Translations under genes and position numbers: made by a program
The notes under the pieces: model-generated
The model's database searches: none
The model's input: the letters and a program-made list of their open reading frames with translations, nothing else
Told to the model about the DNA's origin: nothing
Part shown: positions 1-64,000 of the stretch, one piece after another
Numbering within the stretch: the stretch's first letter is position 1
How the letters are laid out: every line of letters begins with the position of its first letter
From: a virus
Lineage: Duplodnaviria; Caudoviricetes
DNA length: 64,000 nucleotides
Strand: one strand, 5' to 3'
Virus record (IMG/VR): IMGVR_UViG_3300021197_001180
Location: 768-64,767 of that record

Positions 1-27
1 GAGAGCCATACACCGCACAAAGATCAC

Positions 28-993
28 CTATTTCCATCCTAAGAACCTCTTATAAATTTTAAATTCTGAAGTCAACTGTAACACCCAACCTATTAATGCT
101 GACTCATAGATTGGAGACTGTAATGTCTTACGATTTACACTACCCATACCACCTTCATCTTGAAACCTTTGAGTCTCAGCAACAGGAAGGAGACTATGGA
201 ATCTGTTCATTAAATACAGAGGTAGTGAAGCAGTTGGTTGCTTCCCTAAGTTAGGGTTAGTATTACCATTGAATGAGTTCAAGATGTTCTGAGTATAGTA
301 ACCTGAAGTCTCGTAGCGTTCTTCATTACGATCTTTACGTTTCATTTCAAACTCACCTTCAATGAAGCTATAGATAAGGCCTGGATCTACCTTATTCAAA
401 CGCATAACTTCATCGTCACCCATACCAATCTTACCTGAACCACCGTTAGCTTTAGGTAATCTTGAATTACCTTGAGTCTGTAGGGTTAACTTACCTTGGC
501 TATCCACTTTAAAATCTCTGTTCATGTTACTAAACATAGCATAATAAACCAACAAAGCAATTGCAGGGTTAGCACCAAGTTGTACACACTGATTCCAGAA
601 AGGTAACAGATCATTCTTACGGTGTCTAATCATTCTAACAGCACTTGCAGCTCCAATAACACAATGGCCTGGAATATCACAACGAATGTTAATCCTAGTT
701 TCACTTGTTAAAGTTTCCAAGTTGTTGTTATCTTGCATGTACTTAGCCCAGCTAGACTGTTCAACTACCCACTTAAGCATAGGTAAAGGATCATTCAAAC
801 CAACCTTAGAACCACCAGTCATTGTCTCACCGAAGTGAAACTGGAAGTTTGTAATCTTGTTAGTATCCCTTATGTTACCCAAGCTCCCAAAGTTACTTGC
901 AATACGTCCTCTTGAACGACCACAGAACCCAAAGCAACCACCGCTATTAGTAGCTGTTTGTCCTTGTGTATTAGTTAATGTTACTCTTGGCAT
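28..993 (-). CDS. Hypothetical protein (early/middle), 321 aa
   Basis: Long ORF with GAGGT SD upstream; no recognised motif. Confidence 0.75.
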   Translation of the reverse strand: MPRVTLTNTQGQTATNSGGCFGFCGRSRGRIASNFGSLGNIRDTNKITNFQFHFGETMTGGSKVGLNDPLPMLKWVVEQSSWAKYMQDNNNLETLTSETRINIRCDIPGHCVIGAASAVRMIRHRKNDLLPFWNQCVQLGANPAIALLVYYAMFSNMNRDFKVDSQGKLTLQTQGNSRLPKANGGSGKIGMGDDEVMRLNKVDPGLIYSFIEGEFEMKRKDRNEERYETSGYYTQNILNSFNGNTNPNLGKQPTASLPLYLMNRFHSLLPVAETQRFQDEGGMGSVNRKTLQSPIYESALIGWVLQLTSEFKIYKRFLGWK

Positions 994-994
994 C

Positions 995-1231
995 TTAAAC
1001 CTCTGTAATGAATTGATTAAAGTTATTAAACATAGACTGAGGTAACACTAATAAACCCTTAGTCTTCTTCTGGATAGCATAGTAAGTGTTACCTAAAGTA
1101 CACTGAACTTGTAGTGCTATTATAGTTTCACCTTTAGCTACATCTACTGCTTGATTCTTAAGGTTCTTTAAGTTTCTAGCATGCTTTACGATTACTCTTG
1201 ATTGTCTTATGATACTAAACATAATTAACAC
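995..1231 (-). CDS. Hypothetical protein
   Basis: ORF in tightly packed minus-strand operon. Confidence 0.6.
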   Translation of the reverse strand: MLIMFSIIRQSRVIVKHARNLKNLKNQAVDVAKGETIIALQVQCTLGNTYYAIQKKTKGLLVLPQSMFNNFNQFITEV

Positions 1232-1479
1232 CCATTAAGATGTACGGCATTTCTGTATAACTCATTGCCATTGTTGAACATAACCTTGTTAGCAGAAATA
1301 TACTTAACAGGCCACTGAATATCTGGTCGAGCTTTAGGGCCACCTACACATTTAATTGGCCTTACGAAATGATCTTCTACTATTACTCTAGGTGTAAACA
1401 TCATAGTATTTAAAGATAATACTATAAATCCTATGAAACCTGCGAATAATACTTGTTGTATGTACTGTTTATTTAACAT
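1225..1479 (-). CDS. Hypothetical membrane-anchored protein
   Basis: N-terminal hydrophobic segment; GGAG SD. Confidence 0.65.
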   Translation of the reverse strand: MLNKQYIQQVLFAGFIGFIVLSLNTMMFTPRVIVEDHFVRPIKCVGGPKARPDIQWPVKYISANKVMFNNGNELYRNAVHLNGC

Positions 1480-1542
1480 GTCTTATCTCCAATAGTTATC
1501 ATAATAGACCCTCAGAATTCTAAAGGCCTACAAGTTAACTAC

Positions 1543-1782
1543 TTATATGCAGTCTTTAAGATCTTCAACCCAGACGTTTCCATCAGCTACACATTGCTCC
1601 ATAGGAGTCAACTTAGCATCTTCAGGAGTTATCAAGGCTGGAGGTTCTTCAGGGACTTTGGGTTCTTCAGGGTCTGAGCTTAACACTTTATACAGGATAA
1701 AGAGTAGGAACAATAAGACCCCAAAGCCTTCAAGCATCCAAGCTAATAAACAGAAAGCTAGGAAGTATAAGAATATATCCAT
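1543..1782 (-). CDS. Hypothetical membrane protein
   Basis: Hydrophobic N-half, Pro/Glu-rich linker; AAGGA SD. Confidence 0.65.
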   Translation of the reverse strand: MDIFLYFLAFCLLAWMLEGFGVLLFLLFILYKVLSSDPEEPKVPEEPPALITPEDAKLTPMEQCVADGNVWVEDLKDCI

Positions 1783-1793
1783 TGATCTATCCT

Positions 1794-3062
1794 TTATTTA
1801 GTTGTGTTACCCATTTCTTTAACAGACTTAAGTACTTGAAGTTGCAATAATTTCTGCATTTCATTACTACCATCTTTAGAATCACCAGCACCACCAACGA
1901 TCATTGTAGCAGGAACATTCATCCTCCCAATTGCATCAGCAATCTGACCATTCATTTCAACGTCAGCCTCAATCTGCTTAAACAACTTACCCGCTGATTG
2001 CATTGTATCTAACTTATATGCTTCAGCTTTAGCTAACGTAGTAATTACTTTAGCTTCTTCAATGGCTGCAAGAGCTTCAGCTTCTTTCTGCTTAAAGCGT
2101 TCTTCAGCAGCGATAGTTAGTTCTTTAGCTTCATCAGCACGTTTCTTAGCATTGATAACTACTAATTCAGCATCACGCTTAGCATTTGCAATTGCAGGAG
2201 CATTCTGAATCTCAGTAGCAGCCTGTGCTTTAATACGTTTAGTTTCACCAGTAGCTTTCTCACGTTCACCTTCCCAGAAAGCAGCCTTAGCATTAGCTTG
2301 TGCTGTTTCACCCCGGTTAGTAGCATCACGACGATCGGCAATTTGAGTCATTGTCTTAGGCTCAAAGTCATAACCAGTAACAGTTACTTGAACGTCAGTC
2401 ATATCCCATTTAGCAAAAGGGTTAGTTTGATATAACTTAGAACCATCTTTAGCTAACTTAATAACCGAGAAGCCCATAGTTTGTGTATCAGGTGTACCAT
2501 CTTTATTAACACCAACTGTAATTTCACGTTCTTCAACCATTGTAACATAAGGACCATTCTTTAATTGATCCTGTAAGGCAGCGGCAATTTGTGAACGTTT
2601 AGTTTGGTAAGCTTCTGTTGAAGTGAATAACTCAGCAGTTGTAGTAAACAAAGCACGGAAATTAGGGTCAAGTAACTTAGCACGGACTCCAGTTTCACTA
2701 CGATACTTGTTGTGTAACTTAACAAATGTATCACCGTGAGGCAAAACAGAGTCTAACTGAGCACAGATAGAACCTTTACCACCATCACCATATTGTACGA
2801 TGAAACCATCATTTTGTTCGTAGTCACAAGCACGGCCTGTTGGTGTCTTGATTGTACGTAAAGAGTTCATGTAAGGTTCTTTTGTACCGTTACCATACCA
2901 AAATGGACCACCTTTGGTTACTGTCTTCTGATCACCAAAGAATGTTTGTACGAAATGTCGTTGACCTGCTTCATTATGTCCCATCATAGAACCATAACCC
3001 ACTAAACCACCAACAACCGTAACTGCTACTAAAGCTAAACCTGCGATTAAACCTTTATTCAT
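1794..3062 (-). CDS. SPFH/band-7 (prohibitin/flotillin-like) membrane protein
   Basis: N-terminal TM helix, SPFH-like core, long Ala/Glu/Lys coiled coil, C-terminal VP-x-x-x-x-GG tail. Confidence 0.75.
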   Translation of the reverse strand: MNKGLIAGLALVAVTVVGGLVGYGSMMGHNEAGQRHFVQTFFGDQKTVTKGGPFWYGNGTKEPYMNSLRTIKTPTGRACDYEQNDGFIVQYGDGGKGSICAQLDSVLPHGDTFVKLHNKYRSETGVRAKLLDPNFRALFTTTAELFTSTEAYQTKRSQIAAALQDQLKNGPYVTMVEEREITVGVNKDGTPDTQTMGFSVIKLAKDGSKLYQTNPFAKWDMTDVQVTVTGYDFEPKTMTQIADRRDATNRGETAQANAKAAFWEGEREKATGETKRIKAQAATEIQNAPAIANAKRDAELVVINAKKRADEAKELTIAAEERFKQKEAEALAAIEEAKVITTLAKAEAYKLDTMQSAGKLFKQIEADVEMNGQIADAIGRMNVPATMIVGGAGDSKDGSNEMQKLLQLQVLKSVKEMGNTTK

Positions 3063-3252
3063 TGTCTTCTCCGTTAATTTTCGACGCTAATTCGTCATTA
3101 CTTTCATTAAGTTCTTTAAGCTCTTTCTGAGCCTTAAGATCCTTAGTTTCTTCCTGTGCCTTACCAATACCTTTAGTACGGTTGAAGTGCTTAAAAGCCA
3201 ACCACCATACTATCGCTATCACTAATAACACCAGAGTTACTACTATATGCAT
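3055..3252 (-). CDS. Small TM plus coiled-coil protein, partner of SPFH gene
   Basis: Single TM helix then charged helix; overlaps SPFH start. Confidence 0.7.
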   Translation of the reverse strand: MHIVVTLVLLVIAIVWWLAFKHFNRTKGIGKAQEETKDLKAQKELKELNESNDELASKINGEDNE

Positions 3253-3437
3253 TAAAGTCTCCCTATTTGCATGATTGATAAACCTAAGAAGATCCCAAAG
3301 CTAATAACACTAGCCATGAAGATCCAAAAGTTCTTTGAGCCTACAGGATGATGTTCACGTCCTGCCTTATCAAAGCATTCCATAGCTACTACTAAACTTA
3401 ATAGTGCCATTACTACGAATAATATTACATTAGTCAT
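3252..3437 (-). CDS. Small two-TM membrane protein (start revised to MTNVILF)
   Basis: GGAG SD before ATG 3437; two hydrophobic segments. Confidence 0.6.
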   Translation of the reverse strand: MTNVILFVVMALLSLVVAMECFDKAGREHHPVGSKNFWIFMASVISFGIFLGLSIMQIGRL

Positions 3438-3675
3438 CTTTCTTCTCCCAGTTCTTACCAGCAACACCACATCTAGTTTTGTCGCTGAATAGTTTAAAGA
3501 ATCCAATACCCTTAGAATCCTGTCTTTCATCAAAACACAGAGTAATGCGGTCTGTAATCCATTCAGTATGTCCCTTCCATTTATTATAAGTTGAGGGACT
3601 CTTAAGATTACATATCTCATTGTCAGATACTAGTGTTCTAAAGTGCCTACAGTCCTTACAGCTTTTAGTTTCCAT
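3430..3675 (-). CDS. Small Cys-rich protein (CKDC...C...C...C)
   Basis: ORF with SD; Cys spacing suggests metal binding. Confidence 0.6.
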   Translation of the reverse strand: METKSCKDCRHFRTLVSDNEICNLKSPSTYNKWKGHTEWITDRITLCFDERQDSKGIGFFKLFSDKTRCGVAGKNWEKKDD

Positions 3676-3868
3676 CTTCTAGGCCCTTTATAATTTCTCT
3701 GGCGTTTAAAGCACAGATAGGAATAACTGAAAATAGTAATATCATCAGAAGGGAAGTACCTAGTAGACTATTCTCCGATGTAAACGTATAGAATAATACA
3801 AAATGAAAAGCTACAATAAACCAAATAGTGGTGTATATAGCTAATGCTTTATAGAATAATGATTTCAC
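3665..3868 (-). CDS. Small two-TM membrane protein
   Basis: Hydrophobic segments; GTG start with GGGG SD. Confidence 0.6.
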   Translation of the reverse strand: MKSLFYKALAIYTTIWFIVAFHFVLFYTFTSENSLLGTSLLMILLFSVIPICALNAREIIKGLEDGN

Positions 3869-4040
3869 TTTAGCCCCCTAAAGAATGCTTTGTTAAAGTT
3901 TATGTTACCAAATTCTTTAACCTTCAAAGTACCTTTCTGTCTGTCACACTCAGTGAGTTCACATACTTGGTTCTTGGTCGCTAAGACTAAAGGTTCTCCT
4001 AATTTGATAGTTGATTCATCATTTAAGATTATTGATTTAC

Positions 4041-4244
4041 TCATAATAACTCCCCTAATATAAGTTCTTTAAGTCCCTCAGGAATCTCTAGGAACTTAAG
4101 TCCGTGAGAACCATTAGGAACCGCTAAGCTTAATTCTTGAGTACTGTTGCATCTTAACACCAAAAGACCGTCAAGGCCTTTAAGTATTACTCTAGAAGAG
4201 ATACCGTGGTAGAAATGAACATCATCACCTACTATGTAATCCAT
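4041..4244 (-). CDS. Hypothetical protein
   Basis: AGGAG SD; ATGA overlap with next small ORF. Confidence 0.65.
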   Translation of the reverse strand: MDYIVGDDVHFYHGISSRVILKGLDGLLVLRCNSTQELSLAVPNGSHGLKFLEIPEGLKELILGELL

Positions 4245-4267
4245 ATTGATCTCTCCTATTATTGAAT

Positions 4268-4335
4268 GCCCTAAAGACCCCTAACAAGCGAGGTCACGCT
4301 CGGAGTCCTCACGGTTTCTCCAAGGTCTTTAGGGC
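4268..4335 (-). ncRNA. Putative structured small RNA, copy A (stem-bracketed, GUGA tetraloop)
   Basis: Outer stem GCCCUAAAGACC/GGUCUUUAGGGC; inner GGAG-AAA-CC-GUGA-GG-A-CUCC shared with copy at 7029-7098. Confidence 0.55.
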
Positions 4336-4541
4336 TGAAAGGTTGCTCCGCACTGGGCTACCTTATAACAGTATCTGTCGTGTAAGGTTATAAGTTTACC
4401 AGTTTAGCTAATCTTGTAAGTATCTTTCACTACTTTGTTACTTTCTCGGGAGCTACCCGATACTTTGTTACTTTCGGTACTTGAGGGACTACATTTCACT
4501 ATTTACAGAGCTTTCTAACTGCATTAGCAGTCAAAAGAATG

Positions 4542-4606
4542 CCCTAAAGACCCTACAGTATTACCTCTATCTCTTAAAAGGAGGCGGATCTGTAAGGTCT
4601 TTAGGG
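4542..4606 (-). ncRNA. Putative structured small RNA, copy C (same outer stem, different cargo)
   Basis: CCCUAAAGACC...GGUCUUUAGGG outer stem identical to copy A. Confidence 0.45.
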
Positions 4607-4613
4607 ACTAAAG

Positions 4614-4680
4614 TGGCCGTAGGGGCTGGAGTTCCCAGCATTGAAGGTGCGACCGACCGGTTTATTTAACCTACCCTACG
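4614..4680 (-). ncRNA. tRNA-like element ending in CCA
   Basis: CGUAGGG/CCCUACG acceptor stem plus G-CCA, GGUU/AACC D-like stem, GCUGG/CCAGC T-like stem; atypical loops. Confidence 0.6.
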
Positions 4681-4686
4681 ATAAAC

Positions 4687-4763
4687 TGGCACTCGGTAGT
4701 GGATTCGAACCACTGACTTTCTCCTTAGGAGGGAGACACTCTATCCAACTGAGTTAACCGAGC
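4687..4763 (-). tRNA. tRNA-Arg (anticodon CCT)
   Basis: Canonical cloverleaf: GCTCGGT acceptor, TCTCC-CT CCT AA-GGAGA anticodon arm, GGTTCGAATCC T-loop, encoded CCA. Confidence 0.93.
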
Positions 4764-5263
4764 AAATTTAATCGACTAAAAGCCTCTGAAAGAACCTCTT
4801 GGAGATCTCTAGGCTTAAAGTCTGTCTTGTCAACGCACAAATTGACATACCGATTGTCTGGTACGTCATAAGTGTGTAAATGACCATGAATATTTAATCT
4901 TCTACCTCTAAATTCCTGTGGATGTATAGGACAATGGGTAAACCAACATCCTTTCTTTGACCACATTGAGTGAATTGAGTCATAGCAGTCCACTATTTGC
5001 TGAAAAGGAACCTGTCTATCAGTCTCATGATTACCCATTATCAGTGTCTTCTTAAGACATTTGATAGAATTTACTCTCTCCTGCCAGAATGGAGTGAAAG
5101 CTACGTCACCTAGAAGCAACAAATGGTCTCTCTTGGAGACTGAAGAGGCTAAATTATCAAATATAACCTCGTTGTGTTCCTCAACTGACGTAAAACCCTC
5201 TCGGAACTTGAGGATATTAGCATGACCTAGATGTAAATCACTTGAAATCATGATTTTAGACAT
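4754..5263 (-). CDS. Calcineurin-like metallophosphoesterase
   Basis: SDLHLGH, LLGD, MGNHE, HGHLH motifs. Confidence 0.9.
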   Translation of the reverse strand: MSKIMISSDLHLGHANILKFREGFTSVEEHNEVIFDNLASSVSKRDHLLLLGDVAFTPFWQERVNSIKCLKKTLIMGNHETDRQVPFQQIVDCYDSIHSMWSKKGCWFTHCPIHPQEFRGRRLNIHGHLHTYDVPDNRYVNLCVDKTDFKPRDLQEVLSEAFSRLNLLG

Positions 5264-5539
5264 GTTATTCTCCTTAAATAATTACTAACTTAAAGCCCTT
5301 GAGCCTTAAGGTACTAATTACTCTTAAAATATACAAATTAAAATCATAACCATAAAGAGAACAATAAAGCTTCCTACTTCATTACCTCCTCCGCCATTCC
5401 TTCCGCCGCTATTCATATTAACCTCCGTAAATAAACAATTTAATGGTATCTTGTACTATCCAACCTACTAAACTCAAAGTAGTTGCAGCTAAGAGATAGT
5501 AGATAGTTAATGCAAAGTATACTTCAAACTTGTACCAAC

Positions 5540-5794
5540 TCATTTACCGTACTCTCCACCCTTAGAGAAATTACTAGAAGGTAGGTAGTACTTATCAGCA
5601 CCTGCTATAATCCCTAAGAACAAGTCACCTGATTGTCCTCCCTGTCTTATCTCAAAGATAGGGTAACGACCAGCTTGGATGTTCTTGTTACCTACAAACT
5701 CCGCAGAACCTAAAGGATTACAACATGAACCATCTTCAAGGCTTATGAGTCTTAAAGAACTTGCAGGATGAGGTGATAAATCAGTTAATTTCAT
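5540..5794 (-). CDS. Hypothetical protein (start revised to MKLTDL)
   Basis: GGAG SD before ATG. Confidence 0.55.
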   Translation of the reverse strand: MKLTDLSPHPASSLRLISLEDGSCCNPLGSAEFVGNKNIQAGRYPIFEIRQGGQSGDLFLGIIAGADKYYLPSSNFSKGGEYGK

Positions 5795-6002
5795 TCTGTT
5801 TCTCCATACAGTGCCCAGTAAATAACTGCTTAGCATACAGTGGATCTACCATATGTAAGTCACCATTAACAGGATACTTACTATAATAGCAATCCCACAT
5901 AATCATTGGGGATGGTAGATATCTTAAGATAATAGGATTGTCTCCATTATCTATTATTAATTTCTTTAACATAGTCGATTTCCTTGTTTTAAAGTTAATC
6001 AT
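5781..6002 (-). CDS. Hypothetical protein (true start probably MLKKL)
   Basis: AAGGA...GACTATG initiation signal as in other early genes. Confidence 0.55.
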   Translation of the reverse strand: MINFKTRKSTMLKKLIIDNGDNPIILRYLPSPMIMWDCYYSKYPVNGDLHMVDPLYAKQLFTGHCMEKQNEIN

Positions 6003-6038
6003 AATAGCCCCTAGAACCTAAGGGCTACAAGTTTAACT

Positions 6039-6641
6039 CTAATCTTCACTCTTGTGAGCTACATCAGCAGATTGCTCTGTATGCTCTTTGAACTTAGTAA
6101 CCATTTCAGTAGCTTTCTTCTGAACTCTACGTAATAGTCTTAAAGCAAACATAAAGCCAACACAACTAATTATATAGATGGTAGGCCACATGAAGTAATT
6201 AAAGAGTATAGATGCAAAGACAAAGATACCTATTATCACTATTAAGTGTAAGATATAAACACCAATACCTGATTTACCATTAAGTTCATCCGCCCATTTC
6301 TGAGCTGGAGCCATATAACTAAATCTAGTATCACGGTCAGTCATAGTCTGTGTATTAGAACCACTCTTATAATGATATTTCTTACCATTAGTCACATGAT
6401 AACCACAAGACTTCTTGGTTACTTTCCATTCACATTTCGATGGAATGAACGAAGTAGCTTTCTTAATGAACCAATCGCCATACTCACTTTCTGTTTCGTC
6501 AATGAAGGACCAAATATAACTACCAATAATATTAATAATGGGAGCAAGACTACCGACACTAAATATAACAAAAGCAATACACAGACTAATTGACGCAAAA
6601 ATGTTAGTTTCAAGAATGAAGTTGATAAATTGTTCAAACAT
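6039..6641 (-). CDS. Multi-pass membrane protein
   Basis: GGAGG SD before ATG 6641; three hydrophobic segments. Confidence 0.7.
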   Translation of the reverse strand: MFEQFINFILETNIFASISLCIAFVIFSVGSLAPIINIIGSYIWSFIDETESEYGDWFIKKATSFIPSKCEWKVTKKSCGYHVTNGKKYHYKSGSNTQTMTDRDTRFSYMAPAQKWADELNGKSGIGVYILHLIVIIGIFVFASILFNYFMWPTIYIISCVGFMFALRLLRRVQKKATEMVTKFKEHTEQSADVAHKSED

Positions 6642-6712
6642 AGTTCCTCCAGTTATAATAAACAACCACAAAACCCCCTAGATCTTTAAGACCTAAGGGG
6701 CTTTAGGGTTAC

Positions 6713-6958
6713 TTATTGACTGGCGATACACTCTCTGTATAGTTTCTTACCTAACTGATGCTCCATAAGTACCATTGAGATACCTAAAGTAGCATTAGCT
6801 GGTTGTTGATCTCTGAAGTGCTTAGAGGCCTCATGCTTAGCCTCCTTAACACATTTATAATGGTAAGGTGATTGCTTAGCTTGTTGGTTAAAATGGCTCT
6901 GAGGAGCTACACAGCCCATTAGAGACACTGTCAACACTGAAGTTAGTAACAGTTTCAT
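6713..6958 (-). CDS. Putative lipoprotein
   Basis: MKLLLTSVLTVSLMG-C signal with lipobox-like LMGC. Confidence 0.7.
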   Translation of the reverse strand: MKLLLTSVLTVSLMGCVAPQSHFNQQAKQSPYHYKCVKEAKHEASKHFRDQQPANATLGISMVLMEHQLGKKLYRECIASQ

Positions 6959-7028
6959 AGTTGTATCCATTTATTAGTTTAATTATGGTAGAATATCCTC
7001 ATTGAAGACACTCTATGATAATTAAAAG

Positions 7029-7098
7029 ACTCCTAAAGACCTTCTCATAGGTATTACAACCTCAGAGTCCTCACGGTTTCTCTAAGGTCTTTAGGAGT
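7029..7098 (-). ncRNA. Putative structured small RNA, copy B
   Basis: 15-bp outer stem; inner AGAG-AAA-CC-GUGA-GG-A-CUCU covaries with copy A. Confidence 0.55.
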
Positions 7099-7314
7099 TC
7101 AAGGGCACAGATTAACCACTGCGCTGCTGGGACTATGTGACTAGTAAGATTATTGCTACTACATTAACTATAACAATACTTACTAAACCATTCCTAATTT
7201 CCTGTCGAGCTTTAATATTAGAGGTACTTTTCAGTTTATCAACTAAGAGTACAGCACTAACAGCACTAAATAACAGGAATAATGAATAAATAAACATAAT
7301 CTTTCCTTAATCTC

Positions 7315-7343
7315 TTGACATTTGGTTAAAAGTATGATATAAT
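7315..7343 (+). promoter_or_regulatory. Consensus sigma70 promoter antisense to early genes
   Basis: TTGACA-17-TATAAT with extended -10 TG. Confidence 0.8.
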
Positions 7344-7522
7344 ATATAGGTACTTTAGGTTAACAGGAGAAGGAAACAACAACTTAGTTCTTTTCTCTTA
7401 GAACTAAAGGTTCTTAAAGAATAGTTCTTCGTTGTTTATACTTCACTTCGTTTGTATCAACTCAGTAGTTCAATATCTATCATAAATAACCCTAAAAACT
7501 TTAAGTCCTTAAGGTTATCAAG

Positions 7523-7900
7523 TTAAATACTGTTGATGTTCTTTATCTGGTTCTCTAGTTCTGCTAGAGCTTTAGGTCTACGTCTTATAGCCCCACCTTC
7601 TATAGCATTAACTAACATATCAAGCCTGTAATTCTTAATATGCTCTGCATCTACCCACCCTGTACGCTCTTGAAACTGAAAGTTATCTCTACCATGTACA
7701 ATATCTGTAATCATACCTGTTAATGTACAACCTTCCTGTTTATTCTCTTTGTCTGCTTCTTCTATCTTCCTTGAAACTTCCATCCAGTGCTTACCAAACC
7801 AGAATACCATCTTATTAGTATTTACTTCTAATTCTCTAGCCGCTGTAAGATAATCCCATTTATTCAGGAGCATAGCTTCTACATAATCTTTTGGTTTCAT
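7523..7900 (-). CDS. Hypothetical protein, possible N-terminal HTH
   Basis: YLTAARELEVNTNKMVFW resembles an HTH. Confidence 0.65.
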   Translation of the reverse strand: MKPKDYVEAMLLNKWDYLTAARELEVNTNKMVFWFGKHWMEVSRKIEEADKENKQEGCTLTGMITDIVHGRDNFQFQERTGWVDAEHIKNYRLDMLVNAIEGGAIRRRPKALAELENQIKNINSI

Positions 7901-7919
7901 AGTCGTTATCCATTTTGTT

Positions 7920-7985
7920 ATTTAAAGTAAATCACAAAGCCCCCTTAGCTCTTAAAGAACCAAAGGGGCTTTAGGGTTACTTTAT
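7920..7985 (-). promoter_or_regulatory. RNase III-type processing stem; family members near 1495-1545, 5995-6040, 6660-6714, 6980-7025, 7475-7525, 8235-8295, 8640-8700, 9343-9393
   Basis: Long stems with internal loops between early genes, e.g. AAAGUAA-CCCU-AAAGCCCC...GGGGCUUU-GUGAU-UUACUUU; analogous to T7 early mRNA processing sites. Confidence 0.6.
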
Positions 7986-8215
7986 CCTTCCACAAACTGC
8001 AAAGCTAGGTTATAACATTTAACATAACCTCTCTTTTCAGCCTCTAATACTTTAAGTCTATTCCAAAAGCCAGTTGTAACATTATTATTATCTTTAGCTT
8101 TCGCCTTGATATACCGCTGTTTAGCTAAACTAATCTCTATATCCATTCTGTTAATATTAGCCGTACAATGACTAGTTAACGAAGGTTTAGTTGATGCTCC
8201 AAGTATCTTTTCCAT
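7982..8215 (-). CDS. Hypothetical early protein
   Basis: AAGGTATACAACTATG initiation signal. Confidence 0.65.
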   Translation of the reverse strand: MEKILGASTKPSLTSHCTANINRMDIEISLAKQRYIKAKAKDNNNVTTGFWNRLKVLEAEKRGYVKCYNLALQFVEG

Positions 8216-8447
8216 AGTTGTATACCTTTATTATTTTAAAGTAAATCACAAAGACCTCTAGTCTATTAGAACTAAAGGGCTTTAGGGTTACTTTAATAAC
8301 CATTCATTCTATAAAACAAATATAGATCCTGTCTCTTAGGGTTTTGCCACCCCTCACCTAAAGACTTAAAGTAATCCATAGTATTCTGAACGAATTCAGG
8401 TGCAGTTTTAGATTCTCTAGCTATCTTATGATATATTTCTCTCATAA

Positions 8448-8606
8448 TTAACCTCTAAGAGTCTCTGTAAACGCCTTACGAGCCTTTGTAGCCTTCCAAT
8501 GGACAGTTACGTCCTTTGTTGGTACTAACGTCGCTACAGAGCCTACATGTGCTTTAATTGGAGACACTTTAAGAGCGTGGTTTTGTGGTCTTTTGTATGT
8601 TTGCAT
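8448..8606 (-). CDS. Small basic early protein (start revised to MQTYK)
   Basis: AAGGTATAAGACTATG initiation signal. Confidence 0.55.
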   Translation of the reverse strand: MQTYKRPQNHALKVSPIKAHVGSVATLVPTKDVTVHWKATKARKAFTETLRG

Positions 8607-8701
8607 AGTCTTATACCTTGTTATATTAAAGATAGTCTTAATTGCTATCATAAATAATCCTTAAGCCCCTAAAGACCTAAAGATTATCAAGTTAACAACT
8701 A

Positions 8702-9319
8702 TTATGCTGCGTCTGCCACTGGTAATACCATTGATTCACGGATATCAGTTAAAGACATAGTAATATTTTCATCTTCAATTAATGCAACCATAATTTCTTG
8801 CATCGTGAATGCCCCCTTTTCTTCGTCCATAGCATTTTTAAGTGCTTGGATAGCATTCTTCATGAAGTCAGGTGCTTGTGCTTCAATCTTTATGTCGTCC
8901 GACCAAGTCCAAAGGTCATTTGCTGACTCAGCTAACCACGCTTGAACTGTAGGTAATAGACGTTCGTATTTAGCTTTCGACTTCTTATTAAAAACTAAAG
9001 GTGTGCGAGTGCCAGTACCTTTTACAGCATATTCTTGTACTTCCTTTTCAAAGTTACTAGTGAAAGCAACAAAGTTATTGAAGTATTGAACCGCTGTACG
9101 CCAGTTGATTGGAGTTAAACGAAACTTACCTTGATCGTCAGTACCCAATAAGGTATTGATAGGTTCAACGTCACCATGTTGAAATACATGTGCTAATAGT
9201 TCACGAGATAAGGTTCTTAAACCTGCTTTAGTGATCTTCTCAGCAGCGGTAACGTCTGAGATAAGTTGATTTAATTCAGTTAAAGTTAAGGTTGCAGTTA
9301 TGTTATTTGTGTTTGACAT
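8702..9319 (-). CDS. First early gene, hypothetical 205 aa (candidate host-takeover protein)
   Basis: First long ORF after early promoters; function inferred from position only. Confidence 0.75.
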   Translation of the reverse strand: MSNTNNITATLTLTELNQLISDVTAAEKITKAGLRTLSRELLAHVFQHGDVEPINTLLGTDDQGKFRLTPINWRTAVQYFNNFVAFTSNFEKEVQEYAVKGTGTRTPLVFNKKSKAKYERLLPTVQAWLAESANDLWTWSDDIKIEAQAPDFMKNAIQALKNAMDEEKGAFTMQEIMVALIEDENITMSLTDIRESMVLPVADAA

Positions 9320-9648
9320 AATATTATACTCTTATAAGTTAAATTGATAGGTTTGTAAGCCTACTAGGATTAATAGACTTAGTGAACCTATCAAACCCCT
9401 AAGCCCCTAAAGAACACAAGGAACTTAAGAGGTCTTAAGGGCTGATAGTTTCACCGTAACCCATAAGGGCTACGATTAACAAAATATCAACTATATTGCT
9501 AGTTATTCAAAAGGTATCTAGCTGACTTGTTAACAATTAACACTAGGAATTAATCCAAGTGGCTAAAGTTAGCTTTTGAATAGCCGTTGATTGTTAGTGT
9601 AAATCCCTAATATGGGCACTATTAAACAACACGCAATAAATGATAGAA

Positions 9649-9662
9649 TTGTTAAAGAACAA
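9649..9662 (-). promoter_or_regulatory. boxA antitermination element
   Basis: TTGTTCTTTAACAA matches rrn/lambda boxA (TGCTCTTTAACA); weaker copy near 9849-9862. Confidence 0.6.
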
Positions 9663-9897
9663 AGTTAGTGTAAGTAAGAACTGTAAAAGCGGTGTACCCC
9701 ATTATCAAGACCACAATAAGACGTAATACTACTGTATAAATCCACACTGTTTACCTAGTAAACTGGAAGTGGTACAAGTAATGTACAATCATAATGTGCT
9801 AACGTGTCTAGGTTAATATACCCGTCTAAGTTGCTACAAATCACCAAGCTTTTAAAGAATCAAAAGGTTAATCGCATTCGCTAACCTTGTACCCTGA

Positions 9898-9925
9898 AGT
9901 TTAACAGGTTGGTTGGTGGTGTCAA
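9898..9925 (-). promoter_or_regulatory. Early sigma70 promoter P2
   Basis: TTGACA-16-TAAACT with TGn extended -10 and AT-rich upstream element. Confidence 0.65.
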
Positions 9926-10185
9926 GCCCTAAATGAAATAAACTTCAATTAAGTTTTGAAACACCCCTTAGAACCTTGAGAACATTAGGGAACCCGTAGC
10001 CCCTAAAGGCTCCAGTGCTATTGACATTTTAAGGTGATTTAATAGCTAAATATCACCAGTTTAATATTTATAGTCGCGGCTTATATCGACTAGCCTCTTT
10101 ACACCTAGAGCCACCTATTCGTTTAGGCTTTGTTAAACCAGTTATCCGTCTGGTAGTTAGCCTGAGTGCTGCTCAACTGGTGCCC

Positions 10186-10213
10186 ATTCTACGGACTTCC
10201 TAAGTAGAGTCAA
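10186..10213 (-). promoter_or_regulatory. Early sigma70 promoter P1
   Basis: TTGACT-16-TAGAAT with AT-rich upstream element. Confidence 0.6.
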
Positions 10214-10319
10214 CCACTAAATGTAATTAATTCACTAATAACCGCCTACAATGTGACTGTAGCCCTTATAGCCTATGACTTAGAGCAATATTAAATAAAT
10301 CTATAAACACTTAAGAACC

Positions 10320-10776
10320 TTATAACCTAGTAGCTCTGTTAGCCTCTGTAAGTCCTGTTATGCCTGTTAGCTCTGTTAGTAGCTGTATCTCTAAGGTAGA
10401 GGCTTGTAGATAGCTGTTAGTCTCTGTTAGTTCTTTAGGTTCTGTAGGGGCTTTAGGGGGACTTTAGGGGACTGTAGGAGCTTTGGGGCTAGTAAATGCC
10501 CCTAAAACCCTTAATCCCTGTAGATCTGTTAGCCCTAATAGCCTTTTAGACCTCTAAACCCCTAGATATCTAGCAATATACCCCTGTAAACCTCTAGATC
10601 TATGGATATCTAGCGGTATAGCCTTCTAGAACTTGTGGAACTGCGGGCATTTAGACGTCTAGGTCTGTAGATCTGTAGAGGGGTAGAGGTCTTTAGGGGC
10701 TTAGGGACGGTAGGGGTGCCCAAGTGGTTTAGCAGTGACCTATAAATTTTGTAGGAATTCAAAGGACCCCACAGCC
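10320..10776. repeat. Degenerate short-repeat zone; probable terminal repeat / genome-end junction
   Basis: Many CTCTGTTAG, CTTTAGGGG and CCCCTA motifs, no ORFs, between divergent promoters. Confidence 0.5.
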
Positions 10777-10834
10777 CCTAAGGTATCCTAAGGTATCCTA
10801 AGGTATCCTAAGGTATCCTAAGGTATCCTAAGGT
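10777..10834. repeat. Tandem repeat (CCTAAGGTAT)x5 plus partial copy
   Basis: Directly visible; resembles T7 CCTAAAG short repeats near the termini. Confidence 0.9.
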
Positions 10835-10871
10835 TCCTAAAGTTCTTTAGGCCCTCAAGATCAGAAAGTCC

Positions 10872-10900
10872 TTGACATATCCCTTAAGATGTGTTATAAT
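10872..10900 (+). promoter_or_regulatory. Sigma70 promoter of the sigma-factor gene / late arm
   Basis: TTGACA-17-TATAAT, extended -10. Confidence 0.85.
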
Positions 10901-10930
10901 ACTACTAGTATTAATAGAATAGGAGGTGAC

Positions 10931-11515
10931 ATGAAGACTAGCTATAAGTTTAAAGATGACCAGGAGCTCTTAGGGTTTATCCTAAGTGAAGTAAAGAAGT
11001 ATACAGGATGCTATTATGAGCATAAGGTACTCTATAGTTATAATAGATTAACAGTGGAAGAGTTAGCCCAGGAAGTATTCCTTAAGATCCTAAGGTCTGT
11101 CAATAGTAGAGAGCTCAATAAGTCCTATGTGAGACAAGCAGTAGTCTTTGTGTGTATTGATGAATACCGTAGGTATAGACTTAATGACATGCCTACAACT
11201 AAACAGGGACTAGGTAGTGAAGAATTTGATGTAAACTTCCAGGAGAACCTTGAGACCCCACAGGCCTATGAGTTTGAGTTAACTGAAAGACTAATGAACC
11301 TAAAGATGTTTGAAGCTAAGGAACTTGAAGTAGTTATGTTACTGATAGAAGGCAAGAGGAACCCTGAGGTCCGTAAGGAACTCAATATCCCTAAGATGAC
11401 TTACTACACATTGCTTAAAAGGTTAAGAAGGAAATACATTGAGGCTATGGATCTTGAGATCTCTGAGTCAGAACAGGCCTTAGGAACCCTACTAAATTCC
11501 TTTAATAACCAGTAA
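10931..11515 (+). CDS. ECF-like RNA polymerase sigma factor (probable late sigma)
   Basis: EELAQEVFLKIL (region 2), C-terminal HTH (region 4); AGGAGGTG SD before ATG 10931. Confidence 0.8.
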   Translation: MKTSYKFKDDQELLGFILSEVKKYTGCYYEHKVLYSYNRLTVEELAQEVFLKILRSVNSRELNKSYVRQAVVFVCIDEYRRYRLNDMPTTKQGLGSEEFDVNFQENLETPQAYEFELTERLMNLKMFEAKELEVVMLLIEGKRNPEVRKELNIPKMTYYTLLKRLRRKYIEAMDLEISESEQALGTLLNSFNNQ

Positions 11516-11714
11516 CTTGTAAATTAATTACTTTAAATCGGTACTAGAGCCTAAATTATTTCGTTAGTGTTCCCTGTAAGAACTAACAACTCACATACAT
11601 TACTTGTAACTAACTACTGAAAACTACTAGGAAGGAACAAGTAAGTAACAACTTAAAGAGTATTAAAGAACCTAGTAAACTAGAACTTAAAGATACTTAA
11701 AGTAAGGAGAGCAA

Positions 11715-12116
11715 ATGACTAAAGAAGAAGTTAAAGAAAGAGACCTGTTATTCTGTGAACTCCTGTTCGAGACAGGCTCTGTTATCCAGGCCTCTAAAGA
11801 ACTAGGTATCCCAGTAAGAACAGGCCGTAAGATCCAGAAGAGAAACCAAGACTACCTGTTAGAAATGACTGATGCTGAATTAGCAGCAATGTCCTATGAA
11901 GCTATCAATACTCTTAGAGGTTCATTGTCTGAGGACGGTGAGATCCCTAAAGCTGAGGTTCGCTTAAAGGCAGCAACAGAAGTACTTGATAGAATTGGTG
12001 CAAGCAAAAGGAATGCACAGGAAGAGTTACAAACAGTAGCAACCCCTATAATCCTAATGCCAGCCAAAGACCCTGTAGCCATTCCAGCTATTGCAATATC
12101 AACAGAAGAGGAGTAA
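11715..12116 (+). CDS. terS: Terminase small subunit
   Basis: N-terminal HTH, RLKAATEVLDRIG motif, IILMPAK tail; precedes terL. Confidence 0.8.
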   Translation: MTKEEVKERDLLFCELLFETGSVIQASKELGIPVRTGRKIQKRNQDYLLEMTDAELAAMSYEAINTLRGSLSEDGEIPKAEVRLKAATEVLDRIGASKRNAQEELQTVATPIILMPAKDPVAIPAIAISTEEE

Positions 12117-12120
12117 CCTT

Positions 12121-14127
12121 ATTAATATACTAGGGATTGATTTAGATATCAGTCCCTTTACTTTATCTGAGTGGGAATCCCTTAGCCCTAAAGAACCTTT
12201 ATCTCAACGGATAACAGAGTTCTTTGAAGCTAAGCGATACTTTAGCCATCAGATACCAATTGGATATCAACGATGTCCATCAGACCCCTTATATGGGATA
12301 CCTGAACCTGAGACTTTATCTGTTATCTTGTCTGTCCTTGATAGACTTAGATTCCAAGAGACCCTTAGTATTTCAGATTCCTTAGCGGTCTTGAAGAGTA
12401 AAGGGATTAAGTTAAAGTCTACACAGGCTGTCCATAACATGATGGATAGAACAGAGGAAGCCATTGGTATCTTATTACCACTTCCAAAGACTATAGATCT
12501 TAAAGCCAAAGATAACAGGCAAAGACTTGAGTGGAGACGGAAACGTAGAGTAGCTAAGAGAGATAAAGCCAAGAAGGCTAAGTTAATAGAACAACGTAAT
12601 GAATTAGATAAACAGATAGGTAAGGAATCTAGACGTAGGCACAATGATGCTAAGACTGCTAAGATGACAATGAATGATATCTCAGAGTCTATTGAAGATA
12701 AGGTTAAAAGGCTTAAGGGAGACTCTGAGTCTAGTAGATTTGAGACTGATAGTAAACCTAAAGACTCCGTAGTCCTCTTCAAACCTACACCTAAACAAGC
12801 GGAGTTCCTAGCGGCTCCAGAGAAAGTAGTATTCTATGGTGGTGCTGCTGGTGGTGGTAAGTCCTTTGCATTAATCTTTGATGCTATTAGATATGCTCAC
12901 CGTCCTGCGATGAGAGCCTTGATACTACGACGACGTAACAGTGAGCTGAAAGAACTTATATCTGTAAGTCAACAGTTCTACCCTAAACTATTTCCAGGAG
13001 CTAAGTTCAATTCATCCAAGATGATATGGGCATTCCCTTCGGGAGCCACGTTAGAGTTTGGTTACTTTGAGAAAGAACAAGATAAGGAGAGATATATTGG
13101 ATTACCTTATAGCTATATTGCGTGGGATGAAATACAACTACAAAAGTCACCAGAAGGATTTGACTTCCTCTTCTCTAGACTTAGAACTACAGACCCACAT
13201 ATCACATGTTACGTCAGGTGCACTGGAAACCCTGGGGGTGCCCCGTGGGTCAAACAACGATTCATCGACCCAGCGCCATACAATACTACCTTTAGCCGCT
13301 ATTCGCCGGGCGAGGAAGATTCTGCCGTAACTTACAAGTTCATACCAGCAACCTTATTCGATAATCCTTACTTAACAGAGGACGGTGAGTACGAGAAGAC
13401 ACTTAAACAGATGCCTAAAGCTAAAGTACAACAACTATTGTATGGAGATTGGGACACTGTAGAGGATGGATTCTTTGGATTTGATAGAAGTATACACATT
13501 AGAGAGGATGAACCACCAATGCACTGGCCAATTATCTCAGCAATGGACTATGGCTGGGTAGATCCAGCCTCCTGTTTATGGGCAAAGGTAAATCCTATGG
13601 ATGGTTCCTTGTTTGTATACAGGGAATTAGAGATGGTACATGCTACTGTTGAGGATTGGGCCAAGAAGATGAGGGAAATGGAACAAGAAGAACAGTACGT
13701 AAGGGTACAAGATAGGGTAATTGACCACACATTGTTTAAAATGACTGGACATACAGGCCCCTCACACCTAGAAACCCTAAATCGTTGGGGATTCCAGACG
13801 AGACCAGCGGATAGACAGAGGGAACCAGGGTGGGAACAGGTGAATCAACGCTTATTACCTGGAGTTCTTGGAGAACCACAGCTATATGTGCATGAATCCT
13901 GTAGGAAACTGATAGATCAGTTAGTATCCGCACAATCTAAGCTTATAAACCCGAATGATATTGATGATACCCGTATGTTCTCCGTAGGTCGGAAGCATCA
14001 CTGGGATCTATTGGACTGTTTAAGATATCTATGCATGGCAAGACCTAAATCAGTTACACATGACAACCTATTACAAGCATCTAAGTCTAATGCTGCTTGG
14101 GATAAGTATAACAATTATTTTAGTTAA
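12121..14127 (+). CDS. terL: Terminase large subunit with N-terminal extension; proposed ATT start
   Basis: PTPKQ Q-motif, YGGAAGGGKS Walker A, WDE Walker B, TGNPGG, MDYG nuclease, D-x-x-D-C-L-R-Y; GAGGAG 7 nt before ATT 12121. Confidence 0.93.
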   Translation: MNILGIDLDISPFTLSEWESLSPKEPLSQRITEFFEAKRYFSHQIPIGYQRCPSDPLYGIPEPETLSVILSVLDRLRFQETLSISDSLAVLKSKGIKLKSTQAVHNMMDRTEEAIGILLPLPKTIDLKAKDNRQRLEWRRKRRVAKRDKAKKAKLIEQRNELDKQIGKESRRRHNDAKTAKMTMNDISESIEDKVKRLKGDSESSRFETDSKPKDSVVLFKPTPKQAEFLAAPEKVVFYGGAAGGGKSFALIFDAIRYAHRPAMRALILRRRNSELKELISVSQQFYPKLFPGAKFNSSKMIWAFPSGATLEFGYFEKEQDKERYIGLPYSYIAWDEIQLQKSPEGFDFLFSRLRTTDPHITCYVRCTGNPGGAPWVKQRFIDPAPYNTTFSRYSPGEEDSAVTYKFIPATLFDNPYLTEDGEYEKTLKQMPKAKVQQLLYGDWDTVEDGFFGFDRSIHIREDEPPMHWPIISAMDYGWVDPASCLWAKVNPMDGSLFVYRELEMVHATVEDWAKKMREMEQEEQYVRVQDRVIDHTLFKMTGHTGPSHLETLNRWGFQTRPADRQREPGWEQVNQRLLPGVLGEPQLYVHESCRKLIDQLVSAQSKLINPNDIDDTRMFSVGRKHHWDLLDCLRYLCMARPKSVTHDNLLQASKSNAAWDKYNNYFS

Positions 14128-14139
14128 AGGAGAATTAAC

Positions 14140-16206
14140 TTGGCCAAGAAGAAAGAACCAACAGAATTAGAGAAAGAACTAGTCCAGATGGAACATCCAC
14201 TAGTAGCTATGATTAAAGAGAAGTTTCAACAAGCTGATAGGGCTCGACGTCCTAAGGCAGACCAATGGCTTAAGAACCTCAGTGCTATCAGAGGGGAAGA
14301 TTCTCAAAGATCTATAAGACCAGAGTCTGAAGTAGCTGATATCTATGTAAGGACAACCACTACTAAGACTAAAGCTGCATATGCTCAGATCAATGAAGCT
14401 CTATTAAGTGGGGACAAGTTCCCTATTTCAGTAATGCCTACCCCAATGCCTGATGGTATTGCAGAGTTTGCACATCTTAAGACTGAAGAAGGTCCTCAGG
14501 AACCTCAAGCTCCTGAAGCTACCTCTGGTTTAGATGTAGGCTTCGAAGGGGATGGTATTGAAGTACCTCCTGGGGCAACCCAAGAGTCTTTAGGTAAGAT
14601 CATAGGATCTTCTTATTCTAAGGGATTAGAAGAGGAAATGTTCGAGGAAGGTAATGATGCTATAGGAGGTGGCGCTCAGATCTCCCCAGCGAAGCAAGCA
14701 GCCCGTAAGATGGAGAAGGTAATACATGACCAGCTTGCAGAATCTAAAGCCCGTATGGGGCTTCGTAGGGCCTTGTATGAACTATGTATGTTAGGCACAG
14801 GCGCAATGAAAGGACCCTTTACTGAAACTAAGAAGATGAATAGCTGGGAGGATGGTCAATATAAACCAGAGATCAAGGAATTCCCTGCGGTATCCTTTGT
14901 TTCTTTATGGGATATATATGTAGATCCTAACGCCTATAACTCTGAAGACATTGAATGGATTGTAGAACGTCACCGTATGAACTTCAATCAGATGTTTGAG
15001 TTAGGTAATCAACCTTTATTCGATAAGAATATGATAAACAAAGTAGTATCGATGGGTGGTAACTACCGTCAGGAATCTCATGAACATATCTTAAATGAAT
15101 ATAACAATGAGACAGAGGCTGAAGGAGATCTATTTGAAGTCCTAGAGTTCTGGGGATACATAACGAAAGAAGATGCTATTAAAGAATTTAAGTTAAAGTT
15201 ACCTGAAGGTTCTGGAGATACAGTTCAGATAAACGCTTGGATCTCAGGTGGTGAAATTCTTAGGTTAAACATTAATCCTTTCTTACCTTCAAGGATTCCT
15301 TACTTCCTATTCCCTTATGAAGAAGACCCTTATTCAATATATGGTACTGGTATCCCAGAGTTAATGGAAGACTTACAGTTCCTAATGAATGGTATGACAC
15401 GTCTAGCCGTAGAGAATGCTATGTTAGCAGGATCTGTTATGTTAGATGTAGATAAACAAGCCTTAGCTAATGAATCTGATATGAAGATCTACCCAGGTAA
15501 AGTATGGGAGAGACAGATGGGTGCTACTGGTAATGCAATCAATGCGATTGAAATTCCTTTTGTAGCTCATCAGAACATGCAGATGTTCACTCAGTTCAGA
15601 CAAATGGCGGATGAGGCTACAGGTATCCAGAGTATCCTGCATGGACAAACAGGTGTATCTGGGACTGGACGGACAGCTAGCGGGTTGTCAATGCTAATGG
15701 ATTCAGCATCAATGAGTATCAAGAATGTGATCAGGAATATAGATGACCACTTGTTAAAGCCTCTTGCGTCTAGTTACTTCCAATGGAATATGCAGTTCAA
15801 TACTGAGGATCATCCAGAGATTAAAGGTGACTTAGAGATAAGGGCATTAGGTAGTTTCAATCTGATATCGAAAGAACGTAAATCACAAAGTTTACAAACT
15901 TTCCTTCAGTTAAGTACTAATCCACAACTCGCCCCGTTGATCAGGTTGCCAACAATCATCAAGGATTTAGCAATCCAAATGGATATGAATCCAGAGGAAA
16001 TATTAAATAGTCCTGAGGAAGCTATGGTCTATGCACAGTTAATGGCTATGAACCAAGCAGCTCAAGAAGGTGGACAAGGTGGACAAGGTGGAGTATCAGG
16101 AAGTGTACCTTCCGCTGACTCACCAGCCCCAGGCCAGGATGGCTTTACAGGGAATCAAGCAGGAGCAGGAAATGAACAAGGAGTTCAAGCACCACCTGTA
16201 CAATAA
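14140..16206 (+). CDS. Portal protein
   Basis: 688 aa after terL; YGTGIPELM, PGKVW, RTASGLSML podovirus portal motifs; TTG start. Confidence 0.88.
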   Translation: MAKKKEPTELEKELVQMEHPLVAMIKEKFQQADRARRPKADQWLKNLSAIRGEDSQRSIRPESEVADIYVRTTTTKTKAAYAQINEALLSGDKFPISVMPTPMPDGIAEFAHLKTEEGPQEPQAPEATSGLDVGFEGDGIEVPPGATQESLGKIIGSSYSKGLEEEMFEEGNDAIGGGAQISPAKQAARKMEKVIHDQLAESKARMGLRRALYELCMLGTGAMKGPFTETKKMNSWEDGQYKPEIKEFPAVSFVSLWDIYVDPNAYNSEDIEWIVERHRMNFNQMFELGNQPLFDKNMINKVVSMGGNYRQESHEHILNEYNNETEAEGDLFEVLEFWGYITKEDAIKEFKLKLPEGSGDTVQINAWISGGEILRLNINPFLPSRIPYFLFPYEEDPYSIYGTGIPELMEDLQFLMNGMTRLAVENAMLAGSVMLDVDKQALANESDMKIYPGKVWERQMGATGNAINAIEIPFVAHQNMQMFTQFRQMADEATGIQSILHGQTGVSGTGRTASGLSMLMDSASMSIKNVIRNIDDHLLKPLASSYFQWNMQFNTEDHPEIKGDLEIRALGSFNLISKERKSQSLQTFLQLSTNPQLAPLIRLPTIIKDLAIQMDMNPEEILNSPEEAMVYAQLMAMNQAAQEGGQGGQGGVSGSVPSADSPAPGQDGFTGNQAGAGNEQGVQAPPVQ

Positions 16207-16213
16207 GACTTAA

Positions 16214-16229
16214 GGACCCTTCGGGGTCC
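16214..16229 (+). terminator. UUCG hairpin after portal
   Basis: GGACCC-TTCG-GGGTCC; no U-tract, so possibly a stabilising hairpin. Confidence 0.45.
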
Positions 16230-16247
16230 ATCTACTTAGGAGATTAT

Positions 16248-16451
16248 ATGTTTACACTTACCCCAGATATTATGAAGAAGTTACATACCTTACCCCCAGG
16301 GGAACGAGGCATGGAAATTGAAAGACTTAAATATGAGTATCAGGTAGCACTAAATCAAGTACATGAACCAATGAATGCAGTGGATATGTCAGTTCCACTT
16401 ATGGAAGTTAACAAGACACAAATTACTGAGACTGATTTCAGTAAGACATAG
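16248..16451 (+). CDS. Hypothetical protein
   Basis: AGGAG SD. Confidence 0.65.
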   Translation: MFTLTPDIMKKLHTLPPGERGMEIERLKYEYQVALNQVHEPMNAVDMSVPLMEVNKTQITETDFSKT

Positions 16452-16492
16452 TATAAACATTAACCATCCAATTATTTTAAAGCGGAGGAACA

Positions 16493-16714
16493 ATGGACAA
16501 GAACAAATTAATGGTAAGGCTTATGCCTTTAGTTACAGATTTAAAGTGGGATCACTTAGAAGACTACCTCAATTATGAAAGAAATACACTAATAGAGACA
16601 CTTCTAAAGTCATCCGATATTAGAAATACAAATAGATTACAAGGTGAGATCTTATTCTTAGACAAGATTTTGAACTTACCAAACACAGTAAAGAAAGCAG
16701 CAACCTCATACTAA
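16493..16714 (+). CDS. Small conserved head-assembly-region protein
   Basis: RLQGE motif in the usual portal-scaffold position; GGAGG SD. Confidence 0.7.
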   Translation: MDKNKLMVRLMPLVTDLKWDHLEDYLNYERNTLIETLLKSSDIRNTNRLQGEILFLDKILNLPNTVKKAATSY

Positions 16715-16741
16715 TGAGACTGCAAAAGGAGAACCTATAAT

Positions 16742-17440
16742 ATGAGTACATTTGAAAACGTTGACCCTTCACAGGAAGTAATTAACCCAGAAGCACATCA
16801 ACAAACAGAGCCAGTAGTAGACTGGGAGAAACGATACAAAGACTTACAATCTTATGCTGATAAGAACCGAGTCGGATTAGAAGCAGAGAACCAACGTTTA
16901 CGGAAGGCAACCACAGTGTTCACCCCTCCTAAGACACCTGAAGAACTCGCAAGCTTTAGAACTGAGAACCCTGATTGGATGGGCGTAATAGAGACAGTAG
17001 CACATGATATTGCTTCAAACTCTATTCAAACCTTACAACAAGACGTTAACAAGGCTAAACAAACTGCGGCAGCTTCAGAGATAGTAGCAGCGCATCCAGA
17101 TGCAATGGCTATTTTAAGTTCTCCTGAGTTTGATCAATGGGCAAACGACCAAGGTCCTGAGATTCAAGCATGGTTGAAGGATGAGTTTGATTCTTCTAAG
17201 GTTATTAGATCTATCAATTACTACAAGGCAATGAGCTCTCACGCTTCAAGTGTGCCTACGCAATACAATGAACCTTCAGCCGCTCAGGCTGTAAGTACCC
17301 ATGGTAGTGTTGTGACCCCGCAAACCCAAGAGTTACCTCGAAGGTTTACCCGAGAGCAAATTAACCGGATGCATCCAGATGAATATGAAGCAAACTTCGA
17401 GGCTATCAAAGCCTTTGCTCAATCTGGTGGATTCAATTAA
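16742..17440 (+). CDS. Capsid scaffolding protein
   Basis: WEKRYKDL motif, HPD, C-terminal capsid-binding helix; precedes capsid gene. Confidence 0.8.
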   Translation: MSTFENVDPSQEVINPEAHQQTEPVVDWEKRYKDLQSYADKNRVGLEAENQRLRKATTVFTPPKTPEELASFRTENPDWMGVIETVAHDIASNSIQTLQQDVNKAKQTAAASEIVAAHPDAMAILSSPEFDQWANDQGPEIQAWLKDEFDSSKVIRSINYYKAMSSHASSVPTQYNEPSAAQAVSTHGSVVTPQTQELPRRFTREQINRMHPDEYEANFEAIKAFAQSGGFN

Positions 17441-17465
17441 AGCACTACTAAAGGAGATATAACAC

Positions 17466-18542
17466 ATGGCAGGTTACACACCAGCAGGCGGAAATCCGTC
17501 AGGCGATAATTCAACTCAAGCTCATTACTACGGCACTAATACCTCAAACCTACGAGGTCCAGCAGGTGACGGTACGGATCAGGTATGGGTACCAGAGATA
17601 TTCTCAAAGAATGTCTTGATGCGTTTCAGACGTGACTCGGTAGTTGAAGGCGTCACAAACAACGATTACTTTGGTGAGATCTCAGCGTTTGGCGACACTG
17701 TTAAGATTATCAAAGAACCTACTATCACGATTGGTAACTACTCTCGTGGTGATACATTAACTTCTACTAGCTTCCAAGATACTGAGCACACCTTAGTACT
17801 TGACCAAGCACATCAGTTCCAATTCGAAGTTGATGACTTAGAAGACAAGCTAGCTCACGTTAACTGGGAACAGTTGGCATCAGGTGCAGCTACTTACAAC
17901 ATGAAGATGGCTTATGACTTGAACGTCCTTAAGTACTTCGAAGACCAGATGTTATCAATCCAGTTAGCTAATAAAGCTGTCGATGCAGACTTAGCTACTT
18001 TAAACAACGTGTTCTACAAAGTTGCCACTGCTGCTACAGCTGTTGCTGCTGATACAACTACTGCGGATATCAAGACTGAGTTACAGACTACCACTCCATG
18101 GCTAGTGAACAACACTGGTACTGGTACTAACGGTATTGAAGTTCTTACTCTCTTAAGTAAGCTTGGCTTGATCTTAGATAAACGTGATGTTCCTCAAGAA
18201 GGTCGTTATGTTGTAGTTGGTCCAGAGTTCATGGATTTACTTGCACAAGTTGATTCTAAACTTATCAACCAAGATTATCGTGGTGGTTCTTTAGAGCTAT
18301 CAAATGGTCTAGTATCAATGGCTAAGGTACGTGGTTTCGCAATCCATAGTACTAACAACGCTGAATCTGGTCTTATCATTGCTGGTCATATGAGTGCAAT
18401 TGCTACGGCAAACTCTATTATCAATACTGAGAAGTTCCGTTCACAAACTACTTTTGCTGACGTTGTACGTGGTCTACATGTATTTGGTCGTGCTTTAGTT
18501 CGTGAAGAAGCAGTTGTAGGTGCTTACGTAACTTACGCTTAG
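17466..18542 (+). CDS. Major capsid protein
   Basis: WVPEIFS, YFGEI..FGDTVKI, FADVVRGLHVFG motifs; followed by terminator. Confidence 0.9.
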   Translation: MAGYTPAGGNPSGDNSTQAHYYGTNTSNLRGPAGDGTDQVWVPEIFSKNVLMRFRRDSVVEGVTNNDYFGEISAFGDTVKIIKEPTITIGNYSRGDTLTSTSFQDTEHTLVLDQAHQFQFEVDDLEDKLAHVNWEQLASGAATYNMKMAYDLNVLKYFEDQMLSIQLANKAVDADLATLNNVFYKVATAATAVAADTTTADIKTELQTTTPWLVNNTGTGTNGIEVLTLLSKLGLILDKRDVPQEGRYVVVGPEFMDLLAQVDSKLINQDYRGGSLELSNGLVSMAKVRGFAIHSTNNAESGLIIAGHMSAIATANSIINTEKFRSQTTFADVVRGLHVFGRALVREEAVVGAYVTYA

Positions 18543-18611
18543 TCGTAATTAGATAGATTCCCCAAGGTCCCTTAAGTCCTTAAGGCTACTGAGGGTAGAA
18601 CTATCGACCTA

Positions 18612-18639
18612 AAGGGGATCTCTTCGGAGGTCCCTTTTG
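18612..18639 (+). terminator. Rho-independent terminator after capsid gene
   Basis: GGGGATCTC-TTCG-GAGGTCCC-TTTT. Confidence 0.8.
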
Positions 18640-18658
18640 TATATAAGGAGTTTAATTA

Positions 18659-19054
18659 ATGACAGCAAGAAACAATGCTAAGGTAGTTAAGGGTAGTATC
18701 CTATCGGCTAACTTTAAATCCTACGGGAGGCAGTATCAAACAGGAGTTAACTTAGTGACTATAGGTCGTACAGGTTTATCCTCTACTGCTATCCAGAATC
18801 TAGATGCTTCAACAGCTGTACAATTCTGGCACGGTTTGATACCTATAGATCCTCTAGACTCAGAGTCAGCTCTATTACCGTTAGACCCTACAGGCTGGGA
18901 TGGTACACAAACTAACCAAGCTATTAATACAATATCAAACTATGGAGAGAGAGTAGGTCCAGGTCAATACCTAGAACCTTTCGTTGCTCCAACTAATATA
19001 ATCTATTCATATGTATCTTCAGGTACAGTTAATGCACATGTTAAGGAGGGCTAA
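18659..19054 (+). CDS. Putative virion structural/decoration protein
   Basis: Beta-rich; follows capsid gene; SD present. Confidence 0.6.
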   Translation: MTARNNAKVVKGSILSANFKSYGRQYQTGVNLVTIGRTGLSSTAIQNLDASTAVQFWHGLIPIDPLDSESALLPLDPTGWDGTQTNQAINTISNYGERVGPGQYLEPFVAPTNIIYSYVSSGTVNAHVKEG

Positions 19055-19440
19055 TGGCTAACCAATTATATCCTTTAGGTAAAGAAGGATTCATTACTAA
19101 ACAGATCGATATGTCTGCTGATAATATCAAAGCAATCTTAACCAGGGATGCTTACAACGCAGCTGATCAGTTTCTCTCTGATATCTCAGATGTAGTAGCT
19201 ACCTCAGTTAACTTAACCTCTAAGACTGTAGCTCTAGGAGTCTTTGATTCCGCAGACATTACATACCCCACAGTAGGGGCAGCTGCTATTACTAACTATC
19301 TAGTTATGTATCAAGATACTGGAGCGGCAGGAACTTCAAGACTTATAGCACATATAGACACAGCAACAGGATTACCTGTAACACCTGATGGAACTAACAT
19401 CACTGTGGAGGTGAACGCCTCAGGCTGGTTTGCCTTATGA
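19054..19440 (+). CDS. Virion structural protein
   Basis: GVFDSAD...SRLIAHID..TGLPVTPDG pattern; position in late operon. Confidence 0.7.
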   Translation: MANQLYPLGKEGFITKQIDMSADNIKAILTRDAYNAADQFLSDISDVVATSVNLTSKTVALGVFDSADITYPTVGAAAITNYLVMYQDTGAAGTSRLIAHIDTATGLPVTPDGTNITVEVNASGWFAL

Positions 19441-20105
19441 TGCTTCAAGACTTTAATTCTTTAATAGTAGCTCAGGCCTATGAGGTTAAAGGTCAGAGGA
19501 TGATTAGTCCTGACATGATGACTGCTTTCTTAGCGAGGGCAGGTATCTTCAGAGCTATTCAATCTGAAGACTCCGAAGCAGCTGCGGCTCTTAGGGCAGC
19601 CTTACAGTTTGGGTCTGAGTTTAACTTAATTGAGGACCATCCTTTAAGTGTTGAATCTTTATTAGGCGGATTAGCAGCGGCTACTCCAGAGTTCGTTAAG
19701 TCCCTTAAAGACTATGCTAACCCTATATCAAGACCATTTAAGGATAGTACACCTGAGGACTTCGAGGCTTCAAAGCTTATAGGTCTTTCAAGTTCTAGTA
19801 GAACTAAGTATACAGGCATTGAGGCAGATTTCATCGTTAATGTAGGATTAGAAGCTATCGAAGTTAAAGTAGACTTTGAGACTACGACTATTAAAGACTT
19901 AACCCTTAAGCTTAGCTTAGCTGAGAAAGAACAAGGTGAATTAGACTTTTATCCTTTGGACTACTCTCCTGAATTCAAGATACCTAAAGGTACTTTAAAG
20001 AGGAAGGTAACTATCCCTAGGAAACTTAAAGGTAGGCATATACAAATCACAGGCGAAGTTGATATTAAAGGGGCTAGCTTTAGCTTAGATGTAGGAGGTA
20101 GATAA
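19437..20105 (+). CDS. Hypothetical virion-associated protein
   Basis: ATGA-coupled to previous gene. Confidence 0.65.
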   Translation: MMLQDFNSLIVAQAYEVKGQRMISPDMMTAFLARAGIFRAIQSEDSEAAAALRAALQFGSEFNLIEDHPLSVESLLGGLAAATPEFVKSLKDYANPISRPFKDSTPEDFEASKLIGLSSSSRTKYTGIEADFIVNVGLEAIEVKVDFETTTIKDLTLKLSLAEKEQGELDFYPLDYSPEFKIPKGTLKRKVTIPRKLKGRHIQITGEVDIKGASFSLDVGGR

Positions 20106-22222
20106 TGATAACATATCCAAGTGAGATTAACTTACCAGTACAACCTGCATGGGATAACCCTGACTTGGATGGTATCTTAACCTTACAGTACTTTGATGGT
20201 ACTACAACTTACGATGCATTATCAGGGGCTTCAGGTGTAGCCTTTGATAATGCTAATTCCTTAGGTACTACAGGTGCTAAGGGTGAGCAGGTGTCCGCTA
20301 CATGGATATCTAAACCAGCAGGTATTGATAGTGACCCTTATAGTTTATTCGAGACCTTCGAGGACTCAAAGGATAACTATCAATTAAAAGTTACCTTCCC
20401 TCAAGGGACTGAGAAGATAGCGATGACCCCTACGACTAATCTATCTAAGGACTTTGCTTTAGATTTTGAGCTATCTTATGAGACAACAGCTCTAGCTAAT
20501 CCTTCTGTATTAGTACAAGGTACTGCAACGTCGGGACAACATCATATATTCTTCAATGGAACTACACTGAGGATGGGTATGCAATGGGCAACCTTTACTT
20601 TCACATTACCTGTTACATTACCTGTAACATCAGGGGGCCCTTACAACTTTAAGGTTCGTTTGGTGGGTGGTACACTTACAGCTTTCCTAGACGGAGTAGC
20701 AATGACTGGCTCCTTTACAAGTGTGACTCAGGGTTTCTTACTTGAGGATGATGAACTATGTACTAATACCTCATCAGGTATTAAGATTAAGCATTTTAAA
20801 TATATAAGCTATGATTTCCCTGGGGACTCTCGGTACTGGTTGTTTAATAAGACCAGCGGCACTACTGTAACTGATGAGATCAATGGGCAGTTGTTGACTT
20901 TAACTAACTTTACTGGGGATTCAGGATGGGAGAGGATTCTTCCTCTAATATCAACTTCTATAGGAACCGGTCAGGATTATACTAGCTTTGCTGCACACCG
21001 CACTGGTGAGAAAGGTAAAGGTAATGTACTTAGTGAAGTAATAGTAACAGAAAGTCAGGAGCTACCCGCTGAGGTTCGGTATTTTAATGGGGAATTTGAA
21101 CAGCTATGCATACGAGGGGCTACCCCTTTCAACGGTAAGTTAGGTGATGCTGGTAACATAAGTATCCGACAGTCTATAGGATACACAGGTAATCTGTTCC
21201 AACATGCTCAGATTCTTGAGTTTAGGGATATTGATTTCTTAACTAATACTACCCGTGCAGTGGCTCATGATACTTCTAGTACTTTAATTGCTACCTCTTG
21301 TGGGTTTGAATCTGATCAGATGTGTATCTTCCCTACTAATACTGTGTACATTACTATTAAAGAAAGTCAATTAAAAGCACCTAACGATTATTGTATTCAG
21401 ATAGCTGGTGGCTCTGGTTCTTTAACATTACTTGATAACCACATAATTGGTAATTCAGAATTCGGCTCTTTACGTATACGAGGTACGGGGGATTCTTATT
21501 TAGTTAATAACGTCATTGAGACCTTAAGCACTAAAGGAATACGTGATGATACGGGGAATATTAAAGGTCTTAATAATATAACTAATGATGCTTCAGCTAC
21601 TACCTTAGGTGTAGGTATTCAATCCGATATGACTGGGTGGTTTACTTCTGACGAACAAGTAACCTCAACAGGTAGAACAGGGATAGGTACTAGTACTGGG
21701 TGGAATAATTCTAACATATTAGAGTGGGCGAATGAAGTATCACCTCCAGGGGATAAGATTATACAGCCTGGATTCATTAGCTCTACTGCTGTACTATACG
21801 ATCCCACAGTCCTTGGGTCCACTAAGATTATCCCTGGATTTATTGATTCAACTAGCCAAGTCTTCCAGCCGGAAGTCAAGAAGGCTAAGAGGATTACAAT
21901 CAATACTAGGATAGAAGGTACTACGTTATATAGTCCCACCGTTAGGCAGCATAAGAAGATTACCTTAGAGACTATAGGGTCTACAAGTCAAGTCTTTAGT
22001 CCTATCGTTAAGATGGATCAGCTGATAGAGTTAGAGAGAATAGAATCTACTAGCCAAGTCTTTGCTCCTATCTTTAAAGGTGAGAAGTTTATTGAACCTG
22101 GATTTATATACTCAAGTGCTATTGTGTTTGTTCCTACCGTGACAGGAGGGGCACCACCCGCAGCACTTCCTGACTCATCAGTCCGTGATGGAATACAATG
22201 GGACAGCATGAATCGCTTATAA
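20105..22222 (+). CDS. Fibre/spike-like protein (LamG-like, beta-helix-like and C-terminal repeat regions)
   Basis: Thr/Gly-rich beta composition; repeats of I-x-x-x-x-I-x-S-T-x-x-V-F-x-P. Confidence 0.65.
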   Translation: MITYPSEINLPVQPAWDNPDLDGILTLQYFDGTTTYDALSGASGVAFDNANSLGTTGAKGEQVSATWISKPAGIDSDPYSLFETFEDSKDNYQLKVTFPQGTEKIAMTPTTNLSKDFALDFELSYETTALANPSVLVQGTATSGQHHIFFNGTTLRMGMQWATFTFTLPVTLPVTSGGPYNFKVRLVGGTLTAFLDGVAMTGSFTSVTQGFLLEDDELCTNTSSGIKIKHFKYISYDFPGDSRYWLFNKTSGTTVTDEINGQLLTLTNFTGDSGWERILPLISTSIGTGQDYTSFAAHRTGEKGKGNVLSEVIVTESQELPAEVRYFNGEFEQLCIRGATPFNGKLGDAGNISIRQSIGYTGNLFQHAQILEFRDIDFLTNTTRAVAHDTSSTLIATSCGFESDQMCIFPTNTVYITIKESQLKAPNDYCIQIAGGSGSLTLLDNHIIGNSEFGSLRIRGTGDSYLVNNVIETLSTKGIRDDTGNIKGLNNITNDASATTLGVGIQSDMTGWFTSDEQVTSTGRTGIGTSTGWNNSNILEWANEVSPPGDKIIQPGFISSTAVLYDPTVLGSTKIIPGFIDSTSQVFQPEVKKAKRITINTRIEGTTLYSPTVRQHKKITLETIGSTSQVFSPIVKMDQLIELERIESTSQVFAPIFKGEKFIEPGFIYSSAIVFVPTVTGGAPPAALPDSSVRDGIQWDSMNRL

Positions 22223-22231
22223 GGAGAAACA

Positions 22232-22927
22232 ATGACATATTTAGAATACACTAACATTATACTACAGGGAATCAATGAAGTACCTTTGACTTCTCAACAG
22301 TTCCAATCGGCCCGTGGGTTACAACAGTTTGCTAAGGAAGCTATCAATAGAACTTACTTTGATATCGTAGGTGAATATAAATGGCCTTGGATGCATGACT
22401 TAACAGATACTTCATTAGGTACTCCAGAACTTTCAGGTGAGAAGTCCTTAGTGCCTACTACTGAATGGACTACGATCCCTGTTGCTAATCCCTACAAGGA
22501 TGCTGTAGATTGGTCTACGATCTACTACACTAATGCTGATGATGATAAGAAGGACTTAACTTATTTAAACTGGGAACAATATCAAGATGGTCAAACCATT
22601 ATTGATTCACTCTCTGAACCTAAGTATATAGTCCAGTCAGCTGACGGTAGGTCTATGGGTTTACTCCCGTTCCCTACGGATATCTCCAACATAGGTAAAT
22701 TATATTATAGGATATGGGCTAGGCCTTCTCGGTTTGAGTTTGCAACCGATGAGATCCCTATGCCTGACATCCATTATAATGTATTAGTAGATGGAGCCTT
22801 GCATCAACTATGGAGCTTTAGAGGTAACATAGAGCAAGCACAGATAGCCTACTCTAGGTTTGAGAAAGGTATGAAGAAGATGAAGCAGAAGTATACTAAC
22901 CAAACCAATAGGGCTTGGTGGGTCTAG
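22232..22927 (+). CDS. Tail adaptor / tubular protein A-like
   Basis: MTYLEYTNIIL..INE N-terminus, WPW, VLVDGA motifs. Confidence 0.75.
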   Translation: MTYLEYTNIILQGINEVPLTSQQFQSARGLQQFAKEAINRTYFDIVGEYKWPWMHDLTDTSLGTPELSGEKSLVPTTEWTTIPVANPYKDAVDWSTIYYTNADDDKKDLTYLNWEQYQDGQTIIDSLSEPKYIVQSADGRSMGLLPFPTDISNIGKLYYRIWARPSRFEFATDEIPMPDIHYNVLVDGALHQLWSFRGNIEQAQIAYSRFEKGMKKMKQKYTNQTNRAWWV

Positions 22928-24555
22928 TGGCTGCAACAGAGCAGACCTTCCCTATCGCGTGTAGGGGAGGATTAGACCTGACAACTAACACGCAAGAATT
23001 ACTCAATAAACCTGGATGGGCTACACGCTTAGTAAACTTTGAGCCATCTAATGATGGTGGTTACCGAAGGATCTCAGGGTATACACCCCTAGGTTCTGGT
23101 AGAACTCCAGGTACTGAGGAGAATAGGATTAAAGGGGTACACTGGGTTGATGATAGATTACTTATTGCTTGTCATGACTCAGCAGTTTATTTAACTTATG
23201 ATTTAACTAACTGGACTCAGATCAATAAGACTATGGATTTAGTGGCAAACCCAAATGGTATTGATTACACAGCTCTACAAGCTGCCGTTGCTTTACCTAG
23301 AAGTACTAGTTATCATTATAACTTCCAAGTCTTTAGGCAAGGAACAGAGGTAATTATAATGGGAGCTTCGGAAGGCTCCAGTCCTTTCTTCTTTAAGATC
23401 GATGGCACTACATTAGAAGATAGTACATATACTTACAAGGAGTTATCCTTAACAGCAGGATCTCTATCGGGAGCTACACACTCTGAGAAGTTTAAAGATC
23501 AGTATGTTATATCGGGAATGGATTCAGCACCAGCTGAGATCTACTACTCTGACATCCTTAAACCTGATGACTTCGAAGGAGGTAACGCAGGTTCTATAGG
23601 ATTCAATGATACAGTAGTAGGTTTACAGATGTTCAGGGAATCTTTATATGTATTCTGTCGTAACTCAATCCATAAGGTTGACGGGTTATCTAGTGGTTCC
23701 CCTCAACGAGTCCAAGTAACTACAAGGATTGGTTGTGTTAATGGGGATTCCATTCAGGAACTAGCAGGTGACTTAGTGTTCCTAAGTCCCGATGGTATCC
23801 GAACTCTTTCAGCAACCGCTAGGATAGGCGATGTAAATATATCTACCTTATCTGAGTCAGTAGCTAATAGACTTAGGGTTATCAATAAAGACATAGACTT
23901 ATATGACGTGAGGAGTGAAACACTTAAGAACAAAGTACAGTATAGAATATTCTTTAAAGCTAAACCTGGAGAACCTGTAGGTTCTTATAGTCTTATAATG
24001 CATATGGAGTTAGATGAGAATGGTAACTCACGTCCTGCATTCTCTGAGATTACAGGGTTTGAAGTAGCTTCTATTCATAATGGTTTCTATGGAGGCAAGG
24101 AGAAGACTGTTACTGGTGATCTAGTAGGTAACCTTTGGTTCCATGATGAAGGGGTAGACTTTAATGGAGCCTACATATACTTCCTATATGAGACACCTTT
24201 CTTTGCTATTGATGACCCAGGGCTTAGGAAGAATGTACACAAGCTCTTAACATACTTAAAGGTTGAAGGAGATACAAGTTTCAACATAGCAGTTAAGTAT
24301 GATCATGATGCTAAGGAAGCTTATCAACCTGCACCTTATGCTGTTGGTCCTCTTAAAGCCCCAGCGCTTTATGGAACTACAGTCTATAAGACTGGCAACG
24401 TAACATATGGTACTGAGAAAGCACCAGTAGTTAACACCTTGACCGAGGGATCAGGTAAGACTATCGCAATCAGGATATTCCCTTCAGGTGAACGATGTGA
24501 TCCTTTTAGTCTTCAGGGCTTTGATCTATCCTTCGTTCCATCAGGTAGAATTTAA
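22927..24555 (+). CDS. Tail nozzle / stabilisation (tubular B-like) protein
   Basis: NFEP...GGYRRI, IQELAGDLVFLSPDGIR motifs; GTG start overlaps upstream TAG. Confidence 0.75.
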   Translation: MAATEQTFPIACRGGLDLTTNTQELLNKPGWATRLVNFEPSNDGGYRRISGYTPLGSGRTPGTEENRIKGVHWVDDRLLIACHDSAVYLTYDLTNWTQINKTMDLVANPNGIDYTALQAAVALPRSTSYHYNFQVFRQGTEVIIMGASEGSSPFFFKIDGTTLEDSTYTYKELSLTAGSLSGATHSEKFKDQYVISGMDSAPAEIYYSDILKPDDFEGGNAGSIGFNDTVVGLQMFRESLYVFCRNSIHKVDGLSSGSPQRVQVTTRIGCVNGDSIQELAGDLVFLSPDGIRTLSATARIGDVNISTLSESVANRLRVINKDIDLYDVRSETLKNKVQYRIFFKAKPGEPVGSYSLIMHMELDENGNSRPAFSEITGFEVASIHNGFYGGKEKTVTGDLVGNLWFHDEGVDFNGAYIYFLYETPFFAIDDPGLRKNVHKLLTYLKVEGDTSFNIAVKYDHDAKEAYQPAPYAVGPLKAPALYGTTVYKTGNVTYGTEKAPVVNTLTEGSGKTIAIRIFPSGERCDPFSLQGFDLSFVPSGRI

Positions 24556-24568
24556 CAGGAGGATTATA

Positions 24569-25120
24569 ATGAAAGCATATGTGTACCAGTTACTATTTCC
24601 TAACAACAAAGAGTATATAGGAGTGACTACAGATTTAGATACAAGATTCTCGAAGCATCGTTCTGACAAATCTAAAGTCGTAGGTAAAGCTATTACTAAG
24701 TATGGCTGGGATAATGTCAAGAGAGATTATAAAGAATTTGAGAATGAAGCAGAAGCTTATGATTATGAGGCTGAGATAGTGGATCAACCCTTTGTAGATT
24801 CACGCAACACTTATAATCAGAAACTAGGAGGTCGCTTCTCTCCTTTCATGAATCAACTTATTAGAGATAAGATTAGTGAATCTAAGAAAGGACATGAAAC
24901 AGATGAAGAGACTAGACTGAGAATATCGAATACTTTAAATCCTAATGGTTATCCTACTCTAATACACGAAGAACATGGAGTTCATACTCCTTCTACCCTA
25001 CAAGGGTTTGCAAGGAAGTGGGAGCTTAATGCTCCTGATGTACATAGATTAATTAAAGGCGGCCGTCCTTCAACTAAAGGATGGAGAATTCATACAGATA
25101 AGGAGGTGATCTATCGCTAA
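24569..25120 (+). mobile_element. Free-standing GIY-YIG homing endonuclease
   Basis: AYVY...EYIGVT..L..RF..H, YN...GG, NUMOD3-like KISESKKGH, C-terminal KGW; GGAGG SD before ATG 24569. Confidence 0.85.
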
Positions 25121-25805
25121 TGGCTATACTCGACAATCCGTGTTCATAGATGGTGATGTAATCTTAGCAGAACATGGTAACTTAGAATTTGATTGGTTGG
25201 TTAATGTCTTTAATGATGTGACTGGACATAATCATGACGGTACGGTAGGTGGTGGAGCTGCTGTTCCCTTGCTTAAGGATTTAACTTTAGCTCAAGACTT
25301 TACCTTGAGTTCCACAGGAGTTACAGGTTCTGTAATCCTTGATGAGATTGGTTTAGTAACAAACTCAGATAAGCATTTAGCAACTCAGAAGTCTATTAAG
25401 TTATATGTAGATACTAATGCTGCTACCCTAGAGGCAGTTGATATTGGTTTACAATCACAGATAGATGTGTTTGAGAACTCTAACCATGGACACATTAACT
25501 TATCACAGTTAAACCAAGTAGGCTTAACGGCTCTCTCAACGGTAGACTTTGAAGCTGTATATGGTTACGATTATCTCATTGATGGTACTAGTAATACAGT
25601 AGATTGTACATTACCTGTACCAGCAGCAGGTCAAGAGTTTCTCATTACTAACTCTAGGTTCTCAACGAATGTAGTACAAGTATTGAACCCAACACAAACA
25701 ATCAAAGGAGCTATTGAAGTAGCCCCTGGAACTAATATAATCTTAGCCCCTGGTGATACCATCAGACTCGTAGCTACTGATTCAACAACAATGGAGGTAA
25801 TATAA
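25113..25805 (+). CDS. Tail fibre anchor/adaptor protein; proposed ATC start
   Basis: In-frame (I)ANGYTRQSVFIDGDVI, GHNHDG, LATQKSIKLYVD; AAGGAGGTG SD before ATC 25113. Confidence 0.75.
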   Translation: MANGYTRQSVFIDGDVILAEHGNLEFDWLVNVFNDVTGHNHDGTVGGGAAVPLLKDLTLAQDFTLSSTGVTGSVILDEIGLVTNSDKHLATQKSIKLYVDTNAATLEAVDIGLQSQIDVFENSNHGHINLSQLNQVGLTALSTVDFEAVYGYDYLIDGTSNTVDCTLPVPAAGQEFLITNSRFSTNVVQVLNPTQTIKGAIEVAPGTNIILAPGDTIRLVATDSTTMEVI

Positions 25806-27721
25806 TGGCTGAGAAATTCAGTAAGGTAGCTGGGAGTGGCTCCACAAATACTAAGGTTACAATCCCCGTTAAGGATATCACAGTCTCTGGGGACTTACAG
25901 ATTGGTGATGAGATGTCCTATCAAACAAGAACTAATACTCTTATCCCTCAACGACATTTAAACAATAGTACCCACAAGACTGGAGAGAAGATAGGTACCG
26001 TCGTTAACGGTGCTCTTTCTATTTCCTTTGTTATAGGTAAGGGTGATCAGTTTCTAGTATCATTAGTTAGTTATTACCTAAGTTCTGCTACAGCTACTCA
26101 TGTTATTAATTGTGAAATTACTGATAGGTTTACAGGTACTACGACTACTAAGAACTTTTCATTAGTTGCTTCATCTACTTTCAGTAGTGTTGTATTCTCT
26201 AACTTTGTAGCTTACAGGGATAGTCAAACTGCTGCTGTAGCTGTAGGTACTGATACTAATCTATACACAGCACCTATAGTATTCTATGCTCCAGACGGTG
26301 ACGTAGATAATATAACATTGAATAATGTAGCTATTTCAGGTTCTTATGCTGTACTTAATTCTACTTATGGTTTTGATACTACTTTATCTGCTACTAATAC
26401 AGAATTATTATGGATGACTGATGGTAGGTTATTTGTGAAAGCAGCATATGATACTTCTAATACAAGGACTAAGTTCTACACAGTTAATGGTTCTGTAGCT
26501 AGCGCTCAGTCTTCAATAGCTAGACGAACTGATGTAACGCCTGGAAGCCCTGAGTCTCTATATGAAACTCCAGATGGCAATGTAATAGGTATGGATACAA
26601 CTGAGATTCTATTTATCTATAATATTACAGGGGACGCTGTGATCTTAGGAGCTGTAGATGTCTCACAAAGAATTAATGCAGCGGCTGTTAGTCATGCTAT
26701 CTTTACATCGGCAACTGGTAAGATCCTAATGGCTGGTAAGTATTCAACTAGTATATTCATTGAAGAGATTACCTTAGGAGCTAGTGATGCCACAATATCA
26801 CATACATCTTACGGTTCATTCTCTGGCGTTAATGCTCAGTCTTCTTATATCTTTGTATCTCCGGAGAAGGAATTATACTTCACTAATACAGGTACTATTC
26901 AGTCCTCCTTTAGTAAGGTAGCTATTGATCCAGCTACTGGAGACTTAGCGCTCAATCAGGACTCGGAATACTTCTTAGATACACAGGTTATAGATGAATC
27001 TAGAAAGAATCCTGAAGCCTCTAACACCTACAACTTTACTAAGGATTTATTTACATCAGTAGATGTAGAGCCTCCGTCTAATACTAGCTCAGGTCTTGCA
27101 ACTTGTGGTACTATGGATGCTAGGTTTAATCTATTAGGAGTCCCAGGTGCTGAACCGTTCTTTAGGATTGGTACAGTAGTAGAGATTGATGGGTTGGATG
27201 TGACTATAGATACTTCAGGTTATGGTTCACTTATCGAGGTAGATAATACCCATGATGCTGGTACAGAGTTAGTTAAGGACTGGACGTTTGCTTTAACCCC
27301 TGAGTTTATCTTTAAGCTAGATGAAAGAGTATTAGCTACTAACTACTACCAACAAGTTATCTATACATATGGGACAACTGTAGGTAGTAGAGGTGGTGAA
27401 CAAGATTCTTCATTCTCAGGAAGTACTATAGATGGTATGATTGCTGTTGTTAACTCTGATGATCTTGAGATAACCATTGAAGATGAGTACTGTAGAGACT
27501 TAGTATGTCATGGTTCAGGAGCTGGAGCAACAGCTTGTGCTATTAATGGCTTCATAGCTTTCGATGGTGTGTTGTTTCATGATCAAAATAGCTTTGGACT
27601 AGCAGCTCATACTGTAAGGACTAAGTGTATTGGTACTACTTCTATCATGTATGATCTATGGGTAGAGGGTACAGGACAGCAATTTATTCAACTATTAGAT
27701 CGTAAGGAGCCTTTAGAATAA
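25805..27721 (+). CDS. Receptor-binding / tail fibre protein
   Basis: 638 aa beta-rich protein after the fibre anchor. Confidence 0.65.
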   Translation: MAEKFSKVAGSGSTNTKVTIPVKDITVSGDLQIGDEMSYQTRTNTLIPQRHLNNSTHKTGEKIGTVVNGALSISFVIGKGDQFLVSLVSYYLSSATATHVINCEITDRFTGTTTTKNFSLVASSTFSSVVFSNFVAYRDSQTAAVAVGTDTNLYTAPIVFYAPDGDVDNITLNNVAISGSYAVLNSTYGFDTTLSATNTELLWMTDGRLFVKAAYDTSNTRTKFYTVNGSVASAQSSIARRTDVTPGSPESLYETPDGNVIGMDTTEILFIYNITGDAVILGAVDVSQRINAAAVSHAIFTSATGKILMAGKYSTSIFIEEITLGASDATISHTSYGSFSGVNAQSSYIFVSPEKELYFTNTGTIQSSFSKVAIDPATGDLALNQDSEYFLDTQVIDESRKNPEASNTYNFTKDLFTSVDVEPPSNTSSGLATCGTMDARFNLLGVPGAEPFFRIGTVVEIDGLDVTIDTSGYGSLIEVDNTHDAGTELVKDWTFALTPEFIFKLDERVLATNYYQQVIYTYGTTVGSRGGEQDSSFSGSTIDGMIAVVNSDDLEITIEDEYCRDLVCHGSGAGATACAINGFIAFDGVLFHDQNSFGLAAHTVRTKCIGTTSIMYDLWVEGTGQQFIQLLDRKEPLE

Positions 27722-28035
27722 TGAAAGTTACAATCGGACACCCAGGGAACCCTAAGACCCCTGAAGAACTAGAAGCTCTTAGACCTAAAAGGATGAAGAT
27801 AACTGTTGGATCTTTCCGCAGAAGGCTTACCCTATTAGAGAAGGTAGCTCTAACAGAGTCACCTATTACTATTGTTAAAGTATTAATGGATGACTTAGCT
27901 AGTTCTACTTACATTGATCTAGAATCCCAAGAGTTAAGAGAGGGCTTACAAGCTCTCGTAGACTTAGAGATCTTAGCGGTAAGTAGACTTCCTAATCTAT
28001 TCCAGGAAGGGACAGAGGAGGAAGCATGGAAGTAG
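27721..28035 (+). CDS. Putative tail fibre assembly protein
   Basis: ITVGSFRRRLT..EK...YIDL pattern following fibre gene. Confidence 0.55.
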   Translation: MKVTIGHPGNPKTPEELEALRPKRMKITVGSFRRRLTLLEKVALTESPITIVKVLMDDLASSTYIDLESQELREGLQALVDLEILAVSRLPNLFQEGTEEEAWK

Positions 28036-28364
28036 TAGGATACCTCTTCGTTGGTATCTTCGTAGTAGCATTCATAGGGTTCTTGGGTCTTCCCAAGGGC
28101 TCTAAGAGCTTTAGGGTTTCTAAGAACATCTGTCTTGGATATGATCAATGGCTAAATACTTTATTACTGGGATACCCTGATGAGACTATAAGCTCACGTG
28201 CCTATAAAGGAAGACTTAAAGGCAAGAAGAGATGGACATGGTTAGCTAATATCTTAGACTGGATAGATACAAACCATACAGCTAAGTCCGTAGAGTGGGA
28301 TGAAGGGACTGGGAAGTCTGATGATACGTTAAAAGCTGGCGCTAATAAAGATAAACAAACATAG
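28026..28364 (+). CDS. Conserved phage membrane protein
   Basis: DQWLNTLLLGYPDETISSRA motif; N-terminal TM. Confidence 0.65.
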   Translation: MEVVGYLFVGIFVVAFIGFLGLPKGSKSFRVSKNICLGYDQWLNTLLLGYPDETISSRAYKGRLKGKKRWTWLANILDWIDTNHTAKSVEWDEGTGKSDDTLKAGANKDKQT

Positions 28365-28373
28365 GAGGATTAA

Positions 28374-30293
28374 ATGGCATTAGAAGATAATAAACTCAGG
28401 ATGGGTGATACTCCTCCTAACACCCAACGATCTGGTACTGTCAGGGAGGAACTACGTAATGGGGATATACAACGACCAACTAGGGATAACTTCAGACAAC
28501 CCGCTCAAGATACCTTAACAAAGAATACATTAACTAGGGAAGCTCCTGCACCAGCTGCTGCTAAAGCACCTACTGCCCTACAAAGAGCAAGCACTCCTGG
28601 GATACCTGATGGTCCTATAGATGGTAGGGGTACTGGTTTCTTTGAGGACCCAAGATCTGGTAATGGTGACGTACATACAGGATTTGAAGATATAGGAGAC
28701 CCGAGGTTAGGTGGGGGTGGTAGATTCGGAGGAGGTGGAGGAGGAGGTGGAGAGCCTCCTGTTGTAGATCCTGGAGGTCCCGGGACTGTAGGTGGACCAA
28801 CTGACGGAGGCGGAGGCCCAGGATCTGGTAACCCCGCAGGTAATCCATTCGCTACTGGTGCTGCACCTGAAGGTACTATAGCTGAACAATACAACGCAGT
28901 AAGGAATCAACTATCTAATAATATTTTAAACCCTCAGTTACCTGATAGTGCTACTCAGTCGGCTACTCTTATAAGCGAAGGAGAAGGGGAGATTATAGAT
29001 CCTAACGATCCTTCATTCCAGATATCTCCTCAAGCTCAGATAGCTGCTGTAGGTTTTGGAGCTGCGGAAGCTGCTATAGGTATGGCTGTAACTCCTGCTG
29101 ATATGGCTGCTGCTCAAGCACAATATACTGAAGTAGTTGCCGCTGCTAAAGGTACTGTTAGTAAACTAGCGGGAGGTGGTAGAGCTACGGCTGCTAATGC
29201 TCAAGCTGCTATACAAGACTTAGATGCTGTAGATCCTAGGACAATGGCTAAAGCCTTAACTCATGAAGTACCTAACGGTGCTACAGTTAAAGGACAACTA
29301 GATGGTTTACTTGGAGACTTAGGGACTGGCAACATTCCAGATTGGGCCCAGCCTGCTATTGCACAAGCAGAAGCTCAGATGGCAGCTAGGGGTTTATCAA
29401 GCTCTAGTGTAGGACAGAATGCTATGTTCAATGCTATCATTAATGCTGCTATGCCGATTGCACAGGCTGATGCTAAGTCTAAACTTGCTGTATTCCAACA
29501 GGATATATCTAATGAACAGCAAGCAATGCTAGCTAACTCTACGTTCTTCCAGAACTTAACAATGAAGAACTTAGATAATAAACAGCAAGCCTCTATTGTT
29601 AACGCTACTAATGCTACGAATGCTAACATAGCTACAGCACAGAATCAAACTAATGCTTCTATTGCTAATGCTCAAGCTTTCCTTCAGATGGATATAGCTA
29701 ACTTAAACAATGAACAACAAGCATTGATGATGGATTCACAGTTTAGACAACAAACAATGTTAACTAATACTGCCGCTGAGAACACAGCTCTCCAGTTTAA
29801 TGCTCAGAGTCAACAACAAGCTGATCAGTTTAACGCAAACTTAGCCACTTCTGTAAGTCAGTTTAATGCTACTCAACAGAACTCAGCTAGACAGTTTAGT
29901 GCTAACGCTGCTAACTCAATGTCTCAGTTCAATGCTAACTTAGGGTTCCAGAGGGAACAGTTCAACGCTCAGAATGCTACGGCAATCTCACAGTCTAATG
30001 TTAACTGGCGTAGACAAATGAATCAAATGAATACAGCCGCAGAGAATGCAGTTAACCAAGCTAATGCTATGAATCAATTCAACTTGAGCAATCAAGCCCT
30101 GACGTTCCTATGGCAAGAGCAACGTGATGCAGCTAAGTGGGCTAATGATAATGTACAGAATGAAGAAGAGAGAAGGGTTAGGATGGCTATCGCCGCCTTA
30201 AGTAATGAATCAATGGCTGACGCTAAGTCCCTTGAGAACATTAAGACCTTAGCGGGAGCCGCTGTATCTATCTTCAATGCATGGGGGACTTAA
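28374..30293 (+). CDS. Internal virion / ejection protein
   Basis: Gly/Pro-rich N-part, QFNA repeats, Ala/Gln/Asn-rich. Confidence 0.7.
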   Translation: MALEDNKLRMGDTPPNTQRSGTVREELRNGDIQRPTRDNFRQPAQDTLTKNTLTREAPAPAAAKAPTALQRASTPGIPDGPIDGRGTGFFEDPRSGNGDVHTGFEDIGDPRLGGGGRFGGGGGGGGEPPVVDPGGPGTVGGPTDGGGGPGSGNPAGNPFATGAAPEGTIAEQYNAVRNQLSNNILNPQLPDSATQSATLISEGEGEIIDPNDPSFQISPQAQIAAVGFGAAEAAIGMAVTPADMAAAQAQYTEVVAAAKGTVSKLAGGGRATAANAQAAIQDLDAVDPRTMAKALTHEVPNGATVKGQLDGLLGDLGTGNIPDWAQPAIAQAEAQMAARGLSSSSVGQNAMFNAIINAAMPIAQADAKSKLAVFQQDISNEQQAMLANSTFFQNLTMKNLDNKQQASIVNATNATNANIATAQNQTNASIANAQAFLQMDIANLNNEQQALMMDSQFRQQTMLTNTAAENTALQFNAQSQQQADQFNANLATSVSQFNATQQNSARQFSANAANSMSQFNANLGFQREQFNAQNATAISQSNVNWRRQMNQMNTAAENAVNQANAMNQFNLSNQALTFLWQEQRDAAKWANDNVQNEEERRVRMAIAALSNESMADAKSLENIKTLAGAAVSIFNAWGT

Positions 30294-30296
30294 TAT

Positions 30297-31382
30297 ATGG
30301 GATGGTTATCCAAAGCCTGGAAGGGCATAAAGAAAGCAGTAAAGAAAACAGCTAAGAGAATTAAGAACATAGCTAAGAAAGTAGTAACCTCACTACCTGG
30401 CGGTAAGAAGTTATGGAAGTTAGGAGGTAAGATAGGAACTAAAATACTAAAGGGGGTAGGGAAAGTAGTTAACAAACTAGGACCCGTAGGGATGATAGCG
30501 CTGAGTGTCCTCGCGCCCTATGCTGCTCCACTTTGGTCTGCCTTTGGTGCTGCTTCAGCGGCAGCTGGTGGTGTTATGGGATCTATAGGATCTGCTATAT
30601 ACACCGCAGGTAACTGGGTTGCTGGTACTTTAGGCTCTATGTCCCAAGGTATCTCAAAGGCTATAGGTACTATTGCTGAGGGAGGCTTAAGTGGTATAAT
30701 GGAAGGCTCTTTAAGTAAAGCTGCTGGTGAGGCAGTTAATGGATTTGCAAGTGCATTCTCTGGTGAAGCTGGTAAGGCTGCTGTAGAAGCAGGTGTTGCA
30801 TCGGCTACTGACTTTGCAATCAAGGAAGCTGCTGGTCAATCCTTATTCGATCAAACAGTTGGTAAGATGGCTGAGGATGTTGGCGGGGCTTTAGGTTTCG
30901 ACAACAGTCAAATTACTTTATCTGAAGCAGGAGCTACTCCTGTGGATGCCGCAGGTAATCCAATGGCATCTCAAGGACCTGAGCCTTTCCAGATTGAAGC
31001 AGTTAATGATCCACAGATAGCCGCAGGTCCAACGTCAGCAGCAGCAGATCAATCTACATTTGCTACTAAGCTAGATGATGCTACAAGACTTGGAGGTTCT
31101 ACAGGTATTAAGTCTGACATAGTTAAGAGTACTGTCTCAGGCACTAAGACTCCAGGAGAGAAGTTACAGGATGGCGCTAAGGATTTAGCTGAGGCTATGC
31201 TTAAACAGAACTCTGGTGGTATTCAACCTATCCAAGCTATAGGTGATGTAGGTGGTAACCGCTTCGGAGGTAACGCACAAGGCCAAGGTGGTGTAGGTGC
31301 TGGTGGTGGTAACTTCTTATCACAACAAATGCTAGCTGCTATGCAAGCACAAACACAACGTATGACAAGGGGGTTTGGTTAA
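30297..31382 (+). CDS. Ejection / DNA transfer protein
   Basis: Amphipathic MGWLSKAWKGIKK N-terminus; Gly/Ala-rich hydrophobic stretch. Confidence 0.7.
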   Translation: MGWLSKAWKGIKKAVKKTAKRIKNIAKKVVTSLPGGKKLWKLGGKIGTKILKGVGKVVNKLGPVGMIALSVLAPYAAPLWSAFGAASAAAGGVMGSIGSAIYTAGNWVAGTLGSMSQGISKAIGTIAEGGLSGIMEGSLSKAAGEAVNGFASAFSGEAGKAAVEAGVASATDFAIKEAAGQSLFDQTVGKMAEDVGGALGFDNSQITLSEAGATPVDAAGNPMASQGPEPFQIEAVNDPQIAAGPTSAAADQSTFATKLDDATRLGGSTGIKSDIVKSTVSGTKTPGEKLQDGAKDLAEAMLKQNSGGIQPIQAIGDVGGNRFGGNAQGQGGVGAGGGNFLSQQMLAAMQAQTQRMTRGFG

Positions 31383-31383
31383 T

Positions 31384-31890
31384 ATGTCAGATTTTACAGA
31401 TGCACAAGGGGCTCAGATGTTAGATGGGCCTATCCCTGGAGAGTCTTTAACTCAAGATCCTGAGAACCCTCAGCCTTGGGAGACTCCTCCTGAGTATACA
31501 AACTTACAACCATTCATTGATGACTTGTTTATGAATGTAACACAGGAAGATAATATTGATGGTGTACTTGATCCAATGAGGAAGGGTGTACCTTTAGAGG
31601 ACATAGCTCATATGTTATTGTTTCAAGCAATGGCTTCAGGTAAGATTAATACAGACTTAATGTTATCAGCTATCGAACCTACGGTATACATGATGACTGG
31701 TTTAGCTACGTTTGCTGAAGTGGAAGATCCTGTTCTGTATCCTGAGGATGATATGATTACTGATGAAGAGGATGAGATATCAGCACTTGAGAAAGCAGCT
31801 GAAGGTGGGGAAGTATCCATAGATACATTACCAGTTCCTAAAGGAGTCTCAAAGTCTTTAGTCCAGAAACTTAAAGAAGGAGATATATAA
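31384..31890 (+). CDS. Conserved acidic virion-region protein
   Basis: PIPGESLT...PWETPP motif. Confidence 0.7.
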   Translation: MSDFTDAQGAQMLDGPIPGESLTQDPENPQPWETPPEYTNLQPFIDDLFMNVTQEDNIDGVLDPMRKGVPLEDIAHMLLFQAMASGKINTDLMLSAIEPTVYMMTGLATFAEVEDPVLYPEDDMITDEEDEISALEKAAEGGEVSIDTLPVPKGVSKSLVQKLKEGDI

Positions 31891-33287
31891 TGGCTATCAG
31901 TTGGGCACAAGGTCTCCTAGCAGGGGCTGCCGGAGTAGCTGAATACTCTGAACAAGAGAGACAACGTAGACAGCAAAGGATTGATAAGACTAATGACTTA
32001 AAGAATCAGATGAGGTCTTTACAGGCCAAGTCTAGATATGCTGGTAAGATTAAACGATATGAAGATAACCGTAGTCAACTACAAGCCCTTGAAGGCATAG
32101 AGGCTGGTGGTTATCATGAGCAAATGTCTTTGTTTAAGGGACAAGGTTATAGTACTGAGGCAGCCTCTAGAGCTGCAATGCTTGTAGGTAATGGTAAACT
32201 CACAGCCCTTAAGCGTCCCACAGCTCTAAAGGAACCAGAGTTCTTAATGCCTTCAATAGCTGAAGGGCAGGCTAGATCTCCTATTGGTGATTGGGCTGCT
32301 AATTTCTCTAAGAGCTTTAGGGCTGCGGAGCAACCTGATATTCAACCTACTGGTGAAGCTGCTGCAAGACCTGAGGATCAGATAGAAGGTGATGTAGATC
32401 CTACAAGTACAGAGTTTGAGCCTGGAGTTAATCCAAGTCCCGAAGAGTTTGGACAAGGTGAGGAACTATCATTAGATTCTGCCGATGCTCTTAAACCTGT
32501 TGGGGCATTCCCTGACCAGGACCCCTTTGCTAAACCTGCTGAGATGCTTATCACTAAACAGGAATCAGTGGAAGGTGGACGTGGTGGTACTAGGATCTCA
32601 TTCACAGATCCTGTAACTAAAGAGACTACCCATACATTCGTACCTTCAGGAATTACAGGTCTTAAAGAGATCTCTCCTATTACGAAGACTAATCAGGATG
32701 GTTCACAAACTATTACTGAAAGGGTATTCAACCCTGAGACTGATGAAGTATATAATACTAATGTATATGCTACTAAATCCTCAGACCCTGAAGCCCCTAT
32801 CACCCCTGTGAAGTTTACTACTATCTCTACTTACTTAGATAAAGGTAAAGATAATAAACCACAAGGTCAATTCTACGCTGACTTCCCTGAGACTGAAAGG
32901 GAACAATGGGAGGAGGCTGATCAAGGTGAAGGATTCTTTAGTATCGCAGGTAATGAAACACCTGAAGGTTTTGAGAATGCTATGGCTGGTGCAATGTTAG
33001 AAGCACAACAACAAGGTCATCGATATCTTAAAGGTAAGCATATGAAACCAGCAGTACTTGCAGATCTTAAGCAAGCATGGAAAGCTCAATCTTATCTTAA
33101 AGTCTTAGGTGTTGAAGGTGTTGTTAGATGGATAGAGGATGGTGCTTTAGATAAGGAACTATTCTATGGTAGGAATACTAATAGACTACGCGAAGCTAAG
33201 CAAGTACATCAACGCTTAGGTATCACTAAGTTAAGTGATCCTGAACAATTCGATAAACTATTAGCTACACCAACATTCAGTTTTTAA
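31890..33287 (+). CDS. Internal virion protein
   Basis: Position and N-terminal amphipathic segment. Confidence 0.65.
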   Translation: MAISWAQGLLAGAAGVAEYSEQERQRRQQRIDKTNDLKNQMRSLQAKSRYAGKIKRYEDNRSQLQALEGIEAGGYHEQMSLFKGQGYSTEAASRAAMLVGNGKLTALKRPTALKEPEFLMPSIAEGQARSPIGDWAANFSKSFRAAEQPDIQPTGEAAARPEDQIEGDVDPTSTEFEPGVNPSPEEFGQGEELSLDSADALKPVGAFPDQDPFAKPAEMLITKQESVEGGRGGTRISFTDPVTKETTHTFVPSGITGLKEISPITKTNQDGSQTITERVFNPETDEVYNTNVYATKSSDPEAPITPVKFTTISTYLDKGKDNKPQGQFYADFPETEREQWEEADQGEGFFSIAGNETPEGFENAMAGAMLEAQQQGHRYLKGKHMKPAVLADLKQAWKAQSYLKVLGVEGVVRWIEDGALDKELFYGRNTNRLREAKQVHQRLGITKLSDPEQFDKLLATPTFSF

Positions 33288-33303
33288 ATTATAAGGAGGG
33301 CCA

Positions 33304-36300
33304 ATGGCTAATGATCTACTAAAGGAGCAGGAAGAGTTAAAGAAACAGAAACAAGTAGGAGGTGTACTGTTAAGTTCATTGCCCTCCAATGAGCCATTAT
33401 CCGATGAACCTTTTAATATAGTAGAGGATGTTTACTTAAACGAAGGGGAACCTGAGCAATCCATACAGTCTATGTATGACCAACCTGAAGACCCTGACGA
33501 TGGTATAGTTTCTATGTATGATCTACCTGAAGATTCAGAGGTTGATGGTGGTGTTCAAGATATGTATGATATTGCAGGGGATGACAATCCTTATGCTATC
33601 GCTGTTGAAGAACAAGATGCAAGGAATGAAGAGCTAGATCCTGATGCTGTATGGGAACCTAAATCATTTGCTCAATTCAAACGTGAGGAATCTGAGAAAC
33701 CTTTTGAGATTGATTGGCTTGGAGCTAAGGATAATAGTTTCGTAGTACATGCCTCCGAGTGGATACATCAGAAGTTTGATGAAGACTATGTACCTGAGAA
33801 TTCTATTGAGGGTAGGATGGCTGCTGTTGATGAGATTAACTTAACCTTATCTCAATTAGGTAATGTTAAACTTACAGACTATGAAGGCATTAGGAAAGCT
33901 AAAGCCTTATGGAACCAAAGGTATAAACTACAACTACAGAACCAAATGGATCAAGCGATGATAGATTCTGAGCTACCTTCATTCTCTGAGTTTATTGATA
34001 TGGTTAAGGAAGACCCAGTGACCTTTGGTAAACAGATGGTACAAGAGATTGTCAATAAGCCTGAGTTAATATTCCTCCCTCAGTTTGCTGCCGCTAGGGC
34101 GGGGACTGCTGCTGTCAGTGCCGCAAGAGCTGTAGGTGCTGGAGCTAAGGTTACTCAAGTAGCCAAGGTAGTAGGGGCAGGTACTGGTGCTTATGCAGGT
34201 GGTGTTACCTTAGGGACTTTAGATAGGATAGCTACTCAGTCTACTAAGACTGGAGAAGTAGATGCAGCCAGAGCCTTTGAGCAATCACAGGTAGATGGAT
34301 TACTTGGTGTTGTTACTACTGCTACAGGTGCTGCGGCTACTCGTGGTCTTTCTAGGGCTAGTACTTATGCTGCGGCTAGGGCTGAAGCAAGAGCTTTTGG
34401 TGCTGAAACTGCAAGATCCTCTGAGGTGAACTTAGATGTTGCTAGAGATAGAACCATATTAGATGTAGCTGTCAAGGATGAAACTACAGAGACATACGTA
34501 GACATCAATGGTAATGCTTATACCTTTGAGGTCCGTGAGTCTCAAGGTACTATGGATTTAACTGAAAGAGTTGAACGTCTTAAAGAGATGAAAGAAAGAT
34601 ACTTAGATGACGAAGATGCTATGAAGGTTATCCAAGAAGAGATTGATATCAAACAGAATGAACTAGAGGTTGCTCAGTTCCGAGGTAGTGATGTAACTAA
34701 GATAGTATCTGAGATGGAATCCTTAACAGATAAAGGTTCTAAGTTAGATACTAAAGCAAACATAGCAACTAAGTGGGCTGAAGCTCAGAACAGGAATCCT
34801 GTAATCACCCAGAACTTTATGAAGTTTCAAGATGCTGATGGTGTTGAACATACACTACGTAGACTTACCCCTGAGTTATTAAAGGAAGGTAACGTTAGGG
34901 TTCAAGGTATATCTAGTATTGATTTAACTGGTACTAAGAATCTTACTGAAGCTAATAATAAGTTCATGCATGCTTTTAAAGACTATGCTATTAGTGCTAC
35001 ATCAAGCTTACAACGAGTAGCTGATAGATCTCCAAGTGCTAAGTTACTTATAGATACTGTAGATCCTAGGTCAGGTACACGAGGTAGAGCGCCTATTGAA
35101 ACCATACAAGAGAGAACACATTATAAACAAGGTGAGTACTCTGTTATATCTAACGACCTAGCGAACCTAGTGAAAGGTAAAGAGGAACAACTCAAGAAGC
35201 ATATGCGAGGAGTTGAAGAGTCTGAAGACCCTACAGTCCTTGCAGCCGCTCAAGGTTATCGTGACTTATTAGATAGTGCTAGGGACTATGCTAAATCTAA
35301 TGGCCTTAAGGTTGATGAAGCTAAAGATTTCTTACCAAGATATTATGATCGTAAGAAACTTAAGACTCCTGAACAACAGTTTGAACTAGCCGCTCGGGTT
35401 AATTCAATTACTAATAAGGAAGGTGTACCTAAGCATGACCTAGAGCAAGCTCAAAGATCTGCAAGGGATATAGCTCTTAATATAAATAAAGAGTCTGATG
35501 AGTCTGGTAGATTTATTAAAGGAGGTAAACCACAACCTGTAGGTCACAGGAAGTGGAAGGATGTTCCTGATGCAATGCTTGATGATTTCTTGGATGATAA
35601 CTTCATTGGTTCTATTGATAGGTACTTAATGAACAATGCTAAGAGGACTGAGTTAGATGCAGTGTTTGGTTACAATGGTAAGAACTTAGATAAATGGATT
35701 GATGATATCGAGAAGGAAGTTGAAGGGACTGGAAGGTTCTTAGAGGAAAGGGAAAGGACTTCTATCCAAGATATCTATAAGTTATTAGATGGAACCTATG
35801 GAGGTACTGCTCAATTTAAAGGAGTTACTGATACTATCATTGGTGCAGAGAATGCCTTGAAGCTTCCTTTAGTTACCATAACGTCAGCCTTAGAACCTAT
35901 GACTATGTTATTCAGGTTGAATGAAGGTACTGGTTTACAGGGGATTGCTAATTCCTTTGGTGGTACTACCGCACGGAAACTCTTTGGTTCTATGACACTG
36001 AAAGAAGTACAACGTGAAGCTAGAGAGGTAGGACTTATTAATGAGGCTGCTGTTAAAGAAAGGATAGAAGCTATGGTAGGTGAAGGACTTGAAGGTCTCC
36101 CTGCTAAAGTGAATAATAGTGTTATGAAAGCTTTTGGTTTACATCAATGGACTGAACACACACGTGCTGTGGTCTATGAGGCTTCGAGGAATGATTTGAT
36201 TAGATCTATTAAAGGTCTTAATAAGAATCCAGAAGGTAAGTCTGCTAAATCCAGAAGGAGGTGGTTAGCTGAGAATAACATTGATCCTGACTTAGCGGTT

Positions 36301-36867
36301 AAATGGTTGAATGAAGGAGCTGAAGTATCTGATCCTTTCTATACATCTGTTAAACGTGGAGCTGCTAGGATGGCTAACACTATGATTGCTAATCCTGATA
36401 AGGTTAATAAGGCTAAGTTATTATCTAGTAACCGTTCGGCCTTAAGACTTGCAGGTCAATTCAAATCCTTTACTTCTACTTATTCTAATCAGGTAATGAA
36501 ACCTACATTAGATGAGACTGTGAAGTTATGGAATGAAGGGAATCATGGTAAGGCAATGAGGAAGATGTCAACTATGTTTGCTGTGGTAGGTTCTATGGCT
36601 TACTGGACTACATATAAGACACCCTTGATTATGGGAGAAGGAGCAACTGGAGATGATACACCGGAAGAGATAACCCAAAGAATGGTAATGGGTATGTCAG
36701 GTATGTTAATCCCTGGAGCTGCTATGGCTGCACCACTGTATGGCGGTCAAGGTATAGACAGAGCCTTAGGTCCTGCATTCTCAGATCTTAATAATATTGT
36801 TAAAGGTAATAGTCCTAAACTATTAGCCCCTACATATGTGAAAGCAGTAGAGGTATTACAAGAGTAA
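33304..36867 (+). CDS. Large internal virion (ejection) protein, 1187 aa
   Basis: FLPRYYD, QFKSF motifs typical of large podovirus internal proteins; Ala/Gly-rich hydrophobic segment. Confidence 0.75.
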   Translation: MANDLLKEQEELKKQKQVGGVLLSSLPSNEPLSDEPFNIVEDVYLNEGEPEQSIQSMYDQPEDPDDGIVSMYDLPEDSEVDGGVQDMYDIAGDDNPYAIAVEEQDARNEELDPDAVWEPKSFAQFKREESEKPFEIDWLGAKDNSFVVHASEWIHQKFDEDYVPENSIEGRMAAVDEINLTLSQLGNVKLTDYEGIRKAKALWNQRYKLQLQNQMDQAMIDSELPSFSEFIDMVKEDPVTFGKQMVQEIVNKPELIFLPQFAAARAGTAAVSAARAVGAGAKVTQVAKVVGAGTGAYAGGVTLGTLDRIATQSTKTGEVDAARAFEQSQVDGLLGVVTTATGAAATRGLSRASTYAAARAEARAFGAETARSSEVNLDVARDRTILDVAVKDETTETYVDINGNAYTFEVRESQGTMDLTERVERLKEMKERYLDDEDAMKVIQEEIDIKQNELEVAQFRGSDVTKIVSEMESLTDKGSKLDTKANIATKWAEAQNRNPVITQNFMKFQDADGVEHTLRRLTPELLKEGNVRVQGISSIDLTGTKNLTEANNKFMHAFKDYAISATSSLQRVADRSPSAKLLIDTVDPRSGTRGRAPIETIQERTHYKQGEYSVISNDLANLVKGKEEQLKKHMRGVEESEDPTVLAAAQGYRDLLDSARDYAKSNGLKVDEAKDFLPRYYDRKKLKTPEQQFELAARVNSITNKEGVPKHDLEQAQRSARDIALNINKESDESGRFIKGGKPQPVGHRKWKDVPDAMLDDFLDDNFIGSIDRYLMNNAKRTELDAVFGYNGKNLDKWIDDIEKEVEGTGRFLEERERTSIQDIYKLLDGTYGGTAQFKGVTDTIIGAENALKLPLVTITSALEPMTMLFRLNEGTGLQGIANSFGGTTARKLFGSMTLKEVQREAREVGLINEAAVKERIEAMVGEGLEGLPAKVNNSVMKAFGLHQWTEHTRAVVYEASRNDLIRSIKGLNKNPEGKSAKSRRRWLAENNIDPDLAVKWLNEGAEVSDPFYTSVKRGAARMANTMIANPDKVNKAKLLSSNRSALRLAGQFKSFTSTYSNQVMKPTLDETVKLWNEGNHGKAMRKMSTMFAVVGSMAYWTTYKTPLIMGEGATGDDTPEEITQRMVMGMSGMLIPGAAMAAPLYGGQGIDRALGPAFSDLNNIVKGNSPKLLAPTYVKAVEVLQE

Positions 36868-36870
36868 CTG

Positions 36871-36905
36871 AAAGCCCTTAGGTCTCATAGACTTAGGGGC
36901 TTTTG
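36871..36905 (+). terminator. Rho-independent terminator
   Basis: AAAGCCCTTAGGTCT-CAT-AGACTTAGGGGC-TTTT. Confidence 0.8.
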
Positions 36906-36980
36906 TGTTTTTAATTCCTGAACTTCTTAGTAACTAAATGGTCTACCTTATAAGTTCAATCAACTACTAAGGAGGATATT

Positions 36981-37295
36981 ATTTCATTAGCATATACCAA
37001 AGAGTTCATTGCCACCTCCGAGTCCCAAATGATTTTAGGGAAGGATGGTAACAGGACTGAACTTACAGTGTTTAATACATCTGACACTGAATTCCTATTC
37101 ATAGGACTAGGGAATGAATTAGATGTATTTACAGCAACCAATACATTACCGCTGGCACCAGGGGAAGCTTACGATGCGTCCATAGTTCCCCTCAATGCGG
37201 TATTCTTAATGACCAACGGCCCTGATGTACCTACAATAGTTTACTATGCATCAAGGAGCCCAGCCTACGTAAGAGGGTTACTATCTAATGGATAA
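36981..37295 (+). CDS. Small beta-rich structural protein; proposed ATT start
   Basis: AAGGAGG SD before in-frame ATT 36981; ATG 37029 lacks an SD. Confidence 0.6.
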   Translation: MSLAYTKEFIATSESQMILGKDGNRTELTVFNTSDTEFLFIGLGNELDVFTATNTLPLAPGEAYDASIVPLNAVFLMTNGPDVPTIVYYASRSPAYVRGLLSNG

Positions 37296-38469
37296 ATTAA
37301 CTAGATGGAAGGGTGGATTAAAAGGAGGTAACCGAAGAGAGTCTGATATGACTGATAGTTATTTCAACTCTGGTTATGGTATCAAGGCATTAGATAATAT
37401 ACATGACCAAGTAGATACCTTAGAATGGTCTATCGCTGCAAACCCAGGGGATCATGCGTTGGATACTCTAAGGAAGGAACAGGATACTATCTTTAAGTCT
37501 AAAGCGTTGGTGGAGGATTCAATCCATACTGATCTATTTGTAACACAGGTAATAGGAGGGGGTTTATACACTCAAACAGAGACTGGTGATGGGGTCTTGA
37601 GTAACTTCAGACAATCATTAATCAGTACCGCTAGATCCACTAATGATATAGAAATAGGTAATGCTGACTCAGGCTTAAGTATTATCTATGATGAAGACAG
37701 TAACTTTAATTTCCTTAGGGTTGTAGGTGATATAGAACCAGGCCCAACTCTTCTAGGCGATGGTAATGATATATTTACATCTACTGACTGGAGTGTTACA
37801 TTTGATGTACCTGAGCCTGACTTAATGTTCTATGGCTTACGTTTAAATTTCTTTACTGAAGGTGTCCCTTTTAGACTTAAATACTTAACCCCCGGAGGTA
37901 AAGTATTCTTAGAGACAACTACAGATAGAGAGTGGGAATCATCTTCCGTACCTGAGGGAGTTAATATAACACAGTTAGGTGATACCTTTATTAATTATGC
38001 CACACCTTTTCACTTACCTACAGGTGTACAAGCTCAGATACAGTTACAATTTAAAAGTCCTGTAGATATTAGAGGACTCTTCATAAGGGATGAGAATGAT
38101 GATTTTGTTCCTGGTCCTCATGATGGTAAACTCTTCTTCGCTAGGGGTAGGGCTTTAATTAGAAACGTAGAGAAGTCTGACTTCAGAGAAATAATAACTG
38201 CTACACGTGATTCTTTATTTTGCTACGAGAATGCTGCAAGACATGATGCTACTCCTCATAGTATCCACTCAGAGAATGGGGCTATAATAGTTAATGAGGA
38301 TTGTGAGTATATAGAATGGTTCAATCCCTTGGGAACCTTAAGTACCAAGGATAAATTATGTAATTACGAATGGGCTATAAGAGACTTAGCATCTCCAGGT
38401 TCCATTCATTCAGAAGATTATTGCATTATCTTAACTCAGGATAATGAATATATAGAATGGCTACCATAA
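37288..38469 (+). CDS. Hypothetical virion-associated protein
   Basis: Duplicated C-terminal SIHSE...II...D.EYIEW motif. Confidence 0.65.
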   Translation: MDKLTRWKGGLKGGNRRESDMTDSYFNSGYGIKALDNIHDQVDTLEWSIAANPGDHALDTLRKEQDTIFKSKALVEDSIHTDLFVTQVIGGGLYTQTETGDGVLSNFRQSLISTARSTNDIEIGNADSGLSIIYDEDSNFNFLRVVGDIEPGPTLLGDGNDIFTSTDWSVTFDVPEPDLMFYGLRLNFFTEGVPFRLKYLTPGGKVFLETTTDREWESSSVPEGVNITQLGDTFINYATPFHLPTGVQAQIQLQFKSPVDIRGLFIRDENDDFVPGPHDGKLFFARGRALIRNVEKSDFREIITATRDSLFCYENAARHDATPHSIHSENGAIIVNEDCEYIEWFNPLGTLSTKDKLCNYEWAIRDLASPGSIHSEDYCIILTQDNEYIEWLP

Positions 38470-38481
38470 GAGGAGACAACA

Positions 38482-39321
38482 ATGAGTGATAAAGTACAAG
38501 GGATTAAGGCTACTCCTATTGGAGCTGACAGGCTTATAATCCGAGACACAGAAGATTCAGATAAATTAAAAGAGGCTACATTGGCAGCAATCACAGAGGG
38601 TGTACTTCATACCGATGTAGATAATGAAATAGCCTTGATGGATAGTAAACCAGCACCTAATGCTAACGATTATGTAGTAATAGAGGATAGTGAAGACTCA
38701 TTCTCTAAGAAGAAGATACCTTTAAGCACCTTAGGAGGCGGAGGTGGTGGGATACCTGATGCCCCTGTAGACACCAAGGTTTATGCAAGGCAGGATGGAG
38801 CTTGGGTAGATCCTAGTGTTAATTTGGTAACTACCAGAGTAATATGGGAACCTGCTCTCCCTCCACAGACCCAGCTATGTTTAGTTAATGATGTATCTCA
38901 GGTGATCACATACACAGAAGTTACTCTAGCAGATCCTAAAGTATCCATAGATTTAGGATTAGGTGAGATTACTATACTAGAAGATTTAATACATATGGAT
39001 TTATCTGTAGATCTACAGATCATTAGGGAGAATGAATCACAAGGGAGTTACCTATGGGGCGCAGGGGCTGAGGTATGGGATGGCTTAGCGTGGATTCCTT
39101 ATCCTGATTCAACTAGATATTTTGCCTTCAACCGACAGATAGCAGATGACATAAGACACTTAAGTTTCTCTATATCTTTCAACTCAATCGCCGCTAATAC
39201 TAAGTTTAGATTAGTTCAAATATGTGATGATGTAGCACAGGACATAGGCCTAATTAGCGATAAGCCCTTCACTACTATGCCGCAGAGTGCAGGTATAATA
39301 CTTAATATTAATACACGATAA
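38482..39321 (+). CDS. Trimeric fibre/whisker-like protein with fibritin foldon-like motif
   Basis: GIPDAPVDTKVYARQDGAWV resembles T4 fibritin foldon [21 protein letters not shown]. Confidence 0.7.
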   Translation: MSDKVQGIKATPIGADRLIIRDTEDSDKLKEATLAAITEGVLHTDVDNEIALMDSKPAPNANDYVVIEDSEDSFSKKKIPLSTLGGGGGGIPDAPVDTKVYARQDGAWVDPSVNLVTTRVIWEPALPPQTQLCLVNDVSQVITYTEVTLADPKVSIDLGLGEITILEDLIHMDLSVDLQIIRENESQGSYLWGAGAEVWDGLAWIPYPDSTRYFAFNRQIADDIRHLSFSISFNSIAANTKFRLVQICDDVAQDIGLISDKPFTTMPQSAGIILNINTR

Positions 39322-39333
39322 GGAGAAACAACA

Positions 39334-39909
39334 ATGGCAAACTTCACAAATTTCACAAAGCTACAACTGATTGTAGAAAGGACACCCACAGGTGATGACG
39401 GAGAGTTAGGTGGTGACTTAGTAGAGACTATCACCTTTACTGGTACGGCTACAGCTTCAGGTACTTTCACTGTCCTGGGGCAAGGTACTGCTATTACTAT
39501 AGGCGATACCTCCGATGTTGTAGCTGGTTTAGTCGCTACTACACTTGATGGTTTAGTAGGGGTTACAGCTGTGGCCGTAGGTAGTGTAGTAACAGCAACT
39601 TATACTTCCTTAGCTACAGACCCTGTAGTCACCACACCTGTAGTCAACCTCGGTGTTACTGCTGTGATAGTCGAAGAGGATAACCGAGATGGTATCCCAT
39701 TTACTATGAAACATTCAGAGTATGAGGATTCAGAGACTGGCTTACAATTAGCAACAGAAGCTATGTATACTTTAGTAGCCGCTAGTCCAGAGTCTGACTC
39801 AATCCAAATGCAAAGGATTAAATTATCTGATAGTGATGCAGTCTTAGTTACTGATGATATCACTCTCCAAGTTCTAGGTAAGAACTATAGCCCATATACA
39901 GTAGTATAG
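39334..39909 (+). CDS. Putative structural protein
   Basis: Thr/Val/Ala-rich beta domain; AAGGAG SD. Confidence 0.6.
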   Translation: MANFTNFTKLQLIVERTPTGDDGELGGDLVETITFTGTATASGTFTVLGQGTAITIGDTSDVVAGLVATTLDGLVGVTAVAVGSVVTATYTSLATDPVVTTPVVNLGVTAVIVEEDNRDGIPFTMKHSEYEDSETGLQLATEAMYTLVAASPESDSIQMQRIKLSDSDAVLVTDDITLQVLGKNYSPYTVV

Positions 39910-40032
39910 TACTCACCAATCTCCAGCACCGTTAAAGCAAACTGTAAGCGAGACCTCACGCCCTTGGGGTCTTATAGTCCCTTAGCCCAAGGGTAACCAA
40001 ATGGTGTTCGAGATAGAGGAGGTACTCCAACA

Positions 40033-40260
40033 ATGGAGAATAAAATGAGAGAAGATATAAGTGAATTGAAAGTAACACAAGCGCTGTTAGTTCAGAAGCA
40101 AGACCAGACTGATAAGGTAATAGAGAAACTAGGAAGTACATTAAGTTCTTTAGATTCCAAAGTAACTAAGGGATTCTATATAGCTCTAGGTGTTATCTTA
40201 ATGGCCTCAGGGTCTATAACAGATATAGCTAAGATAGCAGTTAAATTTATAGGAGGTTAA
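40033..40260 (+). CDS. Coiled-coil plus TM protein (holin / XhlA-like)
   Basis: Heptad region then C-terminal TM; adjacent to holin. Confidence 0.6.
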   Translation: MENKMREDISELKVTQALLVQKQDQTDKVIEKLGSTLSSLDSKVTKGFYIALGVILMASGSITDIAKIAVKFIGG

Positions 40261-40261
40261 G

Positions 40262-40645
40262 ATGGGATGGTTTAGTCCAGATCTTAAAGAACCTATAGAA
40301 GCTGTGGGTGGTATACTTGATGATTTATTTACCTCGGATGAGGAAGAGTTAAACATTGAAGTTATTAAACAGAGGTTAGCTCAGAAGCCTTCAATGGCTC
40401 AAGCTAAGATTAATGAAGTGTCAGCACAACATCGGAGTGTGTTTGTAGCAGGTGCTAGACCATTCCTCTTGTGGGTATGTGGCTTAGGTTATGCCTTTGC
40501 ATTCTTAGCAAACCCTGTAATCCAATGGGTAACAGGTGTTCCTGGTCCTGTACTTCCTATGGAAGCTATGGGTTCATTGACTATGGGTATGTTAGGTTTA
40601 GCAGGACTACGTACAGCGGAGAAGATGAAAGGAGTATCTAAATAA
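40262..40645 (+). CDS. 3TM holin family protein
   Basis: DDLFTSDEE, FVAGARPF..WVCG, GMLGLAGLRTAEK motifs. Confidence 0.8.
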   Translation: MGWFSPDLKEPIEAVGGILDDLFTSDEEELNIEVIKQRLAQKPSMAQAKINEVSAQHRSVFVAGARPFLLWVCGLGYAFAFLANPVIQWVTGVPGPVLPMEAMGSLTMGMLGLAGLRTAEKMKGVSK

Positions 40646-40653
40646 CAGACAGC

Positions 40654-40697
40654 AAAAAGCCCCTAAGGTCTTAAAGATCCTAGGGGCTTTATTGTTT
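40654..40697. terminator. Bidirectional terminator between convergent arms
   Basis: AAAAAGCCCCTAAGGTCT...AGATCCTAGGGGCTTT with A/T tracts on both sides. Confidence 0.85.
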
Positions 40698-40919
40698 CTA
40701 GCTAAGTAATGTTTCTTCAATCTGTTTAAAGGTAACAGCACCTACTAGTCTAGTTCCTTCATCATTAATCAAGGTTGGTATACCTCTAATCCCTAAAGCT
40801 CTTGCTTCTTCAGAGTTTGAATCTATATCAACTACTTCATAATTGATGTTGTTCTTATCTAATAAAGCTTTAACTTGTTTACATGGTTGACACCACTCTG
40901 CTGAATAAACTTTAATCAT
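40698..40919 (-). CDS. Glutaredoxin / NrdH-like redoxin
   Basis: WCQPC active site; GIPT cis-Pro motif. Confidence 0.9.
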   Translation of the reverse strand: MIKVYSAEWCQPCKQVKALLDKNNINYEVVDIDSNSEEARALGIRGIPTLINDEGTRLVGAVTFKQIEETLLS

Positions 40920-40953
40920 TGTTTGTTATCTCCTGTTCCTATAGTACCTATAT

Positions 40954-40982
40954 ATTATAGCATACTTTTGGTTAAATGTCAA
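40954..40982 (-). promoter_or_regulatory. Sigma70 promoter of glutaredoxin gene
   Basis: TTGACA-17-TATAAT with extended -10. Confidence 0.8.
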
Positions 40983-41271
40983 GTGTTTCTGTTAAATTAA
41001 CATAGAATTCTTCTACCTGTTGATCTGTAGGTCTTTCAGGTAAAGCTCTTACTACATTCCAAAGCATCTGCATCCTTCTTATACTAACAGGCTCTCCAGT
41101 AAGACTTATATTTCTTTGAGAACCGTATGCTTCGTGAAATTCTCTTACAGATCTATCGACTTCATCATAATACCTGTTAACTCTAACACGGGCTTCACGT
41201 TGTTGAGCTATAAGCGCTTCATAATCTATTGATTCCCTTCCTCTCAACTCTGAGTATCCTGTCATTGGCAT
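40972..41271 (-). CDS. Hypothetical protein
   Basis: AAGGAGG SD. Confidence 0.65.
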   Translation of the reverse strand: MPMTGYSELRGRESIDYEALIAQQREARVRVNRYYDEVDRSVREFHEAYGSQRNISLTGEPVSIRRMQMLWNVVRALPERPTDQQVEEFYVNLTETLDI

Positions 41272-41532
41272 AAAGCCTCCTTGATCTTTGTTGCTTTGAA
41301 TAACGAAGTACCTTTACACTTCAAGAACTTTACATCCTTCATTAACTTAACTTCAAAGTTACCATCTATATCTACTACTACTGTGTATGTTGGTGTTGCC
41401 ATGTTTGTAATTCCTCTATTAATTGTTGTACTTCATTGTGATGGATTGTTAAGATATGTTCATCTGTCCCATAGGCCTTAAGGTCTTCAAGATTAAAGAT
41501 CCTAAGGTACTCTCCTTCAGCTTCAACTTCTA

Positions 41533-42037
41533 TCATATAAGTTCTTCTACATAACACCCAGCACTACAGGTAAGGTCTAACCCTCTATGTTCATGATCAA
41601 AACCCCAAGACCTAGTATCCTCCTGCCATTGATTAGTGTCTAAGTTCTTAATACCTAATTGTACTTCACTTACTTGTTGGAAGTATACACATAATATCAT
41701 ATAAGCTCCTCCATATCCCCTACAAAACTAGTCATTAAAGTTAACTGGGATAGATGCCACGTCCTTCCCTCAAAACTTATAGAACTAGTTTCAAAATTGT
41801 ATCTCTCTACTTCTTGATCAACTGTTAACGGTAGGTCAATCTCATCTAACTCATAGGCAAAGTGTTGTATCATATTAGTTCCTCCCCATCCTCAGAGCCA
41901 TCTTTAAATCCTTCCCAATGTCCCCTTCGCAAAGGATAAGGACCAGTGATATTAGCCCTGACTCCTGTTTGACATGTAAAGATTTCCTGTTCTTCATTAA
42001 AGTAGAACATAGTTAGTTGTCTAACAAAGTATTGCAT
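41533..42037 (-). CDS. EELI array 1: three coupled small ORFs (42037-41870, 41873-41697, 41700-41533; 55, 58, 55 aa)
   Basis: Translated by hand, below the ORF-track cutoff; each ends EELI-TGA overlapping the next ATG. Confidence 0.8.
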
Positions 42038-42614
42038 ATTGTTCCTTAAAATCTATATGTGATTGATACTGAATGTCCTTTAGTCCATTCGTCGTAAGGT
42101 GCTACAGTAATTCTAGAGTAGTGGGTGAATCTCCACCCTACTAGCACGTCCTCAACAGGCTCCCATTGTAGCCCTAAGATGTAACCTTCATCGTTGTCTG
42201 CATCATTAGCGAAATGTCCATCAGGGTCTATCCCCTCATAGTATTGTGGTACAGGTATTAAGTGTGTACCTATCCCAACCGCTAACCTAAACTGTTCTGT
42301 GATATCATACTTGTACAAAGCTTCAAAGGATACTACATACTTTAGCTTTACTGTTACATGCTCAAAGCGGCCTTCTGTATATAAGTCTTTACCTTTAATA
42401 TAACCAACACGTAGGCCGAAGTTGTTCCTCCAGATGCTGTAGCCTATCCCATATAATGTAGCCTCATACTGAGCATAGTTATCCTTGCCTCTCCAAGCAT
42501 GCTCAAAGTCTATCGCTGTGACATCAAATTCATGGAGATATCTAGGTTCCTCCGCTACGCTCCTGAAGGATAGTAATGTAAGTATTAATAGTAAGTATTG
42601 CATATTGTTCCTTA
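42027..42614. repeat. Exact 22-bp direct repeat AAGTATTGCATATTGTTCCTTA at 42027-42048 and 42593-42614
   Basis: Directly visible; each copy holds RBS plus ATG CAA TAC TT on the minus strand. Confidence 0.9.
42046..42603 (-). CDS. Outer-membrane beta-barrel protein (Lom/Ail/OmpA-like)
   Basis: Signal peptide MQYLLLILTLLSFRSVA, alternating beta-strands, C-terminal beta-signal SITYRF. Confidence 0.8.
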   Translation of the reverse strand: MQYLLLILTLLSFRSVAEEPRYLHEFDVTAIDFEHAWRGKDNYAQYEATLYGIGYSIWRNNFGLRVGYIKGKDLYTEGRFEHVTVKLKYVVSFEALYKYDITEQFRLAVGIGTHLIPVPQYYEGIDPDGHFANDADNDEGYILGLQWEPVEDVLVGWRFTHYSRITVAPYDEWTKGHSVSITYRF

Positions 42615-42634
42615 GGGCCCGAAGGCCCTATAGT

Positions 42635-44329
42635 TTACCCTTCACAAGCTACACACTCTCCTGTGGCTGCTTGGACACCTGCTTTAGTTCGCATGTAATA
42701 TAGGGCTTTAATGTTTTCATCTTTAAATCCTAGTCGGTGTATCTTAGCAATGTAAGCTTCAGGTGCATCAGCATCAAAGAATAGATTAACTGATTGACCT
42801 TGGTCTATGTACCGCTGTCGTGCACTAGCTAGTCTTAAGATGGTCTCTTGATGTATCTCATAGGCTGTCTTGAATACATCCTTCTCGTGGTCTGTGAGCC
42901 ACTCTAAATGCTGGACTGATCCATTGTTGTCAATTATTGACTTGACGAGTTTATCATCCCAACCCACTCGTCCTTTAGCAAGTTCCAAGAACACAGGGTT
43001 AACCCTATAAATTTCTCCAGCTGCGGTAGGTTGGTTGTATACGTTGGCGACAACAGGTTCAATTCCCTGCGAAACTCCACCACAAAGTAATGCTGATGAA
43101 GTATTGGGAGCGACTGCCAATAAGTGAGTATTGCGTCGTCCAAGTCCTTTACAGTACTTAGGTTCTCCAAGTTTCTCCGCAAGCCACTTGGTAGCTCTTT
43201 CCGCTTCACGATTAATCCTCCCGAAGATCTCATGGTTCTCTTGATGTGCCTCGAATGATTCGAATGCTATTGACTTCTGTTGTAAGTATGTATGGAACCC
43301 TAAGGCTCCAAGGCCTATCGGTCTACCGTTAACAGTACCTTTCAAAGACTTCTCTAATCCAGGGATGTTAGTAGCTAACTCAATAAACTCACTAGCAACA
43401 CAATCCAAGAACACCACGCTATCGAATATAGCATCAGTATCTTTCCACTCGTCATACTTAGATAGGTTAAGGGATGAAAGCACACAAGTAAACGTCTCAT
43501 CTTCAGAGCTGTGTAACATGATCTCAGTACATAAGTTACTTGCTTTAACATCTAAGTCATGAACCTTATAGCTCGTCGGGTTAGCTCGGTTAACCTTGTC
43601 CACAAAGAAGAAGTAACCTTTGCCTGTAATTGCTTTGACTTTAAGCGCCTTCTTGAATCGTTGACGTGCATCAAGATCTCCTGCGTCAAGGCGCTCAATG
43701 AATGCATCGGTAATAACCCATCCGATGTTAAGGTCGTCGGGCTCTGCCTGTAAGCTCTCCGCAACTTCAAAGAAGTCTCCGTGATCGATCGGTAGATACC
43801 CGGCCCAAGCACCACGCCTTGATGTTCCCTGAGCAACGTCTCGCATATCCTGGACAAATCCTTTAAAGACTGGTAGTACACCACTTGCTGTGCCTCCTGC
43901 CGATATGGAAGTACCTCTGGGTCTAATGTCACCAAGATATCCAGAAGTTCCGAAGCCATTCTTTGTAAGGATTGCAGTCTCTTTCCTGTTACCATAGAAT
44001 TCATCAATTGAATCCCCTATATATTGACCTGAACAAGAGACAGGTAATCCCTTGTTAGTTCCTGTGTTACTTAAGACTGGTGTTGATGCAGCTAACCAGC
44101 CGTTCCAGAGGAGGTTAAAGAACTTAGCCTCCCATTCATCTTCATAACCTACCATGTGTCTTGATAAGGTGGATGCTATCCTTAGATAGGTATCTCTAAG
44201 ACCACGGGCCTCATGGAGATACTTATCTTTAAAGAGTTGATAGCCACCTGTTGTAAACCAGAACGGAACATCTCCAGTCTTCTGAAGTTCTTTCCGTTCA
44301 TCCGATAGCTTTTGATATATCGTAGTTAT
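42635..44329 (-). CDS. nrdA: Ribonucleotide reductase class Ia alpha subunit; proposed ATA start
   Basis: TPVLSN, PVSC, SNLCTEI, APNTSS, YYMR, C-terminal CVACEG; GAGGAG 7 nt before ATA 44329. Confidence 0.93.
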   Translation of the reverse strand: MTTIYQKLSDERKELQKTGDVPFWFTTGGYQLFKDKYLHEARGLRDTYLRIASTLSRHMVGYEDEWEAKFFNLLWNGWLAASTPVLSNTGTNKGLPVSCSGQYIGDSIDEFYGNRKETAILTKNGFGTSGYLGDIRPRGTSISAGGTASGVLPVFKGFVQDMRDVAQGTSRRGAWAGYLPIDHGDFFEVAESLQAEPDDLNIGWVITDAFIERLDAGDLDARQRFKKALKVKAITGKGYFFFVDKVNRANPTSYKVHDLDVKASNLCTEIMLHSSEDETFTCVLSSLNLSKYDEWKDTDAIFDSVVFLDCVASEFIELATNIPGLEKSLKGTVNGRPIGLGALGFHTYLQQKSIAFESFEAHQENHEIFGRINREAERATKWLAEKLGEPKYCKGLGRRNTHLLAVAPNTSSALLCGGVSQGIEPVVANVYNQPTAAGEIYRVNPVFLELAKGRVGWDDKLVKSIIDNNGSVQHLEWLTDHEKDVFKTAYEIHQETILRLASARQRYIDQGQSVNLFFDADAPEAYIAKIHRLGFKDENIKALYYMRTKAGVQAATGECVACEG

Positions 44330-44330
44330 C

Positions 44331-44459
44331 TTAAGACTCCTCTTGGCTCTGAACCCCAGAGTACATACCACCGAAGTTATCTTTAGGTGGCTCAGGTTTC
44401 TTAGGTGCTGCTGGTTTCTTAGGTGCTGGTTTCTTAGGTGCTGGTTTCTTCTCGGTCAT
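44331..44459 (-). CDS. 42-aa Lys/Pro-rich peptide (KKPAP repeats)
   Basis: MTEKKPAPKKPAPKKPAAPKKPEPPK..., 15-bp tandem repeats; GGAGG SD. Confidence 0.65.
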   Translation of the reverse strand: MTEKKPAPKKPAPKKPAAPKKPEPPKDNFGGMYSGVQSQEES

Positions 44460-44674
44460 TATAATATACCTCCTGATTGATTATTAAATTCTTTAAATAC
44501 TGCTGTGTATTTACCTGACTTGTAATGATAACTGTAGGCCTTAAGGAACTCATTGTAATCTAAAGATTCAAACAAGACCTCACGTTTACTTGAGCCTTCC
44601 ATTACACCAATGACAGTACACAGTACATCATTCTTAGGTTTATCCTCCTCAGGTACTTCAAAGTTATTGTTCAT
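44459..44674 (-). CDS. Hypothetical protein
   Basis: GGAGG SD. Confidence 0.65.
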   Translation of the reverse strand: MNNNFEVPEEDKPKNDVLCTVIGVMEGSSKREVLFESLDYNEFLKAYSYHYKSGKYTAVFKEFNNQSGGIL

Positions 44675-44675
44675 A

Positions 44676-45647
44676 TTAATCCTCCTCTATAATCCATTCG
44701 AAACCATCCTCATTCCAGTCCCTGTTATATTCATTACCAGTTCCTGTGAAGAAGTCATGTAGTTGAACAGCATTGATACCATCATAGAACCATTCACGGA
44801 TTACATTGTTCTCTTCATTGAAGATAGCTGTAAGTCCTAAGTTCTCAAGGCAAACATTAAGCCTGTGGTTCACAAAGATCTTCATCTGTTCAGGCGTTAT
44901 GCCATCCATAGGACCTTTCTCAAACAACATGTCAATGATCTCATGCTCATGCTCTTGGATCTGTCTAGCAACTTCCTCAAGCTCACCCCTTAGCTCCTCA
45001 GGATCTCTGTTAGTCTCCTCAGCTATCTGATGAAATAACCTAGCACCTGCAACAGCATGTAGGTTCTCATCTCTAACCGAGAACTTAATACCACGACATA
45101 CATTCATTAGTTTATTCTTACCAGCGGACTGGAAGTGTAACAGGAATGCAAAGGCTGAGTATAACACTGCACCTTCTATCATACTAAAGGCACCTACAGA
45201 TCTTAGAGGATCTTTACTACCAATAAGTTCCTTAACGAAATCCATTCGGGCAGATAGAACTGGGTCTGTCTTATAACCTAAGTAGAACTCTTCTGTGTTA
45301 AGGTTCAAGGCTTCGTTAAGTTTGTTGTAGAATGGTGCATGTACACCCATCTCAGTGTAGCTTATGGTCGAACAGAGTCGTTGGATACAAGGTCTAGGGC
45401 ACATGTTCATTACCTTAGAACCCCAGTAGTCCACACCAGCTTTGAGTTCATACAATGTAAACAACTTCAATGTAGTCACAACACCGTGTGCCTCACTAGG
45501 AGTCATGTTTACTTTAATATCTTGTATGTCTTTCTCTACTGCAATCTCTTTCTCCGTCCATAGGATGTCAGCTTGTTGCTCTGCTATCTCAACGGCCCAT
45601 GGATAATCAAATACATAGGCCTCCTTAGCTTCAAATATCTGTGCTAT
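44676..45647 (-). CDS. nrdB: Ribonucleotide reductase class Ia beta subunit; proposed ATA start
   Basis: E-x-x-H...Y, EG, RDENLH diiron motifs, DFF tail; N-terminal DYPWA...W..KEI..EKD lies upstream of first ATG. Confidence 0.92.
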   Translation of the reverse strand: MAQIFEAKEAYVFDYPWAVEIAEQQADILWTEKEIAVEKDIQDIKVNMTPSEAHGVVTTLKLFTLYELKAGVDYWGSKVMNMCPRPCIQRLCSTISYTEMGVHAPFYNKLNEALNLNTEEFYLGYKTDPVLSARMDFVKELIGSKDPLRSVGAFSMIEGAVLYSAFAFLLHFQSAGKNKLMNVCRGIKFSVRDENLHAVAGARLFHQIAEETNRDPEELRGELEEVARQIQEHEHEIIDMLFEKGPMDGITPEQMKIFVNHRLNVCLENLGLTAIFNEENNVIREWFYDGINAVQLHDFFTGTGNEYNRDWNEDGFEWIIEED

Positions 45648-46078
45648 CTTTCACCTCCAAGAGCCTTCAAGGTCCCGAAGTGTACCTCAGCTCGATGTCC
45701 TGTCTGCTCATAGTACTTAGAGTCTTTAAGTTCATCAGCTGCAAGTAAGTATTCTTGGTGCTTCAAAGCCTTAAACATATTCTTAAAGCCATTGACACCT
45801 TGAACCCCTAGGTTATAAGCCATATCAGTTACAATCAAACGTACTTCCATAGGTGCTTCAACTAACCAAGGGTGATGGATCATCATAGACTTACGATAGT
45901 CTTCAAGGATCTTAAGAGACCATTCCCTAGCCTCTGTTTCAGTGTATGGATATACTTCTAGGTTCCTCCCGAAACCTATAGTCTGAAAGCCTGCTGGACA
46001 TTCATAAGGTAGTCCTTCGAATCCTTCAAACTCTTCTAACATCCCTACATTTAATAGTAGTTCTTCTGTCTTAGTCAC
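45644..46078 (-). CDS. Endolysin, T4-lysozyme-like (GH24)
   Basis: FEG....PYECPAGFQTIGFGRNL, DMAYNLG, F..M, DSKYY.Q..R. Confidence 0.9.
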   Translation of the reverse strand: MTKTEELLLNVGMLEEFEGFEGLPYECPAGFQTIGFGRNLEVYPYTETEAREWSLKILEDYRKSMMIHHPWLVEAPMEVRLIVTDMAYNLGVQGVNGFKNMFKALKHQEYLLAADELKDSKYYEQTGHRAEVHFGTLKALGGER

Positions 46079-46745
46079 CTAATACCTCCTTTAATACAGG
46101 TAATTGTTCTAATAGGATAGCCTTCGCTTGGTCAGCTATCACCTTGTGTTCCTTTTGAGTGCCATTACCACAGCGTAGTTGACAGTAATGAATCCATGAA
46201 CGGATAGTACCATTCATATACATCTTAGTTTCTGTCAGGCCTTCAGGTAGCAGAACACGAGCTTGCTCTTTAGCTACTCCTCGTTCGAGGGCTTCGTGGT
46301 AGGCTGTAAGAGCAGTCGATAGGACTGTCTTCTGTAGGAAACCAAACGCATCCTGCGCTTCCTCATCCTCAGTCTCGATTGAGTTCTGCCTGTTTGTTTC
46401 ATCCTGTAACCTAGCCTCCCTTTTGACAGTGAAATGATCTGCTTCAGCGTACCGTTGAGAGAACTCTTGGAAACTGAAACTCCTATGCCTTAAGATCTGC
46501 CTACTAATATCTCTAGTAGTAGTAATCTCAAGAGTCATAGACCCCATCTCGAAAGGACTCCAATGCTGGTGAGCTACTAGGTACTTCAATAACCTAGAGG
46601 CTTTCTCCATATCGAACTGCCCTTCAGTATTAGATACTTTAGCTTGAAAAGCTATCAGCTCCCCTAAGTTATTAATACCTTCTACCTTAGGCTCTGTAAT
46701 GCCTACTAGTTTAACATTATTCAGAGTCTTCATTCCCCCATGCAT
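46071..46745 (-). CDS. thyX: Flavin-dependent thymidylate synthase
   Basis: HWSPFE, RHRSFSFQEFSQRY, QARVLLP, RSWIHY, TQKEH; exact start uncertain. Confidence 0.95.
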   Translation of the reverse strand: MHGGMKTLNNVKLVGITEPKVEGINNLGELIAFQAKVSNTEGQFDMEKASRLLKYLVAHQHWSPFEMGSMTLEITTTRDISRQILRHRSFSFQEFSQRYAEADHFTVKREARLQDETNRQNSIETEDEEAQDAFGFLQKTVLSTALTAYHEALERGVAKEQARVLLPEGLTETKMYMNGTIRSWIHYCQLRCGNGTQKEHKVIADQAKAILLEQLPVLKEVLGD

Positions 46746-46876
46746 GACGATTGTTTCGTTGCTTCCTACGGGCTATCTTATTAGCCTTACGTTCCTTAAG
46801 TTCCTCAAGTTTATCTTGACGATCTTGTTCGTAGTCCTTCATTAACTGCTGGTTCTCTGTCAGTTCTTCACCCATG

Positions 46877-47254
46877 TTACTCTCCTAGGATTGCTTTAAG
46901 ATTTGGTTCACTGAAGTCTGGACCTTTAAGTACCTTACCATCCTCACGGATCACAGGCTTACCGTCAGTCCCTAGCTTTGACATGTTACTACGATGAACT
47001 TCACGTAACCCTTCATCAATAGGATAACCATACAAGGCTCCCTGTTGTGCTGTTACGTAGATGATATCAATGATTGCATCAAAGGTTTCAGTAATGTCAC
47101 CCTTATCAAATGCAATTGCTAACTCACTTACTTCCTCCATGATTAACTCACCGAAGGTAGACTGTTGATCTTTTGTTGGCATCACAGGTTTACTTTCAAT
47201 GTCATTAGGTTTGTAAGTCTCATTGAATTGATTAATCATATTACCTAAACTCAT
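46877..47254 (-). CDS. MazG / PRA-PH-like nucleotide pyrophosphohydrolase
   Basis: EEVSEL, DAIIDIIYV, EVHRSNMSK, REDGKVLKGP. Confidence 0.85.
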   Translation of the reverse strand: MSLGNMINQFNETYKPNDIESKPVMPTKDQQSTFGELIMEEVSELAIAFDKGDITETFDAIIDIIYVTAQQGALYGYPIDEGLREVHRSNMSKLGTDGKPVIREDGKVLKGPDFSEPNLKAILGE

Positions 47255-47257
47255 TCT

Positions 47258-47389
47258 TTATTCTCCTTTACTCTTAGCCGTCTTGTTATAAGCTCGTTTA
47301 TAGTTACCACCTTTACCTTTACCACTGTTACCAGGGTTTAGCTGAGGGGCTGATAGGAATACTTGAATGAATTCTTTACTTTGTTTCAG
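47258..47389 (-). CDS. 43-aa basic peptide with weak ArfA-like KGKG motif; proposed CTG start
   Basis: GAGGAG 7 nt before CTG; fills the gap between two genes. Confidence 0.5.
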   Translation of the reverse strand: MKQSKEFIQVFLSAPQLNPGNSGKGKGGNYKRAYNKTAKSKGE

Positions 47390-47675
47390 TTTGTTTCTCC
47401 TCTAATTCGATTGCTCTTTCTATAGAAGCCTTAGCTTCTTTAAGATCCTGGAGTTTACCTTTAACCCCACGGGTCCCAGGACACAATAACTTCTTGAGTC
47501 CATGGGCTGTCGCTGGACAGGTAACATTGAAAGCTACTAAGACATCATATACATCCACTATGATTTCCCCTGGGTTCTTAGGGTCTTCGTGGGGTAGATG
47601 GTTTATTACTCTTTGGTACTTGTTTATCTTCTTTCTCCTTCTGTTTTCTATAATCTTCTCGACGTTGTTCATCAT
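47376..47675 (-). CDS. Conserved phage protein (DUF3310-like)
   Basis: VDVYDVL.AF.V..PA..H..KKLLC.G.RG.K...QDL.EA pattern. Confidence 0.7.
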   Translation of the reverse strand: MMNNVEKIIENRRRKKINKYQRVINHLPHEDPKNPGEIIVDVYDVLVAFNVTCPATAHGLKKLLCPGTRGVKGKLQDLKEAKASIERAIELEEKQTETK

Positions 47676-47787
47676 AGTGACTCATTTCTTTCAGCCTCCA
47701 CTACTATAGAGTTAAAGGCCATAAGTCCACATACAAATACATACATGTAGATATAGCCTGCTAATTGTAACCAGATAGGTGTTTCCA

Positions 47788-47988
47788 TTATTCACCTGTT
47801 AGCATTGCTTTAATATTAATGATTGCTTTCCCTGCAATTGAAGACTCCTCAATGGCTGCTAACTTCTTAGCCTTTGCCTCTGCCTCCTTCTTCTCTTGAA
47901 CTTCTGCTTCCTTTAATTCTCTTGCTTGTACCTTCTCAAGGTCACTTGTAAACGTAGCAAATACTGATTGAGTAGTCTTCTTAAACAT
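47788..47988 (-). CDS. Small coiled-coil protein
   Basis: Charged helical ORF. Confidence 0.65.
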   Translation of the reverse strand: MFKKTTQSVFATFTSDLEKVQARELKEAEVQEKKEAEAKAKKLAAIEESSIAGKAIINIKAMLTGE

Positions 47989-47991
47989 AAT

Positions 47992-48423
47992 TTATTTCTC
48001 TATTTGATTGTAGAATTGAGTGAATGATTCCTCATCAAAGAATCTGAAACCATTCTTGGTTGCCCACTCTCCGTGGGTTTGCTTAGTACCATCCCTTCGT
48101 TTAGTCCTGAAGTGAATAGCTTTCATCGGGTTGTCGAAGATGAATAAGATCTCATGGTCTTCAGGCAATGCCTTCCTAACCCAAGTATACTTAGCAGCTT
48201 CGGCTGATTCCCTGAAGTACCCTTTGAACTCAAGGACATAAGTCCCAGAGGCATGAGGTATCAGGAAGTCTGGCTCATATTTGTGTTCAGTTACATATTC
48301 AATCTTATCAGGATGAAAGATCTCATCCTTAAGTAATCCATTATGTAGTCTGTGTTCAGGCCATGAGTCATAGCCTTTGGGTAAACCTTTGGGTCTAGGT
48401 GGGAAGAATCTCTTAGCCGGCAT
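47992..48423 (-). CDS. Endonuclease I-like (T7 gp3 type) resolvase
   Basis: YDS..E, YEPDF, LEFKGYF, W..KNGF. Confidence 0.85.
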   Translation of the reverse strand: MPAKRFFPPRPKGLPKGYDSWPEHRLHNGLLKDEIFHPDKIEYVTEHKYEPDFLIPHASGTYVLEFKGYFRESAEAAKYTWVRKALPEDHEILFIFDNPMKAIHFRTKRRDGTKQTHGEWATKNGFRFFDEESFTQFYNQIEK

Positions 48424-48670
48424 CTAATGATTCTTCTAACTTAAGACCAATAGGTATTATAATTACCACACCATTACACTTATTTCTTTTAAGCTTATCA
48501 GCACATTTAGTGGCTTGCCTTAAACACTTGTAGAACTCAGAGCCTCTAGGACTACAAGTCCAAGGGTCCTCTGTCTCTGATTCGGCAACTACTAAATACC
48601 GTGCCTTACCTATGAATTCTTTAAGTCTCATCTTCACTATCCTTAAACCCTGTAGATACCAACAGATCAT
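48413..48670 (-). CDS. Hypothetical protein
   Basis: ORF in operon; true start probably MRLKEF. Confidence 0.55.
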   Translation of the reverse strand: MICWYLQGLRIVKMRLKEFIGKARYLVVAESETEDPWTCSPRGSEFYKCLRQATKCADKLKRNKCNGVVIIIPIGLKLEESLDAG

Positions 48671-48911
48671 ATGCTGTTATCGTAGGATATTTCTTCAATG
48701 ATTTCCTTACCCACTTCCGAGTGAATGGAGTTAAGGTTGCCCTTCGCTCATCGTCATTCCCAGGAACAGGTGTCATTGTCACACCATCTGGCTGTACCAT
48801 AGCTAACAGTTCTCTATCTGTTAACTCCTTAGCTACTTCCTCGGTTAAGAAACCTCGATGTAACTGTATTAGGATCTCATTGACCCTCTTATTAAATTGT
48901 TGCTTGTTCAA
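48621..48911 (-). CDS. Hypothetical protein
   Basis: TTG start overlapping upstream EELI-TGA. Confidence 0.65.
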   Translation of the reverse strand: MNKQQFNKRVNEILIQLHRGFLTEEVAKELTDRELLAMVQPDGVTMTPVPGNDDERRATLTPFTRKWVRKSLKKYPTITAYDLLVSTGFKDSEDET

Positions 48912-49722
48912 ATTAATTCCTCCTCCATGTAGCCTATTAAGAAATCTAACGCATTAGATAAGGGAGTATTTAAGTTCTCATATCCAGGAGTTACTATAAT
49001 TGCGGACTGACCATCACCGCCTCTATAAGTTATAGTGAAGTCTTCCCTAGCAAAGTATCTCATATGAGTTCCTCCAAGTGTTCCCAACTTACTCTATCGT
49101 TCGCTAAGGTATTACTATTATCAGTATACCTAGCGAGAGTTGAGCTACTGGTACCCCCATAAGACATAAAGTATTCAATACGTAATGAACCTTCATCCGT
49201 ATATATGGCTACGTAGTCTCCTCCCTTACTAGTGGCTACTCTAGTTGTGTAGATCATTGTGCTGTTTCCTTAAATAATAATTCATATCCTTCAGGCTCCT
49301 CAAGAACTGGGGGTTCCAAGAGGCCCTCAACTAAGAGGTCCTCCAAGAGATAGGGGTCTATTTCAAAGTATTCATAGATCATATGAGTTCCTCTGCTTCA
49401 TTATCATCAAATCCATATCGAAGTTCATCCCTATAAGAATAACATCTTCTTGCATAATATCCAAGATGTGTGGTACTGATGAAGTAACCTATCCTAGGTA
49501 CTGTAGGCCTTGAACTATCATGACTAATTATAGCATCACTAGTTGCAAAATATTTAATCATATTAATTCCTCGTAATCATGAATTCTAATATCTTCATCG
49601 GCTGTCTCATTCCCTGATAAAGGATGAAAACCACTACAAAGAAAGAGGTCATTGAATTCCTTTCCAGTGCCATACTCATCATAGATAGCCTGAGTCAGAC
49701 CATTATACATTAAGTATCTCAT
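48908..49722 (-). CDS. EELI array 2: 49722-49558, 49561-49379, 49257-49060, 49063-48908, plus a non-EELI acidic 42-aa ORF at 49382-49254
   Basis: Hand translation; all coupled by ATGA/TTGA overlaps. Confidence 0.8.
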
Positions 49723-49880
49723 ACAATACCCTCATCTACAACAGTCATTCCTAGCCATCTTGCCATATCAATTATATCATCCTTGTTATAATGTATCTCC
49801 GTGCAAGTTGCTTCTACTTCAACTCTACTTCTATCTTCAGGGACATAAACATCCTCGATATCTTCATCACTAAGTTCCAT
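49719..49880 (-). CDS. Small acidic protein, 53 aa
   Basis: MELSDEDIED...VDEGIV; GAGG SD. Confidence 0.6.
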   Translation of the reverse strand: MELSDEDIEDVYVPEDRSRVEVEATCTEIHYNKDDIIDMARWLGMTVVDEGIV

Positions 49881-49883
49881 AAC

Positions 49884-50783
49884 TTAATCCTCGTACACTT
49901 TAAACATACTAGCTACACCCTTAGGAACTGGAACCTCCTTAGGTTTGAAGTCTAGCTCCTCATCTAACCACTGCTCAGCTTCCTTGGATGTCCTCAACAT
50001 GTAGATTAAATCAAATGTCTCTTGGAATCTCAAGGCTCCATAGCCCTCATCCTCCTCTTCATCTTCATACTTTTCAATATAAAGCTCTAAGACTTTTGAT
50101 GGCCATTGTTCTAGTGGATACTCTTCTAAATATTTCTCGGCTGACTTAGGACCATACAGCTCCTGTAAAGGATACTTTCTGTAAGGTCTTCTGCCATCCC
50201 ATGGTACTGTTTGTAACCAAGCATTGTAGGTTCCAGTTAATGATTCAGATATAGCATGGGAAACTCCTGGGATATTATCCGTCTTGTCTCCTGTTATAAC
50301 CTGCAACCATAAGTTCCTATCACCTTGTTCCTCTGAAATCTCAAAGACCTTATCAGATTTATTTACATTGTAATGTAAGCCAGGGACTTGAAGTAAATCT
50401 TTATCCTCTGTAACTATAACTGATTGTATTCCTCTAGACTTAAAGAACCCTTGGGCTATTGCTAACCCATCGTCTGCTTCAATACCGCTTAATACTTGAG
50501 CGCCCCAGTGTTCTACCATATAATCTCTAATCCTCTGATAGTACTGAGGCTTAGAGGTAGCTTTACGATGACCCTTGTAAGGCCATGTAACTCCTAATAT
50601 ATTCCTGTAGTTCTTAGGGCTATCCGTAAGATAACCTACGTAATGTGTAGCTCCTGCTTTACTTAGCCAACCTTGAAGATACAAATCAACAGTGTTGGTA
50701 ACAGTCTCCCAGTCCTCTTCATCCTCACATGCTTGACCACAGTGGTATACGGGGATGTCGAGATCTAGGATGGCCACCCTCAC
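49884..50783 (-). CDS. 5'-3' exonuclease (T7 gp6-like)
   Basis: ILDLD, YKGHR, EADD, DKDL.QVPG, GDKTDNIPG. Confidence 0.9.
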   Translation of the reverse strand: MRVAILDLDIPVYHCGQACEDEEDWETVTNTVDLYLQGWLSKAGATHYVGYLTDSPKNYRNILGVTWPYKGHRKATSKPQYYQRIRDYMVEHWGAQVLSGIEADDGLAIAQGFFKSRGIQSVIVTEDKDLLQVPGLHYNVNKSDKVFEISEEQGDRNLWLQVITGDKTDNIPGVSHAISESLTGTYNAWLQTVPWDGRRPYRKYPLQELYGPKSAEKYLEEYPLEQWPSKVLELYIEKYEDEEEDEGYGALRFQETFDLIYMLRTSKEAEQWLDEELDFKPKEVPVPKGVASMFKVYED

Positions 50784-51178
50784 AGGGCAACCCTCCATTC
50801 CGATGTGTCAAAGCCATGACGTGGAACATAATCCTCTTCAGTTGACTCTAACATTACAGTCTTAGATGGATAGACTGATTCATTTGGGATAACCCATGCC
50901 ATAGCTTTACCTACGACAAAGAATTCATCTACCTCTACAGGACTGTAGGGTTCAACTACACCATTCCTCATGGTCGTTAAGACTCCAAGAGTATACACTG
51001 TGCCTCTACGGCGATAGGTTCTCTTGGATGCTGTCTTTACCTGTACCTTAGTTGCAACCCCATCCTTCAAAGCAATAAAGTCACAGCGGGGTGTAGAGTC
51101 CATAGGGATGAACACTTCGTAACCACGCTCTGTGTAGTTTGCCATTGCTTTTAATTCGTTTACTGTACCTGTATTAAT
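50780..51178 (-). mobile_element. PD-(D/E)XK homing-endonuclease-like protein; proposed ATT start
   Basis: G..VFIP....CD.I...KVQVKT...Y...EVD.F; upstream in-frame NTGTVNELKA. Confidence 0.7.
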
Positions 51179-51393
51179 TATATTTCCTCCTGTTGTTTAA
51201 GCTCTTCTTGAGTCATCCACTCACCATCTTCTATGTGTCCTTTACTTACAAAGAACATAGGGGTTAGCCAACGACGTTCATACATATAAACATATAGACC
51301 TTTGTAATGAGGACCATACATACCACAAGGTATTGTATAGTCCCTTAGATCCATAAGTTCTTTAAGCTTACTAATTAGTGAGTGTCTGCCCAT
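51178..51393 (-). CDS. Hypothetical protein
   Basis: ORF overlapping the polymerase end. Confidence 0.5.
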   Translation of the reverse strand: MGRHSLISKLKELMDLRDYTIPCGMYGPHYKGLYVYMYERRWLTPMFFVSKGHIEDGEWMTQEELKQQEEI

Positions 51394-53258
51394 GTTGTAC
51401 CTTCCATTGCTTCACCTTCGATTGCTATCCGAGTCTTAAGTTCTTCACCAGCCTGAAGCATTGCAGCCTCACAGACCTGTTTGAATCTTTCAACATCCTT
51501 AATAGCTACATCGAATTGTCCTTCATCGTGGATATTACCTACTGCAAGAACGTCAAGTCCTTCAGCTTCTACTGCCTTCATTACATTACGTAACCAAACC
51601 TTCATGATTATAGCTCCACAACTCTGAAGTAAGCTGTTAAGTGCAGCATGTGCTGACCTAACTTTAACTCTGCGACCATCAATACCCTTAAGCCAACCAC
51701 GTTCAGCAGCATTTAGTACACCCTCTCTAAGTTTCTTAAGTGCTGGTGTGTTGTCAAGGAACCTCTTCTTAAGTCGCTTCCCATCCTTTGATGTTCCGCC
51801 TACTATAGATCCTATCTTAGCATCACCTGCTCCATATAAGAAAGCATATATGAAAGTCTTAGCTTGATTCCTAAAGTCTAACCCTGCTGCATGTTGGTTC
51901 GCAGTATGGATATCACCTGTTAAGATTAAGTCTGTGTACTCTGGGTCATTCATGTAGTGGGCTAAACAGCGAAGCTCAAGACCACTAGCATCACAGCCAA
52001 TTTGTTTCCTTCCTTCAGGTACAGTGAACAAAGCTCTACAGTCTGCACCATATGCACCTTCGAATCCCCAAAGTAACTTACCTTCCTTGTCTACTTTAGA
52101 TGCTGGAACCTGTGCTAAGTTAGGACCACTATGTGTCATCCTGCCTGTCACTGCCCCTAAGGTATTCACATACCCATGGATTCTATTAGTATCATCATTG
52201 AAGTTCTCTATCCATGAAGTTATCATAGACATACGTTTGGTTACCATGAAGTAATCAGCCAGTAATGTAGCCTCAGGGAACTGATCCCTGATAGCATCTA
52301 ACACTGGTTCATTAACTACTATGTTACCATTGTCCGTAAGAACCTTAGGCTTCCAGCCTCGATGTAACAACTGTTCAGCTATCTGTTGCCTACTACCTAG
52401 ATTAAACTCAGGCCAGTCAATCCTGGTGAAGCTACCACTAAGGTACTCCCTACCATACTGACCTTCAATATAATCAGGCTCAGGTATCAAGTCTTTAAAG
52501 TCCTCAAGGAACTTAAGACCCACCGAGCTTACACCTCCAGCCTTCAAGGCTCTAGGTTGTATCTCTTTGATCTGTTTAGGTAAAGGCTTAAAGGTCTTAT
52601 GCACTTCATCCTCAAGCTCCTGTATCTTCTCAGCTAACTGAGCGGATAACTCACAGGCTCCACGGATATTAAAGTACCAACCATTAGATTGTTGTTGAGC
52701 AATGTAACCAGCTATATCCATCTCTAGTTCTATGGAGTATTCTGTGAAACCTGATAACTCCTTCCTTAGAAGATTGTAAACTTCTACATTAACTCTTACA
52801 TCTTGTTGACAATACAATAACATCTCTTCACTGAATGTTTCCCAACCAGCATCCTCACCGAAGTCCCCTTTGTTTGCCTTGGCATAGTAGCCTAGGTTCA
52901 TTAAGGTATGTGGACCTACGATCTTCTTCTTCTGGTTGTGTTCATCCCAAACAGTCGTTGGACATTTAGGATGTAGAGACCTGTTCGTGTTACTAAGTCT
53001 ACTCATTACTAGAGTATCCATTAGCTTACCACTGAACTCAAAGTCATAGAGCTTCTTCAGGGCTGGCATGTCGTAGCCTATAATATTGTGGCCTACAAGG
53101 ACATCAGCTTCCTTTAGTTTCTCAAGACCTTTAAGGATCTCATCTGGTCTGTAACTAAATACTTCTCCTGTTCTTACATCCTCAATGACGATGCAGTGTA
53201 TCAGGGACACGGTATCTAATAGACCGTTAGCTTCTATATCGAAGCAATACTCTTTAAT
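51375..53258 (-). CDS. Family A DNA polymerase; proposed ATT start
   Basis: Exo I FDIEANGL upstream of the track start, HNIIGYD, TGRMTH, DASGLELR, AKTFIYAFLYG, IHDE. Confidence 0.95.
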   Translation of the reverse strand: MKEYCFDIEANGLLDTVSLIHCIVIEDVRTGEVFSYRPDEILKGLEKLKEADVLVGHNIIGYDMPALKKLYDFEFSGKLMDTLVMSRLSNTNRSLHPKCPTTVWDEHNQKKKIVGPHTLMNLGYYAKANKGDFGEDAGWETFSEEMLLYCQQDVRVNVEVYNLLRKELSGFTEYSIELEMDIAGYIAQQQSNGWYFNIRGACELSAQLAEKIQELEDEVHKTFKPLPKQIKEIQPRALKAGGVSSVGLKFLEDFKDLIPEPDYIEGQYGREYLSGSFTRIDWPEFNLGSRQQIAEQLLHRGWKPKVLTDNGNIVVNEPVLDAIRDQFPEATLLADYFMVTKRMSMITSWIENFNDDTNRIHGYVNTLGAVTGRMTHSGPNLAQVPASKVDKEGKLLWGFEGAYGADCRALFTVPEGRKQIGCDASGLELRCLAHYMNDPEYTDLILTGDIHTANQHAAGLDFRNQAKTFIYAFLYGAGDAKIGSIVGGTSKDGKRLKKRFLDNTPALKKLREGVLNAAERGWLKGIDGRRVKVRSAHAALNSLLQSCGAIIMKVWLRNVMKAVEAEGLDVLAVGNIHDEGQFDVAIKDVERFKQVCEAAMLQAGEELKTRIAIEGEAMEGTTWADTH

Positions 53259-53270
53259 ATTTCCTCCTTA

Positions 53271-54912
53271 TTATATTAGTTCTTCGCACTGTTCAGCGGA
53301 TAAGTAGTCTTCTCCGTTATTCGCAACAGAACCTTCTCGATACACCATAGTCTCATGACCTGAAGTCTGTGAATGATACTGAGTTGTGTTAGATTGTTCA
53401 TATACAATATCTATATAAGTATCTAAATTCTCTTCATCTCCGTAGATAGAAGCATATACATTCATATCAGTTCCTCCACTGACGCACCATGATTATCAAT
53501 GATGTTAGATAAAGATAAAGAAGAGGCTGTAAGATCATCGAAGCGTTCATCAACATGAGGATTATAAAGTAAACCACGGTGGGCATTGCTATCCATGTCT
53601 TCAGCTTCTATAAGATATGTCCAGTTACCTAATTCAAAGTAATAGTATCTCATATCAACTCCTCAGTTTCTGTATAATACCTATGGATATCAGACATTGT
53701 CATAGTCTGGACACCTGGAGTCAGCTGCTCAATACCATAAGTTCCCATAACTTGAGTCCTCTCAGGTCTCGCTATATCATCTTCACCATGGAATATATAG
53801 TCAGTACCTTCTAGGTGTAATTGAAAGTATCTCATATCAACTCCTCCCATCCTCTATGCAAGGGTTCACTATCACGTCTACGATATGCAATAGGTCCCTG
53901 CCAAGAGCTGTCACTATTACCCACAATCCTAACAGCTCCAGGAACCTTAAGATACACAGTACCTGTCTTGTATCTGTAGTACTTACCAACTTGAGCAATC
54001 ATATTAACTCCTCATAGATGGCTTCTTCAGATACACACCATTGATCTTGAGAATCCCATGGTATCTGTTCTCTGGAATTATTCCAAGAACATTCAGTTAC
54101 TAGGCCACAAGGAACCATGAAGTAATCTTCCTCCGATGGATACCAGAACTCTGTGAACTCTTGGACTGCTACTAACATACCTATTTGTACTTCGTCATAA
54201 GTCATATCAATTCCTCCACTCTACGATCTACACGTAAACCTGGCATAGTGTGTTCCAAGTCTTCCTTTTCTATAATCTCAGTATGCTGAGCTCCTTTATA
54301 TTTCTGCTTACAGATAGGATCCCTTCTAGAGTCACTATGATAGGAAACTATAAGAGATCCATTGGTCCTTATATAATTGGCCCATAAATAGTATCTCATA
54401 TCAGTTCCTCCCATCCTAACTGTCCTTGTACCACCTCCCAGTTAGAGAAGGCTATCGTCCATATAGAAGTAGAGGTTTGATACCTAAGAGTTTCTGAGAG
54501 GACTCCATCTTCATTTGGATTATCTGTATATGTAAAGTATCTCATATTAGTTCCTCCACATCACCTACTCTTCTCAATCCCTCGATAGACTTAAGTTGAG
54601 TAAGCCTACCCCGCATAATCTCAGTACTATTACGACGTAACTCCTGACAAGCTACAGGTTTGCTCCGCATCCCATTGAAGTTACTAGCAGTATACTTTGC
54701 TGTAAGTGTTATGCTACTACTATGATATATAAAGTATCTCATATGAGTTCCTCCGTATCCCTGTTTCGCTTACAGACATCAAGAGAAACCCCATCACTAG
54801 GGTCTATCCTCCACATACCTTGGACTCCCATAAAGAAAGTATCAGGATGTTCATAGAAATAATTTCTATATGTTAATTGTGTACCACTTTGGTACCTAAA
54901 GACTCTAACCAT
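53271..54912 (-). CDS. EELI array 3: nine coupled ORFs (54912-54739, 54742-54542, 54545-54396, 54399-54202, 54205-53999, 54002-53832, 53835-53650, 53653-53462, 53465-53271)
   Basis: All end EELI-stop; five begin MRY; two are absent from the ORF track because they are under 60 aa. Confidence 0.85.
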
Positions 54913-54928
54913 AATGGTAGCCTCTTGA

Positions 54929-56623
54929 TTAGTACTCAGTATCCTCGGGATCGTGGAGGAAATGAGAAACTTCTTCGTCGCCCCCAATCTCCAAAAGCCT
55001 ACCAGTCTCTGGGTCAAACCACAGGTGTGTGGCTATACCAGTCTGTCCAGTGTAACGAGACTTCAAGACCCTAACCTTCGTTAGGTTTGCTGCCTTCTCA
55101 CACTGTGCTTGTTGATCCCGCTCAAGTCCAATGACTGCATCACTTAACTGAGCTATAGATTGAGAACCCCTGAGGTGACTTAAGGAAACTTCAGAACCAT
55201 TCTCATGACCTTTGTCCCCACCAACCCTACGAAGGTGGCTCACCAAGAACATTGATATACCTGTCTCTTGAACTAACTGTCTTAGCTTAGTCATGATGGA
55301 GTCTATGTTCTTTCTTTCATCACCACCGTCTTCTTGCGACGAAACCACAATAGATAGATGGTCAAGAATAACACGCTTACATCCAAGAGCTTTAACCATA
55401 TATCTAATTTGAGCGATAAGATTATCACCAGATGTGGAACCGAAGTGATCGTAAGCAACCAACCTACCAGTGCCAGCAGTGGCTTTAAACGCTGCCTTAT
55501 AGTCTTCTTTCGAAACAAGGTCACGATATTTCTTCCTATGTAGTTGAGTGTTACAGTGGATACCCATGATCCCTTGGGTTGTCCTTACTGGTGTCTCCTC
55601 CAAAGCTAAGATACCAATCATATCTTTAGTCTCTGTCAACATCCAGTACTCTAGTTCCCTCATCACTGAGGATTTACCCATGCCACTACCTGAAGTAATG
55701 GTTACGAGTTCAGCATCCCTGATACCATCTAGCATCTCATTCAAACCAGCCCAAGGATATGGGATACTTGGTAACTCATCGTCAGCCAAGAGGTCATCAA
55801 AGATATCTGCTAAGTTAACGATACCATCAGGTGCCATCCTCTTACGATCCCAATAGCAGGATACAAATTCCTTTAAGTCTCCATGCTTAAGGTATTCATT
55901 AGGGTCATTATACTTAACAAGAGGTACTATGTGTGCCTTCCCTGGGGTCAATAGCATTGCTACTTCTTTAGCCTTCTCCTGTCCAGGCTTATCGTTATCG
56001 AAACATATAACAACTTCACCAAATCCTTCAATGAAATCTAAGTTTCTTTTGATATCCTTAACAGCAGAGCCAGTACCATTACATACAGAAACAACAGGGT
56101 CTCTCTTGTTTAGCATGTGGTACACAGACATAGCGTCAATCTCACCTTCAGTTATAACCAACCTCTTACCCTTGGTAGGGAATAGATGTTGACCAAACAA
56201 CCCAGAGTTCTGGTTGCTTCCTAAAGCTAAGATCTGTTTCTTACCTTCAATCCTTTCAGCCTTACAGACCTTACCACCTGACAATACACTACTATCTCGA
56301 TCTCTTAACGGGAAGAATACATCTCCCTTAGAAGTTAACCGTGTTCCGTAGTGTCTTAATATCTGTGCTGGGATATATCTGTGTTGGTCCTGAGAGAACT
56401 CAAATTCCTCGGGGACTTTAAAAGCTGAAGGGTTTGTAGGTGTTGTGGGTCTTTCAGTACCAGTACCATCAGAAGGCAGGAGGATTCCAGCCTGTTCATG
56501 GTATTGTTTGTTATCGAAAGGTGTATTACATTTATGGCAATATGCCCCACCATCAGTATAACTACTCACCGCATCACTTGAACCACATGCCGGACAAGGC
56601 AGTCCTGACTTAACGAAACTCAT
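54929..56623 (-). CDS. Primase-helicase (T7 gp4-like)
   Basis: CPACGSSD Zn finger, TEGEIDAM and [34 protein letters not shown]. Confidence 0.95.
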
Positions 56624-57135
56624 TCTATTTCCTCCCAATCTTTATACAGACTGAGGATCTCACGAGCGTAGTCAATCTTGTCTTTAACATATTGCCCAGC
56701 AGGTTGGTAGGTACTCCATAATTCTAGGTTACTTAATCTATTATCAGACCTGTTACCATTCTTATGATGTACATTCTCGTGTGCCTCTAAACAACGTCCT
56801 AAGTGTTGCTCCATCACTATACGATGATGAGCTTTCCGCTTACCTCCTCTATATACCTGTAAATATCCTCTACAGTCTATCTTAGGTTCTCCATCAATAG
56901 TCCTTAAAGTAATTAGAGGATCTCCATGTCTAAACTGTCTTGTGTAGTGCATATCACATAACCCTTTCGAGTGATGTTCATTCATGCAACCTTCTACACT
57001 ACAACCCACAGTACCTATAACCCTAAAGGGCACTGAAGCTGAGACATGGCCTGTTCTTTTAAGTCTGGAATAATGTCCTGAACAATATCCCTTAGACTTT
57101 GAGGGCTTATCACAGCCCTCAGCATTGCATGTTAT
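56620..57135 (-). mobile_element. HNH homing endonuclease with two CxxxGC Zn-binding repeats; proposed ATA start
   Basis: [22 protein letters not shown]; first repeat [17 protein letters not shown] lies upstream of the track start. Confidence 0.85.
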
Positions 57136-57283
57136 AACTTATTCTCCTAAGTCTAGTAAGGTTGAAGCAAACTTATGGATTGAATTCTTAAGCTCAACTA
57201 ACTCAAGCTCAAGTTCCTCAGTCCTTTCTTTTGCCTGAAGATAACCAGCATATGCTACTGCTAGTTCGTACTCCAGTTCCTCT

Positions 57284-57757
57284 CTAGTACTCTGTTTCTT
57301 CACCAGATTCTTCCGAAGCGGCTTGGAATGTAGGAGCATCATCATAGGCTTCGAATGAGAAAGCACCATTCTCTTCTACGACTTGTAAGGCTACTAAGTA
57401 ATTAGTTATACCAGACTTACCCATCATTGAGTAAGGTTTAGTTGTATAAACAACGTCTACTGTAGAGCCACGAGGGATCTCACGTAGTTGGTTGTCCGAA
57501 TCAACAAATGGTTTAGCATAACGATCAACACAAGCTTTAGGACTTGGCATGTACTTGGTTTTGAACTTAGCTTTGAACTGTTCATTGCCATTATACTCAC
57601 CTTTAGTTACTGATAACCCGTTAGCTTCTGCATCAGCAGCTTGCTCGGCAGTTAGAGTAATTGTAATCTCATACTTGTCACCTTTCTTTCCGTTGAACTC
57701 TGGAAATTCTGTGATGTTGCTGAATAATACTGTACCTAATTGTTTCTTCTGAGTCAT
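57284..57757 (-). CDS. Single-stranded DNA-binding protein (T7 gp2.5-like)
   Basis: EIPRGS.V, YLVALQVVE, acidic tail ending in an aromatic residue. Confidence 0.75.
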   Translation of the reverse strand: MTQKKQLGTVLFSNITEFPEFNGKKGDKYEITITLTAEQAADAEANGLSVTKGEYNGNEQFKAKFKTKYMPSPKACVDRYAKPFVDSDNQLREIPRGSTVDVVYTTKPYSMMGKSGITNYLVALQVVEENGAFSFEAYDDAPTFQAASEESGEETEY

Positions 57758-57765
57758 ATGTTCTC

Positions 57766-57987
57766 CTATTTTAAATTTACGTTATCTAACTTTGCTTTAT
57801 GGAAAGATAACTGGGTATAATAAGGAGACATATTGTTAGCCTCCTCATTACTGAATTGGCTTACGATAGACCATAAGGACTGACGTTCACTTGACATTAA
57901 CAAGCGCTCCTGCCCATTAAAATCTCTCATGTTTTGGTCAGCCCATAGTAGGCCTATGATTTGTTTGTTGCTTAATGATCCGTAGAT
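57766..57987 (-). CDS. Hypothetical protein; proposed ATC start
   Basis: AGGAGGT SD before in-frame ATC; in-frame stop just upstream. Confidence 0.5.
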   Translation of the reverse strand: MYGSLSNKQIIGLLWADQNMRDFNGQERLLMSSERQSLWSIVSQFSNEEANNMSPYYTQLSFHKAKLDNVNLK

Positions 57988-58000
57988 CTGTTGTTACCTC

Positions 58001-58210
58001 CTATTCCAGTTCATGTAAGGGTTCTGAGTCACAGAGTTCTTTATGTAATCGATTATAAATCTTCTCCGTTTCATCATTAAGTTCCGAGTGTAATAAGACC
58101 TTAAAGAACTCAAGCTGTAAGGACTTATAGTCCTGATGTTCCACATAGAAACCTTCAGCCTGGGGTTCCATGCCTCCATTACCATTGTACTCATCAAAAC
58201 GTTTAACCAT
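58001..58210 (-). CDS. Hypothetical protein
   Basis: GAGGAG SD. Confidence 0.6.
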   Translation of the reverse strand: MVKRFDEYNGNGGMEPQAEGFYVEHQDYKSLQLEFFKVLLHSELNDETEKIYNRLHKELCDSEPLHELE

Positions 58211-58221
58211 TCCAGACTCCT

Positions 58222-60039
58222 CTAGACTGTATACCGACGCAACAAGGTAGTCAACTCAGCAACATCACTTGAAGGTACACGGAAAGTGTTACCGTTAATA
58301 GTGAATGAAGTAGTTGCTTGTTGTGCGAGCTGTTGTTGCTCCTGTTGAATTCTGGTGAACTCTGTGGCTGCGATCTTTTGGATGCGAGCCTTGTTGATCC
58401 TGATCTCCTGACTACCATTCAATGGCATCATGATTACTTCATTGTTAGGATGATCAAGACGTACAATTGTACCTACAGTATTCACAGCTAAGCCATGACC
58501 ACCTGCACCAGATACAACCTTTAAGTTCTGGCCGTCCTGAAGGATACCATTACGTGCATCTCGCATCACTGGTTGTGAAGGATCAGCAGGTAATACATCT
58601 GAACTGTTAACTTCACCATCACTGAAGTGAGTAGTGTTATAGAACAGGATATCTTCTTCATGTTGTACACCTAAGTATACAGTACCAGAGTTTGCACCTG
58701 CTCGGATAGCTACGATCTCATGAGTACCTGTCGATAAGACACGAGACTCAGAGGTGAAGGTGGCACGACCTGTTGCATTAACATGGGTGTGATCAGATAA
58801 CATTACCACTCGCTCAGGTGACTCAGGTGGTACATCTAATGATGATAATGTACCATCAGATGGGCCTTCTAATACAACTGCTGGAGCTACTGGAGCTGCT
58901 GGAGCTACTGGAGCTGCTGGAGCTGCTGGAGCTACTGGAGCTGCTGGAGCTACTGGAGCTGCTGGAGCTGCTAAGGTAAAGTGTCGAGGCTGATATGGTG
59001 TTGAAGTACCACGATCATTAGTCACAAAGATAACTGTATTAGATACACGATTAACTGTGTATACATTACCACGTGTTAAGGTAGTAATACGGCTATCTGC
59101 TGGGCTAAAAGTTACTCGTTGACCTACTGCTGCTTGATTGATATTCATTTCTGTACTCTCCTGAGTGATTAAAGTTTCTTCTGTATCTGTTGATTGGGAG
59201 CCTTCAAATTCTGTAGGGTCCCAAGGAGTTATTGGAGTGGATGTTAAGAGTTCATTAAATGCTCTAGCATATCGCTCCAATGTTGTGCCTTCTAAACCAC
59301 AGGCTGTGTTTACTTCTACGATATAGAAACTCTCACGAGTTCTAATGATATCTACTGCACCGAAGTCCAGACCTAAAGAACTTACAGCTCTCACTGCCTG
59401 ATCAAGTACTCGTTGATTCTCCGACAGTTCCTGTAGCCTCTGACCTGAACGGACAAAGATAGTACCAGCGGCATGATTCATTATAGATCTATCACGCTCC
59501 TCACTAGGTACATCACTACGGAATGCTTTCCTTACAGCATCAATGACTACACCATTAACTACATGAACTCTAAACTCATGACGGGTATCAACACCCTTGG
59601 TATACAGAGGTGCTTGTACTACCTCTTCAGGTGTAGTAGCAATAACAATACCATCACCAGAGTTACCCTGTAAAGTGGTACGACAGTAGACTCTATGGCC
59701 TTGCTGTGTCCACTCACATGCAGCATTCCTTGAGGATGTGAATTCTAAGGCATCAACGTTACCTGCATTACTCCAAGTTCTAAAGGCATTTAGTTTGTTA
59801 GATGTTAACCTAACAGCTGAAGGTGCATTAAAGATCCTTGGAGACCCTTGGATATTACAGTTCCTAAGTAGATTAGATCTTGAAGATCCCCAGTTAATGA
59901 CTGTTGATACTGGTCGATTATAATAACCTCGGTCAGCTCTACGGTTAAAGTTCAAGTGACCCATAGCTCCTAAAGCTTCCCCTAAGGCAGTCTTTGAATC
60001 ACTTATACGGTTACCTAAGATCGCTAAGTTTCTAGGCAT
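58222..60039 (-). CDS. ATP-grasp ligase (RimK-like) with long C-terminal extension
   Basis: INWG, SNKL, EFRVHV, LGLDFGAVD, EVNTACG; then SH3-like repeats and PAAPVA linker. Confidence 0.88.
   Translation of the reverse strand: MPRNLAILGNRISDSKTALGEALGAMGHLNFNRRADRGYYNRPVSTVINWGSSRSNLLRNCNIQGSPRIFNAPSAVRLTSNKLNAFRTWSNAGNVDALEFTSSRNAACEWTQQGHRVYCRTTLQGNSGDGIVIATTPEEVVQAPLYTKGVDTRHEFRVHVVNGVVIDAVRKAFRSDVPSEERDRSIMNHAAGTIFVRSGQRLQELSENQRVLDQAVRAVSSLGLDFGAVDIIRTRESFYIVEVNTACGLEGTTLERYARAFNELLTSTPITPWDPTEFEGSQSTDTEETLITQESTEMNINQAAVGQRVTFSPADSRITTLTRGNVYTVNRVSNTVIFVTNDRGTSTPYQPRHFTLAAPAAPVAPAAPVAPAAPAAPVAPAAPVAPAVVLEGPSDGTLSSLDVPPESPERVVMLSDHTHVNATGRATFTSESRVLSTGTHEIVAIRAGANSGTVYLGVQHEEDILFYNTTHFSDGEVNSSDVLPADPSQPVMRDARNGILQDGQNLKVVSGAGGHGLAVNTVGTIVRLDHPNNEVIMMPLNGSQEIRINKARIQKIAATEFTRIQQEQQQLAQQATTSFTINGNTFRVPSSDVAELTTLLRRYTV
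58878..58972. repeat. 9-bp tandem repeat (CTGGAGCT[A/G]) encoding PAA/PVA linker
   Basis: Directly visible, about 10 copies. Confidence 0.9.
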
Positions 60040-60988
60040 TACGTCTCTCCATTCCACGTTGTGTCAATCTCTCTGTGTCTATGGTAGCCAACAGATTATT
60101 GAATGGTTGATGGTTTGTTGGAGGACTTACAGATCTTTCGGTCAATGAATGAACAAAGTCCTGAGCTGAACGGATACCTTTAAGGATATCATCTTCCACA
60201 CCACCATAACTAAGGATACCTTTGTAACCACCTAAGACTTCAGTGAATATAGAATCAATACCCATATCTTCTTTAGTCTGTAGGACATTCAAAGGTGTTA
60301 TGTTGTCACGCTCCATACAGTAAGCTTTAATTGACAGCAAAATATTTATCCAACGAATGATACTATTTTTATTAGCAGTACCTTCATGCATTCTAAACTC
60401 CAATGAACCATAACGTGGAACAGAGGATAGGTTAATACCTGCATACTTGGTAGCACTAGCAGTCCAAGCCTGACTGATAGCATTGTTACGACTATTCGTA
60501 GTACTATCAGCCTTATAGACCTTAGTGATTCTGTTAATCAAGTCTTGACAATCTAACAGAGACCAACAGAAATGATTGTTAGATCTATGCTCAGCCACAT
60601 ACTTGTACAACACTGGCTCAAACATTGCAGATAAGGTAATGAATGCCATCATCTGATTGAATGTCATGTCTCTGATATCAACGTGAACATGAACCGAAGT
60701 CCTTTCACTAAAGGCATTGTCTAAACTCTGACGCCCTTTGATAACATCAATCTCACATAAGGCCAAGAACAATTCATCCTGACACTTAGGTTTCTTTAAG
60801 ACAATCTCATAACCAGAGATAGACCCTTCACTTACACGATTCCAATGTGTTAGATTGGCTACAGCTTGTGAGCTAACCCCTTCCATCTCAATCTCTAAAC
60901 CCACAAAGGATTCAGATACAAAGATAGAACCACCCAGCGCACTAGGATGTGTCGGTGATGCCATACCTAATATACTATGCATATCCAT
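60032..60988 (-). CDS. Putative amidoligase
   Basis: VGLEIE, EGS, RTSVHVHVD, FE, KY..IN, GSLEFR. Confidence 0.85.
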   Translation of the reverse strand: MDMHSILGMASPTHPSALGGSIFVSESFVGLEIEMEGVSSQAVANLTHWNRVSEGSISGYEIVLKKPKCQDELFLALCEIDVIKGRQSLDNAFSERTSVHVHVDIRDMTFNQMMAFITLSAMFEPVLYKYVAEHRSNNHFCWSLLDCQDLINRITKVYKADSTTNSRNNAISQAWTASATKYAGINLSSVPRYGSLEFRMHEGTANKNSIIRWINILLSIKAYCMERDNITPLNVLQTKEDMGIDSIFTEVLGGYKGILSYGGVEDDILKGIRSAQDFVHSLTERSVSPPTNHQPFNNLLATIDTERLTQRGMERRNA

Positions 60989-61640
60989 GGCTTAACTCCT
61001 CTAAGATTTCAGTTAAGTATTCGTACTGCTCAAACAATACAGGTAAAGTTTCAGGTACTAAGCCCACTAACTTAGTCTTATAATACACAGCCACACCATA
61101 CTGAGGATGATTAGCTAAGGCAAACTTCTTACAGAATGCAATAGAGATAGCATCCCCTGAGACTATAGAACCTAAAGCCCTTGAGTATGTAGGGTAATGA
61201 TTATTAAACATGTTAGATAAAGTACTATGCTTACCTTGACGTGAGCTTGTGTCAATAGAAGTACTGAAGTAACGTGACTGTTCCTTACAGATGACATCAC
61301 GTTTAATGATATCAAAACTTAAGGAACGTTTAACTTGACGGCTTGCTCTGCCTTCATGCCATAAAGCCACAGTCTTTCGGGTTGCTCTACACTCTAGATT
61401 TCCCATCCCTAATTCTGGACGTTCAATTACTAGACGTGGATCATTCATCCTCACAGACTCATGGTTACCATTAAGTACATTACTATACTCTAAGGTAGGG
61501 TTACTTGAATCACCACCTACACCTTCAATATAGATAGGCTGGATGATACCTAATGAATCACGAAGACCCATGTAAGTACCACGATGACGCATCGAAGCAT
61601 CCCCTGAAGACCTAAAGCGTTGACGGAAATCTCTAGACAT
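60975..61640 (-). CDS. Conserved protein of the phage amidoligase operon
   Basis: P.LG..N, RQ.KR.L, AF...FA, YYK...VG pattern; coupled to neighbours. Confidence 0.7.
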   Translation of the reverse strand: MSRDFRQRFRSSGDASMRHRGTYMGLRDSLGIIQPIYIEGVGGDSSNPTLEYSNVLNGNHESVRMNDPRLVIERPELGMGNLECRATRKTVALWHEGRASRQVKRSLSFDIIKRDVICKEQSRYFSTSIDTSSRQGKHSTLSNMFNNHYPTYSRALGSIVSGDAISIAFCKKFALANHPQYGVAVYYKTKLVGLVPETLPVLFEQYEYLTEILEELSHGYA

Positions 61641-62451
61641 TTGGCACCTCATCTAATTGATATTGATCCATAAGATCCAAGGCATACTGTTGATCTGACA
61701 TATCAATAGTGTTAGCTACTGCATCATTCTCAATCCGTAAGCCCCCAAGGAAAGCTCGTAAAGCTTCAGCTGTTTGAGTATACACCCAACGCATTGTATC
61801 CTCTGACTTTAACCAGAAGTTACTAAGCACTCGGTACTCAAGGCCGTAAGGTTTAACACGTAAAGCACCAGCCTTACCATATAGTTCACGACGCTTGGCA
61901 TCAGAGTCTAAAAGAAGAGAAGGTACACCTAAGTATAGGTCAAGTACCTTAGTCAGTTCACAACAAACATTGATATAGTCTGGATTGTCGATGTCCTGAT
62001 TCTCTGTCCATCCAATGTGCACATGCCCTGCCGCTGTCCTGAAGGGTACTTCAGCATCCGGCTTAGGGTTATCTTTACCTGTATAGGCATTGAGATCTGA
62101 GGAACAACCAAGTTCTTTGGCTTGCTCAGGTTGCTTGTCGATGTATTCCTTACCGAAGTTAGCAGTAGGAATTACAGACAGCGTTACACCATTTGGAAGT
62201 TGACCCACTAATTGCTTCATCACTGAGGTAATCTTCTCTACGAAGTCTTCCTCTGATTGAGCAGGGTCAATGTTAAACTCTAATGCCATCCCATCTACTT
62301 GGATTGCACCATCCTTGACAGGATAAGGGTTATCTTTATCTCCCTTAACCATGCCATATGCTGAACACAATACACCACGTCGGGATGCAAAGACTTCAGG
62401 GTCAGCACCAACCTGAAGATTTAATTCATTACCGTCAACTGAAATTTTCAT
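61633..62451 (-). CDS. phiEco32-like COOH-NH2 ligase type 2
   Basis: VGADPEVF, QVDGMALEFN, ELGC, RTAAGHVHIG, RRELYGKAG, KPYGLEYRVLSNFW. Confidence 0.92.
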   Translation of the reverse strand: MKISVDGNELNLQVGADPEVFASRRGVLCSAYGMVKGDKDNPYPVKDGAIQVDGMALEFNIDPAQSEEDFVEKITSVMKQLVGQLPNGVTLSVIPTANFGKEYIDKQPEQAKELGCSSDLNAYTGKDNPKPDAEVPFRTAAGHVHIGWTENQDIDNPDYINVCCELTKVLDLYLGVPSLLLDSDAKRRELYGKAGALRVKPYGLEYRVLSNFWLKSEDTMRWVYTQTAEALRAFLGGLRIENDAVANTIDMSDQQYALDLMDQYQLDEVPNV

Positions 62452-62452
62452 A

Positions 62453-62680
62453 TCAATAACTCATGTTTGCTAGGTGAAAATGACAAGGCCCACATAGATA
62501 CCGAGTATCATTGAGCCAATAAATATCTGAGGCTTTCGAGGCATCATTCGCGGGTTCACAACACTGATCACATCCCTCATCTACTAAGTCTAACCAGACT
62601 TTATAAGGTAGTTGATCGTCATTGGGCCCGATAACTGTGAGATTATCAGACCCGTCTACTTTGAACCCATAGTTCCTTGA
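62453..62680 (-). CDS. Zn-ribbon C-terminal segment of the GATase, in the -1 frame
   Basis: ...GPNDDQLPYKVWLDLVDEGCDQC...IYWLNDTRYLCGPC; no start or SD of its own. Confidence 0.6.
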   Translation of the reverse strand, partial: SRNYGFKVDGSDNLTVIGPNDDQLPYKVWLDLVDEGCDQCCEPANDASKASDIYWLNDTRYLCGPCHFHLANMSY

Positions 62681-64000
62681 GCAAAGTCATCCCAAGGCAT
62701 GTTGTATGTCACTGTACCAAGAGTAACAAACAAATTAACTATGTTGTTTATCTTCTTGATGTAAGAGATAGTGTAACGATGGTTACTTGGAACACCAATC
62801 TTACTACCTAAGAACACTGCCGTACCGCCTTCAGCTACAACTGAATCATCTTTAAGATGTACAACCTTCTCATCTTTCTTCAGGTTTGCCGCTGTATCTT
62901 TAGGTACTTGATCCATCTGCCATTCATAATCATCAAGCTTCGCCTTCCTAAGGTTCATCTTAGATAATATAACAGAGAATTCACCCATTTTATCATCATC
63001 AAAGTCTTGGTCTGCTTTAAGATCTTTAGGAGCTTCAAAGCCTACGATGTATGAAGAGATCATACCATTGGTAAGACGTACAGTCTCATCAAATTCCTTT
63101 TGAGTAACACCATGTACTATAGTATTACAGTAAGGGTAATCCATTGAGATACCTTGAGCCTGACCATGCTGACTACCATCTTGATAAGGTTTCCATTCAG
63201 TCAAGAATGTACCAACCCTTTCATCTAATAGCATAGCACCTGGGTCGATGTCGATAAGACCTATAAACTCACGGATCACATCGTTATCTTTACCTTTAGC
63301 ATTAATGACTTTAGCTGTGGCTGCCTTCAGTTCTTCTTCCTTAGTAGGGCCGAAACTGTATTCAGTAACCTTTTCCTTAGCGGCAGTTGTGGTTGTACTG
63401 GTGCTGGAAGTAGAGCTAGCTGACCTCCTGTTATACCCATAGGTGGTAGCAGGTGCGGTATAGAGTTCTACTTCTTTCATTTCTAATTTAGATAAGTCAA
63501 TACCTACATTAGTAATTGGGACTGAAAGCCATTGGCCTACAGGTAACTCAAAGATCTCATCGTAATCTATAGGACTACGAGTAAATGTATCACGATTAAG
63601 TGACCACACTAACATATCCATCTCACTAGCCCAATACATCTTGTTGGTCTTAGTGTTCATAGCTATCGCCATTGGACGCTGAGAGTTCCTTACGAAGTTC
63701 AAAGTATCAGTGTTTGAATCAACCCACACTAAAGTAAATGCACCTTTAAGTTTCTTGATCACAGTTTCAGGATCATTAAGTTCTAAAGATCTACAGATAG
63801 CTTCACTATCTACTGTGTAGTTCTCACCTGTTGGAGTTAAGTCACCCCAAGAAGTTAAAGAACCATTGTGAACCATAGAGATATGACCATGTTCAAAAGG
63901 GTGAGCATTCTTATGTTCAGTTGCTGCACCTTTAGTTGCATGGCGGTTATGTCCTATAGACACAGTGTTCTGTAAGAAACCTACTAGTTCCTGCTGGACT
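62656..64000 (-). CDS. Ntn-type glutamine amidotransferase (class II), 5'-truncated at the window edge
   Basis: IGHNRHAT, NAHPF, VHNGSL, VDSE, GAFTLVW, RN..RP, WASE; frame open to 64000. Confidence 0.9.
   Translation of the reverse strand, partial: VQQELVGFLQNTVSIGHNRHATKGAATEHKNAHPFEHGHISMVHNGSLTSWGDLTPTGENYTVDSEAICRSLELNDPETVIKKLKGAFTLVWVDSNTDTLNFVRNSQRPMAIAMNTKTNKMYWASEMDMLVWSLNRDTFTRSPIDYDEIFELPVGQWLSVPITNVGIDLSKLEMKEVELYTAPATTYGYNRRSASSTSSTSTTTTAAKEKVTEYSFGPTKEEELKAATAKVINAKGKDNDVIREFIGLIDIDPGAMLLDERVGTFLTEWKPYQDGSQHGQAQGISMDYPYCNTIVHGVTQKEFDETVRLTNGMISSYIVGFEAPKDLKADQDFDDDKMGEFSVILSKMNLRKAKLDDYEWQMDQVPKDTAANLKKDEKVVHLKDDSVVAEGGTAVFLGSKIGVPSNHRYTISYIKKINNIVNLFVTLGTVTYNMPWDDFAQGTMGSK

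Follow-up and report, generated by a model that had tools for sequence, protein, structure and literature searches.

Putative AUU, AUA and AUC start codons in DNA polymerase, ribonucleotide reductase and other genes of a small podovirus clade

Results

Ten proposed non-canonical start sites in a marine phage

The window, a 64,000-nt stretch of marine phage DNA, encodes a DNA polymerase I-type enzyme (pol), both ribonucleotide reductase (RNR) subunits, two nucleases, the large terminase, a tail-fibre N-terminal module and several smaller proteins. A preliminary description had proposed that ten of these genes begin at ATT, ATA or ATC (together ATH) or at CTG, each led by a Shine-Dalgarno (SD) motif (Table 1). 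We re-read all ten sites and found the codon in place at each, with an SD-like motif 3–8 nt upstream. Near-cognate starts would account for about one in ten genes of this phage, pol and RNR among them, and the ATH starts cluster in the module for replication and nucleotide metabolism.

Table 1 Features with proposed non-canonical starts and the neighbouring homing endonuclease frame. Stop to start: number of sense codons that separate the start from the in-frame stop before it. First canonical: position of the first ATG, GTG or TTG in codons downstream of the start.
Feature	Position	Strand	Start	Start context	Stop to start	First canonical	Remarks
DNA polymerase I-type gene (pol)	51375..53258	-	ATT 53258	TAAGGAGG-aaat-ATT	3	+16	SD at 53270-53263
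nrdB, RNR small subunit	44676..45647	-	ATA 45647	GGAGGTGA-aag-ATA	1	+47	SD at 45658-45651
nrdA, RNR large subunit	42635..44329	-	ATA 44329	AGAGGAG-tcttaag-ATA			SD 7 nt upstream
PD-(D/E)XK nuclease	50780..51178	-	ATT 51178	AGGAGG-aaatata-ATT	6	+11	ATT overlaps TAA of upstream ORF
HNH endonuclease	56620..57135	-	ATA 57135	TAGGAGA-ataagtt-ATA	1	+34	TAA-GTT directly upstream
Large terminase (terL)	12121..14127	+	ATT 12121 (probable)	AGAGGAG-taacctt-ATT			SD 7 nt upstream
Tail-fibre N-terminal module gene	25113..25805	+	ATC 25113	TAAGGAGGTGATC-t-ATC	1	+9	Perfect 13-nt SD; stop one codon upstream
GIY-YIG-type homing endonuclease ORF	24488..25120	+					Matches PHROG 314 and other homing-endonuclease families
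104-aa structural-module gene (36981)	36981..37295	+	ATT 36981	TAAGGAGG-atatt-ATT	9	+16	SD 5 nt upstream
73-aa gene (57987)	57766..57987	-	ATC 57987	AGGAGGT-aacaacag-ATC	2	+19	SD AGGAGGT
43-codon ORF (47389)	47258..47389	-	CTG 47389 (proposed)	AGAGGAG-aaacaaa-CTG			AGAGGAG 7 nt upstream is the sole support

Eight of the ten starts are well supported: conserved protein sequence or a Pfam domain already starts ahead of the first ATG, GTG or TTG, and at the same codon ±1 relatives have either one of these canonical codons or another ATH. For pol, nrdB, HNH, PD-(D/E)XK, the fibre gene and genes 57987 and 36981, the ATH stands at the 5′ edge of conserved coding sequence and no canonical start preserves that sequence. 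For nrdA and terL, the ORF does not by itself dictate the start, since each has an upstream alternative (GTG and TTG, respectively), both without an SD. CTG 47389 is unsupported as a genuine start: its 43-codon frame had no tblastn match in Pseudoalteromonas phage Slicky01 or the contigs G001 and G006, and no Pfam or PHROG family. The proposal of ten SD-led starts therefore stood for codons and motifs throughout, but not for CTG 47389 as a start, nor for nrdA and terL as cases that the frame dictates.

Replication and nucleotide-metabolism genes

The pol ATT is preceded by TAA TAA (53273-53268), and the Exo I motif FDIEANGL lies between ATT 53258 and the first canonical codon, GTG 53210. The pol start codon is ATT in the window, G006 and Slicky01 and TTG in G001. 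A Logan contig spanning this start region (53131-53568) has 0 differences from the window. The ATA of nrdB shares bases with the TAG that ends the lysozyme gene. NrdB residues 11–279 match Pfam Ribonuc_red_sm, and the first ATG corresponds to residue 48. The 59% identical NrdB of phage PA11 has ATG at the codon matching the window's ATA, and in G006 the ATA lies one codon upstream, with no canonical alternative. The nrdA start is likewise backed by PA11 homology: PA11-group tblastn matches to NrdA (70% identical) all start at query residue 15, the one encoded by the ATA, and the annotated PA11 nrdA start is a TTG exactly there, while the alternative GTG 44371, 14 codons upstream, has neither SD nor homology.

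The PDDEXK_5 match begins at residue 3 of the PD-(D/E)XK nuclease, whose ATT occupies the same codon behind GGAGG(T) in the window, G006, Slicky01 and G001. Other genes vary in their start codon (in the same order of genomes, primase: ATG, ATA, ATA and ATT; MazG-like gene: ATG, ATT, ATT and TTG). A further forced case is the class-II amidotransferase of G001: its ATT immediately precedes the codon for the catalytic Cys, and the corresponding start is ATG in Slicky01 and TTG in PA11.

HNH, terminase, tail-fibre and small genes

The HNH protein matches the HNH_3 domain at residues 102–140, and its first canonical codon is residue 35. Actinophage HNH homologues can be aligned from residue 2 or 3 onwards, and conservation therefore includes the Cys-rich N-terminus. 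Thus the earlier observation that pol, nrdB and HNH carry conserved sequence upstream of their first canonical codons was borne out, by the Exo I motif, the Ribonuc_red_sm match and this N-terminus, respectively. G006 lacks the HNH gene and has 255 nt between the flanking blocks; the gene is therefore probably mobile.

TerL matches PHROG terminase families. In Slicky01 and G001 the gene has an SD-led ATG that is more distant, by a few codons, from the conserved DI(S/N)P(F/L)T motif. The alternative TTG 12091, 10 codons upstream, is not preceded by an SD and falls within the upstream gene; ATT 12121 is the probable start. For the fibre gene, the homologous codon in both Slicky01 and G001 is a GTG behind an SD, and in HTVC033P and HMO-2011 the annotated start of the tail-fibre gene falls, when aligned, at most one codon from the window's ATC. 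The SD of this gene is carried by the 3′ end of the GIY-YIG ORF directly in front of it, a position held in Slicky01 by about 1.4 kb of other coding sequence. Two of the ten sites are linked to homing-type endonuclease genes in this manner or directly (the fibre ATC and HNH itself); the other eight have ordinary neighbours.

Gene 36981 begins with an SD and ATG in Slicky01 and G001, 1–2 codons from the homologous position, and identity with both spans the region upstream of its first ATG. Gene 57987 has the conserved motif KQI(I/V)GLLWADQN upstream of its first ATG. Its start reads ATC, ATA, ATC and ATT in the window, G006, Slicky01 and G001, with (T)AAGGAGGT or AGGAGGT as SD in the relatives.

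Distribution across the clade

These four genomes make up the clade with the trait, a small group of ~65-kb podoviruses related to Slicky01, which as a cultured relative is open to direct tests. A fixed classifier operating on greedy stop-to-stop ORFs flagged 26 of 294 clade ORFs, whereas in 79 loci from more distant relatives of the polymerase it flagged 7 of 1123, these 7 being raw output (Fisher p = 7e-13). The window by itself gave 8 of 91 (p = 3e-6 against the same loci), with one likely false positive, CTG 19425, where ATG 19437 overlaps the upstream stop. Two other Pseudoalteromonas phages gave 1/57 and 0/47. The clade is about 15-fold enriched over its sister phages and the two other Pseudoalteromonas phages, and the enrichment is tied to the clade, not to host genus or phage family.

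Orthologous genes alternate among ATG, GTG, TTG and ATH at corresponding start positions. The alignment check suggested in the preliminary description found ATH conserved in PD-(D/E)XK (4/4), gene 57987 (4/4), pol (3/4) and nrdB (2/2 close relatives), but not in gene 36981, terL or the fibre gene, where relatives have ATG or GTG. With only four genomes, conservation of ATT could partly reflect inheritance.

Shine-Dalgarno strength and position

A match of at least 5 nt to TAAGGAGGTGATC lies 3–8 nt upstream at all ten sites; it reaches at least 6 nt at six (13 nt at one) and only 5 nt at four. Median SD pairing was −10.9 kcal/mol at the ten sites versus −8.6 at 90 canonical starts (p = 0.004), a comparison that is biased because the presence of an SD was among the reasons for choosing the sites. 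We also considered orphan SDs, those with no canonical start after them. An in-frame ATH or CTG followed at 3–10 nt in 7 of 11 at ORF 5′ boundaries and in 32 of 188 inside genes (Fisher p = 0.0012), and SD-led ATH or CTG codons at ORF 5′ boundaries thus exceed chance.

By eye, nine of the ten sites lie within ~15 nt of an upstream stop, compared with 73% of 89 canonical starts; gene 36981 starts 113 nt after the preceding gene. Termination-reinitiation was considered as a special feature of ATH starts and set aside, nearness to stops being found in those 73% of canonical starts as well.

Discussion

Comparative sequence evidence makes it probable that the AUU, AUA and AUC codons are genuine starts of low output, selected in pol, PD-(D/E)XK and gene 57987 and elsewhere probably tolerated. 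Genes with such putative near-cognate starts are pol, nrdA, nrdB, PD-(D/E)XK, HNH, the fibre module and the two small genes, with terL probable. Following established principles of initiation, a strong, well-spaced SD would position the 30S subunit and the initiator fMet-tRNA would pair imperfectly with AUH; the protein would start with Met, at a fraction of the AUG rate. The proteins are thus probably made in small amounts. In pol, PD-(D/E)XK and gene 57987, the weak codon may have been retained through selection for low enzyme dosage. In the remaining genes it is probably just tolerated because the SD is strong; primase, MazG, thyX and the exonuclease switch freely between ATG and ATH, which speaks against selection for low dosage in every gene. 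The idea of a throttle on enzyme levels, put forward in the preliminary description, hence survives in part: it fits the known weak output and the fact that pol, PD-(D/E)XK and gene 57987 have kept ATT or ATH in 3–4 genomes, but flipping of the primase type fits mere tolerance equally well.

Tolerance without any selection, in which strong SDs and abundant phage mRNA make a change from ATG to ATH nearly neutral and the codons drift with no throttle, is accordingly a possibility that we take seriously while considering it rather unlikely. Besides the genes just named, g57757 and g48423 flip among ATG, GTG, TTG and ATH at the same position, and an in vitro study describes an AUA mRNA whose initiation region had been optimised as performing like the AUG mRNA from 20 to 40 °C (PMC5499595). 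Drift alone, however, fails to account for the clade enrichment, and it sits poorly with a PD-(D/E)XK ATT kept in 4/4 genomes at ~50% protein identity, with a gene 57987 that never has ATG, and with a pol whose one departure from ATT is TTG. Much less room is left for the reading in which the true starts are the downstream ATG, GTG or TTG codons called by gene finders, as in the Slicky01 GenBank annotation, and the SD-ATH pairs are coincidental. Strict SD motifs occur often within genes, and 64 sense-strand SDs have no canonical start after them, so that such a motif proves little by itself. Yet the downstream codons lack SDs, and starting there would cost pol its Exo I motif, the RNR small-chain domain 37 residues and HNH its Cys-rich N-terminus; PA11 NrdA and NrdB homology begins at the ATA codons, and the boundary test of orphan SDs points the same way. 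The alignments, as far as sequence can speak, already contradict this reading, which we regard as very improbable; the automatic start calls for the ATH genes are wrong on this evidence, gene finders truncating these genes because they start at weak ATT, ATA or ATC codons.

That the N-termini come from upstream by readthrough or frameshifting from the preceding ORF, or that ATG was miscalled as ATH, is hardly tenable. It is true that pol and HNH are in frame with preceding small ORFs, with only stops between, and that Logan contigs of low depth show many 1–2 nt deletions relative to the window, so indel errors do exist in these data. The sequence upstream of pol differs, however, among relatives (TAA TAA in the window, TAA directly before ATT in Slicky01, other sequence in G006), Logan contigs over 44200-58100 have no substitutions against the window, and the same ATH codons occur in the cultured isolate and in two G001 records, one of them a separate metagenome contig 99.95% identical to G001 that carries the same ATT codons. 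Sequencing error as the source of the ATH codons is excluded by their recurrence in four genomes and independent assemblies. Run X1 is possibly the window's own source sample.

The preliminary description had also suggested that IF3 proofreading is relaxed during infection. A clade-specific phage factor or host peculiarity of this kind, making AUH efficient or serving as a timed middle/late switch, seems very unlikely to us. The enrichment does follow the clade rather than host genus or phage family, ATH starts were found in 0/22 early-region ORFs versus 10/82 elsewhere (p = 0.12), and 21 of 22 early proteins have no Pfam family, which leaves room for an unrecognised factor. Against this, a Staphylococcus aureus study describes strong SDs as driving AUU and AUA starts by themselves (PMC13009471). 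The suggestion also finds no support in the phage's gene content: its sole tRNA is Arg(CCT), with no initiator-like tRNA; Pfam detected no IF3, S1, S21 or other translation-factor domain among 66 minus-strand proteins; and PA11 and RIO-1, which also have the RimK-like ATP-grasp/amidoligase operon, are not enriched (2/70 and 1/57 ORFs flagged, respectively). A long shot is that an unrecognised early protein weakens start proofreading (IF3 or the P-site check) and delays the AUH-started replication and packaging genes until it has accumulated; if true, that would be a translational timer encoded in start codons.

Near-cognate initiation has well-known counterparts. In Escherichia coli, infC (encoding IF3) and pcnB start with AUU, against which IF3 discriminates, and their output is limited; that AUU starts are very rare, as the preliminary description had put it, holds for this species. 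The phage, whose host is probably a gammaproteobacterium, resembles these genes in that a conserved protein can start only at an in-frame AUU behind an SD. SD-led near-cognate initiation of the infC/pcnB type, with low output, is our best reading, because the ATH lies at the edge of conserved sequence with an SD at working distance and the codon is kept in orthologues of several genes. The autoregulation of infC is described as a feedback loop with IF3 itself (PMC5499595), whereas none is apparent for the AUH genes of the clade. A second parallel comes from S. aureus, where cvfC1 (AUU), ccpN (AUA), citZ (AUA) and infC (AUA) start behind extended SDs, give ~10% of AUG reporter output and are conserved among relatives (PMC13009471). 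As is probable for the phages, strong SD pairing directs AUU and AUA starts that relatives retain. The S. aureus cases are four Firmicute genes established by ribosome profiling and reporters, whereas the phage clade is known by sequence comparison, and their SDs are extended whereas the phage match attains at least 6 nt at only six of ten sites. While infC and pcnB are single host genes, about 9% of the ORFs in this phage clade have AUH; its putative AUH starts thus span enzymes unrelated to translation across a whole clade, beyond the single-gene cases of infC and pcnB.

Start codons at the ten sites

The window (bases 768-64767 of a 64,767-bp IMG/VR virus record; GC content ~40%) carries an amidotransferase gene that spans the contig ends. 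Joining these ends yields a single open frame with an ATG-TGT (Met-Cys) start, so the record represents a complete, circularly permuted genome. Its closest named phage is Pseudoalteromonas phage vB_PtuP_Slicky01, and its gene order is that of PA11 and RIO-1 (Zobellviridae). The tRNA-Arg(CCT) gene has a counterpart in the related contig G006 (a 78-nt stretch, 86% identical), and Slicky01 encodes a tRNA-Arg as well.

Features of the window discussed in the text
Feature	Position	Strand	Remark
Minus-strand genes	1-9.4 kb	-	
tRNA-Arg(CCT)	4687-4763	-	sole tRNA of the window
Structural module	10.8-40.7 kb	+	
GIY-YIG-type homing endonuclease ORF	24488-25120	+	PHROG 314; between two tail genes, just upstream of the ATC fibre gene
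Replication and nucleotide metabolism	40.7-64 kb	-	
Lys/Pro-rich ORF (KKPAP repeats)	44331-44459	-	42 codons; between a 71-aa ORF and nrdA
nrdB start	45647		ATA
CTG-started ORF	47389		43 codons
First canonical codon of polymerase	53210		GTG
Stop opening the polymerase frame	53270		TAA
Eight small tandem ORFs	53271-54912	-	
HNH gene	56620-57138	-	ATA at 57135
Proposed -1 shift	62453-62695		
Amidotransferase gene	62656-64000 + G000:1-190		spans contig ends

Re-reading the sequence confirmed the non-canonical codon at all ten sites of the preliminary description, each with a Shine-Dalgarno (SD)-like motif 3-8 nt upstream. For three genes, a start outside ATG, GTG and TTG had been called nearly forced, and this holds. 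In the DNA polymerase (pol), the Exo I motif precedes the first canonical codon, and the frame opens at a TAA followed by GGA GGA AAT ATT AAA GAG TAT TGC TTC GAT ATA GAA. The nrdB frame opens one codon ahead of its ATA, and its first ATG is residue 48, well after the start of the Pfam small-chain domain at residue 11. TAA-GTT lies directly before the HNH ATA, and similarity to actinophage homologues begins at residue 2 or 3. The HNH N-terminus is also conserved in the Zitch homologue, which was rejected as a start marker; it extends farther upstream with more Cys-rich repeats and does not fix the start. In nrdA and terL, SD-less upstream GTG/TTG codons mean that the ORF alone does not force the start. 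The PDDEXK_5 match of the ATT-started PD-(D/E)XK nuclease begins at residue 3.

Overall, eight sites (pol, nrdB, nrdA, HNH, PD-(D/E)XK, fibre, g36981 and g57987) are well supported as predicted starts, and the terL ATT start is probable. The proposed CTG start was not borne out: relatives, Pfam and PHROG were searched, leaving the SD as its sole support.

The tandem ORFs upstream of pol share the junction GAGGA(A/G)(C/T)T(G/A/C)AT-ATG-A, in which a Glu-Glu codon pair contains the SD and each new ATG overlaps the Ile-stop that ends the ORF before it; after the final cassette, which ends GAA GAA CTA ATA TAA TAA, come a separate SD and the polymerase ATT. The TAA of the KKPAP-repeat ORF lies one base ahead of the nrdA ATA, and searches of Pfam and PHROG assigned this ORF to no family. 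The perfect 13-nt SD of the fibre gene is carried in the 3' end of the GIY-YIG-type ORF, and other coding sequence, ~1.4 kb long, occupies the place of this ORF in Slicky01; in Slicky01 and in contig G001 alike, ~340 codons upstream of the fibre module share its reading frame. The closest relative, G006, lacks the HNH gene and has only 255 nt between the homologous blocks on either side; the gene is probably a mobile insertion beside the primase gene.

Enrichment of AUH starts in one clade

The sites might reflect sequencing error, recoding or chance. The only public run containing the stretch (X1), which may be the window's own source sample, yielded Logan contigs with no substitutions over window 44200-58100 at a depth of 2-5, and one of them spans the pol start without a difference. 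These contigs showed at least 23 deletions of 1-2 nt relative to the window over the same interval, which bear on frameshift-type claims in the window contig, such as the proposed -1 shift, and not on start codons. More telling against error is the recurrence of the codons in a cultured isolate and in L120, a 57-kb contig of another public metagenome assembly, which carries the same ATT codons as G001 and is 99.95% identical to it over 13.9 kb, so that the same phage was recovered twice. An alternative genetic code or readthrough was rejected, as the ORFs are cleanly delimited by all three stop codons.

Chance was addressed with two controls because SD motifs are common within window genes; in a crude scan, GGAG/GAGG 4-mers were too frequent within genes to be informative, and the replacement criterion combined matches of at least 5-6 nt with an ORF-boundary condition. 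The boundary control counted in-frame ATH (ATT, ATA or ATC) or CTG codons 3-10 nt downstream of SD motifs of at least 5 nt not followed by a canonical start. Such codons were found at 7 of 11 motifs at ORF 5' boundaries in the window vs 32 of 188 within genes (p=0.0012), with similar results for Slicky01 (6/9 vs 29/180, p=0.0015) and G001 (4/7 vs 29/184, p=0.018). Boundary counts in four more distant genomes were 2/3, 0/3, 0/2 and 0/2.

The second control, a classifier, was applied to greedy non-overlapping stop-to-stop ORFs of at least 60 codons on both strands and required an SD of at least 5 nt and an ATH/CTG codon that lies no more than 15 codons from the ORF edge and precedes any canonical codon. 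It places terL and nrdA in an ambiguous class, and the ORF at 47389 falls under its size limit. It flagged 8/91 ORFs in the window (one of the eight, CTG 19425, probably falsely), 7/83 in Slicky01, 5/86 in G001 and 6/34 in G006. Four complete genomes with ~40%-identical polymerases gave 1/88, 0/85, 0/70 and 0/75; PA11, RIO-1 and Pseudoalteromonas phage H105/1 gave 2/70, 1/57 and 0/47. Across the clade, 26 of 294 ORFs were flagged vs 7 of 1123 (as flagged) in 79 other polymerase-relative loci (odds ratio 15, p=7e-13). The clear difference between this clade and its sister groups indicates that tolerance or use of AUH starts varies among closely related phage lineages; host genus alone does not set it. 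ATH starts were not significantly partitioned between early and later genes (0/22 vs 10/82, p=0.12). A search of metagenomes for further clade members returned L120, essentially G001 itself, as the sole close record and no new member.

Conservation among relatives

We compared starts across the window, G006 (a 22-kb fragment, ~70-74% identical DNA, syntenic over window 44.7-64 kb), Slicky01 and G001 (66 kb), adding PA11 for the ribonucleotide reductase (RNR) genes. ATH was conserved in PD-(D/E)XK and g57987 (4/4) and in pol (3/4), and not in fibre, terL and g36981, where relatives use ATG or GTG.

Start codons of homologous genes in the four clade genomes
Gene	Window	G006	Slicky01	G001
pol	ATT	ATT	ATT	TTG
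PD-(D/E)XK	ATT	ATT	ATT	ATT
g57987	ATC	ATA	ATC	ATT
Primase-helicase	ATG	ATA	ATA	ATT
MazG-like	ATG	ATT	ATT	TTG
5'-3' exonuclease	GTG	TTG	TTG	ATT
thyX	ATG	not found	ATA	ATC or ATA
g57757	ATG	ATT	ATG	ATG
g48423	ATG	ATA	TTG	ATG
g36981	ATT	not covered	ATG	ATG
terL	ATT	not covered	ATG	ATG
Fibre module	ATC	not covered	GTG	GTG

In the window, both RNR genes are of the PA11 lineage, with 59% identity for nrdB and 72% for nrdA across the N-terminal 150 residues. The PA11 starts (ATG for nrdB, TTG for nrdA) fall exactly at the window's ATA codons; ATA is also the sole start option of G006 nrdB. The nrdA/nrdB genes of Slicky01 and G001 (21-37% identity, a different RNR lineage) were discarded for this comparison. 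In alignments, the fibre ATC of the window falls within one codon of the tail-fibre starts annotated for Pelagibacter phage HTVC033P and Puniceispirillum phage HMO-2011. In the class-II glutamine amidotransferase of G001 (44400; L090/L003 region), an ATT stands immediately ahead of the catalytic Cys codon; the corresponding codon is ATG in Slicky01 and TTG in PA11. The catalytic Cys of these enzymes must end up at the N-terminus, so enzymology dictates the ATT start here.

Probable weak initiation and gene dosage

The suggestion that the phage relaxes IF3 proofreading during infection found no backing in its gene content: tRNA-Arg(CCT) is the only tRNA, and 66 minus-strand proteins swept against Pfam showed no translation-factor domain. 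The sweep returned only a RimK-like ATP-grasp within an amidoligase operon common to PA11 and RIO-1, both of which lack ATH enrichment. Median anti-SD pairing was stronger at the ten sites, picked partly for their SD, than at 90 canonical starts (-10.9 vs -8.6 kcal/mol, p=0.004). Proximity of an upstream stop does not distinguish the sites, as 73% of canonical starts are equally close.

Published work describes AUU/AUA starts after extended SDs in S. aureus with ~10% of AUG output (PMC13009471), AUU/AUA mRNA activity that varies with context, temperature and nutrient state (PMC5499595), and re-initiation that falls when IF3 is overproduced (PMC2268962). As this literature agrees with plain weak initiation, we read the sites as real AUH starts, predicted from sequence, with probably low output. 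A strong SD with an AUH codon would allow the start to be used while little protein is made. At pol, PD-(D/E)XK and g57987, low dosage is likely selected because the weak codon is kept there, and its maintenance would hold enzyme dosage down; at other genes, where the codon flips among relatives, it is likely merely tolerated.

Annotation and comparison with known systems

Standard gene callers accept only ATG, GTG and TTG, so ATH-started genes are truncated and protein databases made from such calls contain clipped N-termini. In the GenBank record of Slicky01 (L001 11853, 13751; Slicky01 record 30367, 39650), the polymerase begins at a GTG downstream of the Exo I motif, and thyX (thymidylate synthase) is shortened, starting 41 residues downstream of an SD and ATA. 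The true starts of its primase and PD-(D/E)XK genes are likely ATA and ATT.

Slicky01, which is in culture along with its host, has the ATT starts of polymerase and nuclease, the ATC start of the small gene and ATA starts in thyX and primase. This makes two questions testable: whether selection keeps the weak codons as brakes, and whether start-codon fidelity changes on infection. No account of lineage-wide ATH starts in a phage turned up in our literature search. The initiation mechanism itself is already textbook knowledge; what sets this clade apart is the density of such starts (~9% of ORFs), the contrast with its sister groups and a cultured relative in which they can be tested.

What the first reader, a model, noticed from the sequence alone, without database searches (positions are those of the whole stretch)
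53271..54912. A family of 16 dissimilar microproteins sharing an invariant C-terminal EELI, in three tandem cassette arrays
Seen in the sequence: nine consecutive 49-68 aa ORFs between helicase and polymerase, four at 48908-49722 and three at 41533-42037 all end E-E-L-I-stop. Many start MRYF/MRYY/MRYL/MQYF/MIKYF, and the interiors show no obvious similarity. The junction consensus GGAGGAAYTNATATGAGATACTT packs SD, EELI, stop and the next start together. EE and I could be forced by the SD and the ATGA overlap, but the Leu is not. It is kept in 16 of 16 using all six codons (CTC, CTA, CTG, CTT, TTA, TTG). The last gene of array 3 keeps EELI (GAA GAA CTA ATA TAA) without an SD or overlap. Inference: EELI is selected as a peptide, perhaps a docking tag for one host or phage partner, a degron, or a strand pairing with the N-terminal RYF strand. 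The junction may also act as a microhomology for swapping cassettes, giving an integrase-free array of variable effectors such as anti-defence proteins. I do not recognise this as a described system.
Basis: partly seen in the sequence, partly recalled or inferred. Interest (0 to 1): 0.92.

Follow-up and report, generated by a model that had tools for sequence, protein, structure and literature searches.

The report
Lysine-poor phage microproteins ending EELI
A small marine phage and its closest relatives carry rows of tiny, fast-changing, lysine-poor proteins that all keep the same short tail, an undescribed common end-piece whose reader is unknown but might be the phage's own unexplained ligase genes.

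Summary
Sixteen minus-strand ORFs of 49-68 aa, in three tandem arrays, end E-E-L-I. The junction packs the Shine-Dalgarno (SD) site, the tail, the stop and the next start.

The tail is not a by-product of coupling:
- Five non-overlapped ends in three related phages keep it with other codons.
- Leu at position -2 (second residue from the C-terminus) is kept in 43 of 43 tails across four phages.
- None of 256 ATGA junctions in about 160 other phage loci ends E-x-L-[IV].

The family occurs only in this small clade: the window, two metagenomic relatives, and a variant in Pseudoalteromonas phage Slicky01. It has no database relatives. It grows by tandem duplication, and the bodies diverge at dN/dS of 0.4 or more.

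A new finding is that the bodies are purged of lysine (1.2-1.9% against 5.5-7.5%). The phage's RimK-like ATP-grasp ligase, encoded about 3 kb upstream, is too.

My reading is a diversifying accessory family with a peptide-selected C-terminal handle. Its GAG-GAR codons double as the next gene's SD. The function is unproven. The boldest surviving reading is that these proteins are carboxylate donors or clients of the lysine-depleted ligase cassette.

The scan has noted similar shared-tag arrays in other phages before.

The parts
54739..54912 (-). a3_1, 57 aa, MVRVFRY...DTEELI; first gene after the primase-helicase
   Evidence: tail GAG GAA CTC ATA TGA overlaps the next ATG
54542..54742 (-). a3_2, 66 aa, MRYF...VEELI
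   Evidence: recovered by the profile search as its own family member
54396..54545 (-). a3_3, 49 aa, MRYF...WEELI
54202..54399 (-). a3_4, 65 aa, MRYY...VEELI (start taken at the ATGA overlap)
53999..54205 (-). a3_5, 68 aa, MTYDEV...YEELI, net charge -14, no Lys
   Evidence: the only match among 5.8 billion proteins is itself
53832..54002 (-). a3_6, 56 aa, MIAQVGKYY...WEELI
   Evidence: ESM Atlas gives weak leads only
53650..53835 (-). a3_7, 61 aa, MRYF...TEELI, no Lys
   Evidence: AF2 model with pLDDT 62 puts the tail in a strand
53462..53653 (-). a3_8, 63 aa, MRYYYF...VEELI, no Lys
53271..53465 (-). a3_9, 64 aa, MNVY...CEELI; last gene of array 3, not overlapped
   Evidence: GAA GAA CTA ATA TAA; the SD of the polymerase gene lies after the stop
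49719..49880 (-). a2_0, 53 aa, acidic, ends DEGIV; coupled head of array 2 without the tail
49558..49722 (-). a2_1, 54 aa, MRYL...YEELI
49379..49561 (-). a2_2, 60 aa, MIKYF...AEELI
49254..49382 (-). a2_x, 42 aa, strongly acidic interposed ORF ending KETAQ; a similar acidic ORF sits at the same place in L211
   Evidence: E 0.014 to L211 17241-17366
49060..49257 (-). a2_3, 65 aa, MIYTT...LEELI
48908..49063 (-). a2_4, 51 aa, MRYF...EEELI; last gene of array 2, no ATG overlap
   Evidence: GAG GAA TTA ATT TGA
41870..42037 (-). a1_1, 55 aa, MQYF...GEELI
41697..41873 (-). a1_2, 58 aa, MIQHF...MEELI
41533..41700 (-). a1_3, 55 aa, ...VEELI with GAA GAA (no GGAG) although the next ORF overlaps
41378..41536 (-). 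a1_4, 52 aa, acidic, coupled ORF without the tail
58222..60057 (-). Long-form RimK-like ATP-grasp protein, 611 aa with 7 Lys and 48 Arg. It is the candidate reader or enzyme, same strand, about 3 kb upstream of array 3.
   Evidence: Pfam RimK E 1e-4; Lys counts
60032..63963 (-).
Evidence: Pfam; conserved in G001, Slicky01 and L211.
42027..42048 (-). Exact 22-bp repeat (RBS plus ATG CAA TAC TT) at the start of a1_1. Its twin at 42593-42614 starts the inserted OMP beta-barrel gene 42046-42603.
   Evidence: D8, 100%; OMP_b-brl E 6e-7; gene absent from G001 and Slicky01

Best explanation
These are real, translationally coupled genes of one lineage-specific, fast-evolving family of small accessory proteins. 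The arrays grow by tandem duplication. The bodies then diverge almost freely or under diversifying selection, but they stay open, rich in Tyr and Arg, and nearly free of Lys.

The C-terminal end is hydrophobic-E-x-L-[I/V] (EELI in this phage), and it is held by selection on the peptide. Its GAG GAR codons are also used as the Shine-Dalgarno site of the next gene, and ATA-TGA overlaps the next ATG. So one 15-nt junction serves three purposes.

I commit to this reading: the tail is a common handle, a short terminal strand or peptide with a free carboxylate, presented by every member to one shared partner. The variable bodies give different specificities in host takeover or counter-defence.

Shown: the coding, the coupling anatomy, the peptide-level constraint, the clade restriction, the duplication and divergence, and the lysine purge.
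Inferred: the existence of a reader, and the host-directed role.
For: 1. Anatomy.
- 16 of 16 tails are EELI, and 14 overlap the next start by ATGA with GGAGG 7 nt upstream.

2. Peptide-level constraint.
- Five non-overlapped ends keep the tail with other codons. These are the window's a3_9 (GAA GAA CTA ATA TAA) and a2_4 (..TTA ATT TGA), G001's last gene (GAA TTA TTA ATT TAG), and L211's first (GAA GAA CTT ATC TAG) and last genes.
- Leu at -2 is kept in 16 of 16 (window), 11 of 11 (G001), 13 of 13 (L211) and 3 of 3 (Slicky01). In G001 position -3 varies freely (D, S, Y, E, R, L, M).

3. Controls.
- None of the 10 other ATGA junctions in the window ends L-I.
- None of 256 distinct ATGA junctions in about 160 other loci ends E-x-L-[IV]. 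Leu at -2 occurs in 22 of 256.
- The 8 junctions with GAGGAR in the same register end EEIE (twice), EESA, EESI, EESL, EEIK, EEVG and EEKV.

4. Real genes.
- GC by codon position is 0.47/0.41/0.30, against 0.51/0.40/0.32 in long genes.

5. Family dynamics.
- Paralogue pairs in L211 are 75, 53, 40 and 36% identical.
- There are no cassette orthologues between phages whose polymerases are 66-74% identical.
- Nei-Gojobori dN/dS of the pairs is 7.9 (13.5 non-synonymous against 0.5 synonymous differences), 0.86, 0.72 and 0.42.

6. A trait shared beyond sequence.
- Lys is 16 of 867 residues (1.8%) in the window family, 12 of 637 in G001 and 7 of 594 in L211. Other small ORFs have 7.5% and long proteins 5.5%. 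Fisher P is 2e-11 against other small ORFs and 3e-7 against long proteins.
- Amino-acid compositions of the window and G001 families correlate at r 0.81.

7. Strict invariance of L and I/V on bodies that otherwise drift fits a read-out motif better than a mere edge strand.
Against: - No partner is identified.
- Sizes are narrow (49-68 aa here). N-termini look like a beta strand in all three phages (MRYFxY, xRVVFR, MIYRxR). Both AF2 models, though of low confidence (pLDDT 62 and 58), put the last four residues in a paired strand. The tail could therefore simply close a common small fold.
- E at -4 is GAG in 14 of 16, so part of the conservation is the SD.
- The excess of dN over dS in the youngest pair rests on 14 differences (binomial P 0.04-0.17).
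- There is no expression data.
Confidence: 0.5

Rival explanations
1. Fold closure only. The family is one small beta scaffold in which the C-terminal strand (V-E-E-L-I) pairs with the N-terminal strand (R-Y-F-x-Y). The conserved ends are structural plus SD, and no common reader exists. The loops between them diversify as small binders.
For: - AF2 models of a3_7 and of the G001 ORF at L012 9742-9939 place the last four residues in a strand, with N-terminal hairpins.
- The size range is narrow.
- N-termini are beta-like in the window, G001 and L211.
- The Slicky01 paralogues end in strand-like FRVTILE and YNITVLE.
- The Tyr/Arg/Trp-rich, Lys/Ala-poor composition resembles binding surfaces (the comparison itself is recalled).
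Against: - Both models have low confidence.
- Edge strands normally tolerate L/I/V/F exchange, yet Leu is 43 of 43.
- dN/dS of 0.4-0.9 or more on the bodies is high for a folded scaffold.
- 37-40 aa members exist in G001 and L211.
- It does not explain the lysine purge.
Confidence: 0.25
2. Ligase clients. The microproteins are carboxylate donors (protein tags) or dedicated substrates of the phage's own ATP-grasp/amidoligase cassette. The tail is the enzyme's recognition element. Lysine is purged from enzyme and clients to avoid self-conjugation.
For: - The ATP-grasp protein is lysine-depleted in all genomes examined: window 7 of 611, G001 5 of 616, Slicky01 5 of 628, L211 15 of 600, PaP3 (short form) 5 of 296.
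- The microprotein arrays are the other lysine-poor set in the window. Besides them, only one 99-aa ORF and a few structural proteins fall below 2.5%.
- The long form of the ATP-grasp, about 600 aa and matched to residue 611, was found only in array-bearing phages. That is 2 of 80 ATP-grasp loci in IMG/VR (L211 and L217, which is G001), plus the window and Slicky01.
- Cassette, helicase, array and polymerase lie on one strand with no excess of terminator-like sites.
- R2K ATP-grasp enzymes of phages were predicted to modify proteins of unknown identity (PMC4431377, passages).
Against: - This is co-occurrence within one clade, so one evolutionary event.
- The cassette is widespread in phages without such arrays (313 phage records; 78 of 80 loci).
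- RimK-type enzymes act on terminal Glu-Glu, whereas here EE is followed by L-I.
- No structural or biochemical link was obtained.
- Lysine loss could have another cause, such as translation under tRNA-Lys attack or escape from a host Lys-directed system.
Confidence: 0.12
3. Pure by-product. EELI is only what the optimal SD, spacer and ATGA junction happen to encode, copied by duplication or gene conversion.
For: - GGAGG lies at a fixed 7-nt spacing.
- E at -4 is enriched at SD-bearing ATGA junctions in general (41 of 91).
- ATA is the only Ile codon compatible with the overlap.
- AGA and TAC are used in 7 of 7 MRY starts.
Against: - Uncoupled ends keep the tail.
- Leu uses six codons, so there is no homogenisation.
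- No other junction, including those in the same register, gives L-I.
- The median longest exact match between junctions is 7 nt.
Confidence: 0.04
4. Degron or timer, or a packaging tag. The tail directs all members to a host protease for timed removal. [quoted passage not shown]
For: - The tail has a non-polar last two residues and a free carboxylate.
- The analogy is to diverse T-even internal proteins that share only a capsid-targeting sequence (PMC3012670, passages).
Against: - Two acidic residues lie just before the end.
- The genes sit in the replication module, on the strand opposite to the virion genes.
- No prohead protease or cleavage motif was examined.
- Nothing was tested directly.
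Confidence: 0.07

Closest known systems
Capsid-targeting sequence (CTS) of the T4 internal proteins (PMC3012670, passages read)
   Same: A set of highly diverse small phage proteins shares only one short terminal peptide, a common address on variable payloads. The payloads act against host defence.
   Different: The CTS is N-terminal, about ten residues (length recalled), cleaved by the prohead protease, and directs packaging. Here the peptide is C-terminal, four to five residues, embedded in a coupling junction and located in the replication module. Neither packaging nor cleavage is shown.
PeSL cassettes of T4-type hyperplastic regions (PMC2839356 and PMC4122927, search listing and abstract starts only)
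   Same: Short conserved regulatory sequences lie between small variable ORFs. Gene content differs between close relatives.
   Different: PeSLs are promoter plus stem-loop motifs between genes. Here the repeat is coding (tail, stop, start) with an SD. Promoter-like and terminator-like sites are at or below shuffle level (19 against 23.8, and 4 against 4.0). Shuffling is not shown.
phiEco32-type amidoligase/ATP-grasp cassette (Pfam COOH-NH2_lig, Amidoligase_2, RimK). Iyer et al. 2009 was seen only as a reference entry in PMC4431377; its content is recalled.
   Same: The cassette is present upstream on the same strand and has been functionally unexplained since its description. A protein-modifying role has been predicted.
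   Different: No link to small tagged proteins has been described. The ATP-grasp protein here is a long form of about 600 aa, not the 250-300 aa form.
Lysine deserts of ubiquitin- and pupylation-system components (PMC10169902 and PMC10665810, abstract starts)
   Same: Selective absence of lysine in proteins that work next to Lys-directed conjugation.
   Different: Those cases are eukaryotic or actinobacterial, with a known conjugation chemistry. Here the chemistry is unknown and the signature is whole-protein depletion in 40-77 aa proteins.
Small non-essential genes between the helicase and polymerase genes of T7 (4.x genes; recalled, no call)
   Same: Same genomic niche in a T7-like replication module. 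The helicase and SSB here both end in acidic tails with a terminal Tyr.
   Different: The T7 4.x proteins share no common tail and are not an expanded family.

Membership tests
Translationally coupled overlapping genes (internal SD plus ATGA) | Stop of the upstream gene overlaps the start of the downstream gene, with an SD inside the upstream coding sequence at working distance | tested here: met
   14 of 16 tails: GGAGG, a 7-nt spacer, and ATG overlapping TGA
T4 internal-protein CTS system | Shared tag at the N-terminus | tested here: not met
   The invariant peptide is C-terminal. N-termini are only partly alike (7 of 16 MRY)
T4 internal-protein CTS system | Tag removed by the prohead protease and proteins found in virions | not testable with these tools
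   Needs virion proteomics
PeSL cassettes | Early promoter plus stem-loop terminator between cassettes | tested here: not met
   Consensus scan of 48500-57500 gives 19 promoter-like sites against 23.8 in shuffles, and 4 terminator-like against 4.0. None recurs at junctions
Ubiquitin-like or Pup-like modifiers | C-terminal Gly-Gly or Gly-Gly-Gln/Glu | tested here: not met
   Tails are E-x-L-[IV]
Ubiquitin-like or Pup-like modifiers | Dedicated carboxylate-amine ligase encoded with the modifier | tested here: inconclusive
   ATP-grasp, Amidoligase_2 and COOH-NH2_lig lie on the same strand 3-9 kb upstream. No functional link was tested
RimK substrates (ribosomal protein S6 type) | Glu-Glu as the last two residues (recalled) | tested here: not met
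   EE sits at -4 and -3 and is followed by L-I. The Slicky01 variants end in a single Glu
Any Pfam or PHROGs family | Significant profile match | tested here: not met
   0 of 16 members hit PHROGs at E 0.1. Pfam gives only two chance-level hits (E 0.19 and 0.32). The profile of 27 members against 1.84 billion representatives gave 8 hits: 7 own members and 1 repeat protein
LENE-tailed SH3-like small proteins of another cassette-bearing phage (L218) | Profile-profile similarity | tested here: not met
   hhalign of A4 against A6 gives probability 0.04

The most novel reading that the evidence does not exclude
The E-x-L-[IV] microproteins are a repertoire of phage-made protein tags or clients for the lysine-depleted long-form ATP-grasp/amidoligase cassette.
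- The enzyme would recognise the common C-terminal tail and activate its carboxylate.
- It would then join the microprotein to amines (lysines) of host targets chosen by the variable body.
- Lysine would be purged from enzyme and tags to prevent self-ligation.

This would be a phage-encoded, ubiquitin-like conjugation system with many interchangeable modifiers. It would also give the phiEco32-type cassette its first substrates.
Probability: 0.12. Interest if true: 0.92.

Novelty: new variant of a known kind. Interest (0 to 1): 0.7.

Why it matters
About one gene in six of this 65-kb phage belongs to a family that no database knows.

Its anatomy shows how one 15-nt junction can be protein tail, ribosome-binding site, stop and start at once, and still be under peptide selection.

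The lysine purge is shared with the ATP-grasp ligase. This turns a long-unexplained phage gene cassette into a testable hypothesis with named candidate substrates.

Slicky01, which infects Pseudoalteromonas tunicata, is a cultured relative in which to test it.

Together with similar tag arrays seen elsewhere in this scan, and here in three further phages, it points to a general design in phage accessory genes that is not yet in print: a common tag on a variable body.

Tried and rejected
- **Pfam and PHROGs on all 16 members:** nothing usable.
- **Search for homologues of a3_5 among 5.8 billion proteins:** only itself.
- **ESM Atlas:** a3_6 scored 0.84 or below, leads only, with DUF1653 on 13% of one cluster. 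The C-terminal half of the ATP-grasp gave no usable hit.
- **Exact junction pattern in IMG/VR:** 2 loci, about the chance number.
- **Three double-junction scans:** 5, 9 and 14 loci. Of the 24 distinct loci, only the one from G001's contig is a true array of this family. In-frame pairs also appeared in L180, L184, L186 and L208, and another tag family in L203.
- **DNA similarity of array 3 to 50,697 phage records:** no match.
- **Complex prediction of the neighbours a3_2 and a3_3:** no answer (score 0.00, mark 0.34, controls not folded). This is no evidence either way.
- **AF2 on two paralogue alignments:** pLDDT 62 and 58. This is too low for fold searches, so I ran none.
- **Sequencing runs:** no RNA holder listed. 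Contigs of X1 (probably the source sample) and two 151-nt contigs of X2 lie on the arrays without joints at the junctions. This is uninformative on cassette swapping.
- **Candidate reader by phyletic pattern:** the weak TPR hit of ORF 47376-47675 is below Pfam's cut-off, and I rejected it on reading the sequence. ORF 8702-9319 (61% identical to G001, absent from Slicky01) has no family.
- **NHL or 'Pizza' propeller match of the ATP-grasp C-half:** it is one 28-residue stretch aligned six times to a designed repeat, so no propeller is shown. Pfam is blank on that half.
- **Shared proteins between the window and G002 (the phage with VEELI tails):** none relevant, and no ATP-grasp.
- **The single-protein scan with the ATP-grasp C-half:** found nothing.
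- **Arg codon choice in the family:** not unusual.
- **Paper searches:** 'EELI' with 'C-terminal' and 'phage' gave 0 papers. 'Slicky01' gave one preprint, listing only. These two searches are the only basis for 'not in print'. Supplementary files were not consulted.
Full report
**Context**

The window is bases 768-64767 of a 64,767-nt IMG/VR virus record rated complete. It is a T7-like-replisome podophage. Virion genes lie on the plus strand and early and replication genes on the minus strand. The closest isolate is Pseudoalteromonas phage Slicky01, with 68% polymerase identity. Vibrio phage CHOED and Aeromonas phage 1233 follow at about 51%.

**Observation**

The ORF listing and my own scan find 16 minus-strand ORFs ending EELI, at the stated places. 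With starts set at the ATGA overlaps they are 49-68 aa. The junction GAGGARYTNATATGA, with up to 1 mismatch, occurs 15 times, all on the minus strand, against 0.17 expected. Fourteen tails overlap the next start. GGAGG lies 7 nt before that ATG.

Seven members begin ATG AGA TAC. MAFFT finds only E, E, L and I invariant, with a mean column identity of 22%. All-against-all BLAST finds no significant similarity between members. Array 2 also contains two coupled ORFs without the tail, and array 1 continues into one.

**Is the tail forced by the junction?**

It is not.

- *Uncoupled ends.* Ends that are not overlapped keep the peptide with other codons. In the window these are GAA GAA CTA ATA TAA (a3_9) and GAG GAA TTA ATT TGA (a2_4).
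- *Window control.* The 10 other ATGA junctions of the window end FAL, SKS, EIE, GIV, TAQ, TTR, ESL, LCQ, YGK and ELL.
- *Wider control.* In about 160 loci of polymerase relatives, 256 distinct ATGA junctions gave no E-x-L-[IV] ending. Leu at -2 occurred in 22 and E at -4 in 54. The 8 junctions with GAGGAR in the same register end EEIE (twice), EESA, EESI, EESL, EEIK, EEVG and EEKV.

So the SD explains E-E. It does not explain L-I.

**Relatives**

G001 is a 66,406-nt IMG/VR contig (L012; L094 is the same phage) with 66% polymerase identity. It has ten ORFs between helicase and polymerase. Nine end EDLI, ESLI, EDLV, EYLI, EELV, EELI, ERLV, EYLI or ELLI, and one ends ERLE. Two 37-aa ORFs after the exonuclease end EMLI and EELI. 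The last gene of the main array is uncoupled and reads GAA TTA TTA ATT TAG. G001 has no counterpart of array 1.

L211 is a 22-kb contig found through the ATP-grasp alignment. It is the closest relative, with polymerase at 73.8% and helicase at 75.8% identity.
- It has ten ORFs between helicase and polymerase: EELI eight times, EELL once, EQLL once.
- After the exonuclease it has the same layout as the window's array 2: an acidic ORF, EELI, EELI, an acidic ORF, EELI.
- Its first gene is uncoupled: GAA GAA CTT ATC TAG.

Slicky01 has three ORFs at the same place, ending ELLE, TILE and TVLE. CHOED and Aeromonas phage 1233 have nothing between helicase and polymerase.

Leu at -2 is therefore kept in 43 of 43 tails. 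The invariant core is E-x-L-[I/V/L], or L-E in Slicky01.

**Reach of the family**

A profile of the 27 members was searched against 1.84 billion representatives. It returned eight proteins at E of 0.001 or better: seven are members themselves and one is an unrelated repeat protein. Pfam, PHROGs and the word-index search found nothing.

**Evolution**

No cassette of the window has an orthologue in G001, Slicky01 or any other locus. The only hints are two marginal hits to L211, at E 3.7e-4 and 0.014.

Inside L211, paralogue pairs at 75, 53, 40 and 36% identity show tandem duplication. Their Nei-Gojobori dN/dS values are 7.9 (13.5 non-synonymous against 0.5 synonymous differences; binomial P 0.04-0.17), 0.86, 0.72 and 0.42. 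The bodies are thus weakly constrained or diversifying while the ends stay fixed.

GC by codon position matches the phage's long genes, so these are resident coding genes.

**Lysine purge (new)**

| Set | Lys | Share |
|---|---|---|
| Window family bodies | 16 of 867 | 1.8% |
| G001 family | 12 of 637 | 1.9% |
| L211 family | 7 of 594 | 1.2% |
| Other small ORFs of the window | 208 of 2779 | 7.5% |
| Long proteins of the window | 790 of 14,468 | 5.5% |
| Random translation of this DNA | – | about 6% expected |

Arg (7.0%) and Tyr (8.1%) are raised and Ala (4.0%) is lowered. In sequences drifting this fast, low lysine needs specific selection.

The other strongly lysine-poor non-structural proteins of the window are the 611-aa RimK-like ATP-grasp protein (7 Lys, 48 Arg) and a 99-aa ORF next to array 1 (0 Lys, 13 Arg).

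The ATP-grasp protein is equally depleted elsewhere: G001 5 of 616, Slicky01 5 of 628, L211 15 of 600, and the short form of Pseudomonas phage PaP3 5 of 296. PaP3's amidoligase has 7 of 398. An earlier scan note on another genome had reported lysine loss in this cassette, and I confirm it in five genomes.

It lies on the same strand upstream of helicase, array 3 and polymerase.

The long form of the ATP-grasp was found only with arrays: the window, Slicky01, and 2 of the 80 ATP-grasp loci kept from IMG/VR (L211, and L217 which is G001). ELI arrays were found in those same two loci only.

This is one clade, hence one event, and the cassette is common in phages without arrays. The link is a lead, not a result.

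**Structure**

AF2 on two paralogue alignments gave low-confidence all-beta or beta-rich models (pLDDT 62 and 58). In both, the last four residues form a paired strand. This keeps the fold-closure rival alive.

**Recombination**

An exact 22-bp repeat (RBS plus ATG CAA TAC TT) starts both a1_1 and the adjacent OMP beta-barrel gene. That gene is absent from relatives. This fits insertion at a translation-initiation repeat.

Junction pairs share at most 24 and 21 nt, with a median of 7. Exchange of cassettes at junctions is possible but not shown.

**Comparable cases met here**

- L203, an unrelated phage with a family A polymerase, ends at least 12 dissimilar ORFs of 73-167 aa in [YHF]-P-E-[YFL]-[FLA]-[IVL]. 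Several are uncoupled.
- G002, a 117-kb Firmicute-type phage, ends five proteins of three body kinds in F-x-G-V-E-E-L-I(-A), with synonymous variation.
- L218, another cassette-bearing T7-like phage, interleaves about 15 SH3-like ORFs ending [ST]-L-E-N-E with its ligase genes. These are not lysine-poor and show no profile similarity to the EELI family.

The scan's own notes list at least eight further shared-tag arrays in other phages. This finding is thus one more instance of a recurring design that I could not find described in print. It is distinguished by the triple-use junction and the lysine link.

**Verdict**

Peptide selection on the tail is supported. The function is unknown.

| Reading | My odds |
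|---|---|
| Common C-terminal handle on diversifying accessory proteins | about 0.5 |
| Fold closure only | about 0.25 |
| Ligase clients | about 0.12 |
| Degron or packaging tag | about 0.07 |
| Junction by-product | about 0.04 |

Noticed in passing
L203 (IMG/VR contig, 26 kb), 1930-14606: At least 12 dissimilar plus-strand ORFs (73-167 aa) in a replication module end [YHF]-P-E-[YFL]-[FLA]-[IVL]. They use varied codons and stops, and several are not overlapped. This is an independent C-terminal tag family, and two members lie directly upstream of a family A polymerase.
   Followed up: partly
L002 = G002:103.9-117.4 kb (117-kb IMG/VR contig): Five tandem proteins of three body kinds (SH3-like 84 aa, DUF5688 188 aa, and a 130-135 aa trio) end F-x-G-V-E-E-L-I, two with an extra Ala. 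Synonymous variation is present. The phage has no ATP-grasp.
   Followed up: partly
L218 (IMG/VR contig, 47.6 kb), 1279-16523: About 15 SH3-like ORFs of 70-90 aa end [ST]-L-E-N-E (YTG GAG AAY GAR stop, with the SD inside). They are interleaved with the amidoligase cassette, helicase and polymerase. They are not lysine-poor.
   Followed up: partly
window 42027-42048 and 42593-42614: An exact 22-bp direct repeat (RBS plus the first 11 coding bases) brackets an OMP_b-brl gene (42046-42603) that is absent from G001 and Slicky01. It looks like the footprint of an insertion at a start-region repeat.
   Followed up: partly
window 40972-41271 (-): A 99-aa ORF with 0 Lys and 13 Arg lies downstream of array 1. 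Its G001 homologue has 2 Lys and 14 Arg. There is no family match.
   Followed up: partly
L012 13631-14488 and L001 23140-23922: A lysine-poor, Arg-rich protein of 285 aa (5 Lys, 23 Arg) in G001 and 260 aa (4 Lys, 20 Arg) in Slicky01. The two are homologous to each other (E 1e-8). It sits after the exonuclease, where the window has array 2, and is absent from the window.
   Followed up: partly
window 54929-56638 and 57284-57757 (-): The primase-helicase and the SSB-like protein both end in an acidic tail with T-E-Y. This recalls the polymerase-docking tails of T7 gp4 and gp2.5 (recalled). It is a second, different C-terminal motif in the same module.
   Followed up: no
window 58222-59157 (-), residues 520-547 of the ATP-grasp protein: A single NHL-blade-like stretch matches designed 'Pizza' propellers. 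The low E-value comes from one stretch aligned six times. The roughly 300-aa C-terminal extension is otherwise unassigned.
   Followed up: yes
window 4687-4763 (-): The only tRNA gene is tRNA-Arg (CCT). Slicky01 also carries a tRNA-Arg. This may be relevant to the Arg-for-Lys bias, but Arg codon choice in the family is not unusual.
   Followed up: partly
L184 7307-7665, L186 5227-5678, L208 7197-7630: Adjacent coupled ORF pairs in other phages end AGEKLI/AGEKLI, FGEGLV/FGEELV and LEELI/LEELI. They look like paralogue pairs with similar junction logic.
   Followed up: no
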